Positions 1-64,000 of a stretch of 64,000 bases of DNA are shown here, one piece after another. The stretch is from contig JAIBBD010000003.1 of NCBI GenBank assembly GCA_019694855.1, positions 33,264-97,263 on the forward strand. Reading direction: 5' to 3'. The stretch comes from Dehalococcoidia bacterium. GTDB taxonomy: Bacteria > Chloroflexota > Dehalococcoidia > UBA2979. Below the pieces are notes generated by a model. The model was not told where the DNA came from and searched no databases. It worked only from the letters and a program-made list of their open reading frames with translations. The translations under genes were made by a program, and so were the position numbers. How positions within the stretch are numbered: the stretch's first letter is position 1; each line of letters starts with the position of its first letter.

Positions 1-636
1 GTGCAGCGGGATCGTCTGGCTGCCCCCGGCGACGATCGCCTTCAGCTTCTTCGAGCCCATGACCGCGCCGAGGCCCGAACGCGCGGCGGAACGCCCGATG
101 TCGTTCATAACGCCAGCCGTCAGGGACATCGTCTCGCCGGCGCGTCCGATCCAGGCGACCTCGAACTTCTTGCCGTAGCGCTCGCGAAGGACGCGCTCCG
201 GGTGGAGGTCGTCGCCCTGGTTCCAGATGTCGGCGGCGTCGTGCAGCGAAGCGACTCCGTTATCGATGAGGAGGTACACCGGGCGCTCCGAGATCCCTGT
301 GACGAAGACGCCGTCGTAGCCGGCGAACTTCAGCGACGGCCCGAAGGTGCCGCCGCAGTTGGCGTCACCCCAGGTGTTCGTCTTCGGCGACTTGCCAATC
401 GCCGTGAACCGGTTGCCGGTGACCGCGGACGTGCCCGTGAGCGGGCCCGTCACGATGCCAAACACGTTGTCCGGACCGAGCGGATCGGCGTTTGCGGGCA
501 TCCGGTCGTACAGCAGCCGGGCCGCCACCCCGTACCCGCCGACGTACTGCTCGTACATCTCGTCGGGCAGGCGCTCCTCGCGGATGTCACCGCTGGTGAG
601 GTCTACCCACAGGATCTTGCCCATGACGCCGAGCAT
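1..636 (-). CDS. Tungsten-containing aldehyde:ferredoxin oxidoreductase (AOR family) N-terminal part; gene runs off the left edge of the window
   Basis: Reverse-complement translation of 1-636 reads MLGVMGKILWVDLTSGDIREERLPDEMYEQYVGGYGVAARLLYD...GSKKLKAIVAGG, the characteristic AOR N-terminal domain (compare the second AOR at 7380-9270). No stop occurs in the window, so it is absent from the ORF track. The start was chosen at ATG 636 (alternative ATG 624). Confidence 0.7.
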   Translation of the reverse strand, partial: MLGVMGKILWVDLTSGDIREERLPDEMYEQYVGGYGVAARLLYDRMPANADPLGPDNVFGIVTGPLTGTSAVTGNRFTAIGKSPKTNTWGDANCGGTFGPSLKFAGYDGVFVTGISERPVYLLIDNGVASLHDAADIWNQGDDLHPERVLRERYGKKFEVAWIGRAGETMSLTAGVMNDIGRSAARSGLGAVMGSKKLKAIVAGGSQTIPLH

Positions 637-709
637 CTCGTCCTCCTCGTAACGTGCGTTTCACGCTCAAGGGTAGCGAGGCGTATCGAGGAGCGGAACA
701 AAGCGATCG

Positions 710-1741
710 TTATCGAGTCGTGTCGGGCAGCCAGTGCAGCCGCTCGATATCGACCGCGAGCGCCAGCATCGCCCCCGGCCGCAGTTCCCGCCCCGCGATG
801 TGGGCGGCGCCGACCTCGAAGGTCGCGGGGCCGCCGAGGTCGCACACAAGCTGGACGCGGCCTCCCGCGCCCCGGATCGAAAGCAGCGGCACGCGTGACG
901 CGCCCGGCTCGACGTCATCCGCGAGGCGGACGGCGCCCGGCGGCAGGTGCGCGAGGACGCCTCGAGCCTCGACCCTGGGGGCGAGGCAACGCACTTGCTC
1001 CGGCGTGAGCAGCGCGTGCCCGAGGAGACTCGCGACCTCTGCGGACCGCGGGTACTCGAGCACCTGGCGCGTCGGGCCATCCTGGACGAGACGACCTCCG
1101 ACGAGGACCGCGAGGCGGTCCGCCAGGAGCTCCGCCTCACCGCGGTCGTGCGTGGCGATGAGCGCCGTCACCGCCGAGGCGGCGAGCAGTTCACGCAGGT
1201 CGCCGACGAGCCGCGCCCGCGTCTCGAAGTCGAGCGATGCAAACGGCTCATCGAGGAATAGCAGCTCCGGGTCCACGGCGAAGGCCCGCGCGAGCGCGAT
1301 GCGTTGTGCCTCGCCGGCGGAGAGTGTGTGCGGCCGCGCGCCCGCGAGGTGGGCGACCCCCAGCCGCTCCAGCCAGCGCTCCGCCCTACGCCGGCGCTCG
1401 CTGCCAGACACGCCATGGATGCCCAGCGCGACTTCGACGTTCCCCCGCGCGGACATGTCGAGGAGCGTCGGGTCGGTGAAGACGCTGGCGGTGCGGCGGC
1501 GCAGGCGAGCGCGCTCGCCGCGTCCTCGTGGTCGCGCACCAAACAGCTGGACGCTGCCGGCCGCCGGCTCGATCAGCAGCGCGGCCGTCCGCAGCAGCGT
1601 GGACTTGCCCGACCCGTTCGGCCCGAGGAGCGCGACGGCCTCTCCCGCCGTTGCCACGAACTCCTCGACGACGAGGATGTCCCGCTTCCCGAGATGCACG
1701 CGCAGGCCATCGAGGCGGACAACCTCGGCCGGCGCCGTCAT
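710..1741 (-). CDS. tupC: Tungstate/molybdate ABC transporter ATP-binding protein with C-terminal TOBE-like domain
   Basis: Walker A GPNGSGKST, ABC signature LSAGEAQR, Walker B LLFLDEP. The start overlaps the tupB stop by 4 nt, and the gene sits in an operon with a permease and a TTTS-motif binding protein. Confidence 0.85.
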   Translation of the reverse strand: MTAPAEVVRLDGLRVHLGKRDILVVEEFVATAGEAVALLGPNGSGKSTLLRTAALLIEPAAGSVQLFGARPRGRGERARLRRRTASVFTDPTLLDMSARGNVEVALGIHGVSGSERRRRAERWLERLGVAHLAGARPHTLSAGEAQRIALARAFAVDPELLFLDEPFASLDFETRARLVGDLRELLAASAVTALIATHDRGEAELLADRLAVLVGGRLVQDGPTRQVLEYPRSAEVASLLGHALLTPEQVRCLAPRVEARGVLAHLPPGAVRLADDVEPGASRVPLLSIRGAGGRVQLVCDLGGPATFEVGAAHIAGRELRPGAMLALAVDIERLHWLPDTTR

Positions 1742-2436
1742 GCGCGCCGCATACGGTGCAGCGCCGCCGCCAGGACGACGGCGATCGCGAAGACGATGGC
1801 GAGCAGGATGAGCCCGAGTGCGAGCGCCGTCCCGAAGTTGCCCTTGCTCATCTCGAGTACGGAGGCCGTCGTGAGCACGCGCGTCTCGCCCGCCAGGTTG
1901 CCGCCGACCACGGTCGAAGCTCCTACCTCGGACACGACCGCGCCAAAGCCAGCCATCGTCGCCACGAGGAGCGGCAGGCGCGCCTCGCGAGCCACGAGCC
2001 AGAGGTAGCGCGCATCGCCGGCGCCCATGGCCCGGATCTGGAGGCGTAACGCGGGCGGCAGGGCCATCACGCCCGTGCTCGTCACGGCCACGATGACGGG
2101 TGTGGCGATCAACGACTGCGCGATCACCATCGCGCCGGGCGTGTAGATGAGCCCGAGTTGCCCCAGCGGGCCCGACCGCCAGAGCAGGATCGCGACCACG
2201 AGGCCGGCGACGACGGGCGGCATCCCCATCCCCGCATACGAGAACGCGACGAGGATCCGCTGCCCCGGGAACCGCCCGAGCGCGAGCAACAGTCCGATCG
2301 GCACCCCGATCAGCATTGAGATCAGAGTCGAGCTGCCGGTGATCGTGAGCGTCCGCCAGGCGATCCCGTAGACGTCGCCGTCACCGGTCCGAAGGAGCCG
2401 CCACGCCTCGCTGAACGCGTCGAAGATCAGGTCCAC
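1738..2436 (-). CDS. tupB: ABC transporter permease (tungstate/molybdate-type)
   Basis: 232-aa polytopic membrane protein with a BPD-transporter-like core, lying between the binding protein and the ATPase. Confidence 0.85.
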   Translation of the reverse strand: MDLIFDAFSEAWRLLRTGDGDVYGIAWRTLTITGSSTLISMLIGVPIGLLLALGRFPGQRILVAFSYAGMGMPPVVAGLVVAILLWRSGPLGQLGLIYTPGAMVIAQSLIATPVIVAVTSTGVMALPPALRLQIRAMGAGDARYLWLVAREARLPLLVATMAGFGAVVSEVGASTVVGGNLAGETRVLTTASVLEMSKGNFGTALALGLILLAIVFAIAVVLAAALHRMRRA

Positions 2437-2438
2437 GG

Positions 2439-3362
2439 TCAGTCAGGGTAGGGGATGAACAGCGAGACGCCGAACTTGTCCTTCCCGAACTCCCCGATCG
2501 TCTTCTGCGTGCTGCTCGCGAGGAGAAAGTCGCTGAAGCGACGGGCGGCCTTCACATGCAGCCCGTCGTGCTTCGCGGGGTTCACGACGATCACGTGGTA
2601 GACGTTGAAGAGCTTCGCGTCGCCTTCCACGAGGAGTGGCAACCGCTTCGGGTCGGCGGTCGCCAGCCACGTCGCGCGGTCGGTCAGCGTGTAGCCCTTG
2701 CGCTCCGCGGTGATCGTGAGCGTCGCCTCCATGCCCTGGCCGGTCTCGGTGTACCAGGACGCGCCCGTCGGCACCTTGAGGCCGGCCGCCGCCCACAGGT
2801 CCTTCTCGGCCGCATTCGTGCCGGAGTTGTCTCCCCGGCTGATGAACGAGGACTCAGTCCGTGCAATCGCGGCCATCGCCGCGGCGGCGTCCTTGCCCCC
2901 CTTGATGCCTGCCTTGTCCTCCGGCGTCCCGACGATGATGAAGTCGTTGTACATGACGCGTTTGCGCGACTCGCCGTTTCCGGCGGCCATGAACGTCTCT
3001 TCCGCCTTCGGCGAGTGCACGAGGAGGACGTCGGCGTCCCCGCGCTCCCCCATCTGCATCGCCGCGCCCGAGCCCACGGCGATCACCTTCACGTGGTCGC
3101 CCGTCGCGCGCTCGTACAGCGGGATCAACACGCCCAGGAGACCGGAATTGTCGGTGCTGGTGGTCGTCGCGAGGATCAGTTCCTCGCCGCCGGCCGGCGG
3201 CGTGGGGGACGCGGTGGCCGCCGCCGTCGCCGGCGCGGTACCTTGCTCCTCGGCGGCGGAGTCGTCGTCGCCGCAGGCTCCGAGGAGCAGGACCGCCAGC
3301 AGAGCGGCGGCGAGCAGACTGATGATGGACGAACGTCGCACGAGTTCCCCCTCCGAGCGCAT
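2439..3362 (-). CDS. tupA: Tungstate ABC transporter substrate-binding lipoprotein
   Basis: Lipoprotein signal LLLGAC followed by the anion-binding PBP fold. It contains the TTTS motif (ILATTTSTDNSGLL) regarded as diagnostic for TupA-type tungstate binders. The start was chosen at the MRSEGELV ATG (3362); the longer track ORF starts upstream. Confidence 0.8.
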   Translation of the reverse strand: MRSEGELVRRSSIISLLAAALLAVLLLGACGDDDSAAEEQGTAPATAAATASPTPPAGGEELILATTTSTDNSGLLGVLIPLYERATGDHVKVIAVGSGAAMQMGERGDADVLLVHSPKAEETFMAAGNGESRKRVMYNDFIIVGTPEDKAGIKGGKDAAAAMAAIARTESSFISRGDNSGTNAAEKDLWAAAGLKVPTGASWYTETGQGMEATLTITAERKGYTLTDRATWLATADPKRLPLLVEGDAKLFNVYHVIVVNPAKHDGLHVKAARRFSDFLLASSTQKTIGEFGKDKFGVSLFIPYPD

Positions 3363-3438
3363 TGCACGACGGGGCGACACGCTACCAGAGCCGGCGCCCA
3401 CGCGACAGGGGCGGCCTGGTCTGCGCATTTGTACGAAG

Positions 3439-3816
3439 GTGTGGGTGGAGCGCGACGACGGCATCGTCCTGATGAGCGAGTTCCGCGCCGACCTCCTCGA
3501 AGGCGTGGCGGCCGAGGGATCCGTGGCCGCGGCTGCGAGGACGCTCGGCCTCCCGAACCGCACCGCGTGGAAGAAGCTCGAAGAGATGGAACGGGCCGCC
3601 GGTGTGTCGCTCATCGATACGTCTTCCGGCGGAGCCCACGGCGGTGGCACGACGCTCACCGAGGCGGGCCGCGCGCTTGTGGAGGCCTACCGCCGGATCA
3701 GCGACCCGGTCTCGGCCGAGGTACAGGAACGCTTCGAAGCCGAGCGCGCGCTGTTCGAGCGGGAGACGGCGCCCTCCCCGCATCGGACGCCGGATCGCGC
3801 CGACGCGTCATCGTAA
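3439..3816 (+). CDS. ModE-like N-terminal winged-HTH molybdate/tungstate-responsive regulator (no TOBE domains)
   Basis: GSVAAAARTLGLPNRTAWKKLEEMERAAGVSLIDTSSGG matches the ModE N-terminal HTH region. The gene is divergent from tupA with a roughly 77-bp shared intergenic region. The start is uncertain (GTG 3439 or ATG 3472). Confidence 0.55.
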   Translation: MWVERDDGIVLMSEFRADLLEGVAAEGSVAAAARTLGLPNRTAWKKLEEMERAAGVSLIDTSSGGAHGGGTTLTEAGRALVEAYRRISDPVSAEVQERFEAERALFERETAPSPHRTPDRADASS

Positions 3817-3855
3817 GATCGGCTGCGTGCCGCACTCACCAGAGGCCCAGCGACG

Positions 3856-5139
3856 ATGAACGCTCACCTGCGTGACGTGCGCATGCGTGGTTTCGCCGAG
3901 CGCTCCGACGTCGAGGACGTGGAGCGATTCCTCCGCGCGCACACGGCGCCGCTCCCGGCGGAGGCCGTCGCGCTGCTCGATTGCGTCGGTCGCGTGCTCG
4001 CCGAGGACGTCGTTTCGACGGTCAATGTGCCGGGCTTCGTGCGCGCCGCGATGGACGGCTACGCCGTCCGCGGCGAGGACACGTTCGGCGCCAGCGCATA
4101 CGACACGATCGCGCTGCGCGTCCTCGGCCAATCGCTGCCCGGCAACCCGTTCCGAGGTCAGGTCGACGCTGGCGGAGCGGTACGCATCATGACCGGCGCA
4201 CCCCTGCCCGACGGTGCGGACGCGGTGATCATGGCCGAGGTCTGCCGCGAAGCCGGGGGCCTGGTCGAGGTCAGCGAGGCCGTGGCGCCTCGCCGCAACG
4301 TCGACGAGGTCGGCGAGGATGTTGCCCGCGGCCAGTTGCTGCTGCGTACCGGGCGGCGACTTCGCCCCCAGGACGCCGGCCTGCTTGCTTCGATCGGCCG
4401 GGGAGTTCTGACGTGCGTAGCGCGGCCGCGCGTGCAGCTGCTGATCACTGGAAACGAGTTGCTGCCTCCCGGAGCCGCGCCCGAGGGCCCGCACATCGTC
4501 GACAGCAACTCGGTCGTGCTGAGTGCGCTCGTCGCGCGTGATTCTGGGCACTTGCTCCCGGTATGCCGCCTCGCGGACGACCGCGAACGGATCCGGGCCG
4601 CGCTCGCCTCGTCCGAGGCAGACGTCATCCTCGTGTCCGGTGGCAGCTCCGTGGGCATGGAGGACTTCGCGCCGTCGCTGGTCGCGGAGCTCGGCACGCT
4701 CGACGTGCATGGCATCTCGATGCGGCCGTCGAGCCCGACCGGAATCGGCCGGCTCCCCGGCGACGGTGGGCGCGAGCGCCTCGTGTTCCTGCTCCCCGGC
4801 AACCCGGTGAGCTGCATGTGCGCCTACGAGTTTTTCGCCGGCCCCGCGATTCGTGCGCTCGGCGGCCGGCCCTGGAGCTGGCCGCACGCGCGCGTACGCC
4901 TGCCCCTCGCCCGCAAGATCGTCTCGCAGGTAGGCCGCACCGACTACGTTCGCGTGGCGATCGAGGGGGGTCGAGCCGTGCCGCTGGCGACCTCGGGCGC
5001 TTCGATCCTCTCGTCGACCGTCCGTGCGGACGGGGCGGTGATCGTGGAGCGCGGCCTCGAAGGGATGCCGGAGGGGGCGGAGGTCGAGGTGCTGCTGTAC
5101 GACGAGCCGGGCGAAACGCCCGCGTCCCGGGAACGCTGA
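3856..5139 (+). CDS. moeA: Molybdopterin molybdenum/tungsten-transferase MoeA
   Basis: 427-aa protein with full MoeA N, central and C-terminal domain signatures (PGFVRAAMDGYAV, GGSSVGMEDF). Confidence 0.9.
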   Translation: MNAHLRDVRMRGFAERSDVEDVERFLRAHTAPLPAEAVALLDCVGRVLAEDVVSTVNVPGFVRAAMDGYAVRGEDTFGASAYDTIALRVLGQSLPGNPFRGQVDAGGAVRIMTGAPLPDGADAVIMAEVCREAGGLVEVSEAVAPRRNVDEVGEDVARGQLLLRTGRRLRPQDAGLLASIGRGVLTCVARPRVQLLITGNELLPPGAAPEGPHIVDSNSVVLSALVARDSGHLLPVCRLADDRERIRAALASSEADVILVSGGSSVGMEDFAPSLVAELGTLDVHGISMRPSSPTGIGRLPGDGGRERLVFLLPGNPVSCMCAYEFFAGPAIRALGGRPWSWPHARVRLPLARKIVSQVGRTDYVRVAIEGGRAVPLATSGASILSSTVRADGAVIVERGLEGMPEGAEVEVLLYDEPGETPASRER

Positions 5140-7049
5140 TGGTGCAGCAGCAGTTCCTCGAGGTGCTCGACCGCGACGAGGCAGAAGCACGCTGGCACGC
5201 GGTGATCGCGCCCGCGGCCCTCGAACCCGAAGTCGTGCCGCTCGCGGACGCGCTCGGGCGTGTGCTCGCCGAAGACGTGCGCGCCGAGGTGGACGTGCCC
5301 GGGTTCGACCGCTCAAACATGGACGGCTTCGCGGTCCGCGCGCTCGATACGTATGGGGCGATGGAGGAGAAGCCCGTCCGCCTGCGCCTGAACGCCGAGG
5401 TGCTGCCCACCGGCGTCATCCCGGCCGTCGAGGTGGTCGACGGCTCTGCGACGACCATCGCCACCGGCGGCATGTTGCCTCGCGGCGCGGACGCGGTCGT
5501 CCCGGTTGAGCAGACCGACATCGAGGACGGCGGCGCGACGGTCGTCGCGCGCCGCCCGGTCGTGCCCGGGGAGAACATCTCCTTCGCCGGCACGGACATC
5601 GGCGCGGGCGAGACAGTGCTCTTCGCCGGGACGCGCCTCACCTCGAGGGACACGGGCGTCCTCGCCGCGATCGGGGCCGCCGAGGTGGCCGTCGTACGCC
5701 GGCCGCGCGTCGCCGTCATCTCCACCGGCGACGAGGTCGCGCAGCCCGGCGCCCCGATGCGCCCCGGCCTCGTGTTCGACAGCAACGGCCGGATCATCGC
5801 CGACGCCGTACGTGAGCTCGGCGGCGATCCCTGGTTCCTCGGGAGCTACCCGGACGACGAGGACGCCATCCGCGGCGCCGTCGAACGCGCCCTGGCCGAC
5901 GCCGACATGGTGCTGCTCTCAGGCGGGACCTCGAAGGGTGAGGGGGACCTCAACAGCCGCGTCGTCGGTGCGCTGACGCCCGGCATCGTCGTGCACGGGG
6001 TCGCGCTCAAGCCGGGCAAGCCGATCTGCCTCGCGGCGCAAGGCACGACGCCGGTCGTCGTGCTGCCCGGCTTCCCGACCTCGGCGGTGTTTACGTTCCA
6101 CGAGTTCGTCGCGCCCGTCATCCGGCGCATGGCGGGCGAAGGCGAGGCGCACCGCGAGTCGGTCCGCGCCCGTCTGGCGGTGAAGACCAACTCCGAGCGC
6201 GGACGGCTCGAGTACCTCCTCGTGGGCCTCGTCGAGGTGCCCGACGGCGAGCTGGCGGCGTACCCGATGGGGAAGGGCAGCGGCTCGGTCACCTCGTTCA
6301 GCCGCGCGGATGGGTTCATCCGCATCGAACGCAACGTGGAGCTACTCGATGAGGACACCGAGGTCGAGGTCCACTTGATCGGCCGTCAGCTCCCACTGGC
6401 GGACCTCGTCGTGATCGGGAGCCACTGCGTCGGGCTCGACCTCATCGCCAGCGAACTCTCACGCGAGGGCCTGCGCGTGAAGGTGCTCGCCGTGGGCAGC
6501 CAGGGTGGCCTCGCCGCCGCCCGCCGCGGCGAGTGCGACGCCGCTCCCATCCACCTGCTCGACCCGGCTACGGACACGTACAACGAGCCGTTCCTCGACC
6601 CGTCGCTGCGGCTACTCCCCGGCTACCGGCGGATGCAGGGCGTCGTCACGCGCTCCGGCGACGAGCGCGAGGTGACGGCCCTCCTCGACGACCCCGAGGT
6701 ACGCATGGTGAACCGCAATCGCGGCAGCGGGACGCGCATCCTCATCGACCAGCTCCTCGAAGGCCGACGACCTCCCGGGTACGCATACGAGCCACGCTCG
6801 CACTTCGCGGTCGCGGCGGCGGTAGCCCAGGGCCGCGCCGATTGGGGCGTGACAATCGAGACCGTCGCGCGCCAGGCGGGGCTCCGGTTCATCCCGTTGC
6901 GTCCAGAGCACTACGACCTCGCGGTGCCGGCCGGCCGCTGGGATCGGCCCGCCGTGCAGGCCTTGCGGCGCGTGCTCGATCGCCCATCGCTGCGCGCCCG
7001 CCTCGAGGCGATCGGCTTCGCCTCGCCGGACCCGCCCGAGGCGAGCTAA
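5139..7049 (+). CDS. Second MoeA paralog fused to a C-terminal PBP-like (molybdate/tungstate-binding-like) domain
   Basis: Starts at the ATG overlapping the moeA stop (TGATG). The N-terminal roughly 400 aa are MoeA-like (PGFDRSNMDGFAV...SGGTSKGEGD). The C-terminal roughly 230 aa resemble the PBP_like domain found fused to MoeA in archaea and some bacteria. Confidence 0.85.
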   Translation: MVQQQFLEVLDRDEAEARWHAVIAPAALEPEVVPLADALGRVLAEDVRAEVDVPGFDRSNMDGFAVRALDTYGAMEEKPVRLRLNAEVLPTGVIPAVEVVDGSATTIATGGMLPRGADAVVPVEQTDIEDGGATVVARRPVVPGENISFAGTDIGAGETVLFAGTRLTSRDTGVLAAIGAAEVAVVRRPRVAVISTGDEVAQPGAPMRPGLVFDSNGRIIADAVRELGGDPWFLGSYPDDEDAIRGAVERALADADMVLLSGGTSKGEGDLNSRVVGALTPGIVVHGVALKPGKPICLAAQGTTPVVVLPGFPTSAVFTFHEFVAPVIRRMAGEGEAHRESVRARLAVKTNSERGRLEYLLVGLVEVPDGELAAYPMGKGSGSVTSFSRADGFIRIERNVELLDEDTEVEVHLIGRQLPLADLVVIGSHCVGLDLIASELSREGLRVKVLAVGSQGGLAAARRGECDAAPIHLLDPATDTYNEPFLDPSLRLLPGYRRMQGVVTRSGDEREVTALLDDPEVRMVNRNRGSGTRILIDQLLEGRRPPGYAYEPRSHFAVAAAVAQGRADWGVTIETVARQAGLRFIPLRPEHYDLAVPAGRWDRPAVQALRRVLDRPSLRARLEAIGFASPDPPEAS

Positions 7050-7372
7050 CCGCCCGAGAACTGACCAAGCAGCGAGACCGTGTCCCCGGGCGCGAGGCGC
7101 GACCGGAGCGTGTGTGTGTCGCCGATCATCTTGTGGTTGACCAGCACGTGCAGGTTCTCGGTGATCGCGCCGTCGCGCTCCCAGAGCTGGGCGTGCAGCG
7201 CGGGGTGATGCTGACTGAAGCGGCGCAGCAGCGACTCCACGGAGTCGTCCGGCTCGAGGGCCTCACGAAACGCCACGCTGCCCGAGCCCGACCCTCCGAC
7301 CAGCCGGTTCACCCACGTCAGTACCTCGACGGTCACCTCGGAGCCGTCGAGGCGTGACTCGGCATCGCTCAT
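7046..7372 (-). CDS. MoaD/ThiS-like small sulfur-carrier-type protein ending in Gly-Gly
   Basis: 108-aa protein ending in ...LLGQFSGG, a beta-grasp-like length. It lies immediately downstream of the AOR gene, analogous to the MoaD-like AorE of the Aromatoleum aor operon. Confidence 0.7.
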   Translation of the reverse strand: MSDAESRLDGSEVTVEVLTWVNRLVGGSGSGSVAFREALEPDDSVESLLRRFSQHHPALHAQLWERDGAITENLHVLVNHKMIGDTHTLRSRLAPGDTVSLLGQFSGG

Positions 7373-7379
7373 GCGCGCC

Positions 7380-9270
7380 TCAGCCCCAGAGTTCCGCCTT
7401 CACCTCGGGCAGCGCGAGCCGGTCCAGGAGTTCGGGAAGGGGCCGACCGCTCTCGCGGTCGTACTCCACGAGCTCGTACCACGTGTCGAGCATGTGGTCC
7501 CAGTGCGGGGCGGTCGAGACGCCGGCGGCCGGACCGTCGACCGGCGTCGAGCCGTAACGTGCCGAGGGTCGCTCAAGTTCGGGGCCGATGCCGGAGCGAA
7601 GGTTGAAGGCACGCATGAGTGCCGCCGTCCGCCGTCCGAGGTACATCGCGTCGTCCTTGGTGTAGTTCCAGCCCGTCACGGCGCTCACCGCCTCGGCGAT
7701 CGCCGCGATCGTCGTGCTGGTCGTGAAGAAGCACGTCCCGATCGAGTCCTCGAAGTGCCGCCGCCCGAGGGTGAGCGCCACCTGCCGCGGCACGTCGTCC
7801 GGGCTCTGCACCTGCAGCGTCGCGGGCAGTCCGAGCTCCTGCGGGCGCGTCGGGCCCCCGCTCTCCAACGTCCCCGTGCTCGAGACGCACGTGTCGAGCA
7901 TCTCCGGCCACAACGCACGATGGTCGTGCCCGCGCGGGCTCGACCCCTTCATCGTGTACACGGCGCAGTCTTGTGCCGGCCCGCCGAGGTGTTCGGCGGC
8001 GCGCTTGATGCCCTCCGCCAGGACGTCCCCGAAGCCCTGCCGCGTGCAGAGCATCTGCAGCAGCTCGTACGCCGCATCAGCGTCGCCCCAGACGGCCTGG
8101 ATGCCGCCGAGGTCCTGCCTCGTCAGGTACTCCTTCTCGTAGCACTCCATGACCCAGCCGATGACCCAGCCGAATTCGTTCACGTCGACGCCGGCACGGT
8201 CGCACTGGGTGTTCATCCAGGACACCTTGGTGCGGTCGGTGCACCCCCATGCCCAGCCGGCGCCTACCCAGCCCTCGTACTCGGGCTCATCGACCACGTC
8301 ACCGGCATGGACGCCGTCGCGGATCACCTGCATGTGGCAGTGATGCATGCCGCAGGCGTTGCACTGGTGGCCGCGGTGGTCGAAGCCCTCGCGCAGCTCC
8401 ATCGGCTCCCACTTCGACATGTCCGCCTCGGCGGGCAGGATGTTCGTCGTGAGGTTCTTGATCGGCAGGCCGCCCACAGGCGCGAGGCCCGTCACGCCCC
8501 CGAGCGTGCCGATGAGGTAGAAGTTCTGCCCCGGCAGCTCAGTGCGCATCTGGTACGCGATGTCGTCGGCCGTGCGGAACACGCCTCGAGGGTCGGCCAC
8601 GTAGATGCCGCGGTTGCCACGCACGATGGCGACCGCCTTCACGCGCTTCGAGCCCATCACGGCCCCGCAGCCGTTCTTGCTCGCGACGTGGCCGTAGTCG
8701 CCCTGGATCCCCGCGAAGCGGATCAGGTTCTCGCCGGACGGGCCGATGCTGTAGACGGAGAGCTGGTGACCGCTGAGGCCGAGCTCCTCGTACAGGTGGT
8801 CCTGCGTCTCCCACGTGTCGAGGCCGAGGAGATGCGAGGCGTCGCGCAGCTCGGCGGTGCCGTTGTGGATGTACAGGTAGACCCACTGGTCGGAGCGGCC
8901 CTGGAAGACGATGCCGTCGAAGCCCGACGACTTGATGTTCGCCCCGAAGAAGCCGTTCGCCTGCGTGCTGGTCGCGCCGCCGGTAATCGCGCCCTTCGTG
9001 ACGACGCTCAGGCCGCCTGAGCCCCACGTCGGCGTGCCCGCGAGCGGGCCGGTCGCGAGGATGAGACGGTTCTCGGGGTCGTTCCACTGCACATCCGCTC
9101 CGACCTCGTCGTAGAGGATGCGGGCGCCCATGCCGGTGCCACCGACGTAGCTGCGGGCGAACTCGTCGTCGATGGGCTGTTCCCACAGGCGGCCGGTCGT
9201 GAGGTCGACGCGCAGCAGTGCGCCCGCGTACCCGGCCGGCTGATTCCGCTTCTTCTCTGTGACGAGCATT
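7380..9270 (-). CDS. Tungsten-containing aldehyde oxidoreductase, AOR family (AorB-like catalytic subunit)
   Basis: About 630 aa from ATG 9270 (MLVTEKKRNQ...). N-terminal AOR domain (LLRVDLTTG..., GSKRVKAVAIVRG), a Cys-rich FeS/pterin region and the C-terminal AOR domains. The track ORF extends 120 aa further upstream as an Arg-rich artefact. Confidence 0.9.
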
Positions 9271-9304
9271 TGATGTGCCTTTCGCTCGCTGCGCCGTGGG
9301 CGCG

Positions 9305-10684
9305 CTAGACCTCGGTCTGGGCCGCCAGTGCGGCCGCTTCCGGCGACACCCAGCGGGCCGCGTTGACCTCGTCCGCCGGCGTCGAGGGCCGGCCGAGGAC
9401 GGTCTCCTGCAGCAGCCGCCCCACGTGCCCGGTGGCGACGAATGGCCGCTTCAGCTCCCACGGGTTGTCCATCATCGCGCGTTTCCACGCGCCCATCGGC
9501 TGTCCGTCCTGCACCAGCCCCTTGAGGATGCCGACGTCGTTCGTCGCCCACAGGTGTTCGCTGATGCCGATGATGATTGCGCCGGTCATCGCCTCGCCCT
9601 GGCCGTGCCACAGCAACCGCCGGTACGCCCACTGCGAGGGCTTCTCGACAGCCACGCTCTCGGCGTCAGCGTCGTCCCATAGGCCGAAGCTCGCGATCTC
9701 GAGGTCGAGCACGTCGACGATGTTCATGAGCACGGTTCCGCGGTGCGCGCGGTCGACGCCGGCCATGTTCGCGCCCGCGATGCGGCCGTGCTCCATGGCG
9801 GCGGGTTCGATGGCGTGCAGCGCGCGCTGGCCCGTCACCCGGTCGAACGCCTCGGCCACGTCGCCGGCGGCGTACACGTTCGGGGCGCTCGTGCGCATGT
9901 GGTCGTCCACGAGGATGCCGCGCCCCATCTCGAGGCCAGCGCCCTCGAGCCAGCCGAGGTTCGGACGGATGCCCGTCGCCATGATCACGACGTCGGCGCT
10001 CAATTCGCCGCCCCCGTCGAGGACGAGCCGCTTCCGTCCGGCGACCTCCTCGATCGCGTTCAATCGCACGCCGGTTTGGACGGTGACGCCGTGCTGCTCC
10101 AGCCAGCGTGTAACGATCGCGGCGCCGTTGGGGTCGATCATCCGAGGCAGGATCGTCGGTGCGAGCTCAATCACGGTGAGCCGCACGCCGAGCTTCACCA
10201 GCGAATTGAGGATCGTGAACGAGATGAACCCCGCTCCCACCAGTACGACCTCGGAGCCAGCTTTCACCTCCGCGATGAGGCCGTCCGCCTGCTCGAGCGT
10301 CCAGAACGAATGCACGCCCGGCAGGTCGGCGCCCGGCACCGGGGCCCGCACCGCCGATGAGCCAGTCGCGATCAGCAGGTCGTCGTAGTCGACTGTCTCG
10401 CCGTTATCGAGCGTGACGCGCTGCTGCGCCGTGTCGAGGGCCGTCGCGCGCCGCCCGATCTGCGTGGTCACCCCCAGTGCGGCGAGGCGGTCCGGAGACA
10501 GCGTCCATACGTGCGACCTCGAAATGCGCTTGCCGAGGTAGTACGGCAGCACCATGCGCGAGTAGGGGCGCTCCTCGGCGACCAGGACGATGTCGGACGC
10601 GCCCTGGTCGAACTCCCGGATCGAGGTGATCGCGTTGATGGCGGCCGTGCCGCCGCCGACGATGACATGTCGCTTAGCGGCCAT
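9305..10684 (-). CDS. FAD/NAD(P)-binding pyridine-nucleotide-disulfide-family oxidoreductase (AorC-like)
   Basis: Start MAAKRHVIVGGGTAAINA (Rossmann GxGxxA), a second dinucleotide fold VVLVGAGFISF, and the FAD motif AAGDVA. Confidence 0.85.
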   Translation of the reverse strand: MAAKRHVIVGGGTAAINAITSIREFDQGASDIVLVAEERPYSRMVLPYYLGKRISRSHVWTLSPDRLAALGVTTQIGRRATALDTAQQRVTLDNGETVDYDDLLIATGSSAVRAPVPGADLPGVHSFWTLEQADGLIAEVKAGSEVVLVGAGFISFTILNSLVKLGVRLTVIELAPTILPRMIDPNGAAIVTRWLEQHGVTVQTGVRLNAIEEVAGRKRLVLDGGGELSADVVIMATGIRPNLGWLEGAGLEMGRGILVDDHMRTSAPNVYAAGDVAEAFDRVTGQRALHAIEPAAMEHGRIAGANMAGVDRAHRGTVLMNIVDVLDLEIASFGLWDDADAESVAVEKPSQWAYRRLLWHGQGEAMTGAIIIGISEHLWATNDVGILKGLVQDGQPMGAWKRAMMDNPWELKRPFVATGHVGRLLQETVLGRPSTPADEVNAARWVSPEAAALAAQTEV

Positions 10685-11162
10685 TCGTCGCCCCGATCCG
10701 CGCGAGGTCGGCGGCCGACCGTTGCGCCGCGAAGGCGCCCGTCCAGTCCTGCGTGAAGTCCTCGATCCAGGTAATCGCCTGAGTCGGGCAGGCGTGCGCA
10801 CACTGCGGGTCGCCGCCGCACAGGTTGCACTTGAACGCCTTCTCACGTTCGGGGTCGTAGAAGATCGTCCCGTACGGGCACGCGAGGGTGCACAGCTTGC
10901 ACCCTACGCACTGGTCGTCCTGCACTTCCTTCGCTCCGACCGCCGAGATGTCGATCGCCTCGACCGGGCAGGCGGTCATGCACCACCCCTCGGCGCACTG
11001 GAAGCAGGTATAGGGCGAGAAGCTCGTGTGTCCTCGCTCGAACGCGCTCACACGAATCACGGACTTCGAGGGGTTGAATTCACCGCTCTGCACGTAGGAG
11101 CAGGCCACCTCGCAGCGCAGGCAGCCGGTGCATTTCTCCGGCTCGATATGCAGGACTTTCAC
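10674..11162 (-). CDS. Poly-ferredoxin electron-transfer subunit with four [4Fe-4S] motifs (AorA-like)
   Basis: 162-aa protein with four Cys clusters (CTGCLRCEVAC, CFQCAEGWCMTACP, CVGCKLCTLACP, CNLCGGDPQCAHACP). It overlaps the downstream FAD subunit start by 11 nt. Confidence 0.85.
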   Translation of the reverse strand: MKVLHIEPEKCTGCLRCEVACSYVQSGEFNPSKSVIRVSAFERGHTSFSPYTCFQCAEGWCMTACPVEAIDISAVGAKEVQDDQCVGCKLCTLACPYGTIFYDPEREKAFKCNLCGGDPQCAHACPTQAITWIEDFTQDWTGAFAAQRSAADLARIGATNGR

Positions 11163-11410
11163 CGGCTCACCCTCTCATCTCGTGTGCAGTCCGGGCCCGA
11201 CTGCGCGCAGTCTGGCACCCCAGCCCGCGGGCCCACAAGACTGCACCCGCGTGCAATACGGTCAGTGCCTGCCGGTCGCCGGCAAACCCTGGCGAGGCAT
11301 CAGCGCGGCTCGTCCACCCCTCGCGGCCGCTCCAAGACCACAACCGGGCGCTGCGGCACAATCCCCCACGACGACATCCAATGTGCAGCGCCTGAAGGGA
11401 CCGCAGCAGC

Positions 11411-12484
11411 GTGAAGATCGAGACCGGCTTCGGGGAGACCTGGCTCGGGGAAGTGCCCGCGCGCGTGCGCGCCGCGGAAGCGGCGGGCTTCGACTCGATC
11501 AGCACGCCAGAGATGCGGCACAACTCCATCCTCGAGCTCACGCTCGCTGCCGAACACACCGAGCGGATGGAGCTCTGCACGGGCGTCACGATCGCATTCC
11601 CACGCTCCCCGATGGTCATGGCGCAGTCCGCGTGGGACCTGCAGCAGTTCAGCAAAGGGCGCATCAACATCGGCCTCGGTTCGCAGGTCAAGGGCCACAA
11701 CATCCGGCGCTTCGGCGGCACCTGGTCGCCCCCCGCGCGCCGCATGGAAGAGTACGTCACGATGATGCGGGCCATCTGGCGCTCCTGGCAGTTCGGCGAG
11801 CGCCCCGAGTTCGTTGGCGAGGACTACCGCTACCTGCTCATGACCCCCGCCTTCAACCCCGGCCCGATTGATTACCCGTTCCCGAAGATATCGATCGCCA
11901 GCGTCGGCCCGAAGATGGCCGAGGTCGCCGGCGCCGTCGGCGACGGGCTCCGGCCCCACGGCTTCATGACCGAGAAGTACATGCGGCAGACCGTCCTGCC
12001 CGCCCTCGAGAAAGGCGCGCGGCGCGCCGGGCGCTCCCTCGCCGACATCGAGGTCTCGGTCGGCGGGTTCAGCGCCTTTGGCGAGACCCAGGCCGAGGTC
12101 GAGCAGGCGATCGACGCCCTCCGCCGTCCGATCTCCTTCTACGGCTCGACCCGTACCTACCACGTCGTATTCCAGGCCCACGGGCTCGAGGCGCTCGGGA
12201 TGCGCCTGCACGAACTCTCGCTGCGAGGCGAGTGGGACAAGATGCTCGACGCCGTGACCTTCGAGCACGCCGCCGAGATGGCCAATGCCTGCACCTACGA
12301 CGATCTGCCGCAGTACGCCCGCGAGCACTTCGAGTACGCCACCCGCCTCCGGCTCCCCTTCGGCGACGATCACGCCGCCGGTCGCTACGGCGGCTCCTCG
12401 GACGCCGAAGGGTCGGCCCCGTCGATGAGCCGCGAGCGACTCGACTGGCTGATCAAAGAGCTCCACACGGTCGGAGCGGAATGA
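11411..12484 (+). CDS. LLM-class (luciferase-like) flavin/F420-dependent oxidoreductase
   Basis: 357-aa TIM-barrel LLM family protein. GTG start preceded by a GAAGGGA Shine-Dalgarno sequence. Confidence 0.8.
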   Translation: MKIETGFGETWLGEVPARVRAAEAAGFDSISTPEMRHNSILELTLAAEHTERMELCTGVTIAFPRSPMVMAQSAWDLQQFSKGRINIGLGSQVKGHNIRRFGGTWSPPARRMEEYVTMMRAIWRSWQFGERPEFVGEDYRYLLMTPAFNPGPIDYPFPKISIASVGPKMAEVAGAVGDGLRPHGFMTEKYMRQTVLPALEKGARRAGRSLADIEVSVGGFSAFGETQAEVEQAIDALRRPISFYGSTRTYHVVFQAHGLEALGMRLHELSLRGEWDKMLDAVTFEHAAEMANACTYDDLPQYAREHFEYATRLRLPFGDDHAAGRYGGSSDAEGSAPSMSRERLDWLIKELHTVGAE

Positions 12485-12875
12485 CGCCCGGAGACGGAGG
12501 AGCATTCGGCCCTTGCGAGGGCTGCCGCGCCTTCCGTCTCTGAGGTAAGATTACCGCCGTTATTGGACGGCTGCTTCCGCCGAGGCTCCCCGCGAGGCGA
12601 CTGGCCGGTCGCCGGCGAGCCTGCCGATCGAGCCAGCAACGGAGGTGCCGCACCCGTCAGGAGCCCCGCGAGGACGTTTTCGTCGAAGCGACGCACGACG
12701 ACCGCCCCGTTTCAGGCTCGACGGGTGTACAACATCTCCGATGGCGAGCGCGCCCGCTCTTCGCGGCCCGCTCGCACCGCGTCCAGTGCACAGGAGATGG
12801 CGACGTCCGGTTGGAAGGAGGCTGACTGGGAGATCACATCCTGCTCACCCGTCGACGATAGTTTGGAGAATCGAA

Positions 12876-13286
12876 TTGCCGAAACAGTCACCGATTCCTG
12901 ACGAGCTGGACAAGCCGTTCTACGACGCCTGCAACGAGGAACGCCTCGTCGTCCAGTACTGCCCCGCCTGCAGCCGGTACCAGTTCCCGCCGCGAAACGC
13001 CTGCGGTGGCTGCCTCAACCCCGGCATCCAGTGGAAGCAGGTGAGCGGGCGCGGCCGGATCCAGAGCCGCGTGGTCGTCTACGACACCCCGGTTTCCGTG
13101 CTCATCCCGGACCAGCCCTTCAACGTCGCCACCATCGCCCTGGAGGAAGAGCCCGAGATCATCATGCTCTCCCACCTTCCCGGCACTCCGGTTGAACAGG
13201 TCCCGATCGGTGCGCAGGTCGAGGTGATCTTCGAGACCACCCCCGCCACCGGCCAGAAGATCCCCGAGTGGAGGGTCGTCAGCTAG
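12876..13286 (+). CDS. DUF35 OB-fold/Zn-ribbon protein (partner of SCP-x-type thiolase-like proteins)
   Basis: Zn-ribbon CPACSRYQFPPRNACGGC followed by an OB-fold. TTG start with an upstream GGAGA. The track ORF begins further upstream in Arg-rich sequence. Confidence 0.65.
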   Translation: MPKQSPIPDELDKPFYDACNEERLVVQYCPACSRYQFPPRNACGGCLNPGIQWKQVSGRGRIQSRVVVYDTPVSVLIPDQPFNVATIALEEEPEIIMLSHLPGTPVEQVPIGAQVEVIFETTPATGQKIPEWRVVS

Positions 13287-13333
13287 CCGGCGGACGTCAC
13301 GCCGCCAGGGACACGCGAAAGGACACCTGACCC

Positions 13334-14665
13334 ATGGCATCACATCCGATGACCCCCAACAGCTGGCACCGGAACCGCGAAGGTCTCGGTATCTGGCACG
13401 GCCGCGGCAAGGTCGCCGCGACGGGTGTCGGCACCTCGCCCACCGCCCGCCGCTGGGACGAGAAGCCCGAGACCAGCATGGGCGCCCTCACCCTCATCGC
13501 CATCCGCAAGGCGATCGAGGACGCGGGCATCTCCCCCTCCGAGATCGACGGCATCGTCATCACGCCTGAGTCCACGACCGGCGTCAGCAACGACCCCAAC
13601 ACCCCGCCCCCGGAAGGCTGGGACCAGGTCTTCAAGATGGTCGACTACCCGCAGGCCGGCATCACCCGCGGCGACATCGACTGGATCCTCGTCAACATGC
13701 CTGAACTGACCAACGTGCAGTTCAAGATGGAGGGTCGCGGCTGCATGTCCGTCTCCTTCACCACGGCGGCCGAGGCCGTCGCGCGTGGGCTGACGCACAC
13801 CTGCCTCGTCATCCGCGGCTGGCACAACCTCGCCGGGCGCTACTACGTCGGCCAGGGCGCGGCTGCCGGTGACACCCTCGCCGGCCCGCAGAAGTACGCA
13901 GGCCTCTGGGGCGCCCCGGCGTGCGCTGGCACGGCGATGATCTTCGAGGAGTACTGCAACAAGTACGGCAAGAACCACGACATGATGGCCCCGTTCATCG
14001 TGGAGCAGCGCAAGAACGGCCTCATGAACCCGGACGGGTTCTACAGCCAGCACCGCCCCGAGATGATCACGGTCGAGGACTACCTCTCCGGGCGCTGGAT
14101 CGCCAAGCCGGCCAACATCTACGACAACGACCTCCCGATTCAGGCTGCCCTCGCGGTCATCATGACCACCGCCGAGCGGGCCAAGAACCACCGGCCGAAG
14201 CCGGCCTACGTCCTGACCCACGCCCAGACCCGTCCCGAGAGCCAGGGCGTCACGCCCACCCTCGAGTCGTGGGAGCGGCTCAGCGACAAGATGGGCCGCA
14301 TGCTCTTCGAGGGCGCTGGCATCGGTCCCGATGACCTCGACTTCGAGAACATGTACGACGGCTTCACGCTGTTCCACCAGTTCCACCTGGAGGGCCTGCG
14401 CTTCGGTGCCAACGGCGAAAAGGGCCGTGGCTACGCGCTCGACCTCTACCAGGAGGACATCAGCATCACGGGCCCGAACCCCGTTTCGCCGAGCGGCGGC
14501 AACAACGGCAACGGGCGCACGCGATTCTGGAACCACCGCGACAGCATCCTGCAGGTCCAGGGGCGGTCGCCGTCCCAGATCTCGAAGCCGGCCAACATCG
14601 GCGTCTCGGGCTCGCACATGCCGCACATGTGTGACTCCCTGATCTGGAGCTCCAGCCCCGACTAG
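13334..14665 (+). CDS. Thiolase-like (SCP-x/nonspecific lipid-transfer-type) protein
   Basis: 443-aa thiolase-fold protein. ATG start with an AAAGGA Shine-Dalgarno sequence, located directly downstream of the DUF35 gene (classic pair). Confidence 0.8.
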   Translation: MASHPMTPNSWHRNREGLGIWHGRGKVAATGVGTSPTARRWDEKPETSMGALTLIAIRKAIEDAGISPSEIDGIVITPESTTGVSNDPNTPPPEGWDQVFKMVDYPQAGITRGDIDWILVNMPELTNVQFKMEGRGCMSVSFTTAAEAVARGLTHTCLVIRGWHNLAGRYYVGQGAAAGDTLAGPQKYAGLWGAPACAGTAMIFEEYCNKYGKNHDMMAPFIVEQRKNGLMNPDGFYSQHRPEMITVEDYLSGRWIAKPANIYDNDLPIQAALAVIMTTAERAKNHRPKPAYVLTHAQTRPESQGVTPTLESWERLSDKMGRMLFEGAGIGPDDLDFENMYDGFTLFHQFHLEGLRFGANGEKGRGYALDLYQEDISITGPNPVSPSGGNNGNGRTRFWNHRDSILQVQGRSPSQISKPANIGVSGSHMPHMCDSLIWSSSPD

Positions 14666-14764
14666 GCGATACGCCTGATCGACCAATCCGGGCCGGGGCC
14701 CTCTCGCCATCGCGAGGAGGCCCCGGCTTCCGGCATCACCAGCTACGCATCTCTCGCGAAGGAC

Positions 14765-15121
14765 ATGAGCTTGGCTATCCTCATCAGCTTCGACATCGAC
14801 GGCACGCTCGAGTTCGGCGACCCCCCCGGCGGGATCACCCTCGAGATGGTGAAGCGCGCTCAGGACCTCGGCTTCCTCATCGGCAGCTGCTCCGACCGCT
14901 TCCCCTCCGCCCAGAAGTCACTCTGGGAGGCCCGCGACATCCAGGTCGACTTCGTCGCCGCCAAGCACATGCTTCCCGATATCCGTCAGCGCTTCGAGGC
15001 CGATATCTACGTGCACATCGGCGACCGCGACCTCGACCGCCAGCTGGCGGAGCAGGCCGGCTTCCAGTTCCTCTGGGACCACGAGGGTGAGGCCGAGCCC
15101 TGGCTCGAATGGGTCAAGTAG
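14765..15121 (+). CDS. Small HAD-superfamily hydrolase-like protein
   Basis: HAD motif I FDIDGTL near the N-terminus. 118 aa. Confidence 0.55.
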   Translation: MSLAILISFDIDGTLEFGDPPGGITLEMVKRAQDLGFLIGSCSDRFPSAQKSLWEARDIQVDFVAAKHMLPDIRQRFEADIYVHIGDRDLDRQLAEQAGFQFLWDHEGEAEPWLEWVK

Positions 15122-15161
15122 CCTCGACGCACCCAAGCTTGTAACGCCATCGGGGGCCCGC

Positions 15162-15716
15162 ATGCGCATCGGCCTGATCTCTGACACCCACATCCCGTCG
15201 AGCGGCGAGGCGCCCCCCGACGAGGTCATCGAGGCGTTTCGAGGCGTCGATCTCATCCTGCACGCCGGTCACGCCTACACAGCTCAGTGCATCGAGTGGC
15301 TCGAGCGCATCGCGCCCGTGAAGTCAGCCGAGTCCTGGCTCCAGGGCATCAGCGAGTCACCAATGCGTACCAGCACCCTCCAGGTCTTCGAGTTCGAGGG
15401 CCACAGGGTCGGTATGACCCACGAACTCATCCTGAAGAGCCTCGGTGACGAGGTGCTCCCCGGCGCCATCGACCGCTACTACCCGAAGAATGAGTCGATC
15501 GCGCAGGCGCTCGAGGTAATCTTTGGACAGCCGGTCGACATCGTCGTCTTCGGCTACACCCACCAGGCGATGCTCGAGGAGCACGACGGCGTGCTGCTCG
15601 TGAACCCCGGCAGCCCGAACCTCGTCCGTCAGGAGATCGGCCTCGGTACCGTGGCCATCCTCGAGGTGACGCCGGGCGCGCGCGCGGCTCACATCATCGA
15701 CCTCGCCACGCTCTAG
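15162..15716 (+). CDS. Metallophosphoesterase (YfcE/MJ0936-type phosphodiesterase)
   Basis: MRIGLISDTHIP...GHAY...GYTHQ...VNPGS calcineurin-like metal-binding motifs. Confidence 0.75.
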   Translation: MRIGLISDTHIPSSGEAPPDEVIEAFRGVDLILHAGHAYTAQCIEWLERIAPVKSAESWLQGISESPMRTSTLQVFEFEGHRVGMTHELILKSLGDEVLPGAIDRYYPKNESIAQALEVIFGQPVDIVVFGYTHQAMLEEHDGVLLVNPGSPNLVRQEIGLGTVAILEVTPGARAAHIIDLATL

Positions 15717-15809
15717 TCGGGCGTCTTCAAGACCGGCGACAAGCCAGCTCCCATGGCGGGCGAGGTGAACACCTCGGCCCGCCGGGTCGCTGAGCCGGCC
15801 ACCTGCCCA

Positions 15810-16025
15810 TCACGAGGCCTCGGCAGCTGCCTTCTTCCGCGCGCGGTACTTCCGCATGTAGTCGCGCATGTAGTCCGTGTACTTCTGAGGGTCGCGCGCC
15901 CGCCGCTCACTCCGGTACAGCGAGTGCGCCGCCCGGCACGGGTCGCAACGACAGCCGTAGTTCGTGTACGCGTTTGACGTGCCGTGTGAAACGAACGAGG
16001 GCAATTCGAGCTTGGGCACAGCCAC
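15810..16025 (-). CDS. Small basic protein with HGT-x3-Y-x3-GCRC-x2-C zinc-ribbon-like motif
   Basis: 71-aa protein: ...SHGTSNAYTNYGCRCDPCRAAHSLY... followed by a Lys/Arg-rich tail. GTG start. Confidence 0.45.
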   Translation of the reverse strand: MAVPKLELPSFVSHGTSNAYTNYGCRCDPCRAAHSLYRSERRARDPQKYTDYMRDYMRKYRARKKAAAEAS

Positions 16026-16157
16026 CTCTCTCTAACCATGACCGGTCGGTTCGAGGCGCGCTGAGTTTAAGCATCGACTGCTGCCCGACAGGCGGAGCCG
16101 CAGCGATCGACATGGTGCCTGAGCGGCATGGCGTCGCAGCCGTGCGAACGGGTCGAG

Positions 16158-16880
16158 TCATACGACGAGGTCCGCTCGCACGACCAGACGCTGGTCGTAG
16201 GCATGCGCGGCCGCGCTGAACGTGCCAGCGCACGTGATCAGCGTCGCCGTCGCCGAAGTTGTCGGGCCGAGGATCTCCCCGACCGGCGCGGTCGCTTCGT
16301 CGTAGGCCGCGACCCACGCCACGCGATACTCGAACGTCGTGCCGTCGTCGAGCCGCACGAGGAACGTATCGCCTGCGCGCAGCTCGCGCAGCCGGTAGAA
16401 CACCGCCGGCCCGTAGTTCGCGAAGTCCACATGCCCCGCGAGCACGAAGTTCCCGTCCTCGCCCGGCGGCGCCGCGAAGGCATACGACGCCACCTCCAGG
16501 GGCCCCGAAGGAGCGGGCATCGTTCCGTCGGCACGCAGACCCAGCGTCACGATCGGCGCATCCACCCCGATCCGAGGTACCACCAGCCGTCCGCCGCCTC
16601 TGGTGGGCGCCGCGGCGCCCACGGCCGCACTCGCGGCACTCGACGAGATCAGCGGCAGCCCGCTCGGTGTGGCGCTGGCAATCGCCGTTCCAGTCGGGGT
16701 CCCGGTGGCCGCTGCGGCCGTGGCCGCGCCGGCCACCGTCACCAGCTCGGGCGTCGAAACCACCGTCGCCACGGTCGCTGCCCTTTCGTTGCCGTCCTCG
16801 CTGGACGAACCGGACCACGACACGCTCGAGATCACGAGCATGACGAGTGCGGTGACCAGCGCGATTCTCAGGACATGCAC
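16158..16880 (-). CDS. Sortase family transpeptidase (class E/F-like)
   Basis: N-terminal TM segment, LVVPRIGVDAPIV, catalytic His in GHVDF, and catalytic Cys in TLITCAG. It follows the LPNTG protein gene. Confidence 0.8.
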   Translation of the reverse strand: MHVLRIALVTALVMLVISSVSWSGSSSEDGNERAATVATVVSTPELVTVAGAATAAAATGTPTGTAIASATPSGLPLISSSAASAAVGAAAPTRGGGRLVVPRIGVDAPIVTLGLRADGTMPAPSGPLEVASYAFAAPPGEDGNFVLAGHVDFANYGPAVFYRLRELRAGDTFLVRLDDGTTFEYRVAWVAAYDEATAPVGEILGPTTSATATLITCAGTFSAAAHAYDQRLVVRADLVV

Positions 16881-16944
16881 CTGGTGCCCCTCGGTACGAC
16901 GAGGAGTGGAGGAGCACTCACTCCCCCACTCCTTCGTCGATGAC

Positions 16945-19900
16945 CTACGACTTCCGCCGCTTTGACCGCGAGCGCATCACCAGCGTGAGCGCTACGACGA
17001 GCCCGGCGCCTGCGGCGAGCCACGAGATCGGGAGCGTCACGTTACGCTGCGCCCGCTCCTTCGCCACCTCGTAGGCCGACACGATCCGGTCCTGCGGGAC
17101 GTTGATCGAACCCGGGAAGTTCCCTCCACTGCCCGTGTTGGGCAGACGGCTCGGCACCGGCTGCGTCGGCGTGGGTGTCGGAGCCTGCACAGGTGGTGGC
17201 GAGCCCAACACCGTGGTCACGACGACCGGCTGGTACGTAATTGAGTGCGTATCACTCCCTGTCGCCGTCTTCTGATTCGGGTCAGTCACCACCGCCGTGA
17301 ACGTGTTCACGTGCGTCCCGAGGGATACCCCAGCCGGCACCGTGAACGTCGCGTCGAACGTGCAACTCGCCCCGATCGCCAGCACCGTGCCGACCTTGCA
17401 GTCGGCGTCGCCGCTCAGCGTCCCGAACTTGTCGTCGCTCAACGATGTGATCGTGACCGCGATCGGCCCCGTGTTCGTCACGGTGTACGTGTACGTCACA
17501 GGGCCGCCGGTCGCCGGCAGCGTCGTCGTCGCCGAGGTCTTGTCGACCAGGATCGAGGGCTGTGGGTTCGCTACGTAGGTAATTGTGTGCGAGTCCTTGC
17601 CCGTTGCCGTCTGCTGCTTCGGATCGGTCACGACCGCCGTGAACGTGTTCACGTGCGTCCCGAGGGCCGCGCCCGCGGGCACCGTGAACGTCGCGTCGAA
17701 CGCGCAGGACGCACCGACCGCGAGCACCGTGCCGACCTTGCAGTCCGCGTCCCCGACCAACGTGCCGAACTTGTCGTCACTCAGCGAGGTAATCGTCACC
17801 GACACCGGCCCGGTGTTTGTCACGGTGTACGTGAACTTCACAGGACCGCCGCCGACGGGCAGCGTGGTTGTGACCGAGGTCTTGTCCACCCGCACCGAGG
17901 GCTTCGGGTCGGCGAGGTACGTGATCGTGTGTGTGTCGTTGGCCGTCGCGGTCTGCTGGTTCGAGTCCGTCACCACCGCGGTAAAGCGGTTGATGTGCGT
18001 CCCGAGGTCAGCCCCGGCTGGGACTGTGAACGTCGCATCGAAGCTGCACGACGCCCCCACGCCCAGCAGGATCCCGACCTTGCAGTCCGCGTCTCCGGCC
18101 AGCGTCCCGAACTTGTCGTCGACCAGCGATGTGATCGTCACGGGCACCGGGCCCGTGTTCGTCACTGTGTAGGTGAACGTCACTGGCCCGCCGCTCGTCG
18201 GCAGTGTCGTCGTGACCGAGGTCTTGTCGACCCGGATCGCCGGCACCGGCACCTGGATATATGTGATCGTGTGCGAGTCGCTCGCCGTCGCGGTCTGCTG
18301 CTTCGCGTCCGTGACAACCGCCGTGAACGTGTTCACGAAGGTCGCGAGCACGGTCCCGCCCGGCACAGCGAACGTGGCGTCGAACGTGCACGAGGCGCCT
18401 ACGGCCAGCGGCGTCCCGACCTTGCAGTCGGCGTCACCCGCCAGGGCTCCGAACTTGTCATCGTTCAGGCTCGTGATCGTGACCGCGACCGGCCCGGTGT
18501 TCGTCACCGTGAACGTGTAGGTGACGGAACCGCCGCCCGCGGGCAATGTCGTCGTCGCCGACGTCTTGTCGACCCGCACCGAGGGCTTTGCGTCAGCGAT
18601 GTACGTGATCGTGTGATCGTCGCTGTCCGTCGCCGTCTTTCCGTTCGAGTCCTTGACGACGGCCGTGAACGTATTGATGTGCGTCGACAGCGCGCTTCCT
18701 GCGGGGACGTTGAACGTCCCGTCGAAGGTGCAGGAGGCGCCCGGCGCGAGCGCCGTCCCGACCTTGCAGTCAGCGTCTCCCGCCAGCGCCCCGAACTTGT
18801 CATCGTTCAGGCTCTGGATCGTCACCGCGACCGGCCCCGTGTTCGTCACCGTGTACGTAAACGTCACCGACCCGCCGCTCGTCGACAGCGTCGAGGTCGC
18901 CGACGTCTTGTCGACGAGCACGGACGGCTGCGGTTCCGCGATGTACGTGATGGTGTGGTCGTCCGTGTCGCTCGCCGTGTGGTCGGCGTTGTCGTGCACG
19001 ACCGCGGTGAACGTGTTCACGTGCGTCGTCTGTGCGGCGCCTGCCGGCACCGTGAACGCGGCGCTGAAGTCGCACCAGGCCCCGACCGCGAGCAGCGTCC
19101 CGACCTTGCAGTCAGCGTCTCCCGCGAGCGGCCCGAACTTGTCGTCGGTCAGGCTCTGGATGGTCACCGCGACCGGCCCCGTGTTCGTCACCGTGTACGT
19201 AAACGTCACCGACCCGCCGCTCGTCGACAGCGTCGTCGTCGCCGAGGTCTTGTCCACCAGCACCGCCGGCAACGGCGTCGCGAGGTACGTGATCGTGTGG
19301 TCGTCTGTGTCGCTCGCCGTGTGGTCGGCGTTGTCGTGCACGACGGCCGTGAACGTGTTCACGTGCGTCGTCTGCGCCGCGCCCGCCGGCACGGTGAACG
19401 CGGCGTCGAAGCTGCACGAGGCGCCCACCGCAAGTGGAGTGCCGACCTTGCAGTCCCCGTCACCGCTCAGCGTCCCGAACTTGTCATCGCTCAGGCTTTG
19501 GATGGTGACCGCCACTGGCCCTGTGTTCGTCACTGTGTAGGTGAACGTCACAGACCCACCGCTCGTCGGCAGCGTCGTGGTGACCGAGGTCTTGTCCACC
19601 AGCACCGACGGTAGCGGCGTGGCCAGGTAGGTGATCGTGTGGTCGTCCGTGTCGCTCGCCGTGTGGTCGGCGTTGTCGTGCACGATGGCCGTGAACGTGT
19701 TCACGTGCGTCGTCTGCGCGGCACCCGCCGGCACGGTGAACGCGGCGTCGAAGCTGCACGAGGCGCCCACCGCAAGTGGAGTGCCGACCTTGCAGTCCCC
19801 GTCACCGCTCAGCGCCCCGAACTTGTCGTCGCTCAGGCTCTGGATCGTCACGGGCACAGGCCCGGTGTTCGTCACCGCGTAGGTGAACGTCACGAGTCCG

Positions 19901-22566
19901 CCGCTCGTCGGCAGCGTCGTCGTCACCGAGGTCTTGTCGACCAGCACCGACGGTAGCGGCGTGACCAGGTACGTGATCGTGTGGTCGTCCGTGTCGCTCG
20001 CCGTGTGGTCAGCGTTATCGTGGACCACCGCGGTGAACGTGTTGACGTGCGTCGTCTGCGCCGCGCCCGCCGGCACGGTGAACGTCGCGTCGAAGCTGCA
20101 CGAGGCGCCCACCGCGAGCGAGGTGCCGACCTTGCAGTCCCCATCGCCCGCCAGCGTCCCGAACTTGTCATCGCTCAGGCTTTGGATGGTGACCGCCACT
20201 GGCCCTGTGTTCGTCACTGTGTAGGTGAACGTCACGGACCCACCGCTCGTCGGTAGCGTCGTCGTCGTGGATGTCTTGTCCACCAGAACGGCCGGCAACG
20301 GCGTCGCGAGGTACGTGATCGTGTGGTCGTCTGTGTCGCTCGCCGTGTGGTCGGCGTTGTCATGCACGACGGCCGTGAACGTGTTCACGTGTGTCGTCTG
20401 CGCCGCGCCCGCCGGCACGGTGAACGTCGCGTCGAAGCTGCACGAGGCGCCCACCCCGAGCAGCGTGCCGACCTTGCAGTCCCCATCGCCCGTCAGCGTC
20501 CCGAACTTGTCGTCGCCCAGGCTTTGGATGGTGACCGCCACTGGCCCGGTGTTCGTCACCGTGTACGTGAACGTCACCGACCCGCCGCTCGTCGGCAGCG
20601 TCGTTGTGGCGGAGGTCTTGTCCACCACCACCGACGGCTGCGGCGTCTCGAGGTACGTGATCGTGTGGTCGTCCGTCGCGCTGACGTCCTGCTGCGCGCC
20701 ATCGACCGCGTGCGCCGTGAACGTGTTCACGTGCTTCGCGTTTGCCGTCCCGGGAGGCACGGTGAACGTCGCGTCGAACGCACACGAGGAGCCAGCGCCG
20801 AGCAGCGTCCCCACCTTGCAGTCTGAGTCGCCGCTCAGCGTTCCGAACTTGTCGTCGCCCAGGCTCGTGATCGTGACGGCGACCGGGCCCGTATTCGAAA
20901 CCGTGAAAGTGAACGTTGCCTGACCGCCGCTCGCGGGCAACGTGGTCGTTGCCGACGTCTTCTCAACTGCCAGCTTGGGCTTCGCCAGGGTGTTCACGTA
21001 CGTGCAGGTCACGATCGACTCAGACTGGACGGTCACGTCGATCGTCCCCGTTGCGAGGTTCTTGTTCGCAGGTGGACTCCCCACCGGGGTGCCCGTGCAG
21101 GAGAGGTCGATCAGCGAAGCCCCCGACTGCTCGGTCTCGTTGAGCGTCACCACTGCGCTCGAGCCGCTCAGGATGACTTTGAACCCCAGCAGCCCGGCAA
21201 CGTTGGTGCTCCCGGATCCGGGTTGAATCGTCCCCCCCGTGATCTGCGTTGTGAAACCCCAGCCGGAGCCGTCCGTGCGGTCGTTGGTCGTCGCGACGTT
21301 GCCGTCAGCGTCCATCACCTTGTGCACTGTGATCGAGGGAGCACAAAGGTCTAGCAGGATCCCCGCGAGTGTGTCGCCGAGGTTGCCGAAGTCGCCTTCG
21401 TAGTAGGCATCGCTCGGGTTGTTGCTCGAGAGCAACTGCATGTACAGGGGGATCAGGTCGCCACCCACGCCCAGCGAGATGATCCGCGTGCCCGCGCTCT
21501 TCGCGGCATTCGCTGCCTCGATCGCCGGCGTGAGGTGAAGGTTCGGCTGATTCGTCGTCGGAGCATCGTCACTGTTGTGCCGCGTGGGGTTGCCATCGGA
21601 GCTGAACAGGATGAGGTCGTCGCGACCGTCGGCCGAGCCGAACAGCCCCTGCGCCTTGACCAGCGCATCCTGCCAGTTGGTCCAGGCCGTGTTGTTGGGG
21701 GCATACGGGCCCGAGATCACGTTTCCGTTCAGCCCGTTGATGACCGATGTGGCCTGACTCAGATCGCTAGTCAGCGTCTGCCGCACGGCCGCGTAGTTGT
21801 TGAACTCCACGACGCCGACACGTGTGGGCGTGCCCGCGAGCGCAGTCAGCAAACTGGTGAACGCGCTCTTCTGCTGCGCCAGCTCGGTGCTGCTGATGCT
21901 CGCCGACGTGTCGATCACGATCACGAGGTCGAAGCCGCACGTATTGCCCAGCGCCGGGTTGGCTACGATCGGCGCATACGTGATCGTGGCCGTGATTGTA
22001 CCGATGCGCACGCCGTTGTTGTTTGAGCTGTCCTTGACCACGCCGATCTCGAGGCTGCTCACAGCCGACTTCAGCGTGGGTTCCAGAACGATGTGCTGCG
22101 TCTTCGTATTGCAGCCGCCCGAGCTCCCCGACGCGCTCAGATCGCTCTCACCGTCGGTGTCCGCCCCGTTAAGCCGGACGAAGGTTCGGTACGTGCCGCC
22201 CGAGTTCGTGTCGCCGCGATCACCGACGGTGATCGTGACCCCCGTAATGACTGCGCCCGCAGGTACCGAAGCGGTCGGCAGCGTGAACGACTCGCGCTGG
22301 TTCGAGCTGCTGCTGCTGATGTAGTTGCTGTTCGCCGAGCCGTCACATGACGACCCGAGGTTCACATTGCTGAACCCGCCCGACCACGCCGTGTAGGTCC
22401 CTTGCCCGGTCGGCTGGACTCCACTCGTCTCAGCGGCATGCGCGTTGTGCTGGCGATTCCATTGAATGCCGCCAAGGAGCGCCGCACCCGCGATCAGCGC
22501 GAGCGCGATGAACATCCAGGGCTGCCCGATCTCACGGACGTTACTGCGAAACCCGAACCTGGCCAT
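16945..22566 (-). CDS. Giant (1873 aa) cell-surface protein: signal/TM, vWA domain, about 11 tandem DUF11-like repeats, LPNTG sorting motif
   Basis: N-terminal hydrophobic segment. vWA motif DLVIVIDTSASISS...VGVVEFNNYAAV. 114-aa repeats (KTSxTTTLPxSGGxVTFTYTVTNTGPVAVTIxSLxDDKFGxLxGDxDCKVG...). C-terminal SRLPNTG, a hydrophobic segment and a KRRKS tail. Confidence 0.9.
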   Translation of the reverse strand: MARFGFRSNVREIGQPWMFIALALIAGAALLGGIQWNRQHNAHAAETSGVQPTGQGTYTAWSGGFSNVNLGSSCDGSANSNYISSSSSNQRESFTLPTASVPAGAVITGVTITVGDRGDTNSGGTYRTFVRLNGADTDGESDLSASGSSGGCNTKTQHIVLEPTLKSAVSSLEIGVVKDSSNNNGVRIGTITATITYAPIVANPALGNTCGFDLVIVIDTSASISSTELAQQKSAFTSLLTALAGTPTRVGVVEFNNYAAVRQTLTSDLSQATSVINGLNGNVISGPYAPNNTAWTNWQDALVKAQGLFGSADGRDDLILFSSDGNPTRHNSDDAPTTNQPNLHLTPAIEAANAAKSAGTRIISLGVGGDLIPLYMQLLSSNNPSDAYYEGDFGNLGDTLAGILLDLCAPSITVHKVMDADGNVATTNDRTDGSGWGFTTQITGGTIQPGSGSTNVAGLLGFKVILSGSSAVVTLNETEQSGASLIDLSCTGTPVGSPPANKNLATGTIDVTVQSESIVTCTYVNTLAKPKLAVEKTSATTTLPASGGQATFTFTVSNTGPVAVTITSLGDDKFGTLSGDSDCKVGTLLGAGSSCAFDATFTVPPGTANAKHVNTFTAHAVDGAQQDVSATDDHTITYLETPQPSVVVDKTSATTTLPTSGGSVTFTYTVTNTGPVAVTIQSLGDDKFGTLTGDGDCKVGTLLGVGASCSFDATFTVPAGAAQTTHVNTFTAVVHDNADHTASDTDDHTITYLATPLPAVLVDKTSTTTTLPTSGGSVTFTYTVTNTGPVAVTIQSLSDDKFGTLAGDGDCKVGTSLAVGASCSFDATFTVPAGAAQTTHVNTFTAVVHDNADHTASDTDDHTITYLVTPLPSVLVDKTSVTTTLPTSGGLVTFTYAVTNTGPVPVTIQSLSDDKFGALSGDGDCKVGTPLAVGASCSFDAAFTVPAGAAQTTHVNTFTAIVHDNADHTASDTDDHTITYLATPLPSVLVDKTSVTTTLPTSGGSVTFTYTVTNTGPVAVTIQSLSDDKFGTLSGDGDCKVGTPLAVGASCSFDAAFTVPAGAAQTTHVNTFTAVVHDNADHTASDTDDHTITYLATPLPAVLVDKTSATTTLSTSGGSVTFTYTVTNTGPVAVTIQSLTDDKFGPLAGDADCKVGTLLAVGAWCDFSAAFTVPAGAAQTTHVNTFTAVVHDNADHTASDTDDHTITYIAEPQPSVLVDKTSATSTLSTSGGSVTFTYTVTNTGPVAVTIQSLNDDKFGALAGDADCKVGTALAPGASCTFDGTFNVPAGSALSTHINTFTAVVKDSNGKTATDSDDHTITYIADAKPSVRVDKTSATTTLPAGGGSVTYTFTVTNTGPVAVTITSLNDDKFGALAGDADCKVGTPLAVGASCTFDATFAVPGGTVLATFVNTFTAVVTDAKQQTATASDSHTITYIQVPVPAIRVDKTSVTTTLPTSGGPVTFTYTVTNTGPVPVTITSLVDDKFGTLAGDADCKVGILLGVGASCSFDATFTVPAGADLGTHINRFTAVVTDSNQQTATANDTHTITYLADPKPSVRVDKTSVTTTLPVGGGPVKFTYTVTNTGPVSVTITSLSDDKFGTLVGDADCKVGTVLAVGASCAFDATFTVPAGAALGTHVNTFTAVVTDPKQQTATGKDSHTITYVANPQPSILVDKTSATTTLPATGGPVTYTYTVTNTGPIAVTITSLSDDKFGTLSGDADCKVGTVLAIGASCTFDATFTVPAGVSLGTHVNTFTAVVTDPNQKTATGSDTHSITYQPVVVTTVLGSPPPVQAPTPTPTQPVPSRLPNTGSGGNFPGSINVPQDRIVSAYEVAKERAQRNVTLPISWLAAGAGLVVALTLVMRSRSKRRKS
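17190..20890 (-). repeat. About 11 tandem coding repeats, period 342 bp, inside the giant surface-protein gene; the central about 5 copies (about 18600-20600) are nearly identical at the DNA level
   Basis: Six-frame ORF fragments recur at an exact 342-bp spacing (for example starts 19639, 19981, 20323). The protein motif VHDNADHTASDTDDHTITYL(A/V)TPLP occurs 5 times. Confidence 0.85.
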
Positions 22567-22803
22567 CCGAATACCTCACGTCTGGCGCGCGACCGCTCGA
22601 AGCCGAGCAACGGTCGCGGCGCGCTGAACAACGAGGCGCGGTCAACAGAAGGCGCTGTGAGTCGCGAGGCGCATTCGTCGACGAGGCATCGACGACCGGA
22701 GGCGAGTTGTCCGTAGGCGCGCTGACTGAGGGGCGATCAGTCAGAAGGACGGTCGAGGGGCGCTATCTGCACTGTGGAGGTCCGTCCGTCGGTCGTCCAC
22801 AGC

Positions 22804-22832
22804 CCAAGGTCACAGGCGTTCGTGACCTTTGG
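22804..22832. promoter_or_regulatory. 10-bp inverted repeat CCAAGGTCAC-N8-GTGACCTT(T)GG in the long 5' region of the giant surface-protein gene
   Basis: Near-perfect palindrome seen directly. It lies about 240 bp upstream of the 22566 start codon and about 220 bp upstream of the divergent crotonase gene. Confidence 0.35.
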
Positions 22833-23051
22833 GAAACGCGGGCAATGCACTGCTGGACCGGCTGGGCTTTCCGCAGGATACGAGGCGCAGCGTGGTGAGG
22901 CAGAGCGGATGATAAATGACATTGGGCGCATAAGACAATAGCCCGCTACCCTCAGCGCCCTTTTCCGCCTGCGGAGGGTTCACAGGCCGCGCCTACAACG
23001 GGTATGGTGCACGCGACGAACCTCGAGGCTAGTACAGGAAGGCGGGCCAGC

Positions 23052-23870
23052 ATGGTCTCCAAGGTCTTCGAGCTGGTGAACTACGAGAAGCGCAACCGCG
23101 TCGCGTGGATCACCATCAACAACGCCGAGCGCATGAACGCCCTCAGCACCGGCGTCATGAACGGCCTCCACGACTCCTTCGAGGAGGCGACCAACGATGA
23201 CGACGTCCTCGTCGTCGTTGTGACCGGCGATGGCGGGCGCGCGTTCTGCGCCGGCGCCGACCTCAAGGAAATGACCGAGCGCGACCAGACCATCGGCCAG
23301 GGCGCCGCGCAGAACGCCAAGAATGGCTTCGACGCCGCCACCAACTGCAAGAAGCCCATCATCGCGGCCGTCGATGGCTACGCCCTCGCCGGCGGCATGC
23401 AGATGTCCGCTCGCTGCGACTTCCGCATCGCCACCCAGAAGTCCATGTTCGGCATGCCGGAGCCGCTCCGCAGCCTCACCCCGATCAACCTCATGGACAC
23501 CCTCGAGCTCGGTTTCGTACCGCTCGGCTGGGCCCTCTGGATCATCCTCTCCGGTGACCACATCACCGCACAGCAGGCCCACGACATCGGGTTCGTGCAG
23601 TGGCTCGTCCCCGACCGCGACGCGATGTTCGAGGAAGCCGAGAAGCGCGCCGAGATCCTCAAGAAGTGCGCTCCCCTCGCCGTGCAGGCGCTGAAGAACG
23701 GCGTCCACCTGCACATGAACCCGCCTACGCCGCCCCAGGGCACGCTGCTGCTCGACCACCTCAAGGGCGTCAACGCCGCGCTGCTCGACAAGGTCGCGAA
23801 CAGCGAGGACCGCATGGAAGGCCCCAAGGCCTTCGCCGAGAAGCGCGCCCCCAACTGGAAGGGCCGCTAA
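23052..23870 (+). CDS. Enoyl-CoA hydratase/isomerase (crotonase) family protein
   Basis: Crotonase fold with the oxyanion motif FCAGADLKE. ATG with a GGAAGG Shine-Dalgarno sequence. C-terminus ...EKRAPNWKGR, paralogous to 47172-47948. Confidence 0.85.
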   Translation: MVSKVFELVNYEKRNRVAWITINNAERMNALSTGVMNGLHDSFEEATNDDDVLVVVVTGDGGRAFCAGADLKEMTERDQTIGQGAAQNAKNGFDAATNCKKPIIAAVDGYALAGGMQMSARCDFRIATQKSMFGMPEPLRSLTPINLMDTLELGFVPLGWALWIILSGDHITAQQAHDIGFVQWLVPDRDAMFEEAEKRAEILKKCAPLAVQALKNGVHLHMNPPTPPQGTLLLDHLKGVNAALLDKVANSEDRMEGPKAFAEKRAPNWKGR

Positions 23871-23895
23871 GCCTCCAGCGTTCGCTGCCGTATGA

Positions 23896-23933
23896 AGAGA
23901 GGCCGTCGCGATCGCGACGGCCTCTCTGTTTCC
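23896..23933 (+). terminator. Intrinsic terminator: perfect 32-nt palindrome followed by GTTTCC
   Basis: AGAGAGGCCGTCGCGATCGCGACGGCCTCTCT GTTT, located immediately after the crotonase stop. Confidence 0.6.
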
Positions 23934-23987
23934 ACGCCACCCGGAGAGTCCTAACACGTTCGCCGATACCAGCGTAGAATCCGCGAC

Positions 23988-25316
23988 GTGACCACAGCTA
24001 CCACCACGACCGCAGACGAACAGCAGGCCCGCGTGTTCTACGGCTGGTGGATCGTCGCCGGCGCGATCGTCGGCTACTTCGTCTCCGTCGCCGCGGGCGC
24101 CGGCTCCGCCGGCATCTTCCTCCGCCCGATTGTCGACGACCTCGGTTGGAGCGTTGGCTCCTTCACCCTCGCCATCACCGGCACCAACGCGGTCAGCGGC
24201 CTGGCCGGCTTCTTCATCGGTCCACTGGTCGATAAGCATGGCGCCCGCCCGTTGATGTTCGTCGGTACTGGCGTCCTCTCAGGCTCATTGCTCCTCATCT
24301 CGAGGGTCCAGGCGCCCTGGCAGTTCTTCCTCCTCCAGTCAGTCGGAGTCGGGATCGGCATCTCCCTCGTCGGCGGCCTCGTCCTGAACATCACCATGTC
24401 GAAGTGGTTCGTCCTCCGCCGAGGCTGGGCCATCGCCCTCGGCTCCACAGGCATCTCCTTCGCCAGCATCCTCATCCCGCTGACGTTGACACGAGTCGTC
24501 GACAACTTCGGCTGGCGCGATGGCTATGTCGTCCTCGCTATCGGCGCCGCCATCCTCTCGGTTCCCGTCGCCCTCGTCATGCGTCGCCAGCCCGAGGACT
24601 ACGGCCTCATGCCGGATGGCCGCCGCAGCGACGGCGTCGGCACCTCGCAGGCTGACCACGACGCCATCACCCTCGACCGCCTGAACTCCTACACCCGCCG
24701 CGAGGCGGTGCGCACCCGCGCGCTCTGGCTCCTCACACTCTCCTTCGGCTGCTTCGGCGGCGGCGCCTTCGGCGTCCTCATCCACGGCATCCCCTTCGTC
24801 ACCGAGGCAGGCTTCACCCGCAGCGAGGCCGCCTTCGCCGCCTCCGTCGCGGGCATGGCAAACCTCATCGCCAAGTTCTTCTGGGGCTACACCCTCGCGA
24901 GGTTCCACGTCCGCACGCTCTGGGTCGGTAGCTTCAGCGGCATGATCGTCGGGGTCGGCCTCATGCTCCTCGCTCGCGAGACCGGCCAGCTCCCACTCAT
25001 GTTGTTTGGGTTCTTCGTCTGGGGCCTTGGCTTCGGCGGAGGCGTCCCCCTCGGCGAGTTCATCTGGGCGAAGTACTTCGGTCGCGTCCACATCGGCGCC
25101 GTGCGCAGCATCGGCATGCCCATCGGCATCGCCTTCGGCGCGGCCGGCCCACTCGCCGTCTCGACGCTCTTCGACGCGACCGGCGCCTACACCTGGGCCT
25201 GGCTCATGCTCGCCTCCGTCTACGTCGCCGGCGCCGTCGCCGTGATCGTTTCCCGCGAGCCGCCCCCCAAGGTCACCTCGCTTGCCGACCTCCCGCTCGC
25301 GGCCGCCGAGGCCTGA
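23988..25316 (+). CDS. MFS transporter
   Basis: 442-aa protein with 12 predicted TM segments in two six-helix halves. GTG start. Confidence 0.85.
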   Translation: MTTATTTTADEQQARVFYGWWIVAGAIVGYFVSVAAGAGSAGIFLRPIVDDLGWSVGSFTLAITGTNAVSGLAGFFIGPLVDKHGARPLMFVGTGVLSGSLLLISRVQAPWQFFLLQSVGVGIGISLVGGLVLNITMSKWFVLRRGWAIALGSTGISFASILIPLTLTRVVDNFGWRDGYVVLAIGAAILSVPVALVMRRQPEDYGLMPDGRRSDGVGTSQADHDAITLDRLNSYTRREAVRTRALWLLTLSFGCFGGGAFGVLIHGIPFVTEAGFTRSEAAFAASVAGMANLIAKFFWGYTLARFHVRTLWVGSFSGMIVGVGLMLLARETGQLPLMLFGFFVWGLGFGGGVPLGEFIWAKYFGRVHIGAVRSIGMPIGIAFGAAGPLAVSTLFDATGAYTWAWLMLASVYVAGAVAVIVSREPPPKVTSLADLPLAAAEA

Positions 25317-25428
25317 GCCTCGCACCAGACTTCGTCAGATTCGTAGCCTCTCCCTCGATCGGCCGGCCGTATCATGCGCGCACGCGCGAGGGGTTCTCGC
25401 GCCAACAAGTGCGCAAAGGAGTGGAACC

Positions 25429-25842
25429 ATGCTAGGCAACAAGGTGTGGGAAGGCACGGGACGCACCACCGGCAACCGCGTGCTCCCCGGTGACGACTTC
25501 CGCTACGTCAAACTCGAGATCTCCTTCGAGGGGATGGGCCAGGTGCTCGGGACGGACGCCAGCAACATGGGCACCCTCACCGTCTTCGAACGTGTCCCCG
25601 GTCAGATGTTCGCCCAGGGCCAGGGCATCCTCATGACTGCGGATGGCCAGAGCGCGATCTGGAACGGTCAGGGCGTTGGCCACCCGACCGGCGAAGGGAT
25701 GGGCGTCTCGTTCCGCTACGGAGTCGCCTTCCAGGCGGACCCGAACGGATCCCTTGCCGCCCTGAACGGCTCCTTCTTCGTCGGTGAGTACGAGTCTGCC
25801 GCGGATGGCAGCTGGACCGACGCCCTCTGGGAGTGGAAGTAG
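25429..25842 (+). CDS. Hypothetical Gly-rich 137-aa protein
   Basis: Strong Shine-Dalgarno sequence AGGAGTGG 6 nt before the ATG. Followed by a perfect 14-bp hairpin terminator. No recognisable domain. Confidence 0.55.
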   Translation: MLGNKVWEGTGRTTGNRVLPGDDFRYVKLEISFEGMGQVLGTDASNMGTLTVFERVPGQMFAQGQGILMTADGQSAIWNGQGVGHPTGEGMGVSFRYGVAFQADPNGSLAALNGSFFVGEYESAADGSWTDALWEWK

Positions 25843-25852
25843 GTAGGGCCAC

Positions 25853-25890
25853 GAGAGACCTCGATCCTGCGATCGAGGTCTCTCCTTCAA
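25853..25890 (+). terminator. Hairpin terminator GAGAGACCTCGATC-ctgc-GATCGAGGTCTCTC followed by CTTCAA
   Basis: Perfect 14-bp stem with a 4-nt loop, seen directly. Confidence 0.55.
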
Positions 25891-25946
25891 CCGGGACCAA
25901 CCGTTAGTCCCTAGGTCGAACCTTCACTACGTGTTATCAATGCACG

Positions 25947-27512
25947 ATGACAGGACACACCCCCCTCTTCTCCCAGGTATCCCGCCTTCTGAACGAGGCT
26001 GACCGCCGCAACCGTGAGGAACGAGGCCTCAGTCGCCGCCGGTTCCTCAAGCGTGGCGCACTCAGCCTCGGAGCAGCCGCCACGGTCGCGGCCCTTCCAT
26101 CCGGAGTCTTCGCCAAATCCCAGCCGAGGATCGCCATCGTCGGCGCTGGCATCGCCGGCCTGAGCGCGGCCAACGAACTGCAGCACGCCGGCCTTACGGC
26201 GACCATCTACGAAGGTTCGAACCGCATCGGCGGCCGCATGTGGAGCGGTCACGGCATCATGGGGCCGGGCCTCACCACCGAGATCGGCGGTGAGTTCATC
26301 GACTCCGGCCACCGGGAAATGCTCGCCTACGCTCGGGCGTTCAATCTCCCCCTGATCGACGTCGAGTCCCCCAGCGAGCAGGCCCTGGTCAAGGCGTTCT
26401 ACTTCGACGGCCAGGTCAAGACCGCGGAGCAGGTCATCGAGGCCTTCCGGCCGGTCGCCGATGTGATCGCACGAGACCAGCGCAAGGTGGCCTTCACCGA
26501 CTACACGAACTACAACCAGCGCGCCCTCGAACTCGACAACACCCCGCTCTCCGACTACCTCGTGCAGGTTGGGGCCACCGGCTTCCTGCGCGAACTGCTC
26601 GACGTCGCCTACCTCACCGAATACGGCGGGGAGACGAATGTGCAGTCCGCCCTCAACCTCGTCTTCCTGATTGGCACGAAGACGAACCAGGGCTTCGAGG
26701 AGTTCGGTGTCTCCGACCAGCGCTACAAGGTCGTCGGCGGCAACCAGCGGATCACGGACGCCCTCGCTTCCCAGGTCCAACAGGGGGGCTCCCCGATCCG
26801 TCTCGGCGAGCGCCTCGTTGCCGTCCGTGAGCGGCGTGGTGGCGGACGCAAGACCTTCGTCTGCACCTTCGCTTCGGCCGGCGGCACGCACGAGGTCACG
26901 ACGGACATCCTGCTGCTGACCACGCCGTTCAGCGTCCTCCGCGACATCGACCTCGACGTCCCCCTTGTCCCGCGGGTCCGTCACTACATTGATGAGTGCG
27001 GTTACGGCACCAACTCCAAACTCGTGCTCGGCTTCAACCGGCGCTACTGGCGCGACTCCGGCTTCAGCGGCCTGTTCTTTACGGACCTCGCCCTGCAGTC
27101 CGGCTGGGATAGTTCGCAACTGCAGCCCGGCGACCTCGCCAGCCTCACCATCTTCACCGGGGGCAACCAGGGTATCGCCGCGGGCGCCGGTTCCCTGCAG
27201 TCGCAGCGCAATGCCGCCCTCCCCCGGGTCGAGCAGATCTTCCCCGGCGCCAACGCGAACAAGAACGACCGCGCCTTCCGCTTCATCTGGCCCACCTACG
27301 AGTGGAGCCGCGGCAGTTACACGTCGTTCACGCCCGGTCAGTACACCGCCTTCACCGGCAGCGCCCAGCCCACGGTCATCGGTGACTACCCCGAGCCGAG
27401 CGGCCAGCTCTTCTTCGCGGGCGAGCACCTCAACTTCGACTTCCAGGGCTACATGGAAGGCGGCGCCGTCTCCGGCAAGGAAGCCGCCCGCCAGATCGCG
27501 CGAGTCGCCTGA
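25947..27512 (+). CDS. Tat-secreted flavin-containing amine oxidase family protein
   Basis: Twin-arginine signal SRRRFLKRGALSLGAAA. FAD dinucleotide fold IAIVGAGIAGLSAA...YEGSNRIGGR. C-terminal amine-oxidase region. Confidence 0.85.
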   Translation: MTGHTPLFSQVSRLLNEADRRNREERGLSRRRFLKRGALSLGAAATVAALPSGVFAKSQPRIAIVGAGIAGLSAANELQHAGLTATIYEGSNRIGGRMWSGHGIMGPGLTTEIGGEFIDSGHREMLAYARAFNLPLIDVESPSEQALVKAFYFDGQVKTAEQVIEAFRPVADVIARDQRKVAFTDYTNYNQRALELDNTPLSDYLVQVGATGFLRELLDVAYLTEYGGETNVQSALNLVFLIGTKTNQGFEEFGVSDQRYKVVGGNQRITDALASQVQQGGSPIRLGERLVAVRERRGGGRKTFVCTFASAGGTHEVTTDILLLTTPFSVLRDIDLDVPLVPRVRHYIDECGYGTNSKLVLGFNRRYWRDSGFSGLFFTDLALQSGWDSSQLQPGDLASLTIFTGGNQGIAAGAGSLQSQRNAALPRVEQIFPGANANKNDRAFRFIWPTYEWSRGSYTSFTPGQYTAFTGSAQPTVIGDYPEPSGQLFFAGEHLNFDFQGYMEGGAVSGKEAARQIARVA

Positions 27513-27523
27513 GAATTCTGCGT

Positions 27524-27552
27524 GTGGCCGGCGCGCACCTCGCGCCGGCCAC
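27524..27552 (+). terminator. GC-rich hairpin GTGGCCGGCGCG-cacct-CGCGCCGGCCAC downstream of the amine oxidase gene (no U tract)
   Basis: Perfect 12-bp stem, seen directly. Confidence 0.4.
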
Positions 27553-27829
27553 GGTGGGCGGCCCAAACAGCATGGCGAAAGGGGTGGAGAGCCCGCGAGG
27601 CGCCTCCCTCTGCCGGGCCCTCCGAGGCGCGAGCACCGGAGGCGCGTGGCGCTGTGCTCACACGTAACGTAATAGCTCAGTCAAGCATTGCCCCAGCGTA
27701 AGGTTCTGGATCGGCCCGGCGAAGACAGCGGGCGGCGTCGCCGCCGCATTGCGCCCGCTCGTCGGGAGCGGGACTGGTCGCCTCCCCTACCATCGAAGTC
27801 AGTCCCACATACCCTGATGAGGAGGCTCA

Positions 27830-29959
27830 GTGAACGAGGGGATACCGCTTCGCGTCTGGCCCGGCCGGCCCTTCCCCCTCGGCGCCTCCTTCGATGGCGC
27901 CGGCACCAACTTCGCGCTTTTTTCGGAGGTCGCCGAGCGCGTCGAGCTCTGCCTCGTTGACGATCAGGGCCGCGAGACCCGCGTCGATCTCCCCGAGGTG
28001 ACCAGCCTTTGCTGGCACGGCTACCTCCCTGACGTCTACCCCGGCCAGCGCTACGGCTTCCGCGTTCACGGCCCGTGGGACCCGGCCACTGGTCACCGCT
28101 GCAACCCCGCCAAGCTCCTGCTCGACCCCTACGCCCGCGCCATCGAGGGCTCCATCGAATGGAACCCAGCCCTCTACCCCTACAACCTGGGCGCCGAGGA
28201 CGACTCGCCGAACCTCGAGGACAGCGCCCCCTTCGTCCCGAAGGCCGTCGTCGCCAACCCCTTCTTCGACTGGGGCAACGACCGCCCCCCCTCCGTCCCG
28301 AAGCACAACACCGTCATCTACGAAGTCCACGTCAGGGGCTTCACCAGCCAGCATCCCGATCTCCCCGAAGAGATCCGCGGCACCTATGCCGCGCTCGCCA
28401 GTCCGCCGGTTGTCGCCTACCTCCAACAGCTTGGTGTGACGACCGTCGAGTTGCTCCCTGTCCACGAGTTCGTGCACGACCACGCCCTCATCGAGCGTGG
28501 ACTCCGCAACTACTGGGGCTACAACTCCATCGGCTTCTTCGCACCGCACCACGAGTACGCCCGCGGCATCGCGCCCGGCAACCAGGTCCTCGAGTTCAAG
28601 CAGATGGTGCGCGCTCTGCACGCCGCCGGCATCGAGGTCATCCTCGACGTCGTCTACAACCACACCGCCGAGGGCAACCACCTCGGCCCGATGCTTTCCT
28701 TCAAGGGCATCGACAATGCCGCCTTCTACCGCCTCGTCGCCGACGACCCGCGCTACTACATGGACTACACCGGCACCGGCAACACGCTGAACATGCGCAA
28801 CCCCTTCGTGCTCCAGCTCATCATGGACAGCCTCCGCTACTGGGTGACCGAGATGCACGTCGACGGCTTCCGCTTCGACCTCGCGGCGACCCTCGCTCGC
28901 GAGCTCCACGACGTCGACCGCCTCTCTGCCTTCTTCGACCTCGTCCAGCAGGACCCGATCGTGAGCCAGGTCAAGCTCATCGCCGAGCCATGGGATGTCG
29001 GCGACGGCGGCTACCAGGTCGGCAACTTCCCGCCCCAGTGGGCCGAATGGAACGGCAAGTACCGCGACACGGTGCGCGACTTCTGGCGAGGCGAGGACCA
29101 GACCCTCGCCGACTTCGCCAACCGCTTCACCGGCAGCTCCGACCTCTACCAGAACAGCCGCCGCTACCCCTCCGCCAGCGTCAACTTCGTCACCGCCCAC
29201 GACGGCTTCACACTCCGCGACCTCGTGTCCTACAACGAGAAACACAACGAGGCCAACGGCGAGGAGAATCGTGACGGCGAGTCGCACAACCGCTCATGGA
29301 ACTGCGGCGTCGAGGGCGATACGGACGACCCCGAGGTGCTCGACCTCCGCGCACGCCAGCAGCGCAACTTCCTCGCCACGCTCTTCCTCTCCCAGGGCAT
29401 TCCGATGCTCCTCCACGGCGACGAGGCCGGTCGCACCCAGTCCGGCAACAACAACGCCTATTGCCAGGACAACCAGACCTCGTGGTTCGACTGGTCCGCC
29501 GTCGATGAGTCCCTGCTCGAGTTCACCCGCCGCTTAATCGCCTTCCGCCGCGATCATCCCGTCTTCCACCGTCGCCGCTGGTTCCAGGGCCGTCCCATTC
29601 GAGGCGTCGGCCATGACATCGCCTGGTACAAACCTGGTGGCGGCGAGATGACCGACGAGGACTGGGACACCGGCTTCGCCAAGTCGTTGCTCGTTTACCT
29701 CAATGGCGAAGGCATCGCCGCCCCCGACGAGTGGGGCGAGCACGTCCACGACTCCAGCTTCCTCGTCTGCTTCAACGCCCACCACGAGGACATCGACTTC
29801 ACCCTCCCGGACATCGAGCCCGGCCTCCGCTGGACCGAGGCGTTGAGCACGCTGCCAGACGCCGCCGAACCCTCCCCCACGCCCGCCGCTTCGGCCGCGC
29901 CCATCTCCGTCGCCCCCCGCAGCATCCTCGTGCTCATTGGCGTCCCTGCCGAGGCCTGA
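27830..29959 (+). CDS. glgX: Glycogen debranching enzyme GlgX (GH13 isoamylase-type)
   Basis: N-terminal CBM48-like region. GH13 catalytic signatures (DVVYNHT, GFRFDLA, EPWD). GTG start with a GAGGAGG Shine-Dalgarno sequence. Confidence 0.9.
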   Translation: MNEGIPLRVWPGRPFPLGASFDGAGTNFALFSEVAERVELCLVDDQGRETRVDLPEVTSLCWHGYLPDVYPGQRYGFRVHGPWDPATGHRCNPAKLLLDPYARAIEGSIEWNPALYPYNLGAEDDSPNLEDSAPFVPKAVVANPFFDWGNDRPPSVPKHNTVIYEVHVRGFTSQHPDLPEEIRGTYAALASPPVVAYLQQLGVTTVELLPVHEFVHDHALIERGLRNYWGYNSIGFFAPHHEYARGIAPGNQVLEFKQMVRALHAAGIEVILDVVYNHTAEGNHLGPMLSFKGIDNAAFYRLVADDPRYYMDYTGTGNTLNMRNPFVLQLIMDSLRYWVTEMHVDGFRFDLAATLARELHDVDRLSAFFDLVQQDPIVSQVKLIAEPWDVGDGGYQVGNFPPQWAEWNGKYRDTVRDFWRGEDQTLADFANRFTGSSDLYQNSRRYPSASVNFVTAHDGFTLRDLVSYNEKHNEANGEENRDGESHNRSWNCGVEGDTDDPEVLDLRARQQRNFLATLFLSQGIPMLLHGDEAGRTQSGNNNAYCQDNQTSWFDWSAVDESLLEFTRRLIAFRRDHPVFHRRRWFQGRPIRGVGHDIAWYKPGGGEMTDEDWDTGFAKSLLVYLNGEGIAAPDEWGEHVHDSSFLVCFNAHHEDIDFTLPDIEPGLRWTEALSTLPDAAEPSPTPAASAAPISVAPRSILVLIGVPAEA

Positions 29960-30074
29960 GCGTCGGCGCGCTCGCCTCGCCGGCGCGGCGTCTGCAATTC
30001 CTGCGGCGGGCGCTGTTCCTCGTGCGCAACGCCTTTGCCCGTAGCCTCCGAAGCAAGCCCACGCAGGAGGAGAC

Positions 30075-30246
30075 ATGAACGACAACGACCAGCAGAAGCA
30101 GCTGAGGATGGCCGGCGGCGCCGGCCGGCATGGCGACCGGCGGCTTCCTCGGCTGGTCGATGGGCATGATGAGCGGCTCCATGATCGGATTCGTCGCCGG
30201 CCGCTGGACCGGCCTCATGATCCGCAAGAGCACGAAGCACGGGTAA
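30075..30246 (+). CDS. Probable small membrane peptide. The strong-RBS ATG at 30075 is in one frame, while a Gly-zipper hydrophobic peptide (MATGGFLGWSMGMMSGSMIGFVAGRWTGLMIRKSTKHG) is in the +1 frame from 30130 to the TAA at 30246. A possible frameshift lies in the GC repeat ggccggcggcgccggccggc
   Basis: Perfect AGGAGG-N6-ATG at 30075. The frame from 30075 gives an Arg-rich, implausible product. The +1 frame gives a plausible TM peptide ending at a stop just before the transporter gene. Confidence 0.35.
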
Positions 30247-30337
30247 CGGCCACACGATGGGCGAGCGGGTCATCGGCACTCGCTGTCTCGGGCGCGCCTC
30301 CGGTGGCACCCATGGGGGATGAACGCGCCGCGCTGAC

Positions 30338-32137
30338 GTGAGTGACTTCGTTTCTCCCGAGGCGAGACTATTCGCCATCATCGCGGTCGCGATCGCGCTG
30401 CTCGTCAGCGAGCGCATTCGCGCGGACCTTGTTGGGGTCCTCATCGTGGTCGCCCTCTGGGCCGCCCGCCTTCTCAACCCCGACGAGGCGCTCGCCGGCT
30501 TCAGCAGCGAGCCTGCCATCGCTGTCGCCGCCGTGTTCGTCCTCGGCGCGGGCCTCCTCGAGACCGGCGTCTCCGATGCCGCTGGCCGCCTGATCGCCCG
30601 CTGGTCAGGCCCCGGGTTGCTTCGCCCGCTCGCCTTGCTGATGGGCTCAGTCGGCCTCCTCTCCGCCTTTACACACCACGTCACGACTACCGCCAGCATG
30701 GTCCCCGTCGCGCTCGACCTCTCGAAGGAACGCGACATCCCGCCCTCGCGCCTGCTGATGCCGATCTCGTTCGCCGCCTCGCTCGGCACCACCATCACCA
30801 TCATCGGCGCCCCCGCCTTCCTCATCGCGAGCGACGCGCTCCAGGGCGCCGGCGAACCTCCGCTCGGTGTCTTCTCCGTCGCCCCCCTCGGCCTCGCGCT
30901 CCTCGCCGCCGGCGTGCTCTTCATGCTCCTCACCGGCCGCTGGCTGCTCCCCGACCGCCGAGGCGTCGAAGACCCGTCCGCCGGCTACCGCCTCGACGGC
31001 TACCTCACCGAGATCGAGGTCCAGCCCGGCTCGCCGCTCCTCGACAAGTCTGCCGAGGATCTCGCCACCGACCGCCGCTACGAATTCGAGGTCGTCGGCC
31101 GCATCCGAGACGGCTCGCGCGTCCCCGGCCGCTTCGCCGAGGGTGACCTCCAGGAAGGCGATGTCCTCCTCGTCCGCACGTCCCCGGAGCACATGCTCGC
31201 CGTCGGCGAGGAGCGCGGGATCGAGCTCGGCCCCACGAGCCAGTACGAGCGCGCTTCGGTCCCCAGGGACGCCGACGAAGAGGACGTCGAGGAACGCCTT
31301 GTCCAGGTCGTCGTCGCCGCCGCCTCGGACTTCGCTGGCCGCACCATCGCCCAGGTTGACTTCCGTCAGCGCTTCGGTGTCCTCGTCCTCGGTCTCTGGC
31401 GGCAGCGCGGCTGGCTCGCGGATCAGCTCGCCCACGTCCGGCTGCAGCCCGGCGATGTCCTCGTCGTCCAGGGCGACGAGGACGCCCTCGCGCGCCTCTC
31501 GGCCGACCGTGGCGTCCTGATGCTCGTTCCCTTCCAGGGCCGCGCCCGGGTGCTCCGCAAGCGCTGGCTCGCGCTCGCTATCCTGCTCGGCGCAATCGCC
31601 CTCGCCATCGCCGGCGCCCCGCTGCAGATGGCGATGCTCGTCGGAGCGGCCGCGATGGTCCTCACCCGTTGCGTGACCCCCGGCCAGGCCTACCGTGCCA
31701 TCGACCAGCGCGTCTTCGTCTTCATCGCGGGAGCGATCCCGCTCGGCGCCGCGATGGAGAAGACCGGCGCAGCCCGCACGATCGCCGAACTCCTGGAGCA
31801 GCCGCTCTCTGGCGCGACGCCCTTCATCGCGCTCCTCGCGATCTTCGTCGCCGTCGCCCTCGTCACCCAGTTCATGTCGGACGCCGCCACGACCGCGCTC
31901 TTTGCCCCCATCGCCCTGGGCCTGGCCGGCGCCATCGGCGTCTCCCCCACCGCCTGCGTCGTCACGGTCGCCGTTGGCTCCGTCGCCTCCTCGATCACGC
32001 CGCTCGGCCACCACGGCAACCTGCTCGTCTACGGCCCCGGCGGCTACCGCTTCAGCGACTTCGTCCGCGCCGGCACGCCGCTGACCCTTCTGGTCGGCAT
32101 CATCGCCGCCGCCGGCACCCCCCTCCTCTGGCCCTGA
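30338..32137 (+). CDS. DASS/SLC13-type anion transporter with two central TrkA-C domains
   Basis: 599-aa protein: N- and C-terminal polytopic halves flanking two TrkA_C-like soluble domains (...GDVLLVRTSPEHM..., ...GDVLVVQGDEDAL...). Confidence 0.85.
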   Translation: MSDFVSPEARLFAIIAVAIALLVSERIRADLVGVLIVVALWAARLLNPDEALAGFSSEPAIAVAAVFVLGAGLLETGVSDAAGRLIARWSGPGLLRPLALLMGSVGLLSAFTHHVTTTASMVPVALDLSKERDIPPSRLLMPISFAASLGTTITIIGAPAFLIASDALQGAGEPPLGVFSVAPLGLALLAAGVLFMLLTGRWLLPDRRGVEDPSAGYRLDGYLTEIEVQPGSPLLDKSAEDLATDRRYEFEVVGRIRDGSRVPGRFAEGDLQEGDVLLVRTSPEHMLAVGEERGIELGPTSQYERASVPRDADEEDVEERLVQVVVAAASDFAGRTIAQVDFRQRFGVLVLGLWRQRGWLADQLAHVRLQPGDVLVVQGDEDALARLSADRGVLMLVPFQGRARVLRKRWLALAILLGAIALAIAGAPLQMAMLVGAAAMVLTRCVTPGQAYRAIDQRVFVFIAGAIPLGAAMEKTGAARTIAELLEQPLSGATPFIALLAIFVAVALVTQFMSDAATTALFAPIALGLAGAIGVSPTACVVTVAVGSVASSITPLGHHGNLLVYGPGGYRFSDFVRAGTPLTLLVGIIAAAGTPLLWP

Positions 32138-32254
32138 CCCACCCTCATATCCGCGCCTGACCGCCCGACGAGAGGGTGTACGATGCGCTCCGGCCGCTCA
32201 GACGTCGGCTCGCCGACGAGCCGGCCCGAAGGCGCGCGAAGCGAGACACCCGCT

Positions 32255-32944
32255 ATGGCCCGGTCCGGCGACACCACCACCGATCTCGTCCACCGCGTGC
32301 CCCTGCTCGCGAGTCTCTCCGAGGAGGACATCCGCTCCCTCGCTCCCATCGCCGGCCGCCGTTCGTTCCGTCACGGCCACACGATCTTCCGCGAAGGAGA
32401 ACCGGGGGATTCCCTCTACATCCTGATCCGAGGGAGTGTCTTCATCACGATGCTCTCGAGCGACGGGGCGGAGAGCATCCTCGCGGTGCTACGCGGCGGC
32501 GATTGCCTTGGCGAACTCTCGTTACTGGACGGCTTCCCCCGCTCGGCTACCGCTCGCGCCGCCGAGGACGTCGACGCTCTCGTCGTGACCCGCGACCACT
32601 TCCAATCGTGGCTCGCCGATCACCACGCCGCCTCGCTCGCGCTGCTTCGGACGCTGAGCATGCGCATTCGCCGGACGAACGCCGCATTGGCCGATCGCAA
32701 CGCGCTCGACCTCTGGCAGCGGCTCGCCAAGCAGCTCCTCCTGCTCGCCGATGACCAGCCCCGCGCGTCAGCCTCCGACGGCACCGACCTCCGCGTGACG
32801 CAGCAGCAGCTCGCGGAGATGCTCGGCGTCACCCGCGAGGCCGTGAACAAGACGCTGCGCGAATTCGCACAGGCCGGCTGGATCGAACTCCGACGAGGGC
32901 TCGTCAGGATCTGTGACACCGCGAGCCTCGCGGAACAGTTGTAG
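32255..32944 (+). CDS. Crp/Fnr-family transcriptional regulator
   Basis: cNMP-binding-type beta-roll (GEPGDSLYILIRGSV...GELSLL) and a C-terminal HTH (TQQQLAEMLGVTREAVNKTLREF). An upstream GTG 32183 is an alternative start. Confidence 0.8.
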   Translation: MARSGDTTTDLVHRVPLLASLSEEDIRSLAPIAGRRSFRHGHTIFREGEPGDSLYILIRGSVFITMLSSDGAESILAVLRGGDCLGELSLLDGFPRSATARAAEDVDALVVTRDHFQSWLADHHAASLALLRTLSMRIRRTNAALADRNALDLWQRLAKQLLLLADDQPRASASDGTDLRVTQQQLAEMLGVTREAVNKTLREFAQAGWIELRRGLVRICDTASLAEQL

Positions 32945-33343
32945 CCGTCCATCGCACCTGGGCGGGCGCCGTCGCTAGACAAGCGGAATCAGGAAGCTGC
33001 CCCTCGCCTCCGCGGTGCGGCGCGCCGCATCGAGGGAGCGTAGGAACTGGTCCTGCCGGATCGCCCGCTCGAGCACTCCAGCGCCGTCGGCCGCGAAACG
33101 AGAGTCGTGTGTGGTTGCAGCGAGTTCCGCTCGGCTTCGGGATGCCGTCCCGCTGCCGGTCCTGACTTCGATCATGAGTGCCTCCAGCCCCGCTGGCAGC
33201 CCGAGGAGACTGCCCGTTGGCTGGAGCGTGTATCGAGCGTCGAACCGGTTCCATGAACTGGCGCACAGATCGCCGGACTCGCATCGATTCGTCCCTGCAG
33301 CCCCCGCCACTCCGGTGCGGCGACAACCCCCGGGAGGCCGTGC

Positions 33344-34227
33344 TCACACAGCGATCATCGCAGCCAGCTCGTGACCGAGGAGCTGCCTCACCAGCGCCCT
33401 CAAGTCGCCGGCAGGCGCCCAGACCTCGTCGATGTCCAGAAGCGCATTGGCCAGGGCTGCTCCCTCGGGTGTCGCCTGGTACCGCCGCCGGCGGATCGCC
33501 TCCGCGAGCTCTGCGGCGGCGTCCGCCGACGCGGGAAGCAAGCGCTCATCGATGCCCAGCAGCGAGCCGGCGACGTTCCAGCTGTGCGCGTAGTCATAGA
33601 GCGTCCGCGCGTCGACCTGGACCCCCACCCGAGGCAACCGGATCGCCGTCATCCATGAGAGCGTGAGAAGCGTGGCCGCCAGGTCCTCCTGGTTGAGGCG
33701 CGCCTCCCCCGAGGGCGATTCGGGGCGAGTGCCCGGCTCTCCACTCAGGCGCAGCGCGGCGTGTAACAGCCGCACTCGCTGGATCGCGCGACGCCCGTCC
33801 GCACCGTCGCCCAGGCCGCCGGGGCTCATCACCGAACGGACGAATTCGGCGGTGCGCCGAACTCGGCGCAGCGGATCGACGCCGAGCGTCGAATGTCGGT
33901 TTAGTTCCCGTGCCACGGCCGCGTTGCAGTACGACTCCGGAAGCGCCCCGAAGCCGAGCACCGTCATCACCGCCGCCGACTCCCGTTCGAACAACGCCTG
34001 CCCTCGTCCGACTGCGGCGACATCCGTCCAGTCGGGGAGGCGGCCCGTCGCGACGAGGTAGGAATCGATCGCCGGGTGCCTCGGAAACCGCTCGTTGAGT
34101 TCGGCGATGAGTTCGCCGACCACGGCCGGCTCCCGCCCACCGCCGAGGATGGCAAGCACGCATTCGTCGGCGACGGCATCGCCGGTCGCGCGAAGCTCAT
34201 CGAGTAACTCGTCCGAGATGTAGGTCA
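33344..34227 (-). CDS. MpaB/DUF2236-family (ER-bound oxygenase-like) protein
   Basis: DUF2236-like helical protein. ATG 34227 with a GGAGAG Shine-Dalgarno sequence. Convergent with the crp gene. Confidence 0.65.
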
Positions 34228-34321
34228 TTTGCTCTCCGTCTGAGTCCACCAGAAACGCTCAAAAGACGTGACCACTCTCCTGCACGTATAGTCGTCCGCA
34301 ACCGAGACTGACAAGGTCCCA

Positions 34322-37120
34322 ATGCCTGCTATTCGCCAGACATCGCTACTGTTTGCCGACATCGAGGATTCGACTCGAATAGCACAGCTCATTGCCGAAT
34401 CCGCCGGAGAAGTCGCCTACGCGGATTTCTCCCTCGCCTACGAATCCCTGCTCCGAGACGCCTGCTCCGCGCACCACGGAGCGGTCGGTGGGACGTGGGG
34501 TGACGACTTTTACGCAACCTTTAGCTCCCCGCGCGACGCCCTGGGAGCGGCGTTCGCCATTCAAATGGCCGCAGCCACGCACGACTGGCCGCACGGCGCT
34601 CGTCTCCGCATCCGCATTGGCCTGCACCACGGCCGTGTCATCGAGAGCTCCAACGGCCTCGTCGGCATCGAGCTCCACCGCGCGATGCGGATATGCAGCC
34701 TCGCGCTCGGCGCCGAAGTGGTCGCGTCGGCCGCCTTCGTCGAAGCCACCCGGGGAGAACTTCCAGCGAAGTACGCCGCGATCGACCTGGGACTCCGCAG
34801 TCTCAAGGGCTTCGCCTTCCCCGAGCCCCTGTTCCTCATCGCACGTGAGGGCTGGATGTCCCGGCGGGTCGGTGAACGCAACCCGCTCGGCGACTGGGAG
34901 CGCCCGCTCAACCCGATCGTGGGTCGGGAGTCCGAAATCGCCGCCTTGAGTGAACTGCTTCACAGACCAGACGTCCGGCTCGTCTCAGTCTTGGGGCCCG
35001 GAGGGGTGGGGAAGACCCGCCTCTGCGAGGAACTAACAGCGCTCGAACAGGAACGCTTTCTGGACGGGGTCTACATGGTCAACCTGAGTGCGGTCGAGGA
35101 TCCTGCCCTCGTCTCCCGCCGGACGGCCCAGGCTCTCGGCCTGACGCCCGAACAGGGACGAGGCGACGCCGACCAGATCGCTGACCTCCTTGCCGACCGC
35201 CAGGTCCTGCTCGTCTTCGACAATTTCGAGCACCTGCGGCCAGCCGCCACCTTCGTGCGCGACCTCCTCACCCGCAGCTCCCGAGTCAAAGCGCTCGTGA
35301 CGAGTCGCACTCCACTCGGCATCCGGGGCGAGCAGCGCTTCGAGCTCCTCCCCCTCGCGACGAGCCCCGAGGACCGAGGCCTCAGCGGCCAGCCCGCCCC
35401 CGCCGCCGAGCTGTTCATGCAGCGCGCCCTCGCCACGCGGCCGGCGTTGGCCCTTGACCCGGCCGACCGCTCATTCGTAGACGACATCTGCACCACGCTG
35501 GATGGTCTCCCGCTCGCGATCGAGCTCGCCGCCGCCCAGGTCGACAACATGTCGCTCGGCACGCTCGCCCGCGGCCTCCGTATTCACCCGCTCCGACTCC
35601 TGGTTGACCCGGATCAGGACTACCCGGCTCGCCAGGCCACCATGACCTCGACGGTCTCCTGGAGCTACCAGCTGATCGAGGACGAGCAGGATCGGGCGCT
35701 CCTGGATGCACTCGCGACCTTCTTCGGCAGCTTCTCCGCGCAACAGGCGGCCGACCTCCTCAGCCAGCTGGGCAGGCCATCACACCTCGACGATGTGACC
35801 TCCGCGATTGAGCGCCTGCGGCGCCGGTCGCTCGTCCAGGTCGTCCGTGAGGCTGAACCACGCCGCTACCGACTGCTCCGGGTGATCCGCGAATTCGCCA
35901 TGGCGCGCCTGGAGGATGCCGGACAGGCGGACGCGGCACGCCAGGCGCATCTGGCCGTGCACGTGCGAATCGCCCAGCAGGCCGAGTTCGCACTGCAGGG
36001 GGAATCTCAGCTCGAGGTCATGGACTCGCTCGCGCAGGACATCGAGAACATTCGCGGCGCCCTCGCCTGTGCGAGTTCTACCCCCGACCTGGCCCCGGCC
36101 GGCATTCGCCTCGCCACCTCGCTCACCGTCTACTGGTGGCATGGACATATCGAGGAGGGCTCTCACTGGCTCAGCAGCCTGCTCGCGCTGTTGCCGGCTC
36201 CATCGAAGGTCAATCCTCGCGAACTGGGACGAGTCGCGCAGGCCCATCTGACCGTCGCGCTGCTCCAGCTCTATGGCGGCTCGCTCGCCAACGCTCGCCA
36301 GCATGTGGATGACTGCCTCGCGATCAGCGATAGCAATTCCCGCACTCTCGCGATCCAGGCCCTCGCGACGGCGCTCGCCGGAATGATCGAGGCGGCCGGC
36401 GGGCAGAGCGCCCGCGGCGAACGGCTGTGCGGCGATGGCGTCGCACGGCTCGACGCCATGGCGTTGCACTGGATGCTCGCGATCGCGCTCGAATGGCGTG
36501 GCGAAGCCGCTCTTCGTGCCGGCCATGACGGCCTGGCGGAGACCTCCTGGGAACGCTCCGTATCACTCTTTCGCGAACTCGGCGATCGCTGGCTCCAGGC
36601 TGCTCCCCTCGCCCGCCTCGGCGATCTCGCCCTCGACCGCGGCGATCTCGCGCGCGCTGGAGAGCTGCTCGCCGAGAGCATCGCTCTGCTCCGCGCCGTC
36701 GGCACAGGCGCGGGCTCCGCCCAGGTGCTCGCCAGTCTCGGTCGCCTCGCGCGAGCGGAAGGACGTTCTCGCGATGCTCGCATGCTCGCCGCCGAATCCT
36801 TGCGAGCTGCCAGCGCCTCTGGCAGCTGGCTCGAGGTCGATCTGGGCCTGTCGCTCCTGGCCTCCCTTTGCTCCGACGGACCGCACCCAGCGGACGCCCT
36901 CGAGGCCTCCAGGCTGCTCGGTGCAGCCGCGCGCATCCGCACCGCCGCCGGGCCGCTGGCCTCCTCCACCATCCAGCGCGGTGACGCTCATCTGGCGGTC
37001 CTCCTCAGGACAACACTCGGTACCGCGGCCTTCGAGGCCGCGTGGGCGGAGGGCCACGCCTCGACCACCGTCGAGGCCGTGGCGCTGGCGATCGGGTTGG
37101 CCGGCAATGCAGACGAATAG
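34322..37120 (+). CDS. Class III adenylate/guanylate cyclase domain fused to NB-ARC/AAA STAND NTPase and C-terminal TPR repeats (no DNA-binding domain detected)
   Basis: N-terminus LLFADIEDSTRIAQ...GDDFYATF (CHD metal and substrate motifs). Walker A GPGGVGKTRL, Walker B LLVFDNFE. Long alpha-helical TPR-like C-terminus. 932 aa. Confidence 0.85.
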   Translation: MPAIRQTSLLFADIEDSTRIAQLIAESAGEVAYADFSLAYESLLRDACSAHHGAVGGTWGDDFYATFSSPRDALGAAFAIQMAAATHDWPHGARLRIRIGLHHGRVIESSNGLVGIELHRAMRICSLALGAEVVASAAFVEATRGELPAKYAAIDLGLRSLKGFAFPEPLFLIAREGWMSRRVGERNPLGDWERPLNPIVGRESEIAALSELLHRPDVRLVSVLGPGGVGKTRLCEELTALEQERFLDGVYMVNLSAVEDPALVSRRTAQALGLTPEQGRGDADQIADLLADRQVLLVFDNFEHLRPAATFVRDLLTRSSRVKALVTSRTPLGIRGEQRFELLPLATSPEDRGLSGQPAPAAELFMQRALATRPALALDPADRSFVDDICTTLDGLPLAIELAAAQVDNMSLGTLARGLRIHPLRLLVDPDQDYPARQATMTSTVSWSYQLIEDEQDRALLDALATFFGSFSAQQAADLLSQLGRPSHLDDVTSAIERLRRRSLVQVVREAEPRRYRLLRVIREFAMARLEDAGQADAARQAHLAVHVRIAQQAEFALQGESQLEVMDSLAQDIENIRGALACASSTPDLAPAGIRLATSLTVYWWHGHIEEGSHWLSSLLALLPAPSKVNPRELGRVAQAHLTVALLQLYGGSLANARQHVDDCLAISDSNSRTLAIQALATALAGMIEAAGGQSARGERLCGDGVARLDAMALHWMLAIALEWRGEAALRAGHDGLAETSWERSVSLFRELGDRWLQAAPLARLGDLALDRGDLARAGELLAESIALLRAVGTGAGSAQVLASLGRLARAEGRSRDARMLAAESLRAASASGSWLEVDLGLSLLASLCSDGPHPADALEASRLLGAAARIRTAAGPLASSTIQRGDAHLAVLLRTTLGTAAFEAAWAEGHASTTVEAVALAIGLAGNADE

Positions 37121-38090
37121 CGCCGCCACCTGGATACCTCGGGCGGCCGAACGCCGTGCGCGCGCGTTTGACGCCGCTTGCGCCCACGCTCGGACCCACC
37201 TCGAGGATGCACAGCAGTGCGACCTCGTCCTCTCCATTCTCCGCGCCGCCGCGGAACGCGCCGCCGCGCCGGAGGCCCCTGCGCTGTTCCCGCTCACGGT
37301 CCACGTGCCGCTCGCGGTGCACGCGGCTTTCGAGGGCCGCGACGAGCCCGCGCTTCCCATCGCCGCCGCCGGGCTCCTCGTCCTCCTGGGAGCCGACCTG
37401 CTCGACACGCTGATCGATGATGACCCCTTCAGCGGTCCGTTGACGCCCGCCGAACGGTTGCTCGCCGGTGCCGGGCTGGTCGGCCCGCTCCCGACCCTCC
37501 TGCTGTTATCGATGGACGTCCCGCCTGACATCGCTCGCGAAGCGGCTCGTAACCTGAACGATGCCGTCGTCACCATGGGTGCCGGACAGCTTGCGGACCT
37601 CCGCTCACCGGCCGCCCCGTACACGTCCCTTCCGGGTGTCGTCGAGACCGCCGTCTTCAAGAGCTCGCCTCTGGTTGCGGCACTCTGCCGGATCGCGGCC
37701 CGCCTCGCCGGCGGCACGCCGGAACAGGCTGCCGCGGCCGGCCGTCTTGGAGCGGCGCTCGGGCTCGCCGACCAGCTTCGGGGGGATTGGGCCGACCTCG
37801 GCCGCCTCGACGGCAGCAACGACCTGCGCACGGGCGCCGTGACAATTCCCGTCGCCCTCGCCTACGAGCGGCAGTCCCTGCATGGCGATGCCGCCCGCCA
37901 CGCCGATGGAGCCGCGCGCGATCGCGCCTGGTCGATGCTCGACCGGGACTCGCGAGCAGCCCTCGTCAATGCGCTGCACTTCTGCCATCAGGCCGCATCG
38001 GCCGCCATCGACGACCTCCGGCTCCCCGAGGCTTGGTCGGCCGACTTGAGCTTGCTCGCCAACGCCGTCTGCTACGAAGGAGGCGAATGA
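37109..38090 (+). CDS. Polyprenyl-synthetase (trans-isoprenyl diphosphate synthase fold) homologue with altered Asp-rich motifs
   Basis: ATG overlaps the stop of the STAND gene (stop/start coupling). Segment-by-segment similarity to GGPP/FPP synthases: ALPIAAAGLLVLLGADLLDTLIDDD (FARM region, RRG absent), GQLADL, KSSPLVAALCRIAARLAGG, LGLADQLRGDWADLG (SARM DDxxD replaced by GDWAD), GSNDLRTGAVTIPVALA. Confidence 0.6.
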
Positions 38091-38139
38091 GGAAACCCCT
38101 TCGTCCCACCCAGACAACGCATGTGAGGAGTGGCCAGTA

Positions 38140-38460
38140 ATGTCGGACTTCGCCGACCTCCGAGACCTCGCGCTGAAGCTCAGCAACGAATTGCAGTCGG
38201 GAAAGATCACCGTGGCGCAGCTGCCCTCGGTTCAGTACCAGACCGCCGGCCTGAACCCGTTCTTGACGGAGGTCGACAACCAGCTCTTTAGCGTGCACAC
38301 GCGCCATCTGACGTCTCAGGAGCGCGATCTGCTCACCTACTACTTTCACCGCAACACCCCGGTGAAGGATCCGAACGAGGTGGCGGAACGCGTGGCCTGG
38401 ATCGCCCGTGGACCCAACGCCTTCTACTGGGGCCCCTGGATGCCGTACCAGGACCCCTAA
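38140..38460 (+). CDS. Hypothetical 106-aa protein with aromatic/Pro-rich C-terminus (…GPNAFYWGPWMPYQDP)
   Basis: ATG with a GAGGAG Shine-Dalgarno sequence. No known domain recognised. Sits between the prenyl-synthase homologue and the S8 peptidase. Confidence 0.5.
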   Translation: MSDFADLRDLALKLSNELQSGKITVAQLPSVQYQTAGLNPFLTEVDNQLFSVHTRHLTSQERDLLTYYFHRNTPVKDPNEVAERVAWIARGPNAFYWGPWMPYQDP

Positions 38461-38503
38461 CCCCGTCAGCTAACCATGCACTGACCCGATGGGAGGACCC
38501 CGC

Positions 38504-39769
38504 ATGACAATCCATGCCATGATCGAATTCGACATCCGCGCGGACGACGCCGCCCTGGAAGATGCGATCCGAGAGCTAATCCGGGCGGGTCGCCGCGACG
38601 GCAGCTTCTCTCGCATCCCGCTGGGGGATCACACGATCGTCAGCGGCGCCTTCGACGAAGACCGCCTGGAGGACCTCGCCGGCGTCGAGCGCGTCGTGCG
38701 CATCTACGACGATCCCGAGCTCACACCCTTCGCACCGAACTTCGTCAACACCGTCGTTGACGAGGCGCACGGCGACATCTTCAGCATCGCCTCTGCCCTC
38801 ATGGGCCCGCTCTGGACACACGGCCACCGAGGCGAGGGGGTACGCATCGGGATCTGTGACACCGGCATCCACCACAAGGAGAAGAAGCTCGCCCTCGAGC
38901 CGACGCGGGGATGGACGCCATCTGCCGTCTTCTCGATCGGGGAGGATGTGTCACTCGTTCCACACGGCACGATGGTCGCTCATGACGCGCTCGCGATGGC
39001 CCCGCTGTCGGAGGTGCTGGACATCGGGCTGCTCAAGATGCCCCACGGCACGCTGGCCGGGGTCGCGGATTGGCGACTCTCAGTCGCAATGGACGCCTAC
39101 CGCGCCGTGATCGACGGCTTCGTCATGGATCGTCGAGAGGAGACATACGGTCTCGTCCTCTGCAACAGCTGGGGCATGCGCGACCCCGAGGTGCGCTGGA
39201 ACATCGGGCATTACTCCGACGATCCGACCCACCCCTTCACCCGGCTCGTGGTGGAGGCGATCGATCACGGGATCATCGTGGTGTTCGCCGCCGGCAACTG
39301 TGGCTCCAACGGCGGCAAGCCGTACAGCCCTCGGGGATTCTCGGGACCCGGCAACAGCATCTGGGGCGCGAACGGTCACCCGCGAGTCATCACCGTCGGC
39401 GCCGCGGACTGGAACCGGAACTGGATGGGCTACTCGAGCGAGGGGCCATCATCCCTCGCTCCAAACATGATCAAACCGGATGTCTGCGGTATCAGCCAGT
39501 TCTCGGGCTTGATCGACATCGTCGGCAAGCCCGACTTCTCCTACCCCGACGCCGGCACCTCGGCTGCCGCACCGATCGTTGCCGGCGGCCTCGCGGTACT
39601 GAAGGGCAAGTACCCGAAGATGACCCAGGACGTGGCCGCGGCAGTCCTGAGGGCGACCGCGGACCACCCGGCCTCGGTCAACGGCGCGCCCGCCGCCGAC
39701 AACCAGTACGGCTACGGGATCGTCAACTTCCAGAAGGCGGACCAGCTGCTGCACCAGATCTACCCGTAG
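38504..39769 (+). CDS. S8-family subtilisin-like serine peptidase without signal peptide, with N-terminal I9-like propeptide
   Basis: Catalytic triad motifs GICDTG (Asp), HGTMVAH (His) and GTSAAAP (Ser). No N-terminal hydrophobic signal. GGGAGG Shine-Dalgarno sequence before ATG 38504. Confidence 0.85.
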   Translation: MTIHAMIEFDIRADDAALEDAIRELIRAGRRDGSFSRIPLGDHTIVSGAFDEDRLEDLAGVERVVRIYDDPELTPFAPNFVNTVVDEAHGDIFSIASALMGPLWTHGHRGEGVRIGICDTGIHHKEKKLALEPTRGWTPSAVFSIGEDVSLVPHGTMVAHDALAMAPLSEVLDIGLLKMPHGTLAGVADWRLSVAMDAYRAVIDGFVMDRREETYGLVLCNSWGMRDPEVRWNIGHYSDDPTHPFTRLVVEAIDHGIIVVFAAGNCGSNGGKPYSPRGFSGPGNSIWGANGHPRVITVGAADWNRNWMGYSSEGPSSLAPNMIKPDVCGISQFSGLIDIVGKPDFSYPDAGTSAAAPIVAGGLAVLKGKYPKMTQDVAAAVLRATADHPASVNGAPAADNQYGYGIVNFQKADQLLHQIYP

Positions 39770-39873
39770 AGCGGAGATCGCCGCACCTGCCCGCCCGCCT
39801 CATGCTCCGCGGCTCCCGCCCCCCCTGTCGCGGAGCATGAGGCCGCCCCCTGCCGCCGAGGGCCCTTCAGCCC

Positions 39874-41358
39874 CTACGTGTCCAGCCGCACCGTCCCCGC
39901 GGAGCCGTCCACGATGACGAAGCTCCCATCCGGGATCTGCGAGGTCGCACCGGTCACCCCGACCACCGCCGGCAACCCCAGTTCCCGGGCCACGACCGCC
40001 GCGTGGGTCAGCACGCCCCCGGCCCCCGTCACCAGCGCGCCAATCACCCCGAAGTACGGCGTCCACTCTGGCGCGGTCGCCGCGCACACGAGCACATCCC
40101 CGGGCTCGAGCTGGTCCGCATCCTCGAGTGACGCGATCACACGCACGCGCCCTCGGTACACCCCGCTCGACCCCGCAATCCCGTGCCAGACGCCCGTCTC
40201 CTCATTCGGCCCGGTACCTGCCCCCAGCCGCGTCGGAGGAGCCACCGCGCGCCACCGCGCCTGCTGCGCCCGCCGCCGCCCGACGAGGTCCGCCGCGACC
40301 GCCTCCCCCGTTTCGAGGCCAGCCACCACCTCGTCGAGTGACAGGTAGAAGACGTCATCGGCCGCTTCGATCAGCCCTCGTTCCCGCATCGTTTCCCCGA
40401 CGCGCAGCCAGCGTCGCCGCGAGGCCGCGATCAGCCGCTGGTCGCAGTGCAGGTTGTGATCCTCAGAGACCGGCGCCAGCCACTGCGCCGCCTGCAGCAC
40501 GTTCCACCCCAACTCGTCGAGGCCAACGGTCGACAGCTCCCGCTCCAGCTCGATCCGCCGCGCCCGCGCACGCTCCTCCGCGGCGGCCGGATCGCGCTCC
40601 TCCCCCTCGATCGCCATCGCCGCCACCATCGCCAGCGGAATCGAGGCGTCCTCCCGCCACGTCGGCAGGTCGATCAGGTGCATCGTGGTCGTGTCCCCGC
40701 ACAGTTCGATCAGCGTTTCGAACTGCTCCCGGAACGCGGTCGTCGCCGCCGAGGTGCCCGTGGGCATGCGTCCGGCGGCCACGTCGCTTCGCACCGCCTC
40801 GTCCTCCGCCGCGATCCGCGACAGCCGCCAGAGCAACACCGTCCGTGTCGTCGAGGTGTTCGCGAACCCGGCCAGCAGCGCCAGCGCGTCGTCCCGCCGC
40901 TCCGCGCCGAAGCGCTCCGCGTGCAATTCGAGCCAACGCGAGGCCGCGGGCAGCACCACGCCCATCGTCTCCATGTGCACCCGGCCGAACGCCGAGTCGA
41001 ACCCTGCGTCGAGCGCGAGCAACCGTTCGCGCCACTGCCCCGCCGCCACCGAACCCGGCTCGAACGTATCGAACGCGACCCGCGCATCCTCGATCGCCGG
41101 GGACAGCCGCTCCTGCCACCCCTCGAGCGCGTCGAGGTCGAACGGCCCGCTTCGCGGCGGCATCTGCCACTCCCGCGAATACGAATAGCCATTGACGTAC
41201 AGCTGCCCCGGCAACCCGTCCGGCTGCCCGCGCTCGTTCAACGACCGCACGCTCCGCTCGAGCAGCGTCGCCGATCCCGGCAGGTGCTCGTTGTAGATCC
41301 AGCTGATCGCCTCGTACTCGGAGCCCGGCAACCTGAACTCGAGCCCACGTTCAGCCAC
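39874..41358 (-). CDS. PEP-utilising-enzyme mobile (swivel phosphohistidine) domain protein with N-terminal uncharacterised region
   Basis: C-terminal GGVLTHAAVVARELGLPAVVG (the conserved His of PEP synthase, PPDK and rifampicin phosphotransferase swivel domains). 494 aa. Confidence 0.8.
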   Translation of the reverse strand: MAERGLEFRLPGSEYEAISWIYNEHLPGSATLLERSVRSLNERGQPDGLPGQLYVNGYSYSREWQMPPRSGPFDLDALEGWQERLSPAIEDARVAFDTFEPGSVAAGQWRERLLALDAGFDSAFGRVHMETMGVVLPAASRWLELHAERFGAERRDDALALLAGFANTSTTRTVLLWRLSRIAAEDEAVRSDVAAGRMPTGTSAATTAFREQFETLIELCGDTTTMHLIDLPTWREDASIPLAMVAAMAIEGEERDPAAAEERARARRIELERELSTVGLDELGWNVLQAAQWLAPVSEDHNLHCDQRLIAASRRRWLRVGETMRERGLIEAADDVFYLSLDEVVAGLETGEAVAADLVGRRRAQQARWRAVAPPTRLGAGTGPNEETGVWHGIAGSSGVYRGRVRVIASLEDADQLEPGDVLVCAATAPEWTPYFGVIGALVTGAGGVLTHAAVVARELGLPAVVGVTGATSQIPDGSFVIVDGSAGTVRLDT

Positions 41359-41417
41359 GCTGCACCGCCTGTCGCCTCTTCAGGGGGATGGGTGGATCAT
41401 GTCCCCGACCGCTCCGA

Positions 41418-42275
41418 ATGACAACGAGGTGCAATCTGCACGTGCTCGCGCTCGGCGCCCCCGGCAGCGACGAAGTCGGCCTCGTTGGCGCGAAGGCCGC
41501 CAACCTCGCGCGCCTGGCCGGCGCCTGTCGGGTCCCGCCCGGCTTCGTCATCCCCGCACGCCCCGCCGCCGGACCGCTGACGGACGAGGTCTGGCACGCG
41601 GTCGTCGAGGCCTACCACGCGCTCGCGGCCGAGGTGGCAGACCCGGATGTCGCGGTCGCAGTCCGCTCCTCCGCCGTCGACGAGGACGGGGATGCAGCGT
41701 CCTTTGCTGGCCAGCACGCCACGATCCTCGGCGTGCGCGGTGAAACCGCCCTCCGTGCAGCCGTCATCGAGGTGCTCGCCTCCGCGGTCACACCGGCGGC
41801 GCAGGCCTACCGCGCGGCCCACAACCTTCCCGCCGAGGACGTCCGCATCGCCGTCCTCGTCCAGCAGCTCGTCCCCGCCGAAGTCTCGGCTGTCGCCTTC
41901 AGCCAGAACGTCGTCGCCGGCGACCCGGACGAGGTTGTCATCAATGCCAGCTGGGGGCTCGGCGAACCCATCGTCTCCGGGGAGGTCACCCCGGACACCT
42001 ACCTGGTGAGCGCCCTCGAGTTCACCATCCTGCGCCGCGATCTCGCCGACAAGACGACGATGCGCGTCCGTACCCCCGGCGGCGTCGCCACCCTCGCCGT
42101 CCCCGACCAGCTTCGCCGCACCCCCGCCCTGGCCGATGCGCAGGCGGTCGCCATCGCCCATCTCGCCTGCGACCTCGAACGCACGATGGGCTGGCCCGTC
42201 GACATCGAGTGCGCCTACGCCGGCGGCCTGCTCTACCTCCTGCAGTGCCGGCCGATCACCACGCGGGCGGCCTGA
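41418..42275 (+). CDS. PEP synthase/PPDK N-terminal ATP-grasp (nucleotide-binding) domain protein
   Basis: VGAKAANLARL resembles the PPDK_N GGKxANL motif and the 286-aa size fits the domain. Divergent from the swivel-domain gene. An upstream GTG 41388 is an alternative start. Confidence 0.7.
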   Translation: MTTRCNLHVLALGAPGSDEVGLVGAKAANLARLAGACRVPPGFVIPARPAAGPLTDEVWHAVVEAYHALAAEVADPDVAVAVRSSAVDEDGDAASFAGQHATILGVRGETALRAAVIEVLASAVTPAAQAYRAAHNLPAEDVRIAVLVQQLVPAEVSAVAFSQNVVAGDPDEVVINASWGLGEPIVSGEVTPDTYLVSALEFTILRRDLADKTTMRVRTPGGVATLAVPDQLRRTPALADAQAVAIAHLACDLERTMGWPVDIECAYAGGLLYLLQCRPITTRAA

Positions 42276-42336
42276 CCCGGAAACGAAGGGAGCCGGCGAC
42301 GCCGGCTCCCGTTCGACGACTCATCGGCCCGAGGCG

Positions 42337-43125
42337 CTAGCGGCCCAGGGCCTTGTTGATCAGCTGTCGCATCTGGTCGATGGTCTGGTTGCCCGTCGCC
42401 TTCTGCCCGTTGATGAAGAACGTCGGCGTCGAGTTCACGCCCTTGTTGTCGCCCTCGTCCACGTCCGCCTGCACGATGTCCTTCGTCGCTTCCGAGTCGA
42501 CGCAGGAGCTGTATTTCCCGACGTCGAACCCGTTCTTCACGTCGTGGATCTCTTGGCCGTACCCCTTGAGGTTGTCCTCGGAGAACGCCCCGGACGCTTG
42601 CCGCAGGAACAGCAGGTCGTGCATGTCCCAGAAGTACCCCTGCTGGTTCGCGCACTCCGCCGCCTGCGCCGCGCGTACCGAACCCGGCCCGAGGAATGCC
42701 ACGTACTTGTATTCGAGGCTCACCAGCCCCTTGTCCACGAACTCCTGCCGGAACTGGTCGTACGCCCCCTCTTGGAACTCCCGGCAGTGCGGGCAGCTGA
42801 AGTCGGCGTACTCGACGATCTTCACCGGCGCGTCGGGACTCCCCTCGATACGCCCGTTCACGATCGGCCGTTCCGCCGGTACGAACTCGCCGCTGCGAGG
42901 CGTCCCGCTCGGCTCGGAACCCCGGCCGCCCACCACGATCATCGCGACCACCACCACCGGCACGATCACGACCGCTGCCAGCACCGGCAGGCCGCCCCAC
43001 TGGTCGATCGTCTGCCGCCAGGCCGGCTTCGACGAGGGCGCGCGCTGCTGGCCGCGAGCCGCCCCCTCCTGCCGCGCCGCCGGCGCCTGCCGTCGAGTCG
43101 GCCGGTTCCGTCGTGAGCTGCTCAC
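42337..43125 (-). CDS. DsbA-family thiol:disulfide oxidoreductase, membrane-anchored
   Basis: N-terminal basic region, TM helix (LPVLAAVVIVPVVVVAMIVV), and thioredoxin fold with active site CPHC. GTG start with an AAGGAG Shine-Dalgarno sequence. The track ORF extends further upstream. Confidence 0.75.
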   Translation of the reverse strand: MSSSRRNRPTRRQAPAARQEGAARGQQRAPSSKPAWRQTIDQWGGLPVLAAVVIVPVVVVAMIVVGGRGSEPSGTPRSGEFVPAERPIVNGRIEGSPDAPVKIVEYADFSCPHCREFQEGAYDQFRQEFVDKGLVSLEYKYVAFLGPGSVRAAQAAECANQQGYFWDMHDLLFLRQASGAFSEDNLKGYGQEIHDVKNGFDVGKYSSCVDSEATKDIVQADVDEGDNKGVNSTPTFFINGQKATGNQTIDQMRQLINKALGR

Positions 43126-43286
43126 TCCGCTCGTCTCCTTTCGCCGCGGCACGCGAGCGGCCGCGTCCTCTGTCGCCTGTGCGAGAGCCGTGCGATCCTG
43201 CTGTCGCCCCCACGATCGCCATCGCCGCCGTGCACGCACGAGGCCCGCACCGTCCGCGACCAGCTCCCTACCGGAGGCACCCATCG

Positions 43287-43817
43287 ATGTCTGAGAACGC
43301 CGTCTCCTTCATCCTCTCGGTCGCCGCCCTCTGCGCCGTCGGCGGCTCGCTCGCCCTCGCGCTCGGTGTCGCCTCCCCGGGCGCCATCCAGCTGCGTGAC
43401 TTCCTTGAGCGGCGCGGCCAGGTCCTGACCCTCGCTGTTGCCGGCACCGCGATGCTCGGCTCCCTCTACTACTCCGAGGTAGCTCACTTCATTCCCTGCG
43501 AGTTCTGCTGGTACCAGCGCATCGCCATGTACCCGCTCGCCGTGTTGCTGCTCGTCGCCACAGTCACGAGGCAGCAACTGCACCCTCGATACGTCGTCAC
43601 CATGGCCGCCATCGGGATCATGCTGTCGATGTACCACTACCAGCTCGAGCTCTTCCCGGAGCAGGCGTCGAAGTGCACCGCGGGCGTCCCCTGTAGCGTC
43701 CGGTACGTCGAGGAGTTTGGCTTCATCTCCATCGCCTTCATGGCCGGCTGCGGCTTCCTCTCCATCCTCCTGCTCCACCTCGCGATGTATCGCGCCCGGC
43801 ACTACTCCGAGGCGTGA
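43287..43817 (+). CDS. DsbB/BdbC-family disulfide bond formation protein B
   Basis: 176-aa four-TM protein with Cys pairs CEFC and C...C in the loops. Divergent partner of the DsbA gene. Confidence 0.75.
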   Translation: MSENAVSFILSVAALCAVGGSLALALGVASPGAIQLRDFLERRGQVLTLAVAGTAMLGSLYYSEVAHFIPCEFCWYQRIAMYPLAVLLLVATVTRQQLHPRYVVTMAAIGIMLSMYHYQLELFPEQASKCTAGVPCSVRYVEEFGFISIAFMAGCGFLSILLLHLAMYRARHYSEA

Positions 43818-43922
43818 GCCGCTTGCTCGACATGCGCGGTGGGAGTGCACCCATCGTGGGGGCTCCGCGCGCCGCAAACAAGAAGCGAACGGCCCTTCCC
43901 GCCAGTCTCCCCGGCCGTGCCG

Positions 43923-45161
43923 TCACGGTCGCTCGATCGCGTCGTGCACCTTGCAATCGCCCAGGCGTGCGTCGGACACGAACTTCGCCGACACCCATCC
44001 GCCGCCAGCCGCGTTGCGACCGCTGATGCGATACCATCCCGATCCGGCTGTTCCACCCGGCGCGAAGCTCCCCGCCGTCGTCAGGCGGAACTCCTCCGCC
44101 CGCACCTTCGTGAGGTCCCCGAGAAACGCCACTGCCGTCGAGTTCGCGTCGGGCTCCGCGCGCACGTTGAGGCCGTCCCCGTTCGCGCACACGAGGACGT
44201 CGCCCGGCAGGTCCACCATCTGATACCCGAGCTGCTGCGTCCCGAACCAGTACTGCCAGCCGCCGTCCGCCATCCGCCCCGCGTAGACCCGCGCCGACCC
44301 GCCCTCGCCCGCGGGCGCATTGAAGCTCAGGCGCATGATGCCGAGGTCCACCGCGACGCCCGGATCGTCCGTCGTGATGCAGCCGGCGTCGGGACCGCAG
44401 TCCGGGATCGAACGCACCCCGTTCCCCATCGCCTCCGCCACTGCCGCCGCCGCGCCACGGATCTCCGGAGTGAGCACCAGTGGCCGCCGGTACGCCTCAC
44501 CGAGGCGGCCGAACGTGTTGAAGTACTCCTCGCCCGGCCGCAAGAACGCCTCACCACCCCACTGCAGCACCACCCCGATAACGACCCATCGCCCGGCATC
44601 CGCCGCCGCGCAGTCCGCATCGCAGTGCCGCAGTCGAAGCAGGAGCGCCAGTCGCCGGTAACCCGTGGCCTCGTCCAGGCTAATGTTCGTCACCACGAGG
44701 TGGGGGCGGGTCAGGTCGTACCCCACCCTCCATACCTTCGGGCCAGCCATCCCGTACGAATCACGGTCGGTCGCGCGGGTGCGCGTGAGCAGTTGCGAGA
44801 GCTCGGCGCTCGCACGCTCCAGCGGCAGGGTCGTGACGGGCTGCCCCCACTGCGAAAACTCAACCGCCGGCCCGCCTCGCAGCCGAGAGGTCACGGCGCC
44901 GATGTCCCCGCGCCCAAGCGCATCGTCGACGAGGCGCGCGAGGGCCATCACTCCCTCGGTCGTGTTCGCCTCGCCCGTCGCGGGTGTGGCCGTTGTGGTG
45001 CTCGCACCCACGGTCGGGCTGGCGAGTTCCGCCGTCGGACTGACCGTCGCCACGCGTGTCTCGACGGCGGTGGCCTCCGGCTGCCCGCCCCCGCCCGAGC
45101 ACGCGAGCATGGACAGGCCCGCGACTACCGCCAACCACCCGATAATCGAGGAAACCCGCAT
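43923..45161 (-). CDS. Lipoprotein with C-terminal SH3b-like domain
   Basis: Start MRVSSIIGWLAVVAGLSMLACSGGGG (lipobox LAC). C-terminal ...LVCANGDGLNVRAEPDANSTAVAFLGDLTKVRAEE...GWYRI, typical of SH3_3. The track ORF is extended by an Arg-rich artefact. Confidence 0.65.
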   Translation of the reverse strand: MRVSSIIGWLAVVAGLSMLACSGGGGQPEATAVETRVATVSPTAELASPTVGASTTTATPATGEANTTEGVMALARLVDDALGRGDIGAVTSRLRGGPAVEFSQWGQPVTTLPLERASAELSQLLTRTRATDRDSYGMAGPKVWRVGYDLTRPHLVVTNISLDEATGYRRLALLLRLRHCDADCAAADAGRWVVIGVVLQWGGEAFLRPGEEYFNTFGRLGEAYRRPLVLTPEIRGAAAAVAEAMGNGVRSIPDCGPDAGCITTDDPGVAVDLGIMRLSFNAPAGEGGSARVYAGRMADGGWQYWFGTQQLGYQMVDLPGDVLVCANGDGLNVRAEPDANSTAVAFLGDLTKVRAEEFRLTTAGSFAPGGTAGSGWYRISGRNAAGGGWVSAKFVSDARLGDCKVHDAIERP

Positions 45162-45291
45162 GCGTCCGTCTCTGCCGTAACCCCTGCTCGACGGCGCGAG
45201 TGTACGTGACCCGCCGCGAGTTGACCGCCTCGGTCGCTCCCGCCTACGCTCCCCGCACCCAACGGTCCTCACTCCGCGCCTCGGAGGTACC

Positions 45292-46302
45292 GTGACCCGT
45301 ACCCTCCTCCTCCGTCCGCTCGAGGATGTCCTGCCGCTCAACGCCACCCAGGCCGCTGCCCTGCGCGCGGCCGGCGTCGTGAACGTCGCCACGATGTTCG
45401 AGCGTGGCCCGCGCCGCCTCCAGCGGGTGCTGCCGGACGTCGGGCCGGCTCGCCTCGGCGACTGGTACTGCCTGGCGCTCCTCCAGCGCGTCCCCGAGGT
45501 CGAAGCCGCCTTCGCCGCCGCGCTCCTCGCCGCCGGCATACGCACCCTCGCTTCGCTGGCCGCGGCTCCCGCCGACGCGGTCGAGGCGGCACTCGCCGGC
45601 GACGCCACATCGCAGACCCCCACCCGCGACGAGGTCACCGGCTTCCAGGAGGCCGCGAACCGCCTCGCCGCTACCGGGATGGTCGCCGGCCAGGTCGTCT
45701 CGCCCTTCGGCGCGCCGATCGAGGACGCCTCGGTCCGCATCGGTGGCGAGAACACGACCACCAACGCCAGTGGCTGGTTCGCCCTGAACCGCGTCCCGGC
45801 AGGCGTTGCCCGCCTGAACATCGAACTCCCCGGCGGGACCGACCGCGTCACCGGCCGACCAATCGAGGTCGCCGCCGGCCGCTTCGCCCGCCTCGTGCAG
45901 GCCAGAGTGCCCGCCACCCCTCGTCCCCTGGCTGCCACTCGTCGCGACGAGGCAACGGGCAGTCTGGTCGTGTCCAGGGCGGGCCTGACCCGCCACCCTG
46001 TCGACCGCCCGCTGACAGAGTTCCCCGACGGCGCGCCGTTCCTCGTTCGTGAGATCGAGGCGGAGCGCGCCCGCCTGCTCAGCCTGCGCCGCGTCCAGGT
46101 CGGCCGCACCCTCTTGGTCGAACGCGCTCGCGTAGACGCCGCGCGCCTGCCGGCCGGGGCCGCCGTCGACAGCGTCGTACTCCTCCACGCCGGAGCCCTG
46201 GTGCTCGCCTCGCAGACACGAGCGGAGCTCGAGCGCGCGAAACTCGACGCCTGGCGCGCCACCCACCCCGTCACGCGTCGCCGGCGCATCGCAATCCTCT
46301 AA
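45292..46302 (+). CDS. Hypothetical protein with N-terminal helix-hairpin-helix-like (DUF4332-type) repeats and a carboxypeptidase-regulatory-like beta-sandwich
   Basis: Two repeats of the ...A/LRAAGV/IxxL/VA... type, followed by MVAGQVVSPFGAPIEDASVRIGGENTTTNASGWFALNRVPAG. Confidence 0.5.
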   Translation: MTRTLLLRPLEDVLPLNATQAAALRAAGVVNVATMFERGPRRLQRVLPDVGPARLGDWYCLALLQRVPEVEAAFAAALLAAGIRTLASLAAAPADAVEAALAGDATSQTPTRDEVTGFQEAANRLAATGMVAGQVVSPFGAPIEDASVRIGGENTTTNASGWFALNRVPAGVARLNIELPGGTDRVTGRPIEVAAGRFARLVQARVPATPRPLAATRRDEATGSLVVSRAGLTRHPVDRPLTEFPDGAPFLVREIEAERARLLSLRRVQVGRTLLVERARVDAARLPAGAAVDSVVLLHAGALVLASQTRAELERAKLDAWRATHPVTRRRRIAIL

Positions 46303-46315
46303 AGGCGGGTCATCG

Positions 46316-46972
46316 ATGTCAGAGCCCCCCGTCTACGAACTCGTCAACGGCCCCGATCCTTGCGACATCTGCGTATCCATTGCCGGCTTCTACCCCGTCC
46401 CGCCCGACGTCCCCATCCACCTCGGCTGCGAATGCACCGTGCGGACGCTCGATGCCGAGGGCGCCGAAGACGTCACCTACGAGGTGCGCAACGTCGAATG
46501 GGACGAGGAGGAATGGACAGAGGAGGTCCAGGGCGCGATCTCGAACTGCGGCAATCCACAGCAATCGATCGACTTCAGCTGGGGCGCCGAGCAGACAACC
46601 CCCCTCGAGCACTTCGACCCCGGCGTCCAGGCGGAGGCCGAGGCTGCCGGCTGGCAACGCCCCGAACCTCAGGGCATCACCGGGCACGTCGACATCGCCG
46701 CCGACTGCACGCTCGAGTTCACCTTCGTCGCCCGTCATGTCAGCTTCCTCTTCAAAGGCGAACTCTGGCGCGTCCGACTCTCCGAGGACCCCATTGCGGG
46801 CGTCGTCACCGAGGAAGAACAGGTCGACGAGGTAGGCGGCATCTTCGAAGCCATGATCGGCGGCGAACTCAGCGGCTACACCGTCGAGCCCTGCGCCGGC
46901 GAGGACGACTACTTCCAATCCCCCGAGGAATCCCCCTGGATGGAAGACGACCCCCGCGAAATCGAGGTCTGA
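46316..46972 (+). CDS. Acidic hypothetical protein with CxxC...CxC N-terminal motif
   Basis: 218-aa, highly acidic protein with Cys pairs CDIC and CEC near the N-terminus. Confidence 0.5.
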   Translation: MSEPPVYELVNGPDPCDICVSIAGFYPVPPDVPIHLGCECTVRTLDAEGAEDVTYEVRNVEWDEEEWTEEVQGAISNCGNPQQSIDFSWGAEQTTPLEHFDPGVQAEAEAAGWQRPEPQGITGHVDIAADCTLEFTFVARHVSFLFKGELWRVRLSEDPIAGVVTEEEQVDEVGGIFEAMIGGELSGYTVEPCAGEDDYFQSPEESPWMEDDPREIEV

Positions 46973-47171
46973 GAGCAGGCCCCTCACCCGAGCACCGCTC
47001 CGAGGAGCCACCCGTCGCAAGCGCTGGCCGCTCCGACCGCTACCCCGGCCCCAACCTCGCCTCTCCCCGAGGCACACGAGACGCATTGACACCCGCCCCC
47101 GCGGAACGTTAGAAACACGCAGGCGGGCAGCCGCGTGGCCGCCCTACGAGCACAGGCAAAGAGGGGAACCC

Positions 47172-47948
47172 ATGCCAGACCTGCTGTACGAAAAGAAGCA
47201 GAACTACGCGATCTTCACTTACAACCGCCCCGAGCGGCTCAACGCCCTCGGCGGTACCCTCATGGAGGAGCTGCACGTCGCCCTCCAGGACTTCATCGGC
47301 GACCCCGACATGCGCGCCGCCATCGTTACCGGCGCCGGCCGCGCCTTCTCCGCCGGCGCGGACCTCAAGGCGATGGCCGAGCGCAATGCCAGCGGCCAGC
47401 GCCAGATCGCCCTTGGCCACCGCGGCCTTGACCACAGCTTCCCCTGGGTGGACGTCCCGAAGCCCGTCATCGCGGCGGTTAACGGCCTCGCCGTCGGCGG
47501 CGGCATGGAGACCGCCATGTCCTGCGACATCCGCATCGCCTCCACCGATGCCTACTTCGGCCTCTTCGAGGTCAAGCGCGGCATCATGGCCGGCTACGGC
47601 ATCCACCACCTCATGCGGCTCATCCCCGCTTCCCACGCCTACTACACCGTCTTCACCGCGGACCGCATCTCGCCGCAGCAGGCCCTCCAGTGGGGCTTCG
47701 TCACCGAGGTCGTCGAGCCCGACCGCCTGATCCCGCGCGCCGAGGAAATCGCCGCCATGATCGCCGAGAATGCCCCGCTCGCCGAGGCCGGCTCCAAGGC
47801 CATCATGCGGTCGTGGCGCACCTACGGCATCGATGACTCCCTGCAGCTCAACACCTGGGTCAGCAAGGTCGTCATCGACTCCGAGGACGCCAAGGAGGGC
47901 CCCCTCGCCTTCACCGAGAAGCGCGCCCCCGTCTGGAAGGGCCGCTAA
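47172..47948 (+). CDS. Enoyl-CoA hydratase/isomerase family protein
   Basis: Crotonase fold with FSAGADLK. Paralogous to 23052-23870 (shared C-terminus EKRAPVWKGR). Confidence 0.85.
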   Translation: MPDLLYEKKQNYAIFTYNRPERLNALGGTLMEELHVALQDFIGDPDMRAAIVTGAGRAFSAGADLKAMAERNASGQRQIALGHRGLDHSFPWVDVPKPVIAAVNGLAVGGGMETAMSCDIRIASTDAYFGLFEVKRGIMAGYGIHHLMRLIPASHAYYTVFTADRISPQQALQWGFVTEVVEPDRLIPRAEEIAAMIAENAPLAEAGSKAIMRSWRTYGIDDSLQLNTWVSKVVIDSEDAKEGPLAFTEKRAPVWKGR

Positions 47949-47974
47949 GCTCCAACTTCCTTCGAGGTCACGCC

Positions 47975-48010
47975 GAAGCAGCCGAGGCTCACCGCCTCGG
48001 CTGCTTCGTG
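47975..48010 (+). terminator. Hairpin GAAGCAGCCGAGGC-tcacc-GCCTCGGCTGCTTC after the crotonase gene
   Basis: Perfect 14-bp stem with a 5-nt loop, seen directly. Confidence 0.5.
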
Positions 48011-48130
48011 TCCCCCGGCGCCGTTCCTCATCCCCCGTGACTGACCTTCGCCCCTTGGCGGCCTCCAGCCTGCCTGTGCACTCTCGTCGCACGCCCAGCG
48101 CGCCGGCAGCCGCTGAGATCGGAGCACCGA

Positions 48131-48438
48131 TGCCCTACACGACCATCGAGGTGATCAGCTACCACCTCGCCGTCTTTTCCCAGGGAGCCACCATCGCTCT
48201 CTGCGACGCGAAGGGCGCGACCTTCGCCACCGCCTACGTCCGCCCCGAAGCCGAGACGCTGACCGAGAACCACCAGGACGGGACGGGGATGTACCGCCTT
48301 TATTACCACCACTCATCACTGGCGGCGCTCGTCGACATGCTCCGCAACGAACGCCCGGTTTACCTGCACTACTGGTTCGAGGGCGGCGGCAACTGCCACC
48401 TCGCCACCAGCCTCGAACCCGTGGGCGAGGCCGAGTAA
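48131..48438 (+). CDS. Hypothetical 102-aa protein
   Basis: ORF with ATG start, between two crotonase genes. No domain recognised. Confidence 0.45.
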
Positions 48439-48467
48439 CCCGGTCCCGCGACGTCGGTGGGGCCCGC

Positions 48468-49274
48468 CTACCTCCCGAGGTAACGCCCCGCCCGCCGCTC
48501 CGTGAACGCCGCCATCGCCTCGAGGTGGTCCTCGCTCTTGAAGCATGCCACCTCCGCCGCGATCGAGTACGGCAGGATCTCATTCGCGATCAGGCTCAGG
48601 TACCGGTTGATCGCAGTCTTCGTCGACCGCACCGCCATCGGTGCCCCCGCCGACAGCCGCCCCGCCATCGCCACCGCCTCATCGAGGAGCGCTTCGTCCT
48701 CCACCACCCGAAACACCAGTCCGAGGCGATACGCCTCCTCCGCCGGCACCAGCTCGCCCGTCAGCAGGTAGTACCGCGCCTGCTGCAGCCCGGCCAACAG
48801 GGGCCACAACAGCGCCCCGCCATCGCCCGCCGTCACTCCCTGGTTCGACACATGCGTGTCCCCGAAACGCGCACTCGGCGCTGCCAGCACCACATCGCCG
48901 AGCAGCGCCAGCGTCGCACCGACCCCCAGCGCATACCCGCGCACCGCCGTCACCACCGGCTTGTCCAGCCCCACCCAGTCCAGCAGCAGGTTCCGCGCCT
49001 CCACGAGCATCTCGCCGAACATCGCGTCCGCCTCCAGCTCGCCCATGTCCGCTCCCGAGCAGAACGACGTCCCCGCCCCCACGATCACCGCCGCCCGCAC
49101 CTCGTCATCCGCCTGCAGTACCCGAGGCAACAGCGCGATCTCCGTGTGCATCCGTGTCGTCACCGCGTTCAACCGCTGCGGCCGGTTCAGCGTCACGACC
49201 GCGATCCCGTCCTCCCGCCGCTCGACCAGCAAATGCTCGAACTCCTCGTGCCGAAACCGCATCCTGCCAGCCAT
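48468..49274 (-). CDS. Enoyl-CoA hydratase-related (crotonase superfamily) protein
   Basis: Crotonase fold with FCSGADM. Confidence 0.8.
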   Translation of the reverse strand: MAGRMRFRHEEFEHLLVERREDGIAVVTLNRPQRLNAVTTRMHTEIALLPRVLQADDEVRAAVIVGAGTSFCSGADMGELEADAMFGEMLVEARNLLLDWVGLDKPVVTAVRGYALGVGATLALLGDVVLAAPSARFGDTHVSNQGVTAGDGGALLWPLLAGLQQARYYLLTGELVPAEEAYRLGLVFRVVEDEALLDEAVAMAGRLSAGAPMAVRSTKTAINRYLSLIANEILPYSIAAEVACFKSEDHLEAMAAFTERRAGRYLGR

Positions 49275-49451
49275 CCTGGCCTCCCTTCATCGGGTACTGC
49301 CGAGAATGTATCGGACACGCTCGCCCACCGGCCGCGACGACATCCAGGTGACCGTAAGTGGCCGCCCTCCCGTGGAATGGAGCCGGCGCGCCTTCGCCGC
49401 CCCACTCCTCGCCAACCGTTCCCAGGCAGCAACAAACACTCCGAACTCCGA

Positions 49452-49565
49452 CCGCGCGCGCAGCCTGCCGCGTTCGAGGGGGTCAAAGGGGCGAAGCCTC
49501 CTTCGAGGCGGGCGGTCGAGCCTTCCCAGGAACAACAGTCGGCTCCGCGAAGCGGCCGCCCTCAT
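49452..49565 (+). repeat. Structured intergenic repeat family, copy A (degenerate)
   Basis: Shares GTTCGAGGGGGTCAAAGGGGCGAAG...GCGGCCGCCCTC with copies B, C and D. Confidence 0.6.
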
Positions 49566-49687
49566 CGCATCGCGCGCAAAGCGGAGCATCTCCTCTTCTC
49601 CCTGAAGGAGAAGGACCGGGGGAGGAGGAGCGAACGATGCGTCACACCGGACGCCTCGCGCGAGCACACCCTCCACGCTCGGGAACT

Positions 49688-49836
49688 CCCCCGCGCAGGC
49701 GTCAGCCTGCTGCGTTCGAGGGGGTCAAAGGGGCCAAGTCCCCTTTGCGGTGGGCGGGCGGGCCCTCCGAAAAAACACCTGCCGGCAGCGCAGCGGCCGT
49801 CCTCAGCGCGCCGCGCAGCGGCGCGCGTCGGCCTCC
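49688..49836 (+). repeat. Structured intergenic repeat family, copy B (full length), abutting the argG stop codon
   Basis: CCCCGCGCAGGCGTCAGC...GTTCGAGGGGGTCAAAGGGGCCAAGTCCCCTTTG...GGGCGGGCGGGCCCTCCGAAAAAACA...CGCGCCGCgcagCGGCGCGCG. Confidence 0.65.
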
Positions 49837-51081
49837 CTAGTCCTCCCCCACCGTCCCGAGGCGCAACGGATCATCGTCCTTCGCGTCCAGCATCAGCTGC
49901 CGACGCGCCTGCACCTCCACCGGGAGCCCATGCAGCTTGATGAACCCGAGCGCCGCGGACTGATCGAACTGGTCGCCCTCGCTGTACGTCGCCAACGCGT
50001 GGCTGTACAGACTCCGCTCCGACTGCCGCCCGACCGCCGTCGCCGTCCCTCGATGCAGCCGCATCCGCACCTCGCCCGTCACATGCCGCTGCGTCGACTG
50101 CACGTACGCCGCCAGGTCCTGGTGGTGCGCCGTGAACCACAGCCCGTTGTAGATCAGGTCCGCATACTCCTGCGCCACCCGCTCCTTGAAGCGCAGCTGC
50201 AACTTCGTCAGCGTCAGCGCCTCCAGCGATCGATGCGCCTCCAGCAACGTCACGGCCGCCGGCGACTCGTAGATCTCGCGAGACTTAATCCCCACGAGGC
50301 GGTCCTCGACCATATCGATCCGCCCCACCCCGTGCTCACCCGCCAGCGCGTTCAGCCGCTCCACCAGCTCGACCGCACGCAACTCCTCCCCGTCGAGGGC
50401 CACCGGGGCCCCGTGGTCGAATCGGATCGTCACGTACGCCGGCTCCTCCGGCGTCGCCCGCACCGGCTTCGTCCAGGCATACACCTCCTCGGGCGGCTCC
50501 ATCCACGGGTCCTCGAGCATCCCCGCCTCGACCGACCTCCCCCACAGGTTCTCGTCCGTCGAGTACGGCGAAGCCACCGTCTGCTTGATCGGGATCCCGT
50601 GGCGTTCCGCGTACGCGATTGCCTCGTCGCGGTTCATCAGGTTCTCGCGCGCCGTCCCCACCACCTTCAGGTCCGGCCCCAGTGCCCGGATCGACACATC
50701 GAACCGCACCTGGTCGTTGCCCTTGCCCGTGCACCCGTGTGCCACCGCCGTCGCGCCCACCTCGCGCGCCTTGTCAACGAGCAACTTCGCGATCAACGGC
50801 CGTCCGAGGGCCGTCGCGAGCGGGTACGAGCCCTCGTACACCGCACCCGCGCCGAGCGCCGGGTACACGAAGAAACGCAGGAAATCCTCCTTGGCGTCGA
50901 CCACATCCACGGCCAGCGCCCCCGCCTTCAGCCCCCGCTCGCGCGCCGAATCCACATCCGGCAGCCGTCCGAGGTCCACCATCAGGCACACCACCTCGTA
51001 GCCGCGCGCTTCCTGCAGCCACTTCGTAGCCACCGAGGTGTCCAGCCCCCCGGAGTACGCCAGCACGATCGTCTCACCCAT
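49837..51081 (-). CDS. argG: Argininosuccinate synthase
   Basis: Start MGETIVLAYSGGLDTS (ATG 51081; the track ORF starts at GTG 51096). Full ArgG similarity across about 415 aa. Confidence 0.9.
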   Translation of the reverse strand: MGETIVLAYSGGLDTSVATKWLQEARGYEVVCLMVDLGRLPDVDSARERGLKAGALAVDVVDAKEDFLRFFVYPALGAGAVYEGSYPLATALGRPLIAKLLVDKAREVGATAVAHGCTGKGNDQVRFDVSIRALGPDLKVVGTARENLMNRDEAIAYAERHGIPIKQTVASPYSTDENLWGRSVEAGMLEDPWMEPPEEVYAWTKPVRATPEEPAYVTIRFDHGAPVALDGEELRAVELVERLNALAGEHGVGRIDMVEDRLVGIKSREIYESPAAVTLLEAHRSLEALTLTKLQLRFKERVAQEYADLIYNGLWFTAHHQDLAAYVQSTQRHVTGEVRMRLHRGTATAVGRQSERSLYSHALATYSEGDQFDQSAALGFIKLHGLPVEVQARRQLMLDAKDDDPLRLGTVGED

Positions 51082-51217
51082 GACCCGCTCCACCACTCAC
51101 CAAAGCACGAGGGAGTCGCCCGCCACACCGGTCAAACGGCGACGCGCCTGAGTATAAGAGCCCTCGCCGCTACCCTCCTCACGATGTGACCGGGACACGC
51201 CGACCGAAGCCCCCGTT

Positions 51218-51310
51218 CCAGGGCGGACGGGTGGGACCTTCCGAAAAACACTGCCGGCCCACGCAGCGGGCCGTCTCCTCCCGGCCGGCGCAGCCGGCCG
51301 CCCTCCGCCT
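51218..51310 (+). repeat. Structured intergenic repeat family, copy D (3' half only) between argD and argG
   Basis: GGGTGGGACCTTCCGAAAAACACTGCCGGCC...GGCCCacgcagcGGGCC...GGCCGGCGCAGCCGGCCGCCCTCC. Confidence 0.6.
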
Positions 51311-51498
51311 CGCCCGCAACGCGGGAGAGGGGAACTGAGGGGGCGACGGAGCACCCGACCCGGCGCCGACGCAACCGGCATCGAAGACAGACACCCCAAC
51401 GCCGGCCCCGAGCCCCGCCCCGCTTGCGGGGGAGAGTGTGGAGGATCCGAGAAACCGCTGCCGAGCGGGAACGAGGCCTCGGTCGCCCCCCCGAGGTA

Positions 51499-52689
<1,191 letters not shown>

Positions 52690-52729
52690 GGTTCGCTCCT
52701 CTGCATCTGTGCTCGCGGCTCGTTGGAGT

Positions 52730-55549
52730 CTAGCGCTGCGACTGCGCTTCGATCTGGTTCAGCAGCTGTCGCAGCCGGTCGAGGTCCTGTTGTGCGGCAT
52801 CGGAGGCCTGGCGCGCCTGGTCGATCAGCGCCCGCAGGTCGGCCGGCGTCAACGTACCCGTCGGCGTCGCCGCCGGCGTCCCGCCCGGCGTTGCCGTCCG
52901 CGTCGCGCCCGGCGTCGCCGTGGCCGTCGGCGTCCCCGGCAGCGTCGGACCTGCGGGCGCCCCCGGGAGTGTCGAGGCGCGCCGCCCCAGCACCACATCG
53001 AGCGCCTCCTGGAACGAGGGCTCCATGGCGATGTCGTTCCCGTTCGCGACGACTACCCGCTTCAGCTCCGGCAGCCGCGAGTTCTCCGCCTGCAGGTACA
53101 CCGGCTCCACGAACAGGAAGGAGTCCGCGATCGGGATCATGAACATGTTGCCGCGGATCACCTGCGACCCCGACTGGTTCCACAGCGTCAGTTGCTGCGA
53201 GATGCCCGGCGTCTGGTCGATCCGCGCCTCGATCTGCGCCGGACCGTAGACGAGCGTGTCCGTCGGGAAGCGATACGCGCGCAGCTTCCCGTAGTGCTCC
53301 GGGTCCGACCGCGCCGCCAGCCACCCCACCGTATTTGCCTTGTTCCGAGGGGTGAACGGCATCACGATGACGAACTCTTCGTCCGCCTCGCCCGGCAGCT
53401 TCATCGTCAGGTAGTACGGCTCCAGAGGCTCCTCGCGCTGCCCCGTCTTCTGCAGCGGGATGTTCCACACGTCCTCCCCGACGAAGAACACCCGGGGGTC
53501 GGTGATGTGGTACTTGAGGTAGATGTCTGACTGCGCCCGGAACAGGTCCTCCGGGTAGCGCACATGTGCGCGCAGCGCCTCGGGCATCTCCTCGGCCGGC
53601 GTGAACAGCTTCGGAAAGATCTTCGCCCACGTCGCCGCGATCGGCTCATCCGGCTCCATGAGGTAGAACTTCATGTCACCCGTCAGCGCGTTCGTCACGA
53701 CCTTGACGCTGTTCCGCATGTAGTTCGTGTCGCCCCGATGCTGCGCGTACGGGAACCGCCCCGACGAGGTGTATGCGTCCTGCACCCAGTAGATCTGCCC
53801 GTCGAGGACGACCGCGTACGGGTCCCGGTCCAGCGTCAGGAACGGCGCGACCTTCTTGATCCGTTCCGAGAGCTGTCGGTGCATCAGCACCCGCGAGTCC
53901 GATCCGAGCTGCCCCGAGATCAGCACGTTCGGGTCGCCCAGCTCCCACGCCAGCGCGATGCGGCGCACCGCCGAGGACAGACGAATGCCCCGGTCAGGCT
54001 CGTACCGCGTCTCCGAGTTCCCGTCCCCCAGCGGGTAGTCGAACTCCGCCACGTTCGTTCGCACGATCACGTAATGTGTCGTGCGCTCCCCGAAGTAGAC
54101 GCGCGACCCCTCGAGGCTGACCGGTACCTGGTCGCCGACCGGCGGAATGTCCCGCGTCAGCAGCACCGGGAGCCCCTCGTCGCGCGCCTCGTTCACCGGC
54201 GACACCACCGCGCCGAAGCCGTGCGTCAACTGCAACTGCTCGCGCGTCCAGTTCGCCTCCACCCGCCCGATGTCCAGCTCGCGCACCGCGAGCATCACCT
54301 GTTGCTCAGTGCCCCCCACCGAGTAGCGGTCCACGTCCACGTCGCTGAACACATAGAACGGCCGGATCGACTGGATCTGGTTGAACGTGTCCAGCAGCGG
54401 CCCCGGGTCCCACACTCGCACGTTTCGGATCGTGTCCTGGTTTGCGTCCACCGCGGACGCCGCCAGCGACTGCCGCGCGGGATAGTTCGTTTCCTCCACC
54501 CCGTCGAGGTCGAACGCCAGCCGCGTGAACTCAATATTCCGCGCGATGTACGGCTCTTCCTTCTCCAGCTCGTTCGGCCGCACCTGCACCGACTGCACCG
54601 CCGAGGGGTACAGGCCGCCGCCGACCAGCCCCGCCACGGCGATTCCGCCGAGCGCCACCGCCGGCACCCGATAGTGCGTCGAGAGGAATGCGCTCGCGAT
54701 GACCGTGGCCCCGGCGAACGCGGTCAGCACGATCAGTACGTACCGCACCGGCACGCGCGCGTGCACGTCCGTGTACCCCGCGCCGTCCACGAGCCCGCCG
54801 GGCTCGCTCACGAGGTCGAAGATGCCCAGCCAGATCCCCACGGCGATCAGCAGCAGCGCAACTCCCACGAGGATCGACAGGTGGATCCGCATCGGCCGCG
54901 TCACGTTCAACACGAACCGCTGCAGCGAGAACGTCAGCCCGTACACCGCCCCCGCCGCCAGGGTCGAGATCACCACGAGCGCCAGCAACCACCCCTGCAG
55001 GAGGTGATAGGCCGGCAGGTCGAACAGGTAGAACGAGACGTCGCGCCCGAACTGAGGGTCCTCGCGCCCGAACGACACGCCGTTCAGCCACGACAGCACG
55101 GTCTGCCAGGCTCCGCCCAGTGCCGACCCGAAGATCAACGCCAGGAAGATCGTGCTCGCCACCATCAGCACGGTGCCAACCCGCCGGATCGCCTGCGGGT
55201 CCACGTCCTCGATGAAGGACTCTTCCGGCGCGTCCGGGGCCAGCCGCCGCGCCAGCCACACGTTGCCCCCGATGACCGCGGCCGATACCGCCGCCCCTAC
55301 CAGGAACAACACGACCCGCCACGCGATCGCCCGCCGGTACACGCTGCCGTAGTCGACGGAGTCGAACCACAGCATGTTCACGTAGATCGACTTCAGCACG
55401 CTCAGCAGCGCGAACAGCACGAGCACCGCGGCCGCGATGCCCAGCCAGCGCACCGCCGCCGGCGGCGCCCGGAAGCGTCGGCCCTCGCGGTCGAACCGGA
55501 AGGGGTCAGGCGGAGGCCCGAGGTCGCCGCGGTCCTCGTAGAACTGCAT
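52730..55549 (-). CDS. UPF0182-family large membrane protein
   Basis: 939-aa protein: N-terminal roughly 300 aa with about 7 TM helices, a large extracytoplasmic domain, and a C-terminal Pro/Thr/Ala-rich tail with a coiled-coil. Inserted between argB and argD. Confidence 0.85.
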   Translation of the reverse strand: MQFYEDRGDLGPPPDPFRFDREGRRFRAPPAAVRWLGIAAAVLVLFALLSVLKSIYVNMLWFDSVDYGSVYRRAIAWRVVLFLVGAAVSAAVIGGNVWLARRLAPDAPEESFIEDVDPQAIRRVGTVLMVASTIFLALIFGSALGGAWQTVLSWLNGVSFGREDPQFGRDVSFYLFDLPAYHLLQGWLLALVVISTLAAGAVYGLTFSLQRFVLNVTRPMRIHLSILVGVALLLIAVGIWLGIFDLVSEPGGLVDGAGYTDVHARVPVRYVLIVLTAFAGATVIASAFLSTHYRVPAVALGGIAVAGLVGGGLYPSAVQSVQVRPNELEKEEPYIARNIEFTRLAFDLDGVEETNYPARQSLAASAVDANQDTIRNVRVWDPGPLLDTFNQIQSIRPFYVFSDVDVDRYSVGGTEQQVMLAVRELDIGRVEANWTREQLQLTHGFGAVVSPVNEARDEGLPVLLTRDIPPVGDQVPVSLEGSRVYFGERTTHYVIVRTNVAEFDYPLGDGNSETRYEPDRGIRLSSAVRRIALAWELGDPNVLISGQLGSDSRVLMHRQLSERIKKVAPFLTLDRDPYAVVLDGQIYWVQDAYTSSGRFPYAQHRGDTNYMRNSVKVVTNALTGDMKFYLMEPDEPIAATWAKIFPKLFTPAEEMPEALRAHVRYPEDLFRAQSDIYLKYHITDPRVFFVGEDVWNIPLQKTGQREEPLEPYYLTMKLPGEADEEFVIVMPFTPRNKANTVGWLAARSDPEHYGKLRAYRFPTDTLVYGPAQIEARIDQTPGISQQLTLWNQSGSQVIRGNMFMIPIADSFLFVEPVYLQAENSRLPELKRVVVANGNDIAMEPSFQEALDVVLGRRASTLPGAPAGPTLPGTPTATATPGATRTATPGGTPAATPTGTLTPADLRALIDQARQASDAAQQDLDRLRQLLNQIEAQSQR

Positions 55550-55571
55550 CAGGCGCCGGCCGAGCCAGTCA

Positions 55572-56345
55572 TCAGGCGATCCGGGTCCCGATCGCCTCGC
55601 CGCCCGCCACCCGCCGCAACGTCCCCCCCGTGCGGCCGTTCACCATGTGCGCGACCGCCCCCGCCTCGGCCGCCCGGAAGCACGCCTCCACCTTCGGGAT
55701 CATCCCGCCCGAGAGCGTCCCTGCCGCCCGCAGGGCTTCGGCGCGTTCCGCGTCGAGCGCCGGGATCAGCGCCCCGTCCCCGTCGAGGAGCCCGTCGACG
55801 TCCGTGAGGAACACCAGCTGCCGCGCGCCGACGGCCCGCGCCACCTCGCCGGCCACCGTGTCCGCGTTGATGTTCAGCGGCTGCTCCGGCGCCTCGAGGC
55901 CGACCGGAGCGATCACCGGGATCGCCCCCGCCTCCATCAGCGCCCCCAGGAACGCCCCGTCCACCGAGGTGACGCGCCCCACGTACCCCAGCCGTGGGTC
56001 GTACCGCTCCGCCCGCACCACGCCGCCGTCGACCCCGGACAGCCCGACCGCCCGGCCGCCGCGCTGCACGATCGCCGCTACGAGCTGCGTGTTGATCACC
56101 CCGCGCAGTACCGCGAGCACGACCTCCATCGCCTCCGCCGAGGTCGACCGCAGCCCGTCCACGAACTCCGAGGGCACGTCGAGCCGCGTCAGCCAGTCCG
56201 TGATCATCGCTCCGCCGCCATGGACAACGGCAACGCGCTCCCCCGCCTGGTGCAGCGCCACCACGTCATCGAGTGTCGTGTCTTCCGCGCCCAGCGTGGA
56301 ACCGCCGATCTTCACCACAATCGGCCGCTTCGGGGTCTCACTCAT
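55572..56345 (-). CDS. argB: Acetylglutamate kinase
   Basis: IVVKIGGS...VVHGGG amino-acid kinase motifs. 257 aa. Confidence 0.9.
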   Translation of the reverse strand: MSETPKRPIVVKIGGSTLGAEDTTLDDVVALHQAGERVAVVHGGGAMITDWLTRLDVPSEFVDGLRSTSAEAMEVVLAVLRGVINTQLVAAIVQRGGRAVGLSGVDGGVVRAERYDPRLGYVGRVTSVDGAFLGALMEAGAIPVIAPVGLEAPEQPLNINADTVAGEVARAVGARQLVFLTDVDGLLDGDGALIPALDAERAEALRAAGTLSGGMIPKVEACFRAAEAGAVAHMVNGRTGGTLRRVAGGEAIGTRIA

Positions 56346-56363
56346 CTCGTTCGTCTCATTCAG

Positions 56364-57605
56364 TTATGTCGTGTAGTCCGCGTTGATTCGGATGTAGTCC
56401 TCGGTCAGGTCGCAGCCCCAGGCCGTCGCCCGTTCCTCCCCCAGCCCCAGCTCCACGCGGATCTTCACTTCTTCTGCGTCCATCGCCTTCGAGAGCACCG
56501 CGTAGTCCACGTCCGTCGGCACGCCCCGCTCGAACGCGCAGTACGGCCCGATCCACACGCTCGCACGCTCCACCTCGACCCGCGCCCCCGACCGCCCGAC
56601 GGCCATCAGCACCCGCCCGAGGTTCGCGTCGCGCCCGGTCACCATCGTCTTCACCAGCGGCGACGATGTCACCGTCCGCGCCGCTTTCCGCGCGTCCTCG
56701 CGCGTCGCCGCGCCCTCGACCGTCACCTCGATCAGCGTCCGCGCCCCTTCACCGTCTCGCGCGAGGTCACGCGCCAGCGCGATCGCCAGCGCCTCGATCG
56801 CCTCGCGCAACGGCCCCGAGGCCGGATGCGTCGCGTCGATCGGCTCGCCCCCGGCCGCCCCGTTCGCGAACAGCAGCATCGTGTCGCTCGTCGAGGAATC
56901 CATGTCGACATCGATCATATTGATCGACAGGTCCCCCACCTCGCGCAGCGTCTGCTGCAGCCACCCGAGTTCACAGGGTGCATCCGTCGTCAGGAAGCAG
57001 AACACCGTGGCCATGTCCGGATGCACCATCCCGGACCCCTTCGCCGTCCCTCCGACCGTGTACGTGCGCCCGCCCGAGGTCACCCGCGCCGCCCGGTGCT
57101 TCGGCACCGTGTCTGTCGTCATGATCGCCCGGGTGAACAGTGCCCCGCCGTCCGCGGTCGGCTCAATCGAGACGATCCCGGCCTCGATCTTGTCCATCGG
57201 CATGATCCGCCCGATCACCCCCGTCGAGGCGACCAGCATCTCCTGCACCTCGATGCCAGACTGCCGCGCCGCCAGCTCGGCCATCCGCGCCGCGTCGCGG
57301 TCTCCCTGCTCGCCGGTGACCGTATTCGCATTCCCCGAGTTCGCGACGATGCCCCGCGCTCGCCCCGTCACCACCCGTGCCCGGTTGTACTTGATCGGCG
57401 CGCCGACCACGCCGTTGCGGCTGAAGATCCCCGCCACCGACGCCGGCTGCTCCGACACCAGGATCCCCACGTCGTAGCGAGGCTCCTCGCCATACGTCCG
57501 CACCCCCGCGTACGCCGCCCCCGCCCGCCATCCGAGGGGCGTCGTTACACCGCCGCCCTCAACCCACTCCAGCTCCACAGCCACGGCTCGCCCTTCCGAC
57601 ACCAT
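56364..57605 (-). CDS. argJ: Bifunctional glutamate N-acetyltransferase/amino-acid acetyltransferase
   Basis: ArgJ family with the self-cleavage site region ATMLVF-type (…DMATVFCFLTTDA). The start was chosen at MVSEGRAV (57605); the track ORF is longer. Confidence 0.85.
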   Translation of the reverse strand: MVSEGRAVAVELEWVEGGGVTTPLGWRAGAAYAGVRTYGEEPRYDVGILVSEQPASVAGIFSRNGVVGAPIKYNRARVVTGRARGIVANSGNANTVTGEQGDRDAARMAELAARQSGIEVQEMLVASTGVIGRIMPMDKIEAGIVSIEPTADGGALFTRAIMTTDTVPKHRAARVTSGGRTYTVGGTAKGSGMVHPDMATVFCFLTTDAPCELGWLQQTLREVGDLSINMIDVDMDSSTSDTMLLFANGAAGGEPIDATHPASGPLREAIEALAIALARDLARDGEGARTLIEVTVEGAATREDARKAARTVTSSPLVKTMVTGRDANLGRVLMAVGRSGARVEVERASVWIGPYCAFERGVPTDVDYAVLSKAMDAEEVKIRVELGLGEERATAWGCDLTEDYIRINADYTT

Positions 57606-57907
57606 CGAGCCGCGAGTATAGCCGAGCACGAACAACCCCGGCCCCCTGAGGCGAAGGAACTCGGTCACAGACCTTAGAGGAGCGCAGTGCAAAAGCAGCG
57701 CCGCCGCAAACCTCGGTGGAAGGTGAGGTAGGAGGCTCTAAGGAACGGCCGCGCCTCAGCACAACGTCGACCCGAGCCCACCAACACCACAATGGAAGGG
57801 GCGACCCCCAGCCGGGCGGGTGAGCGGGCTCAAACGCCAGCCGGCTCCGCCAGCCTGACGACCGTCGCTCCGCGTCGTCCCTCTACCTCGCCGCCACGTC
57901 CGTGACC

Positions 57908-58053
57908 GCCCCGCGCAGGCGTAGCTCGGTCAGGTTCGAGGGGGTTCAGGGGACGAAGGCCCCTGAGGGGTGGGCAGGCGGGCCTCCCACACAACAACAG
58001 CCGGGCCGCGCAGTGGCCCGTGCACACCCGGCCGGCCCAGCCGGCCGCCCTCC
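57908..58053 (+). repeat. Structured intergenic repeat family, copy C (full length) upstream of argJ
   Basis: CCCCGCGCAGGCGTAGC...GTTCGAGGGGGTTCAGGGGACGAAGGCCCCTGAGG...GGGCAGGCGGGCCTCCC...CCGGGCCgcgcagtGGCCCG...GGCCGGCCCAGCCGGCCGCCCTCC. Confidence 0.65.
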
Positions 58054-58113
58054 CCGAAGTGTGAGACGGAGCCGAAGGGACAGGGCACAACCGCCCGCCG
58101 AGGCGTTACGGCC

Positions 58114-58878
58114 CTACCGGCAGACAAAATCGCTGTCTACGCCGCGCGAAATGTACTGCACCAGCCATACCGGCCCGCCGGCGAAGCTCGAGCTGCAGCG
58201 CTGCGCCGCATCCCGCGCATTGAGCGCCCCCGCCACCCAGTTCGGCGTCGACGAGAACTGCCGGCCGCCCGTGATCGTCGTCCACTGGTAACGCGTCGAG
58301 TAGATCCCGACCCCGCCCGCGCCGAGGCTCCGCAGCGCCTCGAGGTACCCCAGGATCGCCTCACCGTTCGCCGCCGTCGTCCCGTTCCAGCTGTTCACGG
58401 TCTCCACGTCCAGCCACCAGTACCGCCCGGTCGCGGCCCCCGAGGTCGCGCCGTTTGCCACGGTCCACGCGTCGTTCGCCGCGTTCCAGCCGTAGTTGTA
58501 CGCACACCCCACGTCCGAATACGACGTCGCGTCGGCGCACGTCCGAGGTCCCGGCCGGTTCCAGTACTTGCTGATCGGACCCGGGTTCGCCGTATTCATG
58601 TAGAAGGACGCCCCGGAGGAGGCACCACGCGCCCACTGGTACTCCGTCGCCAGGCACGGGTTCGCCGACCACGGCAGCCCATTCGTCACGCCCACGATCC
58701 CGAACGCCCCGCCTCGAGGGAGCGTCGCGCCGCATTGCGGGTACGACACGTCGAACCCCGTGCTGCCCGCCGGATAGAACGTGCTCGCCAGGCCGCCGGC
58801 CGAAGTCACAAGCGCCAGCACCAGGGCCACGAACGCAGCCGCCACCACCAGACGCATCGAAGTCGAACGGCGCGCCAT
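58114..58878 (-). CDS. Secreted DUF1906-like (glycoside-hydrolase-like) protein
   Basis: N-terminal signal/TM. Motifs ...STGFDVSYPQCG... and ...YWWLDVE..., typical of the DUF1906 / GH25-like TIM-barrel family. Confidence 0.6.
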   Translation of the reverse strand: MARRSTSMRLVVAAAFVALVLALVTSAGGLASTFYPAGSTGFDVSYPQCGATLPRGGAFGIVGVTNGLPWSANPCLATEYQWARGASSGASFYMNTANPGPISKYWNRPGPRTCADATSYSDVGCAYNYGWNAANDAWTVANGATSGAATGRYWWLDVETVNSWNGTTAANGEAILGYLEALRSLGAGGVGIYSTRYQWTTITGGRQFSSTPNWVAGALNARDAAQRCSSSFAGGPVWLVQYISRGVDSDFVCR

Positions 58879-58959
58879 GCTTCCCTCACTCCCGGATCTG
58901 TCGAGGCTCGACAGCGCCCGCAGCATACCAGCCGCCCGTCGCACCGACTCGAAGTCCGG

Positions 58960-59667
58960 TCATCCGAGCGGCGGCAAGCCCACCCGCGGACACCGCTCGA
59001 GCAACGGGCATCGAGCACACTCCGGCCCCCGCGCATGACAGGTCCGCCGCCCGTGCTGGATCAGGTCCACGTGAAACGCATACACCTCATCCGGCGCCAG
59101 CATCCCCTCGAGGATCACGTGCGCCTGCTCCACGCTCGCCTTCGGCGGCACCAGCCCCAGTCGTCGCGACACCCGGTCCACGTGGGTGTCCACCGGCAGC
59201 GCCGGCCGCCCGAGCGCGAACAGCAGCACGCACGCCGCCGTCTTCGGTCCCACTCCCGGCAGCGCCCGCAGCCACGCCTTCGCTTCCTCGAGCGGCATCG
59301 TCTCGAGGAACCCGAGGTCGTACTCCGGCGTCAGCTCCCGCACCGCCGCCAGCAGCTCCTGCAGCCGCGGGGCCTTCGTCGGAGCAAGCCCGCCCGGCCG
59401 GATCGCCTCCTCCACGTCCGAGGTGCGCGCTGCGATCACCCCATCCCACTCCGGGAACCGCTCCAGCAGCCGGTGGAACGCCCGCCCCGAGTTGTGGTCG
59501 GACGTATGCTGCGACAGCAGCGTCAGCACCAGCTCCGCCATCGGGTCCCCCGAGGCCTGCGCCGGCGCCCGCCCGTAGTACGCATCGAGGATCGCGATCA
59601 GCTCGGATGGGGCGTACAGCCCTGTGCTCTCGCTTCCCGCCGCACTTGAATGTCGACGCCCCGCCAT
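58960..59667 (-). CDS. nth: Endonuclease III (HhH-GPD DNA glycosylase with [4Fe-4S])
   Basis: HhH-GPD motif LPGVGPKTAACVLLFALGRPALPVDTHV and the C-terminal cluster CHARGPECARCPLLERC. Confidence 0.85.
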   Translation of the reverse strand: MAGRRHSSAAGSESTGLYAPSELIAILDAYYGRAPAQASGDPMAELVLTLLSQHTSDHNSGRAFHRLLERFPEWDGVIAARTSDVEEAIRPGGLAPTKAPRLQELLAAVRELTPEYDLGFLETMPLEEAKAWLRALPGVGPKTAACVLLFALGRPALPVDTHVDRVSRRLGLVPPKASVEQAHVILEGMLAPDEVYAFHVDLIQHGRRTCHARGPECARCPLLERCPRVGLPPLG

Positions 59668-59753
59668 GCGCGCATCGTAGCCCGCGCCAGCCTCGCCGGC
59701 AGCGCTACACCGTGCCCATGCATGACAATGTGCGCAGCCGAAAGGATCGCCCC

Positions 59754-60194
59754 ATGCGCCGAATAGTCCGCTCCCTGCCTCTTGTCCTCGCCGCGTTCGC
59801 CGCCCTCGCCCTCCTGGCTGCCTGCGGCGGGGACGACAAGGACGAGGCGCCCGCGCGCGCCATGCAGGTCTCGATGCAGGACATCGCCTACTCGAACATC
59901 GCCCTCACCGCCTCAAAGGGTGAGCACATCCGCATCGAGCTCGACAACAAGGGCCAGGTCACCCACGACTTCACGGTCGACGGCATCCCGATGCAGGGCC
60001 TCCACATGATGGGCGGCGCCAGCGGCGGCGATCACCAGCACATGGCCGCCGACCACGCCATGCACCTCGCCCTCGACAAGGGCCAGTCCGGCTCCCTGGA
60101 GTTCACCCCCACCGAGGCCGGGACCTACGAGTTCTACTGCACCGTCGCCGGCCACCGCGACGCCGGAATGCACGGCACGCTCACCGTCCAGTAA
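59754..60194 (+). CDS. Cupredoxin-like (type-1 copper) lipoprotein
   Basis: Lipobox LAACGG. Candidate Cu ligands His (…VTHDF…), Cys-x-x-x-x-His (YCTVAGH) and Met (GMHG). AAAGGA Shine-Dalgarno sequence before the ATG. Confidence 0.7.
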   Translation: MRRIVRSLPLVLAAFAALALLAACGGDDKDEAPARAMQVSMQDIAYSNIALTASKGEHIRIELDNKGQVTHDFTVDGIPMQGLHMMGGASGGDHQHMAADHAMHLALDKGQSGSLEFTPTEAGTYEFYCTVAGHRDAGMHGTLTVQ

Positions 60195-60195
60195 C

Positions 60196-61254
60196 GTGCC
60201 CTCGGCGGCAGAGCGTCGTCGCGTCGCCGTCCTCTGGCACGGCGACCCGGCCGCGCCCCCGCCTCCCGGGGAAACCCGCTACGCGCGGATCTTCGAAACC
60301 CTCGAGGACGCCGGACTCGCGCCCGAACCTGTCGTCTACGCCGACTCCGCCATCGAGGCGGTTCGCGCACGCCTCCTCGCCTGTGACGCCGTCCTCGTCT
60401 GGGTGAACCCCATCATGGAGGACGGCCACGACCGCTCACGCCTCGACCCCCTCCTCCGCGAGGCCGCCGCGACCGGCGTCTGGGTTACCAGCCACCCCGA
60501 CACCATCCTCACGCTCGGCACCAAGGACGTCCTCGTCACCACCAAGGACATGGACTGGGGAGCCGACGCCCATCGCTACCGCACCCTCGCCGAGCTTCGC
60601 GCCGCCCTCCCGGCCCGCCTCGAAGCGGGCCCCCGAGTGCTCAAGCGCCATCGAGGCAACGGCGGCGGCGGCACCTGGAAAGTCGAACTCGCCCCCATGC
60701 AGGCGCCCGGCCCGATTCGAGTCCGCGTCCTGCACGCCGAGCGCGGCTCGCACCAGCTCGAACTCCCCTTCAACGAATTCCTCGACCTCATGCGCCCGTA
60801 CTTCGAGGCGGGCGGCTTCATGGTCGACCAGCCCTATGCCCCCCGCCTGGCCGACGGCATGGTTCGCGCCTACCTCGTGCGCGACCGCGTCGCGGGCTTC
60901 GGGCGGCAGCGCGTCACCGCGCTGCTCCCCCTCGAGGCCGGCGCGACCTCGAACCCGGCGCCCCCGCCCCGCGAGTACTTCGGCCCCGACCCCTCGGACC
61001 TCCAGCCCCTCCGCCTCCTCCTCGAGGGCGACTGGCTCCCCGAACTCCAGCGCCGCCTCGACCTCGACCGCGGCGCCCTCCCTGCCATCTGGGACATCGA
61101 CTTCCTCTACGGCCCGCCGGACGAGCACCGCCACGACACCTACCTCCTCTGCGAGATCAATGTCAGCTCCGTCTTCCCCTTCCCCGACGAAGCCCTCGCA
61201 CCCCTGGCCTCCGAGGTCGCCCGCACCCTCGCCGCCCGTCACCCCTCCGGCTGA
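60196..61254 (+). CDS. Hypothetical protein (Cj0069-like family; ATP-grasp-like fold suspected)
   Basis: 352-aa ORF starting at GTG directly after the cupredoxin stop. I recall a conserved Cj0069-family annotation for similar sequences; this is not verifiable here. Confidence 0.5.
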   Translation: MPSAAERRRVAVLWHGDPAAPPPPGETRYARIFETLEDAGLAPEPVVYADSAIEAVRARLLACDAVLVWVNPIMEDGHDRSRLDPLLREAAATGVWVTSHPDTILTLGTKDVLVTTKDMDWGADAHRYRTLAELRAALPARLEAGPRVLKRHRGNGGGGTWKVELAPMQAPGPIRVRVLHAERGSHQLELPFNEFLDLMRPYFEAGGFMVDQPYAPRLADGMVRAYLVRDRVAGFGRQRVTALLPLEAGATSNPAPPPREYFGPDPSDLQPLRLLLEGDWLPELQRRLDLDRGALPAIWDIDFLYGPPDEHRHDTYLLCEINVSSVFPFPDEALAPLASEVARTLAARHPSG

Positions 61255-61615
61255 CCCACCGACACCGCCGCATCGATCGCCTCGCGCACACGCTTCGGCA
61301 ACGACCCGAACACGAGCTCGTACGAGAGCTCCACCCACTCTCGCAGCTCAGCCCGGGGGCGTCCGCGCGCACCGTGTTCCAGTGCCGCTTATTGAGGTGA
61401 TACCCCGGCCGCACCAGCTCCGGAAACGCCGCCCGCAACTCCTCCGCGAGGTCCGGGTCGCACTTCAGGCTCACCTCCAGCGGCCTCGAGTCCTCCCCCA
61501 CGATCGCGAAGATCTTCCCGCCCACCTTCCACACCCGCGCCCCCGGCCCGAACGGATACCCCGCCTCCGCCCCCGCGAACCCGCCGAGGAGCGCCGTCAG
61601 CTGCCGCTCGTTCAT
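61239..61615 (-). pseudogene. MmcQ/YjbR-family DNA-binding protein gene interrupted by a -1 frameshift in a C5G3 run (about 61350-61362)
   Basis: N-terminal part MNERQLTALLGGFAGAEAGYPFGPGARVWKVGGKIFAIVG...HWNTVRADAP is MmcQ/YjbR-like. The expected C-terminus ...AELREWVELSYELVFGSLPKRVREAIDAAVSVGQPEG* is in another frame ending at 61239. The track ORF instead runs on as Arg/Cys-rich nonsense. Confidence 0.5.
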
Positions 61616-61625
61616 CCGGCCCCCC

Positions 61626-62828
61626 TCACTCGTACCGCAGCTTCGAGGCGAACGCGCGCACGTCCGCGGCGAACAGCTCCGGCTCCGCCATCGCCGCGAA
61701 ATGCCCGCCCCGAGGCTGCTGGGCGTAGTGCACGAGGTCGTACGCACGCTCCGCCCACGACCGCGGCACGCGCGGCCCGGATCCGTCGACGTCCTGCGGG
61801 TAGTCCGCGTACCCCGTCGGCACGCGCACCCGCTCGCCCGGCCCCAGGCCGGCGCTCCGCTCGATCTGCCCCGCCTTGTACACGTTGTTCGCCGACGCGA
61901 TCGTCCCCGTGAACCAGTACAACGAGGCCATCGTCACGAGCTGCTCGAGCGGCACCCGCTGTTCGAACGCCGCGCTCGACCCCGACCGCTCGAAGTCCGA
62001 CCACGCGAAGTACTTGTCCGCGATCCACGCCGCGAGGCCCGCGGGCGAGTCCGTCAGCCCGTACGCCAGCGCCATCGGCTTCGTGCTCTGGATCGCCGAA
62101 TACCCCATCCCGCCCCGGCTGCGCCGCTCCCGCCCGTCGAGGTACGCCTGCTCCTCCGCCGTCACCGGCGCTTGCACCCCGTCGTTCAGCCGAAACACCA
62201 GCGGCAGCAACGTCAGGTGGATCCCGTACAGGCTCGACGCGTAGTGCAGCCCCAGCTGCGCCGTGATGAACGCTCCGAGGTCGCCCCCGTGCGCGATGTA
62301 CCGCGGGTAGCCCAGCACCTCCCGCATCAACTGGTCCCACAGGTACGCCATCGCGCGAGGCGCGATCGGCAGCCGCGGCTGCGACGAGAACCCGAACCCC
62401 GGACACGACGGCACCACGACGTCGAACCCGTCCTCAGCGTCGCCCCCGAACCGCTCCGGGTGCGCCAGCCGCTCCGCCGCATCGAGGTACTCCACGAACG
62501 TCGAGGGCCACCCGTGCGTCAGGATGATCGGCCGCGGCCGGCTCCCCGACCCCCGCTCGAGGACGAAGTGGATCTGGTGTTCCTCCCCGTTCTCACCCGT
62601 GATCGCCGCCCGGTAATGGCTGAAGCGGTTCAGCCGACGCTCCACCGCGCGCCAGTCATACTCCTCGCGCCAGTACCCCACGAGGTGCTGCATGAACTCG
62701 AGATTCGTCCCCCACTCCCAGCCCTCGTTGCCGGCTGCCTGATGCGGCCAGCGCGTCCGTTCGAGGCGCGCCCGCAACTCCGCGATCTCCTCGTCCGGCA
62801 CATCGATGACGAACGGCTCCGCTCGCAT
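61626..62828 (-). CDS. Epoxide hydrolase (microsomal-EH-like alpha/beta hydrolase with N-terminal EH domain)
   Basis: N-terminal domain ...PFVIDVPDEEIAELRARLERTRWP...GWEWGTNLEFMQHLVGYW. HGWP oxyanion motif. Alpha/beta hydrolase core. Confidence 0.8.
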   Translation of the reverse strand: MRAEPFVIDVPDEEIAELRARLERTRWPHQAAGNEGWEWGTNLEFMQHLVGYWREEYDWRAVERRLNRFSHYRAAITGENGEEHQIHFVLERGSGSRPRPIILTHGWPSTFVEYLDAAERLAHPERFGGDAEDGFDVVVPSCPGFGFSSQPRLPIAPRAMAYLWDQLMREVLGYPRYIAHGGDLGAFITAQLGLHYASSLYGIHLTLLPLVFRLNDGVQAPVTAEEQAYLDGRERRSRGGMGYSAIQSTKPMALAYGLTDSPAGLAAWIADKYFAWSDFERSGSSAAFEQRVPLEQLVTMASLYWFTGTIASANNVYKAGQIERSAGLGPGERVRVPTGYADYPQDVDGSGPRVPRSWAERAYDLVHYAQQPRGGHFAAMAEPELFAADVRAFASKLRYE

Positions 62829-62872
62829 GCCCCACCTCCCGTCCCGCTCGCGCGGGCTGGCATCATAGCCCC

Positions 62873-63277
62873 ATGACCCGCGCCGCCTCGATCCTCCTCC
62901 ACGCCGTCCTCGGCGTCGCCGCCATCGCCGCCGGCCAGGCCTTCGCGAGGCGCCCCAGCGGCCGCGACCTCGGCATGGACCCACGCTGGCTCGAGGGCTC
63001 ACCGTTCCCCGACTTCCGCATCCCCGGTCTATTCCTGCTCCTCGTCATCGCCCCCGCCAACCTCCTGAGCGCGCTCCTCCTCCTGCGTCGCCATCGAGGC
63101 GGCCCGCCCCTCAGCCTCGCCACCGGCCTCCTGCTCGTCGTCTGGCTCGCCATCCAGACCGCCATCCTCGGCTTCCGCGACAGGAGCCAGGCGATCTGGT
63201 GGCTCCTGTTCCCCCTCGTCGCCGTCCTCGGCGCAGCCCAGCTCCGCGCCCGCCGAGGCGAAGCGGACGCTCGATGA
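62873..63277 (+). CDS. Small integral membrane protein (4 predicted TM helices)
   Basis: 134-aa hydrophobic protein. The stop overlaps the start of the next gene (ATGA). Confidence 0.5.
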   Translation: MTRAASILLHAVLGVAAIAAGQAFARRPSGRDLGMDPRWLEGSPFPDFRIPGLFLLLVIAPANLLSALLLLRRHRGGPPLSLATGLLLVVWLAIQTAILGFRDRSQAIWWLLFPLVAVLGAAQLRARRGEADAR

Positions 63278-63921
63278 AACCCGCCGCGCTGCTCAAGACC
63301 GCGCTCCTCCTCGGCGCCGCTTTCGTCGCCTACCTCCGCTTCGTGCGCCCTCGCGTTCTCGACTGGGGCGCCCGCGAGGACGAACGCCGCCGCACCCTCC
63401 CCGGCGACGACATCCTCGCGGCCCCTGCGATCCAGACCACCCGCGCCGTCACCGTCGAGGCGCCGCCGGACCGCATCTGGCCGTGGCTCGTCCAGATGGG
63501 CCCCCGCCCTCGTGCCGGCGTCTACACCTACGACTGGATCGAGCGCCGCCTCGGCATCGACATCGAGAACAGCGACCGCCTCCTCCCCGAGTTCCAGCAC
63601 CTCGAGGCCGGCACGTTCTGGGAGCTCAGCCCGGGCCAGGGCCTCCGCGTCCGCGAGGTCGAACCCGGCCGCGCCATCGTCCTCCAGTGGGAGCCCACCG
63701 AGTCCACCTGGGGCTTCGTCCTCGCCTCCGTCCCCGGCGACGAGGGCGCAACCCGTCTCATCTCCCGCAACCGCGTCCAGGGCCACGGCCTCCGCTTCTG
63801 GCTCCTCATGCGCCTCCTCATGGAGCCCGGCTCCCTCGTCATGGAGCGCAAAATGCTCCTCGGCATCCGCGACCGCGCCGAGCGCACCACAGCCGAGGAC
63901 ATCGCGGCCATCACGCACTGA
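63274..63921 (+). CDS. SRPBCC-superfamily (polyketide cyclase/dehydrase-like) protein with N-terminal TM anchor
   Basis: 215-aa protein: N-terminal hydrophobic segment then a START/Bet-v1-like fold (…TVEAPPDRIWPWLVQMG…). Confidence 0.6.
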   Translation: MKPAALLKTALLLGAAFVAYLRFVRPRVLDWGAREDERRRTLPGDDILAAPAIQTTRAVTVEAPPDRIWPWLVQMGPRPRAGVYTYDWIERRLGIDIENSDRLLPEFQHLEAGTFWELSPGQGLRVREVEPGRAIVLQWEPTESTWGFVLASVPGDEGATRLISRNRVQGHGLRFWLLMRLLMEPGSLVMERKMLLGIRDRAERTTAEDIAAITH

Positions 63922-64000
63922 TCGCCCCCCTGCAACCCAATCGCCACTCGCCCGCCATCGAGGTCACCCGGCCGTAGCGGCCCGCTCCCTAACCTCCTTC

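Follow-up and report, generated by a model that had tools for sequence, protein, structure and literature searches.

What task do four tightly packed genes share when they encode, in order, a cyclase-NB-ARC-TPR protein of the STAND NTPase class, a prenyl-synthase-like enzyme, a small aromatic-tailed protein, and an S8 subtilase? The locus lies in a window of 64,000 nucleotides, the whole stretch of DNA analyzed, from a Dehalococcoidia bacterium. A preliminary description proposed either that the small protein is prenylated, proteolytically processed, or both, or that the genes form an NLR-like defence system. Comparative genomics and published work on ComQ/ComX, PalQ/PalX, and StheQ/StheX give the first proposal the strongest support. 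Drawing on the gene order, conservation, folds, and motifs observed in the module, we consider it on balance probable, though far from certain, that the locus is a RiPP-type cassette for tryptophan prenylation of the ComQ/ComX kind, with its own leader peptidase and a STAND sensor or regulator. Table 1 lists the features.

Table 1. Features of the module and its upstream neighbours, in positions of the window.
Feature	Position	Strand	Size or residues	Basis or remark
CRP/FNR-type transcription factor	32183..32944	+		cNMP-binding domain and HTH_Crp_2; two genes upstream of module
MpaB/Lcp-family oxygenase domain protein	33344..34249	-		divergent from STAND start, 72-bp gap
Gene 1, STAND NTPase	34322..37120	+	932 aa	Pfam, NCBIfam, PDB match, L009 orthologue, dN/dS
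Gene 2, trans-IDS-fold, ComQ/StheQ/Ord1-like putative peptide (Trp) prenyltransferase	37107..38090	+	327 aa	motifs, AF2, Foldseek, profile search
Gene 3, putative precursor	38140..38460	+	106 aa	GC3, family conservation, AF2
Putative core peptide of gene 3	38410..38457	+	aa 91-106, GPNAFYWGPWMPYQDP	six-member alignment, AF2
Gene 4, S8 subtilase, putative leader peptidase	38489..39769	+	426 aa	catalytic residues, Pfam, synteny

All four co-oriented ORFs show coding-type GC3 (0.80-0.87) in the window. The tight spacing first described holds with small corrections: the gene 2 ATG occupies 37107-37109, rather than starting at 37109, and so overlaps the gene 1 stop codon (37118-37120) by 14 nt; the 50-bp gap after gene 2 is 49 nt; and the gap of about 44 nt before gene 4 fits only a start at ATG 38504. 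That start, preceded by a GGGAGGA Shine-Dalgarno sequence, is the more likely one, and it yields a protein of 421 aa, the length called in L001.

The genes are co-conserved across genomes, with their order kept in four lineages at 27-57% protein identity. The same four-gene order appears in L006 (prenyl-synthase-like protein 96% identical), in L007+L004 (identities 57% and 48%), in L013 (38% and 36%), and in L009 (33% and 27%), where the flanks are unrelated to those in the window. The junction of the STAND and enzyme genes is an overlap or an 11-nt gap in every lineage, and in L001, L004, L006, L009, and L013 the S8 gene comes immediately after the small gene. The operon is rare. In the lineage of L001, L002, and L003, the small and S8 genes remain, but STAND has been lost, as have two thirds of the gene for the enzyme; the remaining pair either functions independently or is what is left of a cassette in decay.

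The small ORF is conserved as a protein, in a family with only 6 clusters among about 15 billion proteins. It has a GC3 of 0.87 and a GAGGAG Shine-Dalgarno sequence 8 nt 5' of its ATG. As first described, its C-terminus is aromatic (NAFYWGPWMPYQDP), and the family alignment shows P92, W97, G98, and P99 invariant in 6/6 members, within a tail motif YWGP(W/Y). The AF2 model gives an ordered helical domain, a candidate leader at residues ~5-90, followed by a disordered tail with pLDDT <50 at residues 96-106. Searches with Pfam and NCBIfam, and an hhalign comparison (probability 1%), detected no NHLP/Nif11 relationship for the leader.

Gene 2 has the trans-prenyltransferase fold that the preliminary description assigned to it, lacking RRG and the second DDxxD, as borne out by Pfam, motifs, and the AF2 model (pLDDT 79.5, pTM 0.84), which Foldseek matches to trans-IDS structures at TM 0.65-0.75. 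PF00348 matches only over the C-terminal half (31.1 bits). Among the Foldseek matches, identity is highest (23-24%) with Ord1, an indole prenyltransferase of the all-alpha-helical type (PDB 9V4G-J; PMC12510300), which also tops a PDB search with the gene 2 family profile (3e-11), with ordinary synthases barely behind (3.9e-11). Ord1 shares the DxxxDxD first motif and the Q-(I/L)-R ahead of the second, but its FARM is still followed by RR and its second motif still has DD. Family members of gene 2 keep D97, D100, D104, and D106 in a FARM-like GADxLDxxxDxD, along with MGAGQxxD, the diphosphate Lys K185, and Q223; in the family alignment GKRxR and RRG, the basic motifs for IPP binding, are both missing, and the second Asp motif has lost its first Asp, reading GDWAD within a pseudo-SARM G226-D227-x-x-D230. 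On sequence criteria, these losses are the signature of indole prenyltransferases of the ComQ/PalQ/StheQ/Ord1 type. They are expected of such an enzyme and not of a dead one; the earlier label "degenerate" is misleading.

A close parallel comes from the same phylum. StheQ/StheX of Sphaerobacter thermophilus (Chloroflexota) pairs a ComQ-family peptide Trp prenyltransferase with a 69-aa precursor whose residues 1-59 are ordered and 60-69 disordered; the enzyme's residues are D82/D85/D89/D91, K174, and Q212-x-x-N215-D216-x-x-D219, with N215 of the pseudo-SARM reported as important (bioRxiv 10.64898/2026.08.29.745113). In both loci a trans-IDS-fold enzyme gene is followed at once by a small gene, and in both precursors an ordered helical N-terminal part leads into a disordered, Trp-containing tail. 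By the residue numbers quoted in that preprint, gene 2 reproduces the spacing of StheQ in D97/D100/D104/D106, K185, and Q223-x-x-G-D227-x-x-D230. The differences are that N215 is replaced by Gly in gene 2 (Gly, Ala, or Ser across its family at the ComQ/StheQ pseudo-SARM Asn position), and that StheX carries WW at -3 and -2 whereas gene 3 is longer, with a YWGPW motif and its Trp 9 residues from the end. The gene neighbours of stheQ/stheX are not discussed in the preprint (bioRxiv 10.64898/2026.08.29.745113).

Bacillus ComQXPA comprises the isoprenyl transferase ComQ, the pre-peptide ComX, the histidine kinase ComP, and the response regulator ComA (PMC4008528, PMC5331326). It shares with our module four co-oriented genes, an enzyme next to its precursor, a linked signal-transduction protein, and a polyprenyl-synthase-like enzyme with FARM present and a true SARM absent. 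The Trp of ComX is prenylated; here prenylation is predicted. In place of the two-component pair, the module has an upstream cytoplasmic cyclase-NB-ARC-TPR NTPase; the ComX protease is unknown, whereas a dedicated S8 enzyme is encoded here; and gene 3 is twice as long as ComX and unrelated in sequence. No protein of the module matched ComX- or ComQ-specific models. PalQ of Paenibacillus alvei PalQ/PalX/PalP is a Trp prenyltransferase of the isoprene-synthase superfamily (PMC10853753). PalX resembles gene 3 in having a long leader (~80-100 aa), which when folded enhances modification (PMC10853753), although that leader is NHLP-type and, in a further difference, PalQ requires a C-terminal Trp (PMC10853753). 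A sensor gene adjoins in both systems, a histidine kinase in the case of PalP. The trans-IDS-like peptide prenyltransferases characterized so far all target Trp (PMC13290415).

The S8 subtilase has an intact catalytic set (D124/H159/N270/S358). As first described, it lacks a secretion signal, with no N-terminal hydrophobic signal found; the proposed I9-like propeptide is unsupported, as PF05922 gave no match in Pfam, and the protein carries an N-terminal extra domain of ~110 aa. Its context points to a putative role in leader cleavage.

Under the favoured reading, gene 3 would encode the precursor, its helical domain docking on the gene 2 enzyme so that the disordered tail GPNAFYWGPWMPYQDP could enter the active site. 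By analogy with characterized homologues, gene 2 is predicted to transfer a prenyl group to Trp. It would bind and ionize an allylic prenyl diphosphate through the first Asp-rich motif, Mg2+, Lys185, and Gln223; since it would do so but be unable to bind IPP, the prenyl group would go to an indole, most likely that of the invariant Trp97, probably at C3 and with closure to a pyrroloindoline, as happens in ComX, PalX, and StheX. The cytoplasmic S8 protease would then remove the leader and perhaps also the last few residues. The STAND protein, translationally coupled to the prenyltransferase, would be the module's sensor or regulator.

Domain matches bear out the composition first given for gene 1, a cyclase, STAND ATPase, and TPR region with no DNA-binding domain. 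An N-terminal class-III cyclase-homology domain (aa ~5-175) matches Guanylate_cyc at residues 5-109, borderline at 22.1 bits against a cutoff of 21.9; NB-ARC, AAA_22, and AAA_16 match at residues ~200-330, with an NB-ARC-type Walker A (GPGGVGKT, 225-232) and Walker B (LLVFDNFEH, 296-304); and a long helical/TPR region, with TPR_12 at 761-830, extends to aa 932. No HTH, BTAD, or LuxR domain was found in gene 1 by Pfam at E<=0.1, and likewise none in its L009 orthologue at E<=0.1, so the suspicion of a cryptic C-terminal HTH found no backing. Ma1120 cyclase is the closest PDB match (E 5e-13), and dN/dS against L006 is 0.11. With 41% identity, the orthologue in L009 aligns collinearly, cyclase motifs included, and Walker A and B are conserved between the two. 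The earlier suggestion that the cyclase provides the output is uncertain: both metal Asp residues (D13, D61) and Arg123 are kept, but because the canonical substrate Lys and transition-state Asn are replaced, by Gly57 and His119 respectively, activity is in doubt.

From its context, the gene 1 product is probably a sensor or regulator, and possibly a receptor of the product. In the version we prefer, its TPR/helical sensor would bind a peptide ligand, which would be the precursor or the lipophilic product; ATP-dependent oligomerization would then pair cyclase-homology domains into dimers making a cyclic nucleotide, for which cNMP-binding proteins, for instance the CRP-type factor encoded two genes upstream, would serve as readers. 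That factor is a possible reader; its gene is not conserved beside the module in L009.

We regard as unlikely, yet worth serious weight, that the same biosynthetic core is served by a STAND protein that answers some other intracellular cue, as an LAL/AfsR-like pathway-specific switch rather than a product receptor. It might act through a cyclic nucleotide, or without catalysis, using its TPR region to hold precursor or enzyme as a scaffold or chaperone. In favour of this, large ATPase-TPR proteins are common as cluster-situated regulators, the enzyme gene is start/stop-coupled to gene 1 in every lineage, which suggests that the two products are made in stoichiometric amounts, and the cyclase domain lacks the canonical Lys and Asn. 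Weak, collinear NCBIfam matches to AfsR and to HaaT, a TPR protein of a cyclophane RiPP pathway, point the same way, but they fall far under cutoffs and cover TPR repeats only. Retention of the metal Asp pair and Arg of the cyclase domain between 41%-identical orthologues argues for a working nucleotide-binding site and against this alternative, as does the lack of a DNA-binding domain. Mycobacterial Rv0386-type and LAL/AfsR proteins also join an N-terminal class-III cyclase with non-canonical substrate-specifying residues to a STAND-type ATPase and TPR, but they carry either a LuxR-type HTH at the C-terminus or a SARP DNA-binding domain at the N-terminus. Gene 1 differs in having neither and in being operon-coupled to a peptide-modification cassette.

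Quite improbable, in our estimate, is that gene 2 is non-catalytic or a small-molecule isoprenoid enzyme and the S8 protease acts on something else. Gene 2 might then partner the small helical protein as the regulatory subunit of a heteromeric prenyl synthase, for in heteromeric trans-IDS enzymes a small helical subunit accompanies a large one, or it might prenylate a free indole or aromatic metabolite. The latter variant is suggested by the best PDB match, Ord1, which farnesylates free tryptophan, not a peptide (PMC12510300). That the L001 lineage keeps the small and S8 genes but not gene 2 also fits this alternative.

A sister clade of prenyl-synthase-like proteins (P0008, P0009, and P0010; 27-31% identity in a MAFFT alignment) supports the peptide-modifying reading. 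Each adjoins NHLP-clan RiPP precursors, and NF038399 scores above cutoff in 3/4 of the sister-clade precursors scanned. An HExxH protein also adjoins the enzyme in L014 and L015; the clade follows the same enzyme-precursor-protease logic with a non-homologous protease. Its precursors contain no Trp, and the enzyme lineage is therefore not tied to Trp.

The pairing of a ComQ-family enzyme with a Trp-tailed precursor has thus been described before, recently in Chloroflexota, and to that extent the earlier claim of an undescribed system falls; it stands for the coupling of a cyclase-STAND protein and a cytoplasmic S8 protease to such a pair, which was not found in the searched literature. What is new is the cyclase-NB-ARC-TPR protein, which is tightly coupled, free of a DNA-binding domain, and found in place of a histidine kinase.

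Very improbable is an NLR-like anti-phage or abortive-infection system, with the STAND protein sensing a phage cue, a cyclic-nucleotide signal, an S8 effector, and the small protein as pro-toxin or S8 substrate: a STAND NTPase that carries an N-terminal effector domain and a repeat sensor is a hallmark of defence, known defence systems include subtilase and cyclase modules, and PADLOC matches the S8 protein faintly to its "subtilase" and IetS models (E 7e-5 and 3e-4), but PADLOC reaches the STAND protein solely at the P-loop (E 1.5e-3) and genes 2 and 3 not at all, the conserved prenyltransferase-like enzyme and Trp-tailed protein would be left without a role, and the sister-clade enzyme is paired with bona fide RiPP precursors. 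With no meaningful PADLOC match and no mobile or defence genes around the module, the defence hypothesis gains no support; the surrounding genes are housekeeping ones (transporters, arginine biosynthesis, DsbA/B, enoyl-CoA hydratases). The MpaB/Lcp-family gene occurs in L006 and is missing beside the L009 module, and is therefore a lineage-specific neighbour outside the core.

Four plus-strand ORFs at 34.3-39.8 kb, in a window of about 70% G+C, have third-position GC of 0.80-0.87, as in real genes, and encode in order a STAND protein, an enzyme, a small protein and an S8 peptidase. The enzyme gene begins slightly upstream of position 37109, where the preliminary description had placed its start. 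A search of 33.9-40.1 kb for promoters and terminators yielded no informative signal. Flanking the module are chromosomal housekeeping genes, including those for a CitMHS transporter, a CRP-type factor, DsbA/DsbB, arginine biosynthesis and enoyl-CoA hydratases. Coordinates of these and other features are collected in the table.

Features of the window and of related loci (window positions unless a locus is named)
Feature	Position	Strand	Description
VWA-domain ORF	16945-22575	-	about 1,876 aa; VWA domain, then many DUF7507, DUF11 and CARDB-type Ig-like repeats
Amino_oxidase gene	25908-27512
CRP/FNR-type regulator	32183-32944	+	cNMP-binding domain; two genes upstream of the STAND gene
MpaB/Lcp-family oxygenase domain protein	33344-34249	-	divergent from the STAND start, 72-bp gap
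Gene 1, STAND protein	34322-37120	+	932 aa
Gene 2, enzyme	starts at ATG 37107	+	14-nt overlap with the gene-1 stop
Gene 3, small protein	38140-38460	+	GAGGAG ribosome-binding site; 49 nt downstream of gene 2
Gene 4, S8 peptidase	ATG 38489 or 38504	+	two in-frame ATGs
Rph_4th and PEP-utilizers swivel protein	39874-41358	-	494 aa; directly after the S8 gene
PPDK_N ATP-grasp protein	41388-42275	+	295 aa; other half of a split rifampicin-phosphotransferase-like pair
Argininosuccinate synthase (Pfam)	49837-51096	-	420 codons
Adjacent ORF	51499-52758	-	420 codons
UPF0182 protein	52730-55639
ArgJ	56364-57737
Enzyme remnant ORF	L001 1618-1971 (also L002 1-317, L003 2-244)		117 aa; new 28-aa N-terminus plus the last 89 aa
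SCP2-type and Amino_oxidase genes	L009 11717-15750	-	downstream of the module
Sister-clade loci	L014 5666-7201 and 2588-5503; L015 365-3438; L016 43-1238

The small protein is very rare. Three clusters appear in a word-indexed search, just two more, both remote (P0006 and P0007), come from a full HMMER pass through 1.84 billion representatives, and its sequence clusters number six among about 15 billion proteins. The nearest public relatives are MAGs labelled Dehalococcoidia. A scan of genome contigs with the small-protein alignment returned 15 pattern matches and no relatives, and the sole metagenome match, on contig L008, was set aside as a chance match of 16 residues in a non-coding frame context.

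The preliminary description had proposed that the four genes form a single module, and they are indeed co-conserved, with the same order on every sufficiently long contig carrying a relative of the small protein. Contig L006, with 96% enzyme identity, is fully syntenic with the window. In L007 and L004, two contigs from the same study with identities of 57% for the enzyme and 48% for the small protein, the C-terminal end of the STAND gene overlaps the enzyme gene and is followed by the small gene, the S8 gene and a convergent PEP-utilizer gene. The more distant L009 (62.6% GC) has a STAND gene (937 aa) overlapping the enzyme gene by 4 nt, then the small and S8 genes, within unrelated flanks; identities are 33% for the enzyme, 27% for the small protein, 41% for STAND and 37% for S8. 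L013 (enzyme 38%) carries a STAND fragment, the enzyme and small genes, and an S8 fragment. That the STAND gene is invariably coupled to the enzyme gene speaks for the STAND protein as part of the module.

The lineage of L001, L002 and L003 (small protein 93% identical) no longer has the STAND gene or about the first two thirds of the enzyme gene, and keeps the small gene, the S8 gene and the downstream synteny; NUDIX and Hpt-like genes precede the enzyme remnant there. The small gene of the window is identical to that of L006 and differs from that of L001 by seven non-synonymous changes and one synonymous change, all within residues 16-55, so that substitutions among the nearest relatives are too few for a dN/dS estimate.

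The enzyme is predicted to have the all-alpha trans-isoprenyl diphosphate synthase fold (AF2 model, pLDDT 79.5, pTM 0.84), and Foldseek matches the model to GGPPS, OPPS and Ord1 at probability 1.00 with TM of 0.65-0.75. Ord1 is both the highest-identity PDB match of the enzyme and the top PDB sequence match of the family profile, the latter only just ahead of ordinary synthases. A canonical chain-elongating polyprenyl diphosphate synthase is rejected: PF00348 covers residues 145-257 only (31.1 bits), scores against all NCBIfam synthase models fall 10-fold or more under their cutoffs, and neither GKRxR nor RRG, the canonical IPP-binding motifs, occurs in the family alignment of four lineages. 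The second Asp-rich motif (SARM) is degenerate and has lost its first Asp, with the conserved Gln a turn before it, reading Q223-L-R-G226-D227-W-A-D230 in the window enzyme and [GAS]-D-x-x-[DEN] in its relatives. Loss of RRG and of the second DDxxD had been recognized in the preliminary description; the alignment, with G-D-W-A-D at the second motif, agrees.

Invariant across the four lineages are the first Asp-rich motif (FARM), GAD97xLD100xxxD104xD106, which in this enzyme class serves to bind the prenyl donor and Mg2+, together with MGAGQxxD164, K185, R195 and Q223-L-R-x-D227; D97, D100 and D104 are invariant in a sister clade as well. The trans-IDS-like indole prenyltransferases, which include ComQ, PalQ, the P domain of ChrPC, StheQ and Ord1, combine a functional FARM with a pseudo-SARM and a conserved Gln (PMC10853753; PMC13290415). 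StheQ, from Sphaerobacter thermophilus, also of the Chloroflexota, has demonstrated prenylation activity with its precursor StheX, and its listed residues are D82, D85, D89, D91, K174, Q212, N215, D216 and D219 (bioRxiv 10.64898/2026.08.29.745113). By these published residue numbers, the Asp series runs +3, +4, +2 from D82 as it does from D97 of the window enzyme, Lys and Gln stand 38 residues apart in the two enzymes, and the Gln is followed in both by Asp at +4 and +7. The sole exception is Asn215 of StheQ, which is Gly in the window enzyme; the pseudo-SARM of ComQ and StheQ is N-D-x-x-x/D, whereas the Asn is not conserved in the window family. Judged from its conserved residues, the gene-2 product shows the signature of the described trans-IDS-like indole prenyltransferase class.

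In its AF2 model the small protein, the putative precursor, is helical over aa 5-90 (pLDDT 75-90) and ends in a tail predicted to be disordered (residues 96-106, pLDDT below 50). The tail reads NAFYWGPWMPYQDP. Ten positions are invariant among six homologues (A5, L7, F41, L65, W87, P92, W97, G98, P99 and P106), and W97 is the only invariant Trp of the tail. This architecture resembles that of StheX, ordered over residues 1-59 and disordered over 60-69 (bioRxiv 10.64898/2026.08.29.745113), and the helical domain recalls the folded NHLP leader of PalX (PMC10853753). The small protein, P0006 and P0007 have no Pfam or NCBIfam match, including to the NHLP, Nif11 and Os1348 models. The helical leader has no fold match, and hhalign gives it a probability of 1%, that is, no relationship, against the NHLP-clan precursors of the sister clade.

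The S8 peptidase (PF00082, 81.6 bits) has its catalytic triad (D124, H159 and S358) and oxyanion Asn (N270) in family order, all conserved also in L004 and L009. The preliminary description had given it an I9-like propeptide and no secretion signal; no signal peptide is found, and no I9 domain is detected either. The second of its two ATGs follows GGGAGGA and agrees with a 421-aa gene call in L001; from these sequence features, it is probably the true start. A plausible role for this protein is that of a putative dedicated leader peptidase. We know of no protease yet assigned to the leader of ComX, and the S8 protein offers a candidate leader protease.

We consider the odds slightly in favor of the module being a peptide prenylation cassette of the ComQ-family type. 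The biosynthetic half is then a very rare new member of an already known kind, ComQ-family peptide prenylation. Tryptophan prenylation of this type was long regarded as a peculiarity of Bacillus, and its biochemical demonstration in a single Chloroflexota isolate is very recent. The window locus and its relatives would add a second Chloroflexota family, distinct in sequence and with a new type of precursor.

Next closest to the enzyme are the sister-clade proteins P0008, P0009 and P0010, which are 27-31% identical in the MAFFT alignment and 31-35% identical over the best BLASTP segments. They come from a Clostridia MAG (L014), the only hit when genome contigs were scanned with the enzyme alignment, and from metagenomes. 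Each adjoins one or two small genes; three of the four small genes scanned pass the NCBIfam cutoff for the Os1348 NHLP-clan precursor family, and the precursor cores contain no Trp. An HExxH protein is also present in L014 and L015, and the complete one in L014 has 971 aa and two cNMP-binding domains. The sister clade repeats the scheme of an enzyme with a precursor and a protease, the protease being a different one. Recurrence with differing proteases is typical of RiPP clusters. By sequence, the sister clade looks like a RiPP family not yet described, whose enzyme may target an amino acid other than Trp; its Trp-free NHLP precursors and HExxH protein hint that trans-IDS-like enzymes may do so.

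Gene 1 encodes an NB-ARC-type STAND NTPase with a repeat sensor. Pfam places NB-ARC (28.9 bits, cutoff 23.5), AAA_22 (34.8, cutoff 27) and AAA_16 at aa 200-330 or so and TPR_12 at 761-830, and the STAND motifs are GPGGVGKT at 225-232 (P-loop) and LLVFDNFEH at 296-304 (Walker B). The class-III cyclase domain at aa 5-109 is a borderline Pfam match (22.1 bits, cutoff 21.9); the cyclase-homology domain matches the Ma1120 cyclase with an E-value of 5e-13. Both metal-binding Asp residues (D13 and D61) and the transition-state Arg (R123) are kept. Gly57 stands in place of the substrate-specifying Lys and His119 in place of the canonical transition-state Asn; the Asn of Ma1120 is aligned to Glu117. 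The L009 orthologue has the same cyclase-site residues, and STAND orthologues are collinear over their full length, including FADIxxST, WGDDF, RIGLHxGRV and LHRAxRI. STAND regulators of the LAL, AfsR-SARP and LuxR types carry a DNA-binding domain, whereas the window protein has none (no LuxR/GerE HTH or SARP winged helix in Pfam or NCBIfam at E<=0.1), as the preliminary description had concluded; none is found in the L009 orthologue at E<=0.01.

In comQXPA, a ComP-type histidine kinase and a ComA-type response regulator adjoin Q and X. Neither is near the window module: no HisKA, HATPase or response-regulator domain occurs among the genes scanned from 25.9 to 46.3 kb. The literature searched does not describe coupling to a cyclase-NB-ARC-TPR protein instead of a two-component sensor, and the coupling of this protein to the cassette makes the novelty of the locus as a whole. 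We offer as a hypothesis that peptide sensing here could proceed by way of a STAND NTPase bearing a cyclase domain, independently of a histidine kinase. For what the STAND protein senses, one speculative reading is as follows. The ComQ-like enzyme, together with the S8 protease, would yield a prenylated, membrane-permeant Trp peptide, and the STAND protein, co-translated with the enzyme, would sense it within the cell through its TPR arm; ligand-driven oligomerization would then switch on the cyclase domain and so turn the peptide signal directly into a cyclic-nucleotide second messenger, for which CRP-type or further cNMP-binding proteins would be the readers. The CRP-type gene upstream of the module is kept in L006 and absent beside L009. 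That the STAND protein is an intracellular receptor of the prenylated peptide with cyclic-nucleotide output, forming a new pheromone circuit, we regard as rather improbable. In such a circuit, an NLR-like receptor of bacteria would serve cell-cell signaling rather than immunity, and would be the first to be assigned to any ComQ-type system beyond the Firmicutes; it would link NLR-like oligomerizing sensors, cyclic-nucleotide signaling and lipidated peptide pheromones. If the STAND protein is not the receptor, peptide engineering would still gain from the cassette, in compact form, a new Trp-lipidating enzyme with its substrate and a protease.

The preliminary description had also raised an NLR-like defense system with the protease as effector. 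This finds no meaningful match in PADLOC-DB: the module returns one match at the level of the P-loop (E 1.5e-3) and weak generic subtilase matches, and no model matches gene 2 or gene 3. An NLR-associated amyloid signaling motif, in which a motif at the effector C-terminus is mirrored at the NLR N-terminus, is rejected because the STAND N-terminus is the cyclase domain and has no copy of YWGPW.

The MpaB/Lcp-like oxygenase gene is present in L006 and does not adjoin the L009 module. Characterized members of this family cleave isoprenoid chains. The window protein is unrelated to the DUF8367 protein upstream in L009, and the oxygenase is therefore not a core component. In L009, the genes downstream of the module encode two SCP2-type lipid-binding proteins and two Amino_oxidase/FAD (phytoene-desaturase-like) proteins, and the window also carries an Amino_oxidase gene; this may reflect a lipid or isoprenoid theme, or coincidence.

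The PEP-utilizer gene after the S8 gene occurs also in L006, L001, L002 and the 48%-identity L004, and in L006 and L001 the PPDK_N gene adjoins it. L009 has an Rph_4th/PEP-utilizers gene some 8 kb downstream of its module. The Rph-like pair near the S8 gene may represent a functional link or lineage synteny. Elsewhere in the window, the long VWA-domain ORF probably encodes a large surface or adhesin protein, and the ORF adjacent to the argininosuccinate synthase gene, with ArgJ and the UPF0182 protein encoded nearby, may be its tandem paralogue.

What the first reader, a model, noticed from the sequence alone, without database searches (positions are those of the whole stretch)
39874..42275. 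Divergently transcribed split PEP-utilising enzyme: swivel phospho-His domain protein and separate ATP-grasp (PPDK_N) domain protein
PEP synthase, PPDK and rifampicin phosphotransferase-type enzymes normally carry the ATP-grasp nucleotide-binding domain and the phospho-His swivel domain on one polypeptide. Here the two are separate genes whose start codons face each other about 60 bp apart. The swivel protein has an additional roughly 350-aa N-terminal region of unknown function where a substrate-binding domain would be expected. This may be a two-component phosphotransferase (kinase) acting on an unknown small molecule, possibly an antibiotic-inactivating kinase or a partner of the adjacent S8/prenyl module.
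Basis: partly seen in the sequence, partly recalled or inferred. Interest (0 to 1): 0.5.

Follow-up and report, generated by a model that had tools for sequence, protein, structure and literature searches.

The report
Split two-subunit small-molecule dikinase
Two intact back-to-back genes in a Dehalococcoidia genome encode the two halves of an ATP-dependent kinase of the rifampin-phosphotransferase / phenol-kinase type; such two-subunit kinases are already characterised, so this is an ordinary new member whose substrate is unknown.

Summary
ORF 39874-41358 (-) encodes a 494-aa protein with a C-terminal phospho-His swivel domain. ORF 41388-42275 (+) encodes a stand-alone PPDK_N ATP-grasp of about 277-295 aa. 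Their starts face each other 29-83 bp apart. Both genes are intact, under purifying selection, and keep the catalytic residues.

The split is not new. Two-component dikinases of this design are biochemically characterised: PpsAB, CreHI, HpeHI and AcvAB. Stand-alone halves are very common in metagenomes.

This pair belongs to a separate, compact Chloroflexota clade. The two genes stay adjacent but are never co-directional: divergent here, convergent in some relatives. It is not an RPH, because Arg666 is Ser and the scores are far below cut-off. It is not in the phenol-kinase clade either, although it shares that clade's E-D-H-N active-site motif.

The dikinase pair persists without the S8/prenyl neighbours in most relatives, although the 106-aa + S8 genes do sit beside the swivel gene in the two lineages where they occur. 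The substrate is unknown. Verdict: new member of a known kind, low interest.

The parts
39874..41358 (-). Gene for the 494-aa (53.6 kDa) substrate-binding + phospho-His swivel subunit, the equivalent of HpeH/PpsA/CreH; GTG start at 41358, stop codon at 39874-39876
40204..41358 (-). RPH-type helical substrate-binding domain (about aa 1-385), with conserved W234-x-E236-D237 and S298-E299-D300-H301-N302; E299 (codon 40462-40464) corresponds to RPH-Lm Glu667
39877..40191 (-). C-terminal phospho-histidine swivel domain (about aa 390-494); catalytic His452 (codon 40003-40005) sits in T444-G-A-G-G-V-L-T-H452
   Evidence: PF00391 aa 418-488, E 1.8e-22. H452 aligns to RPH-Lm His825. H452 is invariant in 25 sequences. 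The T/SxxGGxxxH motif is defined in PMC12167813.
41388..42275 (+). Gene for the stand-alone ATP-grasp (PPDK_N) subunit, the equivalent of HpeI/PpsB/CreI. The longest ORF is 295 aa; the likely true start is ATG 41418 (285 aa, 29.5 kDa) or GTG 41442 (277 aa, 28.6 kDa)
   Evidence: PF01326 E 7.6e-70. K36/R93/T112/E274 correspond to RPH K22/R117/T136/E297. Homolog N-termini. AF2 pLDDT 87.3 with residues 1-16 below 50. Foldseek: RPH 5hv1 E 2.8e-22, HpeI 9goj E 1.6e-21, PEPS 2ols TM 0.83. dN/dS 0.20-0.29.
41359..41441 (.). Short divergent control region. It holds a conserved block (about 41363-41405) with a sigma-70-like promoter for the swivel gene (-35 TTGTCA 41424-41419, -10 CATGAT 41401-41396) and an SD-like GAAGAGG/AGGCGG leader
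   Evidence: Promoter scan: 1 site found against 0.1 expected. The block is nearly invariant in 5 lineages whose coding DNA is 77-81% identical. No Rfam match and no significant RNA fold.
42288..42310 (.). GC-rich 10-bp hairpin between the convergent ATP-grasp and DsbA-like genes; a likely terminator
   Evidence: Terminator-like scan. Only a consensus match.

Best explanation
The two genes encode the two subunits of an RPH/PpsAB-type small-molecule dikinase. The overall reaction is substrate-OH + ATP + H2O -> substrate-phosphate + AMP + Pi.

Inferred mechanism, by homology with PpsAB, HpeHI and RPH:
1. The ATP-grasp subunit (about 28-30 kDa) binds MgATP.
2. The C-terminal swivel domain of the 54-kDa subunit docks on it in trans.
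3. His452 attacks the beta-phosphate and becomes pyrophosphorylated.
4. The gamma-phosphate is hydrolysed.
5. The phospho-His domain swings back onto its own helical substrate-binding domain. There the Glu299-centred S-E-D-H-N site helps transfer the phosphate to a hydroxyl group of a small molecule.

Shown here: domain content, fold, catalytic residues, purifying selection, conserved linkage of the two genes, and co-divergence of the two proteins.

Inferred: the trans interaction, the chemistry, and the substrate class.

The substrate is unknown. The active-site motif resembles that of the phenol/hydroxyphenylethanone kinases rather than RPH, so a phenolic or similar small hydroxylated compound is the best guess (about 30% on its own). 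The two genes are expressed from a shared, conserved 59-83 bp divergent control region rather than as an operon.
For: - Domains: PF01326 alone on one protein, PF27448 + PF00391 on the other.
- Fold of the ATP-grasp: best matches are RPH, HpeI and PEPS.
- Catalytic residues conserved: K36, R93, T112, E274; H452 = His825; E299 = Glu667.
- Both genes are under purifying selection.
- The pair is adjacent in the window, in the near-identical L092, and in six further relatives at 49-84% identity, and the two proteins diverge in parallel.
- Two-subunit enzymes of this design are biochemically proven, including abolition of activity by mutating the His.
- The motif S/T/V-E-D/E-H-N/K is shared with the HpeH-like clade (VEDH[NK]F), whereas true RPHs have REYPKY.
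- A 39%-identical relative (L004) lies among ring-hydroxylase, Rieske, LigXa and amidohydrolase_2 genes.
Against: - No biochemical data exist.
- The pair is never in an operon in this clade. Relatives at 39-48% identity (L004-6, L088, L089) have no ATP-grasp gene within 6-8 kb, so partnership is not obligatory family-wide.
- No catabolic genes typical of the phenolic systems (carboxylase, phosphatase) flank the pair.
- Both subunits are markedly smaller than the characterised ones: 54 + about 29 kDa against 71 + 40 kDa.
- The protein falls outside the HpeH-like clade in an NJ tree without support values.
Confidence: 0.75

Rival explanations
1. The two proteins are not dedicated partners. The ATP-grasp protein serves several swivel proteins encoded elsewhere, or the 494-aa protein works alone as a phosphate-exchange enzyme or uses another donor. 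In that case the adjacency is mostly inherited synteny.
For: The genes are not co-transcribed: they are divergent or convergent in every relative. 'Orphan' swivel proteins without a nearby ATP-grasp exist at 39-48% identity. Stand-alone ATP-grasps of about 280 aa are very numerous (3972 hits at E<=1e-10 among the scored candidates). HpeH alone catalyses phosphotransfer between phospho-substrate and substrate.
Against: The adjacency survives an inversion (divergent versus convergent) and complete turnover of the flanking genes down to 49% identity. The distances of the two proteins rank the relatives in the same order. No second swivel or grasp gene lies in the 64-kb window.
Confidence: 0.1
2. 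A split rifamycin-inactivating phosphotransferase, i.e. an antibiotic-resistance enzyme.
For: RPH-Lm is the best structural and sequence match of the large subunit. The His motif GGVLTH resembles the RPH motif GGLMTH. MFS transporter genes lie next to the pair in L002/3.
Against: RPH Arg666 is essential in RPH-Lm and is Ser298 here and throughout the clade. Lys670 is Asn. NCBIfam RIF_Ptrans_rph scores 125.6 and 151.7 bits against a cut-off of 999. Identity to RPH is only 20% over the aligned structure. Sequence homology to the first 145 residues of the RIF-binding domain is undetectable.
Confidence: 0.05
3. The dikinase modifies the product of the adjacent genes. One possibility is phosphorylation of a Tyr or another hydroxyl in the invariant aromatic C-terminal tail of the 106-aa protein, which the S8 peptidase then processes, as in a RiPP-like pathway.
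For: The 106-aa + S8 genes lie next to the swivel gene in every case where their context is visible: the window, L092/L093 and L090. The tail GPNAF[YH]WGPW[MLF]PYQDP is invariant at 48-51% overall identity. Tyr is a phenol, and the active-site motif is of the phenol-kinase type.
Against: That amounts to only two independent lineages, both close relatives, so shared ancestry of a variable island explains it. The genes are convergent, not co-transcribed. The dikinase pair exists without the module in L085, L001, L086, L087, L094, L095 and L002. No member of this enzyme family is known to me to act on peptides (own knowledge).
Confidence: 0.04
4. A PigC/RedH-type ATP-dependent condensing enzyme in split form. 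It would activate a carbonyl or hydroxyl group by phosphorylation and then couple it to a second substrate.
For: The ATP-grasp matches the NCBIfam PigC and RedH models at 164 and 162 bits, and the swivel subunit at 81-91 bits. The domain set is the same.
Against: All scores are far below the cut-offs (1300-1350). PigC and RedH are single polypeptides. No biosynthetic cluster is conserved around the pair.
Confidence: 0.04
5. The two ORFs are decayed remnants of a once-fused gene.
For: Fused ATP-grasp-SBD-swivel genes are common among more distant relatives (29 of 84 loci).
Against: There are no internal stops. Each half is conserved over its full length. dN/dS is 0.16-0.29. The catalytic residues are intact. 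The genes lie on opposite strands. The same split is conserved down to 49% identity.
Confidence: 0.01

Closest known systems
Two-component phenolic dikinases: HpeHI (Rhodococcus rhodochrous GD02), PpsAB (Thauera aromatica phenylphosphate synthase), CreHI (Corynebacterium glutamicum), AcvAB (Sphingobium sp. SYK-6)
   Same: Same division of labour: a stand-alone PPDK_N ATP-grasp subunit plus a subunit made of an RPH-like substrate-binding domain and a C-terminal His swivel domain. Same T/SxxGGxxxH motif. Same E-D-H-N/K motif at the position of RPH Glu667. The large subunit relates structurally to RPH in nearly the same way as reported for HpeH.
   Different: - Gene order and regulation: the HpeH-like loci sampled here have swivel then grasp, co-directional, and acvABCDEF is an operon with catabolic genes. 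Here the genes are divergent with no catabolic neighbours.
- Size: 54 + about 29 kDa here against about 71 + 40 kDa.
- The ATP-grasp has 57 residues between the Lys and Arg motifs, against 105 in HpeI.
- The protein lies in a different clade of the NJ tree.
- Similarity to proteins of that clade is only 30-33%, over the C-terminal 260 residues.
- Residues -2 and -1 before the His are L-T, not M-S or M-C.
Rifampin phosphotransferase RPH (Listeria monocytogenes, PDB 5FBS/5FBT/5HV1)
   Different: RPH is one polypeptide of 867 aa. Arg666 is Ser and Lys670 is Asn here. The RIF-binding domain is about 40 aa longer in RPH. Scores are far below the NCBIfam RPH cut-off.
PEP synthase / pyruvate phosphate dikinase
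   Same: The ATP-grasp and swivel domains are homologous. PEPS 8a8e is the best sequence match of the ATP-grasp (E 6.9e-40). The ping-pong phospho-His chemistry is the same.
   Different: There is no PEP/pyruvate-binding TIM-barrel domain. The swivel domain is C-terminal rather than central. The regulatory Thr before the His is absent (Leu at -2).

Membership tests
Two-component small-molecule dikinases (PpsAB/CreHI/HpeHI/AcvAB type) | ATP-grasp (PPDK_N) domain on its own polypeptide | tested here: met
   PF01326 is the only domain on the 277-295-aa protein. The fold is confirmed.
Two-component small-molecule dikinases (PpsAB/CreHI/HpeHI/AcvAB type) | Second polypeptide = RPH-like substrate-binding domain + C-terminal swivel domain with catalytic His in T/SxxGGxxxH | tested here: met
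Two-component small-molecule dikinases (PpsAB/CreHI/HpeHI/AcvAB type) | ATP-phosphate-binding residues intact (RPH K22, R117, T136) | tested here: met
   K36, R93 and T112, plus E274 = E297. All are invariant in 15 homologs.
Two-component small-molecule dikinases (PpsAB/CreHI/HpeHI/AcvAB type) | Belongs to the clade of characterised members (these are 40-45% identical to each other) | tested here: not met
   Identity to proteins of the swivel-then-grasp clade is 30-33% over aa 233-492 only. The protein forms a separate clade in the NJ tree. The ATP-grasp is no closer to HpeI (126 bits) than to PEPS (140 bits), whereas an ATP-grasp from the swivel-then-grasp clade scores 217 bits to HpeI. The sequences of HpeH, PpsA and CreH themselves were not available.
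Two-component small-molecule dikinases (PpsAB/CreHI/HpeHI/AcvAB type) | Both genes co-transcribed within an aromatic-catabolic operon | tested here: not met
   The genes are divergent or convergent in relatives. The neighbours are DsbA/DsbB and a variable island.
Two-component small-molecule dikinases (PpsAB/CreHI/HpeHI/AcvAB type) | ATP -> AMP + Pi with phosphorylation of a phenolic hydroxyl, requiring both subunits | not testable with these tools
   Needs enzyme assays.
Rifamycin-inactivating phosphotransferase (RPH) | Score above the NCBIfam NF041857 cut-off (999 bits); single three-domain polypeptide | tested here: not met
   125.6 bits (swivel subunit) and 151.7 bits (ATP-grasp). The domains are on two genes on opposite strands.
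Rifamycin-inactivating phosphotransferase (RPH) | Arg666-Glu667 pair in the substrate-binding domain, critical for the second phosphotransfer | tested here: not met
   Glu is conserved (E299), but Arg666 is S298 in the whole clade. True RPH-like fused proteins have REYPKY.
PEP synthase / PPDK | PEP/pyruvate-binding TIM-barrel domain (PF02896) and a central swivel domain | tested here: not met
   No such domain on either protein. PEPS and PPDK structures align only to the swivel domain, about 100-125 residues.

The most novel reading that the evidence does not exclude
The dikinase is not a free-metabolite kinase. Instead it phosphorylates a hydroxyl group, for example the Tyr in the invariant ...WGPW-x-PYQDP tail, of the neighbouring 106-aa protein, which the adjacent signal-less S8 peptidase processes. 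That would be a peptide-modifying use of the RPH/PpsAB enzyme family. The evidence only fails to exclude this. The small protein has just three homolog clusters, and all those with visible context sit beside the swivel gene. Most relatives of the dikinase pair lack the module.
Probability: 0.04. Interest if true: 0.7.

Novelty: new member of a known kind. Interest (0 to 1): 0.2.

Why it matters
It matters modestly. The pair represents an uncharacterised, compact Chloroflexota clade of two-subunit dikinases, and the nearest database relatives are overwhelmingly split rather than fused. Knowing its substrate would widen the known chemistry of a family currently limited to phenol-type compounds and rifamycins. 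The minimal subunit sizes (54 + about 29 kDa) could make it a convenient model for studying how a swivel domain is charged in trans. It does not change the current picture of the family: the split architecture, its mechanism and its relation to RPH are already published.

Tried and rejected
- Decay of a fused gene: rejected by the intact ORFs, conserved residues and dN/dS.
- Rifamycin kinase: rejected as a membership claim on Arg666 and the NCBIfam scores.
- Functional context: I looked for a conserved partner around 15 relatives of the clade. Nothing beyond the pair itself is conserved. DsbA/DsbB/SCO1 are shared only with the closest relatives.
- Paralogs: I looked for a second swivel or grasp gene in the window. 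There is none.
- RNA element: the very conserved intergenic block has no Rfam match and folds no better than shuffles, z +1.16. I read it as promoter/operator DNA.
- Inverted-repeat search of the intergenic region found only a weak palindrome inside the swivel coding sequence.
- HpeH, PpsA and CreH sequences could not be fetched. Their clade was identified indirectly through gene order, the HpeI match and the MSH motif.
- A complex prediction could not be run with the tools available.
Full report
WHAT IS THERE

The window is about 70% GC. ORF 39874..41358 on the minus strand encodes 494 aa. ORF 41388..42275 on the plus strand encodes up to 295 aa. Both show the strong third-position GC bias of real genes in this genome: GC3 0.90 and 0.87, against GC2 0.52 and 0.53.

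Pfam finds only PF00391 (PEP-utilizers swivel domain, aa 418-488, E 1.8e-22) on the first protein. It finds only PF01326 (PPDK_N ATP-grasp, E 7.6e-70) on the second.

The GTG start of the swivel gene at 41358 is supported by 24 homologs, which all begin MAE or MVAE.

The ATP-grasp gene probably starts later than 41388, at ATG 41418 or GTG 41442. Three results point this way:
- Homologs begin a few residues before the conserved L-x-LG.
- The 99%-identical database protein P0121 is called at the GTG.
- Residues 1-16 of the longest ORF are disordered in the model.

The distance between the starts is thus 59-83 bp, or 29 bp for the longest ORFs.

THE 'UNKNOWN' N-TERMINAL REGION

Homologs of the 494-aa protein carry the precomputed Pfam domain PF27448, 'Rph_4th', in front of the swivel domain. 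The same domain sits in full-length rifampin-phosphotransferase-like proteins (PF01326 + PF27448 + PF00391).

The region is therefore the RPH-type substrate-binding domain.

ARE BOTH HALVES FUNCTIONAL?

The RPH residues shown by mutagenesis or structure to position ATP are Lys22, Arg117, Thr136 and Glu297 (PMC4844700). They align to K36, R93, T112 and E274 of the window protein. All four are invariant in 15 homologs.

The ATP-grasp model (pLDDT 87.3) matches RPH (E 2.8e-22), HpeI (E 1.6e-21) and a PEP synthase (TM 0.83). It is a minimal version of the fold. It has 57 residues between the Lys and Arg motifs, against 95 in RPH, 105 in HpeI and 130 in PEPS 8a8e (counted from the alignments).

In the large subunit, His452 aligns to the catalytic His825 of RPH. 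It sits in T-G-A-G-G-V-L-T-H, which fits the T/SxxGGxxxH motif. Glu299 aligns to RPH Glu667.

Against four to five orthologs, dN/dS is 0.16-0.21 for the swivel gene and 0.20-0.29 for the ATP-grasp gene in the close comparisons. The 'decayed remnant' refutation fails.

IS THE SPLIT CONSERVED, AND IS IT UNUSUAL?

It is conserved. I examined 95 related loci. Within the window's own clade (Chloroflexota/Dehalococcoidia metagenome-assembled genomes), the arrangement of the two genes is as follows.

| Arrangement | Loci (identity of the swivel protein to the window) |
|---|---|
| Adjacent, divergent | Window; L092 (99.3% DNA identity to the window); L085 (84%); L001 (80%); L086 (78%); L094 (65%); L002/3 (49%, with an extra 115-aa swivel-only ORF in between) |
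| Adjacent, convergent | L087 and L095 (53%) |
| No ATP-grasp within 6-8 kb | L088, L089, L004-6 (39-48%) |
| Co-directional | None |

The distances of the two proteins rank the relatives in the same order, as expected for co-inherited partners.

It is not unusual. Among 84 loci from a species-level genome collection, classified by tblastn and ORF continuity:
- 29 are fused.
- 12 are split with swivel then grasp.
- 7 are split with grasp then swivel.
- 3 are divergent.
- 32 have no ATP-grasp nearby.

All 120 best relatives of the ATP-grasp are stand-alone proteins of 225-333 aa, among 3972 hits at E<=1e-10. Of the 150 best 50%-identity representatives of the large subunit, 88 are 450-620 aa, that is, without an ATP-grasp. 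There are 506 representatives at E<=1e-30.

The architecture is also biochemically characterised. [quoted passage not shown] PpsAB (phenol) and CreHI (4-methylphenol) are named as homologs. A His-to-Gln mutation abolishes activity, and the crystal structure of HpeI is 9GOJ (PMC12167813). AcvAB of Sphingobium is a further example (bioRxiv 10.1101/2022.04.28.489975).

WHERE DOES THIS PAIR SIT IN THE FAMILY?

In a neighbour-joining tree of the shared region (no support values, so indicative only), the window clade is separate from two groups.

The first is the fused RPH-like proteins. The second is the swivel-then-grasp clade, which I equate with the PpsA/CreH/HpeH type on three grounds:
- It has that gene order.
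- It has the G-G-x-M-S-H motif.
- One of its ATP-grasps has HpeI as its best PDB match, at 217 bits.

The window ATP-grasp scores 140 bits to a PEP synthase, 126 to HpeI and 107-110 to RPH.

NCBIfam places neither protein above any cut-off. For the swivel protein, RIF_Ptrans_rph scores 126 bits against a cut-off of 999, and PRK08296 scores 126 against 578.

One feature is informative. At the position of the RPH Arg666-Glu667-x-x-Lys670 site, genuine RPH-like fused proteins have R-E-Y-P-K. The window clade has S-E-D-H-N, and the HpeH-like clade has V-E-D/G-H-N/K. Arg666 is essential in RPH. The enzyme therefore fails an RPH membership test. It shares its second active site with the phenol-type kinases, even though it is not in their clade.

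CONTEXT AND THE S8/PRENYL IDEA

On the ATP-grasp side, DsbA-like, DsbB and SCO1/LpqE genes are shared with L001, L085 and L092.

On the swivel side, synteny breaks exactly at the end of the gene:
- L085 continues directly with a CitMHS transporter that is 84% identical to window 30338-32137.
- L001 and L086 continue with DNA matching window positions up to about 27500.
- The window carries an extra 7.7-12.4 kb. It holds a Crp-family regulator, an MpaB-like protein, a STAND-type regulator, a polyprenyl-synthase-like ORF, a 106-aa protein and an S8 peptidase. Its GC content is locally lower, 0.63-0.66.

A strain 99.3% identical to the window from 37820 onwards is unrelated upstream of that point, which lies inside the prenyl-like ORF. 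The prenyl and regulator genes are therefore not linked to the dikinase.

The 106-aa + S8 pair is different. The small protein has only three homolog clusters in the whole database. In the two lineages where context is visible (L092/L093 and L090), it sits in the same position, convergent with the swivel gene. That is too few independent cases, in too close relatives, to call a functional link. Most relatives of the dikinase pair lack the module. I record the link as the low-probability novel reading.

REGULATION

The region upstream of the swivel start contains a block of about 45 nt (about 41363-41405). This block is nearly invariant in five lineages whose coding DNA is only 77-81% identical.

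It includes the -10-like CATGAT. A conserved TTGTC lies at -35 with a 17-nt spacer. This is the only sigma-70-like site found in the scan, against 0.1 expected. An SD-like GAAGAGG/AGGCGG follows.

The block has no Rfam match and no significant RNA fold. I interpret it as a shared promoter/operator for the divergent pair; this is an inference.

CONCLUSION

The finding is a real and intact two-subunit dikinase. Its design and mechanism are already established for PpsAB, CreHI, HpeHI and AcvAB, and for the fused homolog RPH. It is a new, compact, non-operonic member from Chloroflexota with an unknown substrate. The active-site motif points weakly towards a phenolic-type substrate and away from rifamycins. 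It is neither a rifamycin kinase nor a demonstrable partner of the neighbouring S8/prenyl genes. Interest is low.

Noticed in passing
window 38140-38460 (+) and 38489-39769 (+); L090 49-1699; L092 2021-3650: The 106-aa protein has only 3 homolog clusters among 5.8 billion proteins. Its aromatic C-terminal tail GPNAF[YH]WGPW[MLF]PYQDP is invariant at 48-51% overall identity. It is always followed by a signal-less S8 peptidase. With the polyprenyl-synthase-like ORF upstream it recalls ComQ/ComX-type prenylated peptide pheromone systems. That resemblance is from memory only and was not tested.
   Followed up: partly
window ~37107-38090 (+): A polyprenyl-synthase-like ORF overlaps the stop of the upstream STAND regulator. 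The matches are weak (PF00348 29.6 bits; NCBIfam family-2 encapsulin cargo polyprenyl transferase E 2e-9), and I saw no obvious canonical DDxxD motifs in the translation. L092, a 99.3%-identical strain, diverges completely upstream of 37820, inside this ORF.
   Followed up: partly
window 27514-39873: A variable island lies directly after the 3' end of the swivel gene. L085 joins the swivel gene to the CitMHS gene (window 32139). L001 and L086 join it to the amine-oxidase region (window ~27500). The island content differs in each relative: CYTH-CHAD + PPK1 in L086, nothing extra in L001.
   Followed up: yes
window ~41363-41405: An intergenic block of about 45 nt is nearly invariant across five lineages whose coding DNA is 77-81% identical. 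It contains -35 TTGTC and -10 CATGAT. There is no Rfam hit and no significant fold.
   Followed up: yes
L002 7518-7865 and L003 7518-7865: In a 49%-identical relative, a separate 115-aa ORF consisting only of a PEP-utilizers swivel domain lies between the divergent ATP-grasp and swivel genes.
   Followed up: no
L004, L005, L006, L088, L089: These are 'orphan' full-length relatives (39-48% identity) with no ATP-grasp gene within 6-8 kb. L004 lies among FAD ring-hydroxylase, Rieske, LigXa_C, cupin and amidohydrolase_2 genes, an aromatic-catabolic setting.
   Followed up: partly
L087 11564-13825; L095 4159-5668; L094 3047-3727: Low-molecular-weight phosphatase (LMWPc) genes lie next to or near the dikinase pair in three relatives. 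In L087 and L095 they are followed by an SBF-family gene, and in L087 the first LMWPc protein also has weak HTH-domain hits. The set looks to me like an arsenic-resistance-type gene group (my reading, not tested).
   Followed up: no
proteins P0256, P0263, P0268 and others: Very long representatives (1100-2650 aa, one of 4906 aa) match the query in 3-6 separate stretches at the swivel domain. They appear to be proteins with several phospho-His swivel domains.
   Followed up: no
window 16945-22566 (-): A 1873-aa ORF with gene-like codon bias (GC3 0.89).
   Followed up: no
window 34322-37120 (+): A 932-aa regulator-like protein combines an adenylate/guanylate-cyclase domain, an AAA/NB-ARC (STAND) ATPase and TPR repeats. 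It lies at the head of the co-directional prenyl-like / 106-aa / S8 gene string.
   Followed up: no

Follow-up and report, generated by a model that had tools for sequence, protein, structure and literature searches.

The spacers in and around the arginine gene block of the 64-kb window (the whole stretch of DNA analysed here), where the gene order is argJ-argB-UPF0182-argD-argG, hold four copies (A to D) of an element of ~150 nt, all of them intergenic, all on the + strand, and each situated 3' of a minus-strand gene. Using covariance model R1, module 1 of copy A, the most decayed of the full-length copies, was located at 49449-49596 (116 bits, E 3e-21) and that of copy B at 49688-49836 (120.7 bits, E 3.5e-22, the model's own end being 49833), with the stop codon of argG immediately next to it (49837-49839, minus strand). 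Copy C (module 1 at 51176-51308; 68.5 bits, E 9e-12) has a truncated, decayed 5' end: the 5' third of the element is missing, and clear similarity begins only from ~51202. This decayed end adjoins the promoter region of argG, whose -10-like box is at 51151-51156 (minus strand). Copy D (module 1 at 57908-58055; 117.8 bits, E 1.3e-21) follows the 3' end of a secreted-protein gene (58114-58944, minus strand) at 60 nt and precedes the argJ -10-like box (57615-57620) by ~290 nt. Blastn within the window aligned A with B (78% over 137 nt, E 5e-18), B with D (78% over 113 nt, E 1.5e-13), and C with D (82% over 61 nt, E 4e-9), and returned nothing better than E 0.005 beyond the four copies; nor was a fifth copy found in the 64-kb window by model R1. 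An earlier, sequence-only reading had described four same-orientation intergenic copies in the arginine block and named several shared sequence blocks, and both descriptions were confirmed, although copies A and C proved to be longer than it had given. All four copies are confined to 9 kb, so that the window itself displays clustering, not dispersal.

Module 1 (~150 nt) is composed of four short GC-rich hairpins, HP0 to HP3, with conserved single-stranded blocks between them, namely GTTCGAGGGGGT, GGGGTGGGCGGGCGGGCCTTCC, and an A-rich run. Copy B comprises HP0 (49692-49714), GTTCGAGGGGGT (49714-49725), HP1 (49726-49747), a G-block (49749-49764), the A-run (49768-49778), HP2 (49782-49799), and HP3 (49806-49826), and its DNA fold gave z-scores of -2.7 on the + strand and -3.1 on the - strand. 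The corresponding parts of copy D are a decayed HP0 (57912-57929), GTTCGAGGGGGT (57934-57945), HP1 (57946-57966), the G-block (57967-57984), HP2 (58002-58020), and HP3 (58030-58046). Copy A shows the GTTCGAGGGGGT block (49472-49483), HP1 (49486-49503), HP2 (49540-49558), and a weak HP3 (49572-49587), and copy C the G-block (51221-51238), A-run (51242-51251), HP2 (51255-51273), and HP3 (51283-51299). Module 2 (~50 nt), a fifth hairpin with a G-rich tail, often comes after module 1, and the units stand head-to-tail in spacers 3' of genes with a period of 240-300 nt. Both HP0 and this second module are additional to the two hairpins of the earlier reading. An nhmmer search with a module-2 profile placed module 2 on the + strand after copy A (49589-49639; hairpin TTCTCCC-tgaa-GGAGAA, G-rich tail GGGGGAGGAGGAGCGAAC; E 1.3e-6), after copy C (51308-51360; CTCGCCC-gcaac-GCGGGAGAG with a G-rich tail; E 2.5e-5), and in solitary form at 51413-51459 (E 7.6e-5), just 3' of the argD stop (argD end at 51499, minus strand). 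The first of these is kept at 11478-11528 in a sister lineage, L052, where sequence orthologous to the solitary module 2 is found at 9219-9265 and a module 2 carries a (GGGGTGA)4 run. The module-1 consensus holds G3-N1-G3-N1-G3-N1-G3, and not one of the four copies in the window keeps an intact four-tract G motif.

The hairpins are actively maintained by compensatory changes, as the sequence-only reading had proposed. In a hand alignment, 92.4% of the cells were paired and both sides had changed in seven pairs; the model-fitted alignment gave 93.3% and nine pairs, against 30-51% of cells paired in slid controls overall and 32-51% in those set beside the model-fitted value. HP0, HP2, and HP3 were recovered independently by RNAalifold, and variation was lower in paired (11%) than in unpaired columns (18%). 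Which stem belongs to which copy had to be amended: the TCAGGGG/CCCCTGA variant of hairpin 1 exists, in copy D (57946-57966) and not in copy C, and the stems formerly assigned to a single hairpin 2 merge two hairpins, CGCGCCGC/GCGGCGCG being HP3 of copy B, CGGGCC/GGCCCG HP2 of D, and GGCCC/GGGCC HP2 of C. Likewise, the conserved "gcgcag loop" is in fact a GCA triloop closed by C-G. A C-GNA-G loop is present in 29 of 38 hairpins with a variable middle base (14 GAA, 14 GCA, 1 GTA), and all four hairpins bear such triloops on one common strand, the + strand; among triloop hairpins of the window outside the repeats, merely 2 of 88 are of this type. Stem mismatches are balanced (eight G-T, nine A-C), a balance that on neither strand hints at RNA wobble. 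The element lacks 3-base periodicity and has indels of 1-2 nt, and is therefore non-coding; its flanks differ between copies, so that neither decayed coding sequence nor identical flanks, both raised by the earlier reading against itself, were encountered. No Rfam family matches it. Upkeep of the hairpins free of selection, through template switching within palindromes or gene conversion, is also possible.

A profile built from the window copies only, and then run on fetched loci, matched copies there with E 4e-33 to 3e-8. The element is confined to the window genome and L052, whose ArgG is 92% identical, and copies A, B, and D are common to both, their orthologues in L052 lying at 11523-11665, 11251-11397, and 2562-2702, respectively. 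An extra copy, E, is found in L052 only, and the position of copy C is devoid of a copy in L052, L077, and L078; copies have hence been gained or lost between close genomes. Losses instead of gains are possible for copies C and E. No copies are present at L078, L077, L076, L054-56, and L057-59 (ArgG 90, 89, 86, 85, and 83% identical), where the same argJ-argB-UPF0182-argD-argG order is kept with compact spacers, and a contig with an 87%-identical ArgG has spacers of just 40-80 nt. Two metagenome contigs, L064 and L069, bear copies beside unrelated genes, and in L064 an unrelated secreted-protein gene is flanked by copies in the orientation opposite to the gene. Strict patterns retrieved only two true copies from 241 million metagenome records and none from the GTDB representative genomes, a scarcity that points to a rare lineage, to a low copy number, or to both. 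Contig L053 breaks off within a copy at one end and L064 at both, making three such ends, as expected of a multi-copy repeat. The identity among copies is star-like, the window copies being 61-74% identical to each other and 75-81% to the near-consensus L52B, which is itself 94% identical to L52A.

Taken together, we consider the element to be probably a young, lineage-specific, non-coding, modular, structured interspersed DNA repeat whose selected form would be single-stranded DNA, and the copies belong most likely with the small dispersed REP/BOX/MITE-like repeats. The earlier term "REP/MITE-like element" accordingly named the right kind, that of structured intergenic repeats with hairpins kept by compensatory change; when assessed for membership proper, the element qualified neither as a REP nor as a classical MITE. 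C-GNA-G corresponds to the d(GCGNAGC) mini-hairpin, a hyper-stable motif of single-stranded DNA (PMC13037366) whose stability is extraordinary in DNA and far lower in RNA (PMC13037366; PMC3201870), and its occurrence on the same strand in all four hairpins is what points to a single-stranded DNA fold, which would be recognised in trans by a single-strand-specific enzyme. The likeliest candidate would be an HUH/Y1 transposase of the RAYT or IS200/IS605 kind, with the element acting like REP/REPIN or IS200-derived non-autonomous elements. The family may have spread into the arg-block spacers shortly before the window lineage and L052 split and would have decayed since, as the 5'-truncated copy C, a possible fifth-copy remnant, and copies nearer to the consensus than to each other suggest. 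Mobility and side effects on transcripts may be supposed. A scan of 46 window ORFs turned up no transposase of any type, and neither terminal inverted repeats nor variable target duplications marking insertion were found. Copies A, B, and D being orthologous in both genomes, no recent transposition is directly documented.

That the copies mainly terminate transcription of the upstream argG, argD, and secreted-protein genes or stabilise the 3' ends of their mRNAs is the best surviving alternative, albeit an unlikely one. Read on the minus (gene-sense) strand, HP3 and HP2 become GC-rich RNA hairpins with a U-rich run behind them, as in Rho-independent terminators; the position 3' of a minus-strand gene holds for all four window copies, copy B starting at the argG stop, and the minus-strand HP2 of C and D was scored terminator-like by a consensus scan. 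UGUUUUUUCGG and UGUUUUUCGG occur in B and C, U7 is present in the L052 copies A and B, and the RNA fold of B on the minus strand is a long composite hairpin ending at the U-run. REPs and BOX elements are known to affect co-transcribed genes (PMC3049150; bioRxiv 10.64898/2026.03.23.713779), and a side effect as a terminator or mRNA 3' stabiliser is possible. However, the U-run begins 5-6 nt past the HP2 stem instead of directly, at least five consecutive A/U follow HP2 in only 6 of 11 copies, and the orientation to genes is not constant, as the L064 copies attest. Relatives manage without the element, other window genes end with simple, perfect palindromes of 13-15 bp, a terminator needs far less than 150 nt, four hairpins, and conserved single-stranded blocks, and the stable GNA loops reside on the opposite strand.

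Less probable still is a non-mobile segmental repeat that arose solely by local duplication and gene conversion in the arg region of one ancestor, its hairpins being a by-product of palindrome-templated repair. The confinement of the window and L052 copies to ~9 kb around the arg genes, the head-to-tail arrays, the near-identity of L52A and L52B, which would indicate ongoing conversion, and the lack of a visible transposase are all in keeping with such an origin, but copies occur in unrelated contexts in L064 and L069, contigs end inside copies, identity is star-like and not distance-dependent, and conserved single-copy genes spanning 1.4 kb and 6.6 kb stand between the copies. It is very improbable that each copy is a + strand small RNA gene, antisense to the arg genes, in a multicopy structured family: the + strand does hold the GNA loops, G-rich blocks, and hairpins, and covariation fits an RNA, yet no copy has a promoter-like site upstream or a + strand terminator, G-U is not favoured over A-C, Rfam offers no match, the copies are truncated and decaying, and C-G-closed GNA triloops are much weaker in RNA (PMC13037366). 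Arginine-responsive control of the operon by an attenuator (suggested earlier), a riboswitch, or an ArgR operator array, for which location among arg genes is the sole support, is scarcely credible and was rejected, since relatives carry the same operon without copies, the copies lie upstream of conserved TATACT (-10-like) boxes or 3' of genes and not in leaders, unrelated genes also adjoin them, Rfam lacks a match, and the copies are GC-rich and overall not palindromic, whereas ARG boxes are AT-rich.

As an interspersed DNA repeat, the element finds its closest parallels in the pneumococcal BOX, RUP, and SPRITE, which are restricted to close species and show past proliferation and extensive structure (PMC3049150). 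Those of Streptococcus pneumoniae are likewise intergenic, non-coding, 100-200 nt long, and modular with a variable module number, with extensive predicted secondary structure, presence in one species and its closest relative only, an earlier expansion that gave way to slow turnover, and a likely influence on co-transcribed genes; however, their sequence is unrelated, the unit here combines four different C-GNA-G hairpins with G-rich blocks, the copy number here may be low, and the host is a high-GC Chloroflexota lineage. With REP/BIME/REPIN sequences and their RAYT Y1 transposases (PMC2817692, PMC3733652, PMC3116915), it shares extragenic GC-rich stem-loops with compensatory change, mosaics with other short motifs between co-oriented genes, and single-stranded DNA as the presumed active form, and REPs have G-rich 5' halves with tetraplex potential (PMC4690160). 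A REP is nevertheless one palindrome of 20-40 bp headed by GTAG or CGTC that usually pairs with an inverted partner and exceeds 100 copies (PMC2817692, PMC3733652, PMC3116915), unlike the 150-nt, directly oriented unit of four distinct hairpins described here, in which a conserved head is absent and for which no RAYT was seen. Non-autonomous elements derived from IS200/IS605 resemble it in their same-strand hairpins near both ends, strand-specific structure, and absence of terminal inverted repeats and variable target duplication; in contrast, HP0 and HP3 at the two ends have different sequences, a cognate TnpA/TnpB was not seen, which motif is targeted is uncertain, and the element does not have the expected orientation with respect to the inferred direction of replication, GC skew faintly suggesting that the hairpin-bearing strand is here the leading-strand template, opposite to the IS200/IS605 preference. 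The d(GCGNAGC) mini-hairpins of single-strand initiation sites and phage N4 hairpin promoters (PMC13037366) are similarly strand-specific, with C-GAA-G and C-GCA-G on short GC stems, but each is a lone functional site in the single-stranded DNA of a phage or plasmid, as opposed to the four in a chromosomal repeat here. Lastly, the G-rich heptamer repeats GGGNATC of Xanthomonas and Nostoc (PMC4692102) also place G-tracts between co-oriented genes near stop codons, whereas the G-tracts here form one part of a larger hairpin element.

Four copies of module 1, a unit of about 150 nt, lie on the plus strand of the window, where R1, the covariance model of the element, places copy A at 49449-49596, copy B at 49688-49833, the 5'-truncated copy C at 51176-51308 and copy D at 57908-58055, and detects no fifth copy. 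That there are four, as the sequence-only reading had reported, was further supported by blastn of each copy against the window: copies A and B are 78% identical over 137 nt (E 5e-18), B and D 78% over 113 nt (E 1.5e-13), and C and D 82% over 61 nt (E 4e-9), with no further match in the 64 kb better than E 0.005. The same families were recovered by a repeat-finding scan of the window. All of the sequence blocks quoted in that reading were found in the copies; two of its hairpin assignments are corrected here, the TCAGGGG/CCCCTGA hairpin 1 ascribed to copy C being that of copy D, and its "hairpin 2" combining two different hairpins, HP3 from copy B and HP2 from C and D (HP0 to HP3 denoting the four short GC hairpins of module 1).

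The genes around the copies are all on the minus strand, namely those for an enoyl-CoA hydratase (48468-49274), ArgG (49837-51081), ArgD (51499-52689), a UPF0182 protein (52730-55549), ArgB (55572-56345), ArgJ (56364 to about 57584), a conserved secreted protein that neither Pfam nor NCBIfam assigns to a family (58114-58944), and an HhH-GPD glycosylase (58960-59904). The G+C content of the window is 65-72%, with the plus strand C-rich throughout. The top matches of ArgG are uncultured Dehalococcoidia/Chloroflexota metagenome-assembled genomes (MAGs), the nearest being 92% identical, and exact look-ups of the window ArgG, ArgB and enoyl-CoA hydratase proteins returned no record.

The anatomy of the element was resolved by aligning the four window copies with seven from elsewhere (n=11). 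Module 1 consists of four different hairpins of 17-23 nt with conserved single-stranded blocks between them, in the order HP0 (GCAGGC-GAA-GCCTGC, with an outer CGC/GCG extension), the block GTTCGAGGGGGT, HP1 (CAAGGGGGC-GAA-GCCCCCTTTG), the G-block GGGGTGGGCGGGCGGGCCTTCC, an A-rich run, HP2 (CCGGGCCGC-GCA-GCGGCCCGG), a short linker, HP3 (GGCCGGC-GCA-GCCGGCC) and the end motif GCCGCC(C)TCC. It is often followed by module 2, a unit of about 50 nt comprising a hairpin (CTCNCCC-loop-GGGNGAG) and a G-rich tail ending in GAGGGAGCAAAC, which occurs at 49589-49639 and 51308-51360, as a solitary unit at 51413-51459, and nowhere else in the window. The combinations of the two modules vary, and units stand head-to-tail in arrays that repeat every 240-300 nt. 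Both in the window and in L052, the corresponding locus of a sister lineage, every copy has the same orientation. No terminal inverted repeats bound any copy, and the GCGCAG motif common to the element ends is direct, not inverted. The motif CTCCG(G) is found at both ends of several copies and, being identical at the two, belongs to the element or to an array junction, or is a fixed target; it is no variable target duplication. Of the 8 intact 5' ends, 4-5 are preceded by TCCGG, no more than a hint of a fixed target 5' of the left end in the manner of IS200/IS605.

The covariation claimed for the hairpins holds up. In a MAFFT alignment, 92.4% of cells form standard pairs, with double-sided change in seven pairs (14 cells), and pairing falls to 30-47% when the partners are slid by 1-3 columns; none of 500 shuffles reached the observed pairing or covariation score. 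The model-fitted alignment, which is biased towards the structure, gave 93.3% paired cells and nine double-changed pairs (16 cells), against 32-51% in its slid controls. HP0, HP2 and HP3 were also recovered by RNAalifold with no structure supplied, and 11% of letters deviate from the consensus in paired columns versus 18% in unpaired ones. The 16 cells that are doubly changed and still paired compare with only about one expected by chance; some of them are co-inherited, such as the HP3 variant GCGCCGC/GCGGCGC common to copies A and B and to L52A, the L052 orthologue of A, and the independent events are therefore fewer, perhaps six or seven. The hairpins are maintained, and it is possible that their upkeep proceeds free of selection, by palindrome-templated repair or gene conversion.

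The form in which they are maintained is inferred to be a single-stranded DNA fold. Mismatches in the stems are balanced (eight G-T, nine A-C), so that neither strand shows any sign of RNA wobble tolerance; single-sequence RNA folding energies are uninformative in this GC-rich background (Z-scores -1.8 to +1.0). A three-base G-N-A loop closed by C-G is present in 29 of 38 hairpins (14 GAA, 14 GCA and one GTA), its middle base varying among copies at one and the same hairpin and its G and A remaining constant, whereas outside the repeats only 2 of the 88 perfect triloop hairpins on both strands of the window are of the C-GNA-G type. When carried by a GC stem, C-GNA-G corresponds to d(GCGNAGC), known as "mini-hairpin DNA", a motif of extraordinary stability in DNA but much less stable in RNA, for which the C-G closing pair matters (PMC13037366; PMC3201870). 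All of the GNA loops are on the plus strand of the model, antisense to the arg genes in the window. This uniform loop type is the family's most unusual trait, and its near-exclusive use in four unrelated stems offers an unusually clean natural hint of a fold at the DNA and not the RNA level. In the consensus, the G-block reads as the quadruplex motif G3-N1-G3-N1-G3-N1-G3; only 5 of the 11 copies, none of them in the window, preserve it intact. For this reason, and because the plus strand of the window is devoid of any canonical four-tract motif, a conserved G-quadruplex in the window copies was rejected. In L052, module 2 of the extra copy E (2743-2810, minus strand) carries the heptamer run (GGGGTGA)4, which is a strong motif for a G-quadruplex and is absent from the window.

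Comparison with relatives places the family within a narrow clade. L052 (GCA_050181135.1; ArgG 92%), of which L053 (GCA_050246855.1) represents the same locus, has the gene order of the window and carries orthologues of copy B (11251-11397; L52B), copy A (11523-11665) and copy D (2562-2702), together with the additional copy E upstream of argJ (2875-2994). It is devoid of copy C and has a DUF5946 gene between argD and argG instead. At about 57680-57725 the window may retain the heavily deleted vestige of a fifth copy, the orthologue of E, seen by pairwise alignment only, the model detecting nothing there. No copies were present at the loci L078 (ArgG 90%), L077 (89%), L076 (86%), L054-56 (85%) and L057-59 (83%), all of which keep the order argJ-argB-UPF0182-argD-argG; uninterrupted argD-argG spacers in the copy-less relatives measure 131-133 nt, and on a contig with an 87% ArgG the spacers are only 40-80 nt. 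As these relatives share the arg order and have no copy, the family does not extend beyond the clade formed by the window and L052, and the arg genes do not need it.

Identity among the window copies is 61-74%, and each is 75-81% identical to L52B, a copy close to the consensus of the family; between orthologues the figure is 76-81%. For L52A and L52B it reaches 94%, which points to conversion between these neighbouring copies. The star-like pattern of identities fits a burst in which one master sequence multiplied not long before the two lineages diverged, after which the window copies would have decayed independently, leaving C truncated and E nearly gone.

The family marks spacers of changing gene content, namely those between argD and argG, downstream of argG, and upstream of argJ. 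The first of these is an insertion hot spot among the relatives, holding the repeat in the window (51082-51498), the DUF5946 gene in L052 (9185-10000), a PAS/HAMP histidine kinase gene in L054 (7094-10000) and L076 (7166-10000), and nothing in L077 and L078 (131-133 nt). Upstream of argJ, the secreted-protein gene (58114-58944, minus strand, in the window; 1726-2484 in L052) is 81% identical between the two genomes and was found only in their clade, inserted between the HhH-GPD gene and argJ along with copies D and E. In all of the Dehalococcoidia relatives retrieved (L052, L054, L057 and L076 among them), argB and argD have the UPF0182 membrane-protein gene between them, a conserved component of the arg cluster whose presence there is unexplained.

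Beyond the arg locus, a strict central-block pattern run over 241 million metagenome records gave 16 loci; two of them, L064 and L069, are genuine members and the rest are not. The L064 contig, 1130 nt long, has an incomplete copy at each end and a secreted repeat-protein gene between them, for which a protein search found no match; its copies are oriented like their gene, the opposite of the window arrangement. L069 holds a near-consensus copy with module 2 before it; over positions 1-1868 a repeat copy of 79% G+C is joined to a low-G+C gyrA-like C-terminal ORF, and this contig is probably chimeric, misassembled at the repeat. Among GTDB representative genomes, the 5'-block pattern GTTCGAGGGGGT-N22-30-GGGCNGNCGNGC matched 51 loci and no true copy, the window's own genome being absent from the matches. 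About half of the 51 represent one conserved coding stretch, which by its translation would belong to methionine synthase; the stretch responsible for these chance matches, ..LFEGVDAAAVKASRAAELA.., occurs in many Actinomycetes (L001, L002 and about 20 other loci) and illustrates the coding false positives that GC-rich patterns bring. Two viral-contig scans and blastn against plasmids and phages yielded nothing. L053 stops inside copy B with an artefactual G/C tail and L064 is cut within its copies at both ends, which is how multi-copy repeats behave in short-read assemblies; the family accounts for contig breaks in MAGs of this uncultured high-GC Chloroflexota lineage, for which it is also a useful marker.

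The best-supported assignment is that of a lineage-specific, modular, structured interspersed repeat, behaving like REP/BIME, BOX/RUP/SPRITE or IS200-derived non-autonomous elements. To that extent the earlier description "REP/MITE-like" stands as to kind, and its other part, an arg-linked cis-acting RNA, does not, given the copy-less relatives with the same operon and the position of the copies outside leaders. The family appears to be undescribed; the kind of bacterial repeat is well known. Like small modular repeats of the BOX type, it is non-coding, intergenic, modular, structured, clade-restricted and present at no fewer than four distinct loci. Pneumococcal BOX, RUP and SPRITE are limited to close relatives, bear witness to past proliferation, and are judged parasitic yet able to influence co-transcribed genes (PMC3049150). 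The features of REP sequences used as tests were a single palindrome of 20-40 bp, a GTAG/CGTC head and inverted pairing (PMC2817692, PMC3733652). The REP/REPIN unit is a single imperfect palindrome of that length, in contrast to the four different hairpins in about 150 nt found here, and its conserved unpaired head at one palindrome end (PMC3733652) is unmatched in the element, where GTAG occurs once in 11 copies and CGTC lies 3' of the HP2 3' arm in about half of them, on the wrong side, in the wrong polarity and not at the other hairpins. REPINs and BIMEs form inverted pairs or alternate in orientation, whereas the copies in the window and L052 run head-to-tail in one orientation. REP/REPIN sequences typically number more than 100 per genome; copy number here refers to 64 kb of the window genome and 21 kb of the sister genome. 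Classical (DDE) MITEs have terminal inverted repeats and variable target-site duplications, neither of which the element shows. IS200/IS605-type ends are matched in outline, with sub-terminal hairpins on the same strand (HP0 near the 5' end, HP3 near the 3' end), no terminal inverted repeats and no target-site duplication, but the cognate TnpA (Y1) expected of them was not found among the 46 window ORFs, nor was a RAYT Y1_Tnp or any other transposase. The mobilising enzyme is a guess; if a cognate single-strand enzyme exists, the element is a concrete test substrate for it. It is conceivable, albeit improbable, that the unit is a dedicated single-stranded-DNA device, with four hyper-stable C-GNA-G mini-hairpins and a G3-N1 x4 quadruplex block on one strand, representing either a new class of Chloroflexota non-autonomous element mobilised by a putative HUH/Y1-type enzyme or a single-strand signal, e.g. 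for priming or hairpin-promoter recognition.

Among functional explanations for an interspersed repeat so placed, a side effect as terminator or 3' stabiliser in the window orientation is plausible. Copy D lies 3' of the secreted-protein gene, C 3' of argD, and B and A 3' of argG. Read on the gene-sense strand, a U-rich run begins 5-6 nt beyond HP2; copies B, C and those of L052 have it in strong form, A and D in weak form, and a simple terminator scan flags HP2 of C and D as terminator-like. The distance of the run from the stem tells against this role, as do its imperfect state in 5 of the 11 copies and the plain 13-15-bp perfect palindromes in which other window genes end. Such an effect cannot be the reason for the family's existence, because the L064 copies face the opposite way relative to their gene, and given how large the unit is and on which strand the stable loops lie. 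At other gene ends, palindromes of 13-16 bp, perfect or near-perfect and with weak T-runs, were located at 14692-14727, 23896-23927, 25853-25884 and 47974-48008, and these simple palindromes are probably the organism's ordinary terminator type.

An arginine cis-regulatory element (attenuator, riboswitch or ARG box) was rejected, the copies being absent from relatives with 83-90% ArgG and the same operon, and lying upstream of -10-like boxes or 3' of genes. On the minus strand, a -10-like TATACT box at 51151-51156 (argG) is conserved in the window, L052 and L077, and another at 57615-57620 (argJ) in the window and L052; they sit in the short blocks GCTCTTATACTCAGGC and GGCTATACTCGCGGCTCGA and are likely to be the real arg promoters. 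Relative to these boxes, copy C is upstream of that of argG and copy D some 290 nt upstream of that of argJ; B and A are downstream of the argG stop, and none of the four is inside a 5' leader. Repeats can punctuate an operon and carry compensatory changes without being regulators; comparison with relatives reveals here a young, clade-restricted repeat. Decayed coding sequence was dismissed for lack of three-base periodicity in column variability (0.165, 0.152, 0.150) and for indels of 1 and 2 nt between copies; a protein search with the consensus translated in six frames and concatenated, aimed at spurious ORFs over the copies, gave no match. Rfam gave nothing at the gathering threshold across the whole window, leaving the suggested comparison without a family, and at E up to 10 the copy regions had only chance-level matches (E above 1). 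Inspection of GTTCGA showed no flanking stems, and a tRNA-like or T-arm origin was rejected for that reason; an integron attC was rejected for lack of an overall dyad and of a GTTRRRY box.

Several further features of the window were recorded. Canonical G-quadruplex motifs (G3+ x4, loops 1-7) number zero on the plus strand and nine on the minus strand, and GC skew is negative along the entire window irrespective of gene strand, which suggests that the plus strand is the lagging strand. Two enoyl-CoA hydratase paralogues (23351-23872 and 47459-47950) share 76-86% DNA identity in their 3' parts, the stop codon and subsequent TAAGC included, the gene at 48468-49274 being the third of its kind in the window. 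A sortase gene (16158-16976) adjoins a 1877-aa ORF with DUF7507 domains (16945-22575, minus strand), which is therefore probably a sortase-anchored surface protein; the ORF contains eleven tandem repeats of 342 nt (114 aa) at 17228-21001, 67-83% identical to one another.
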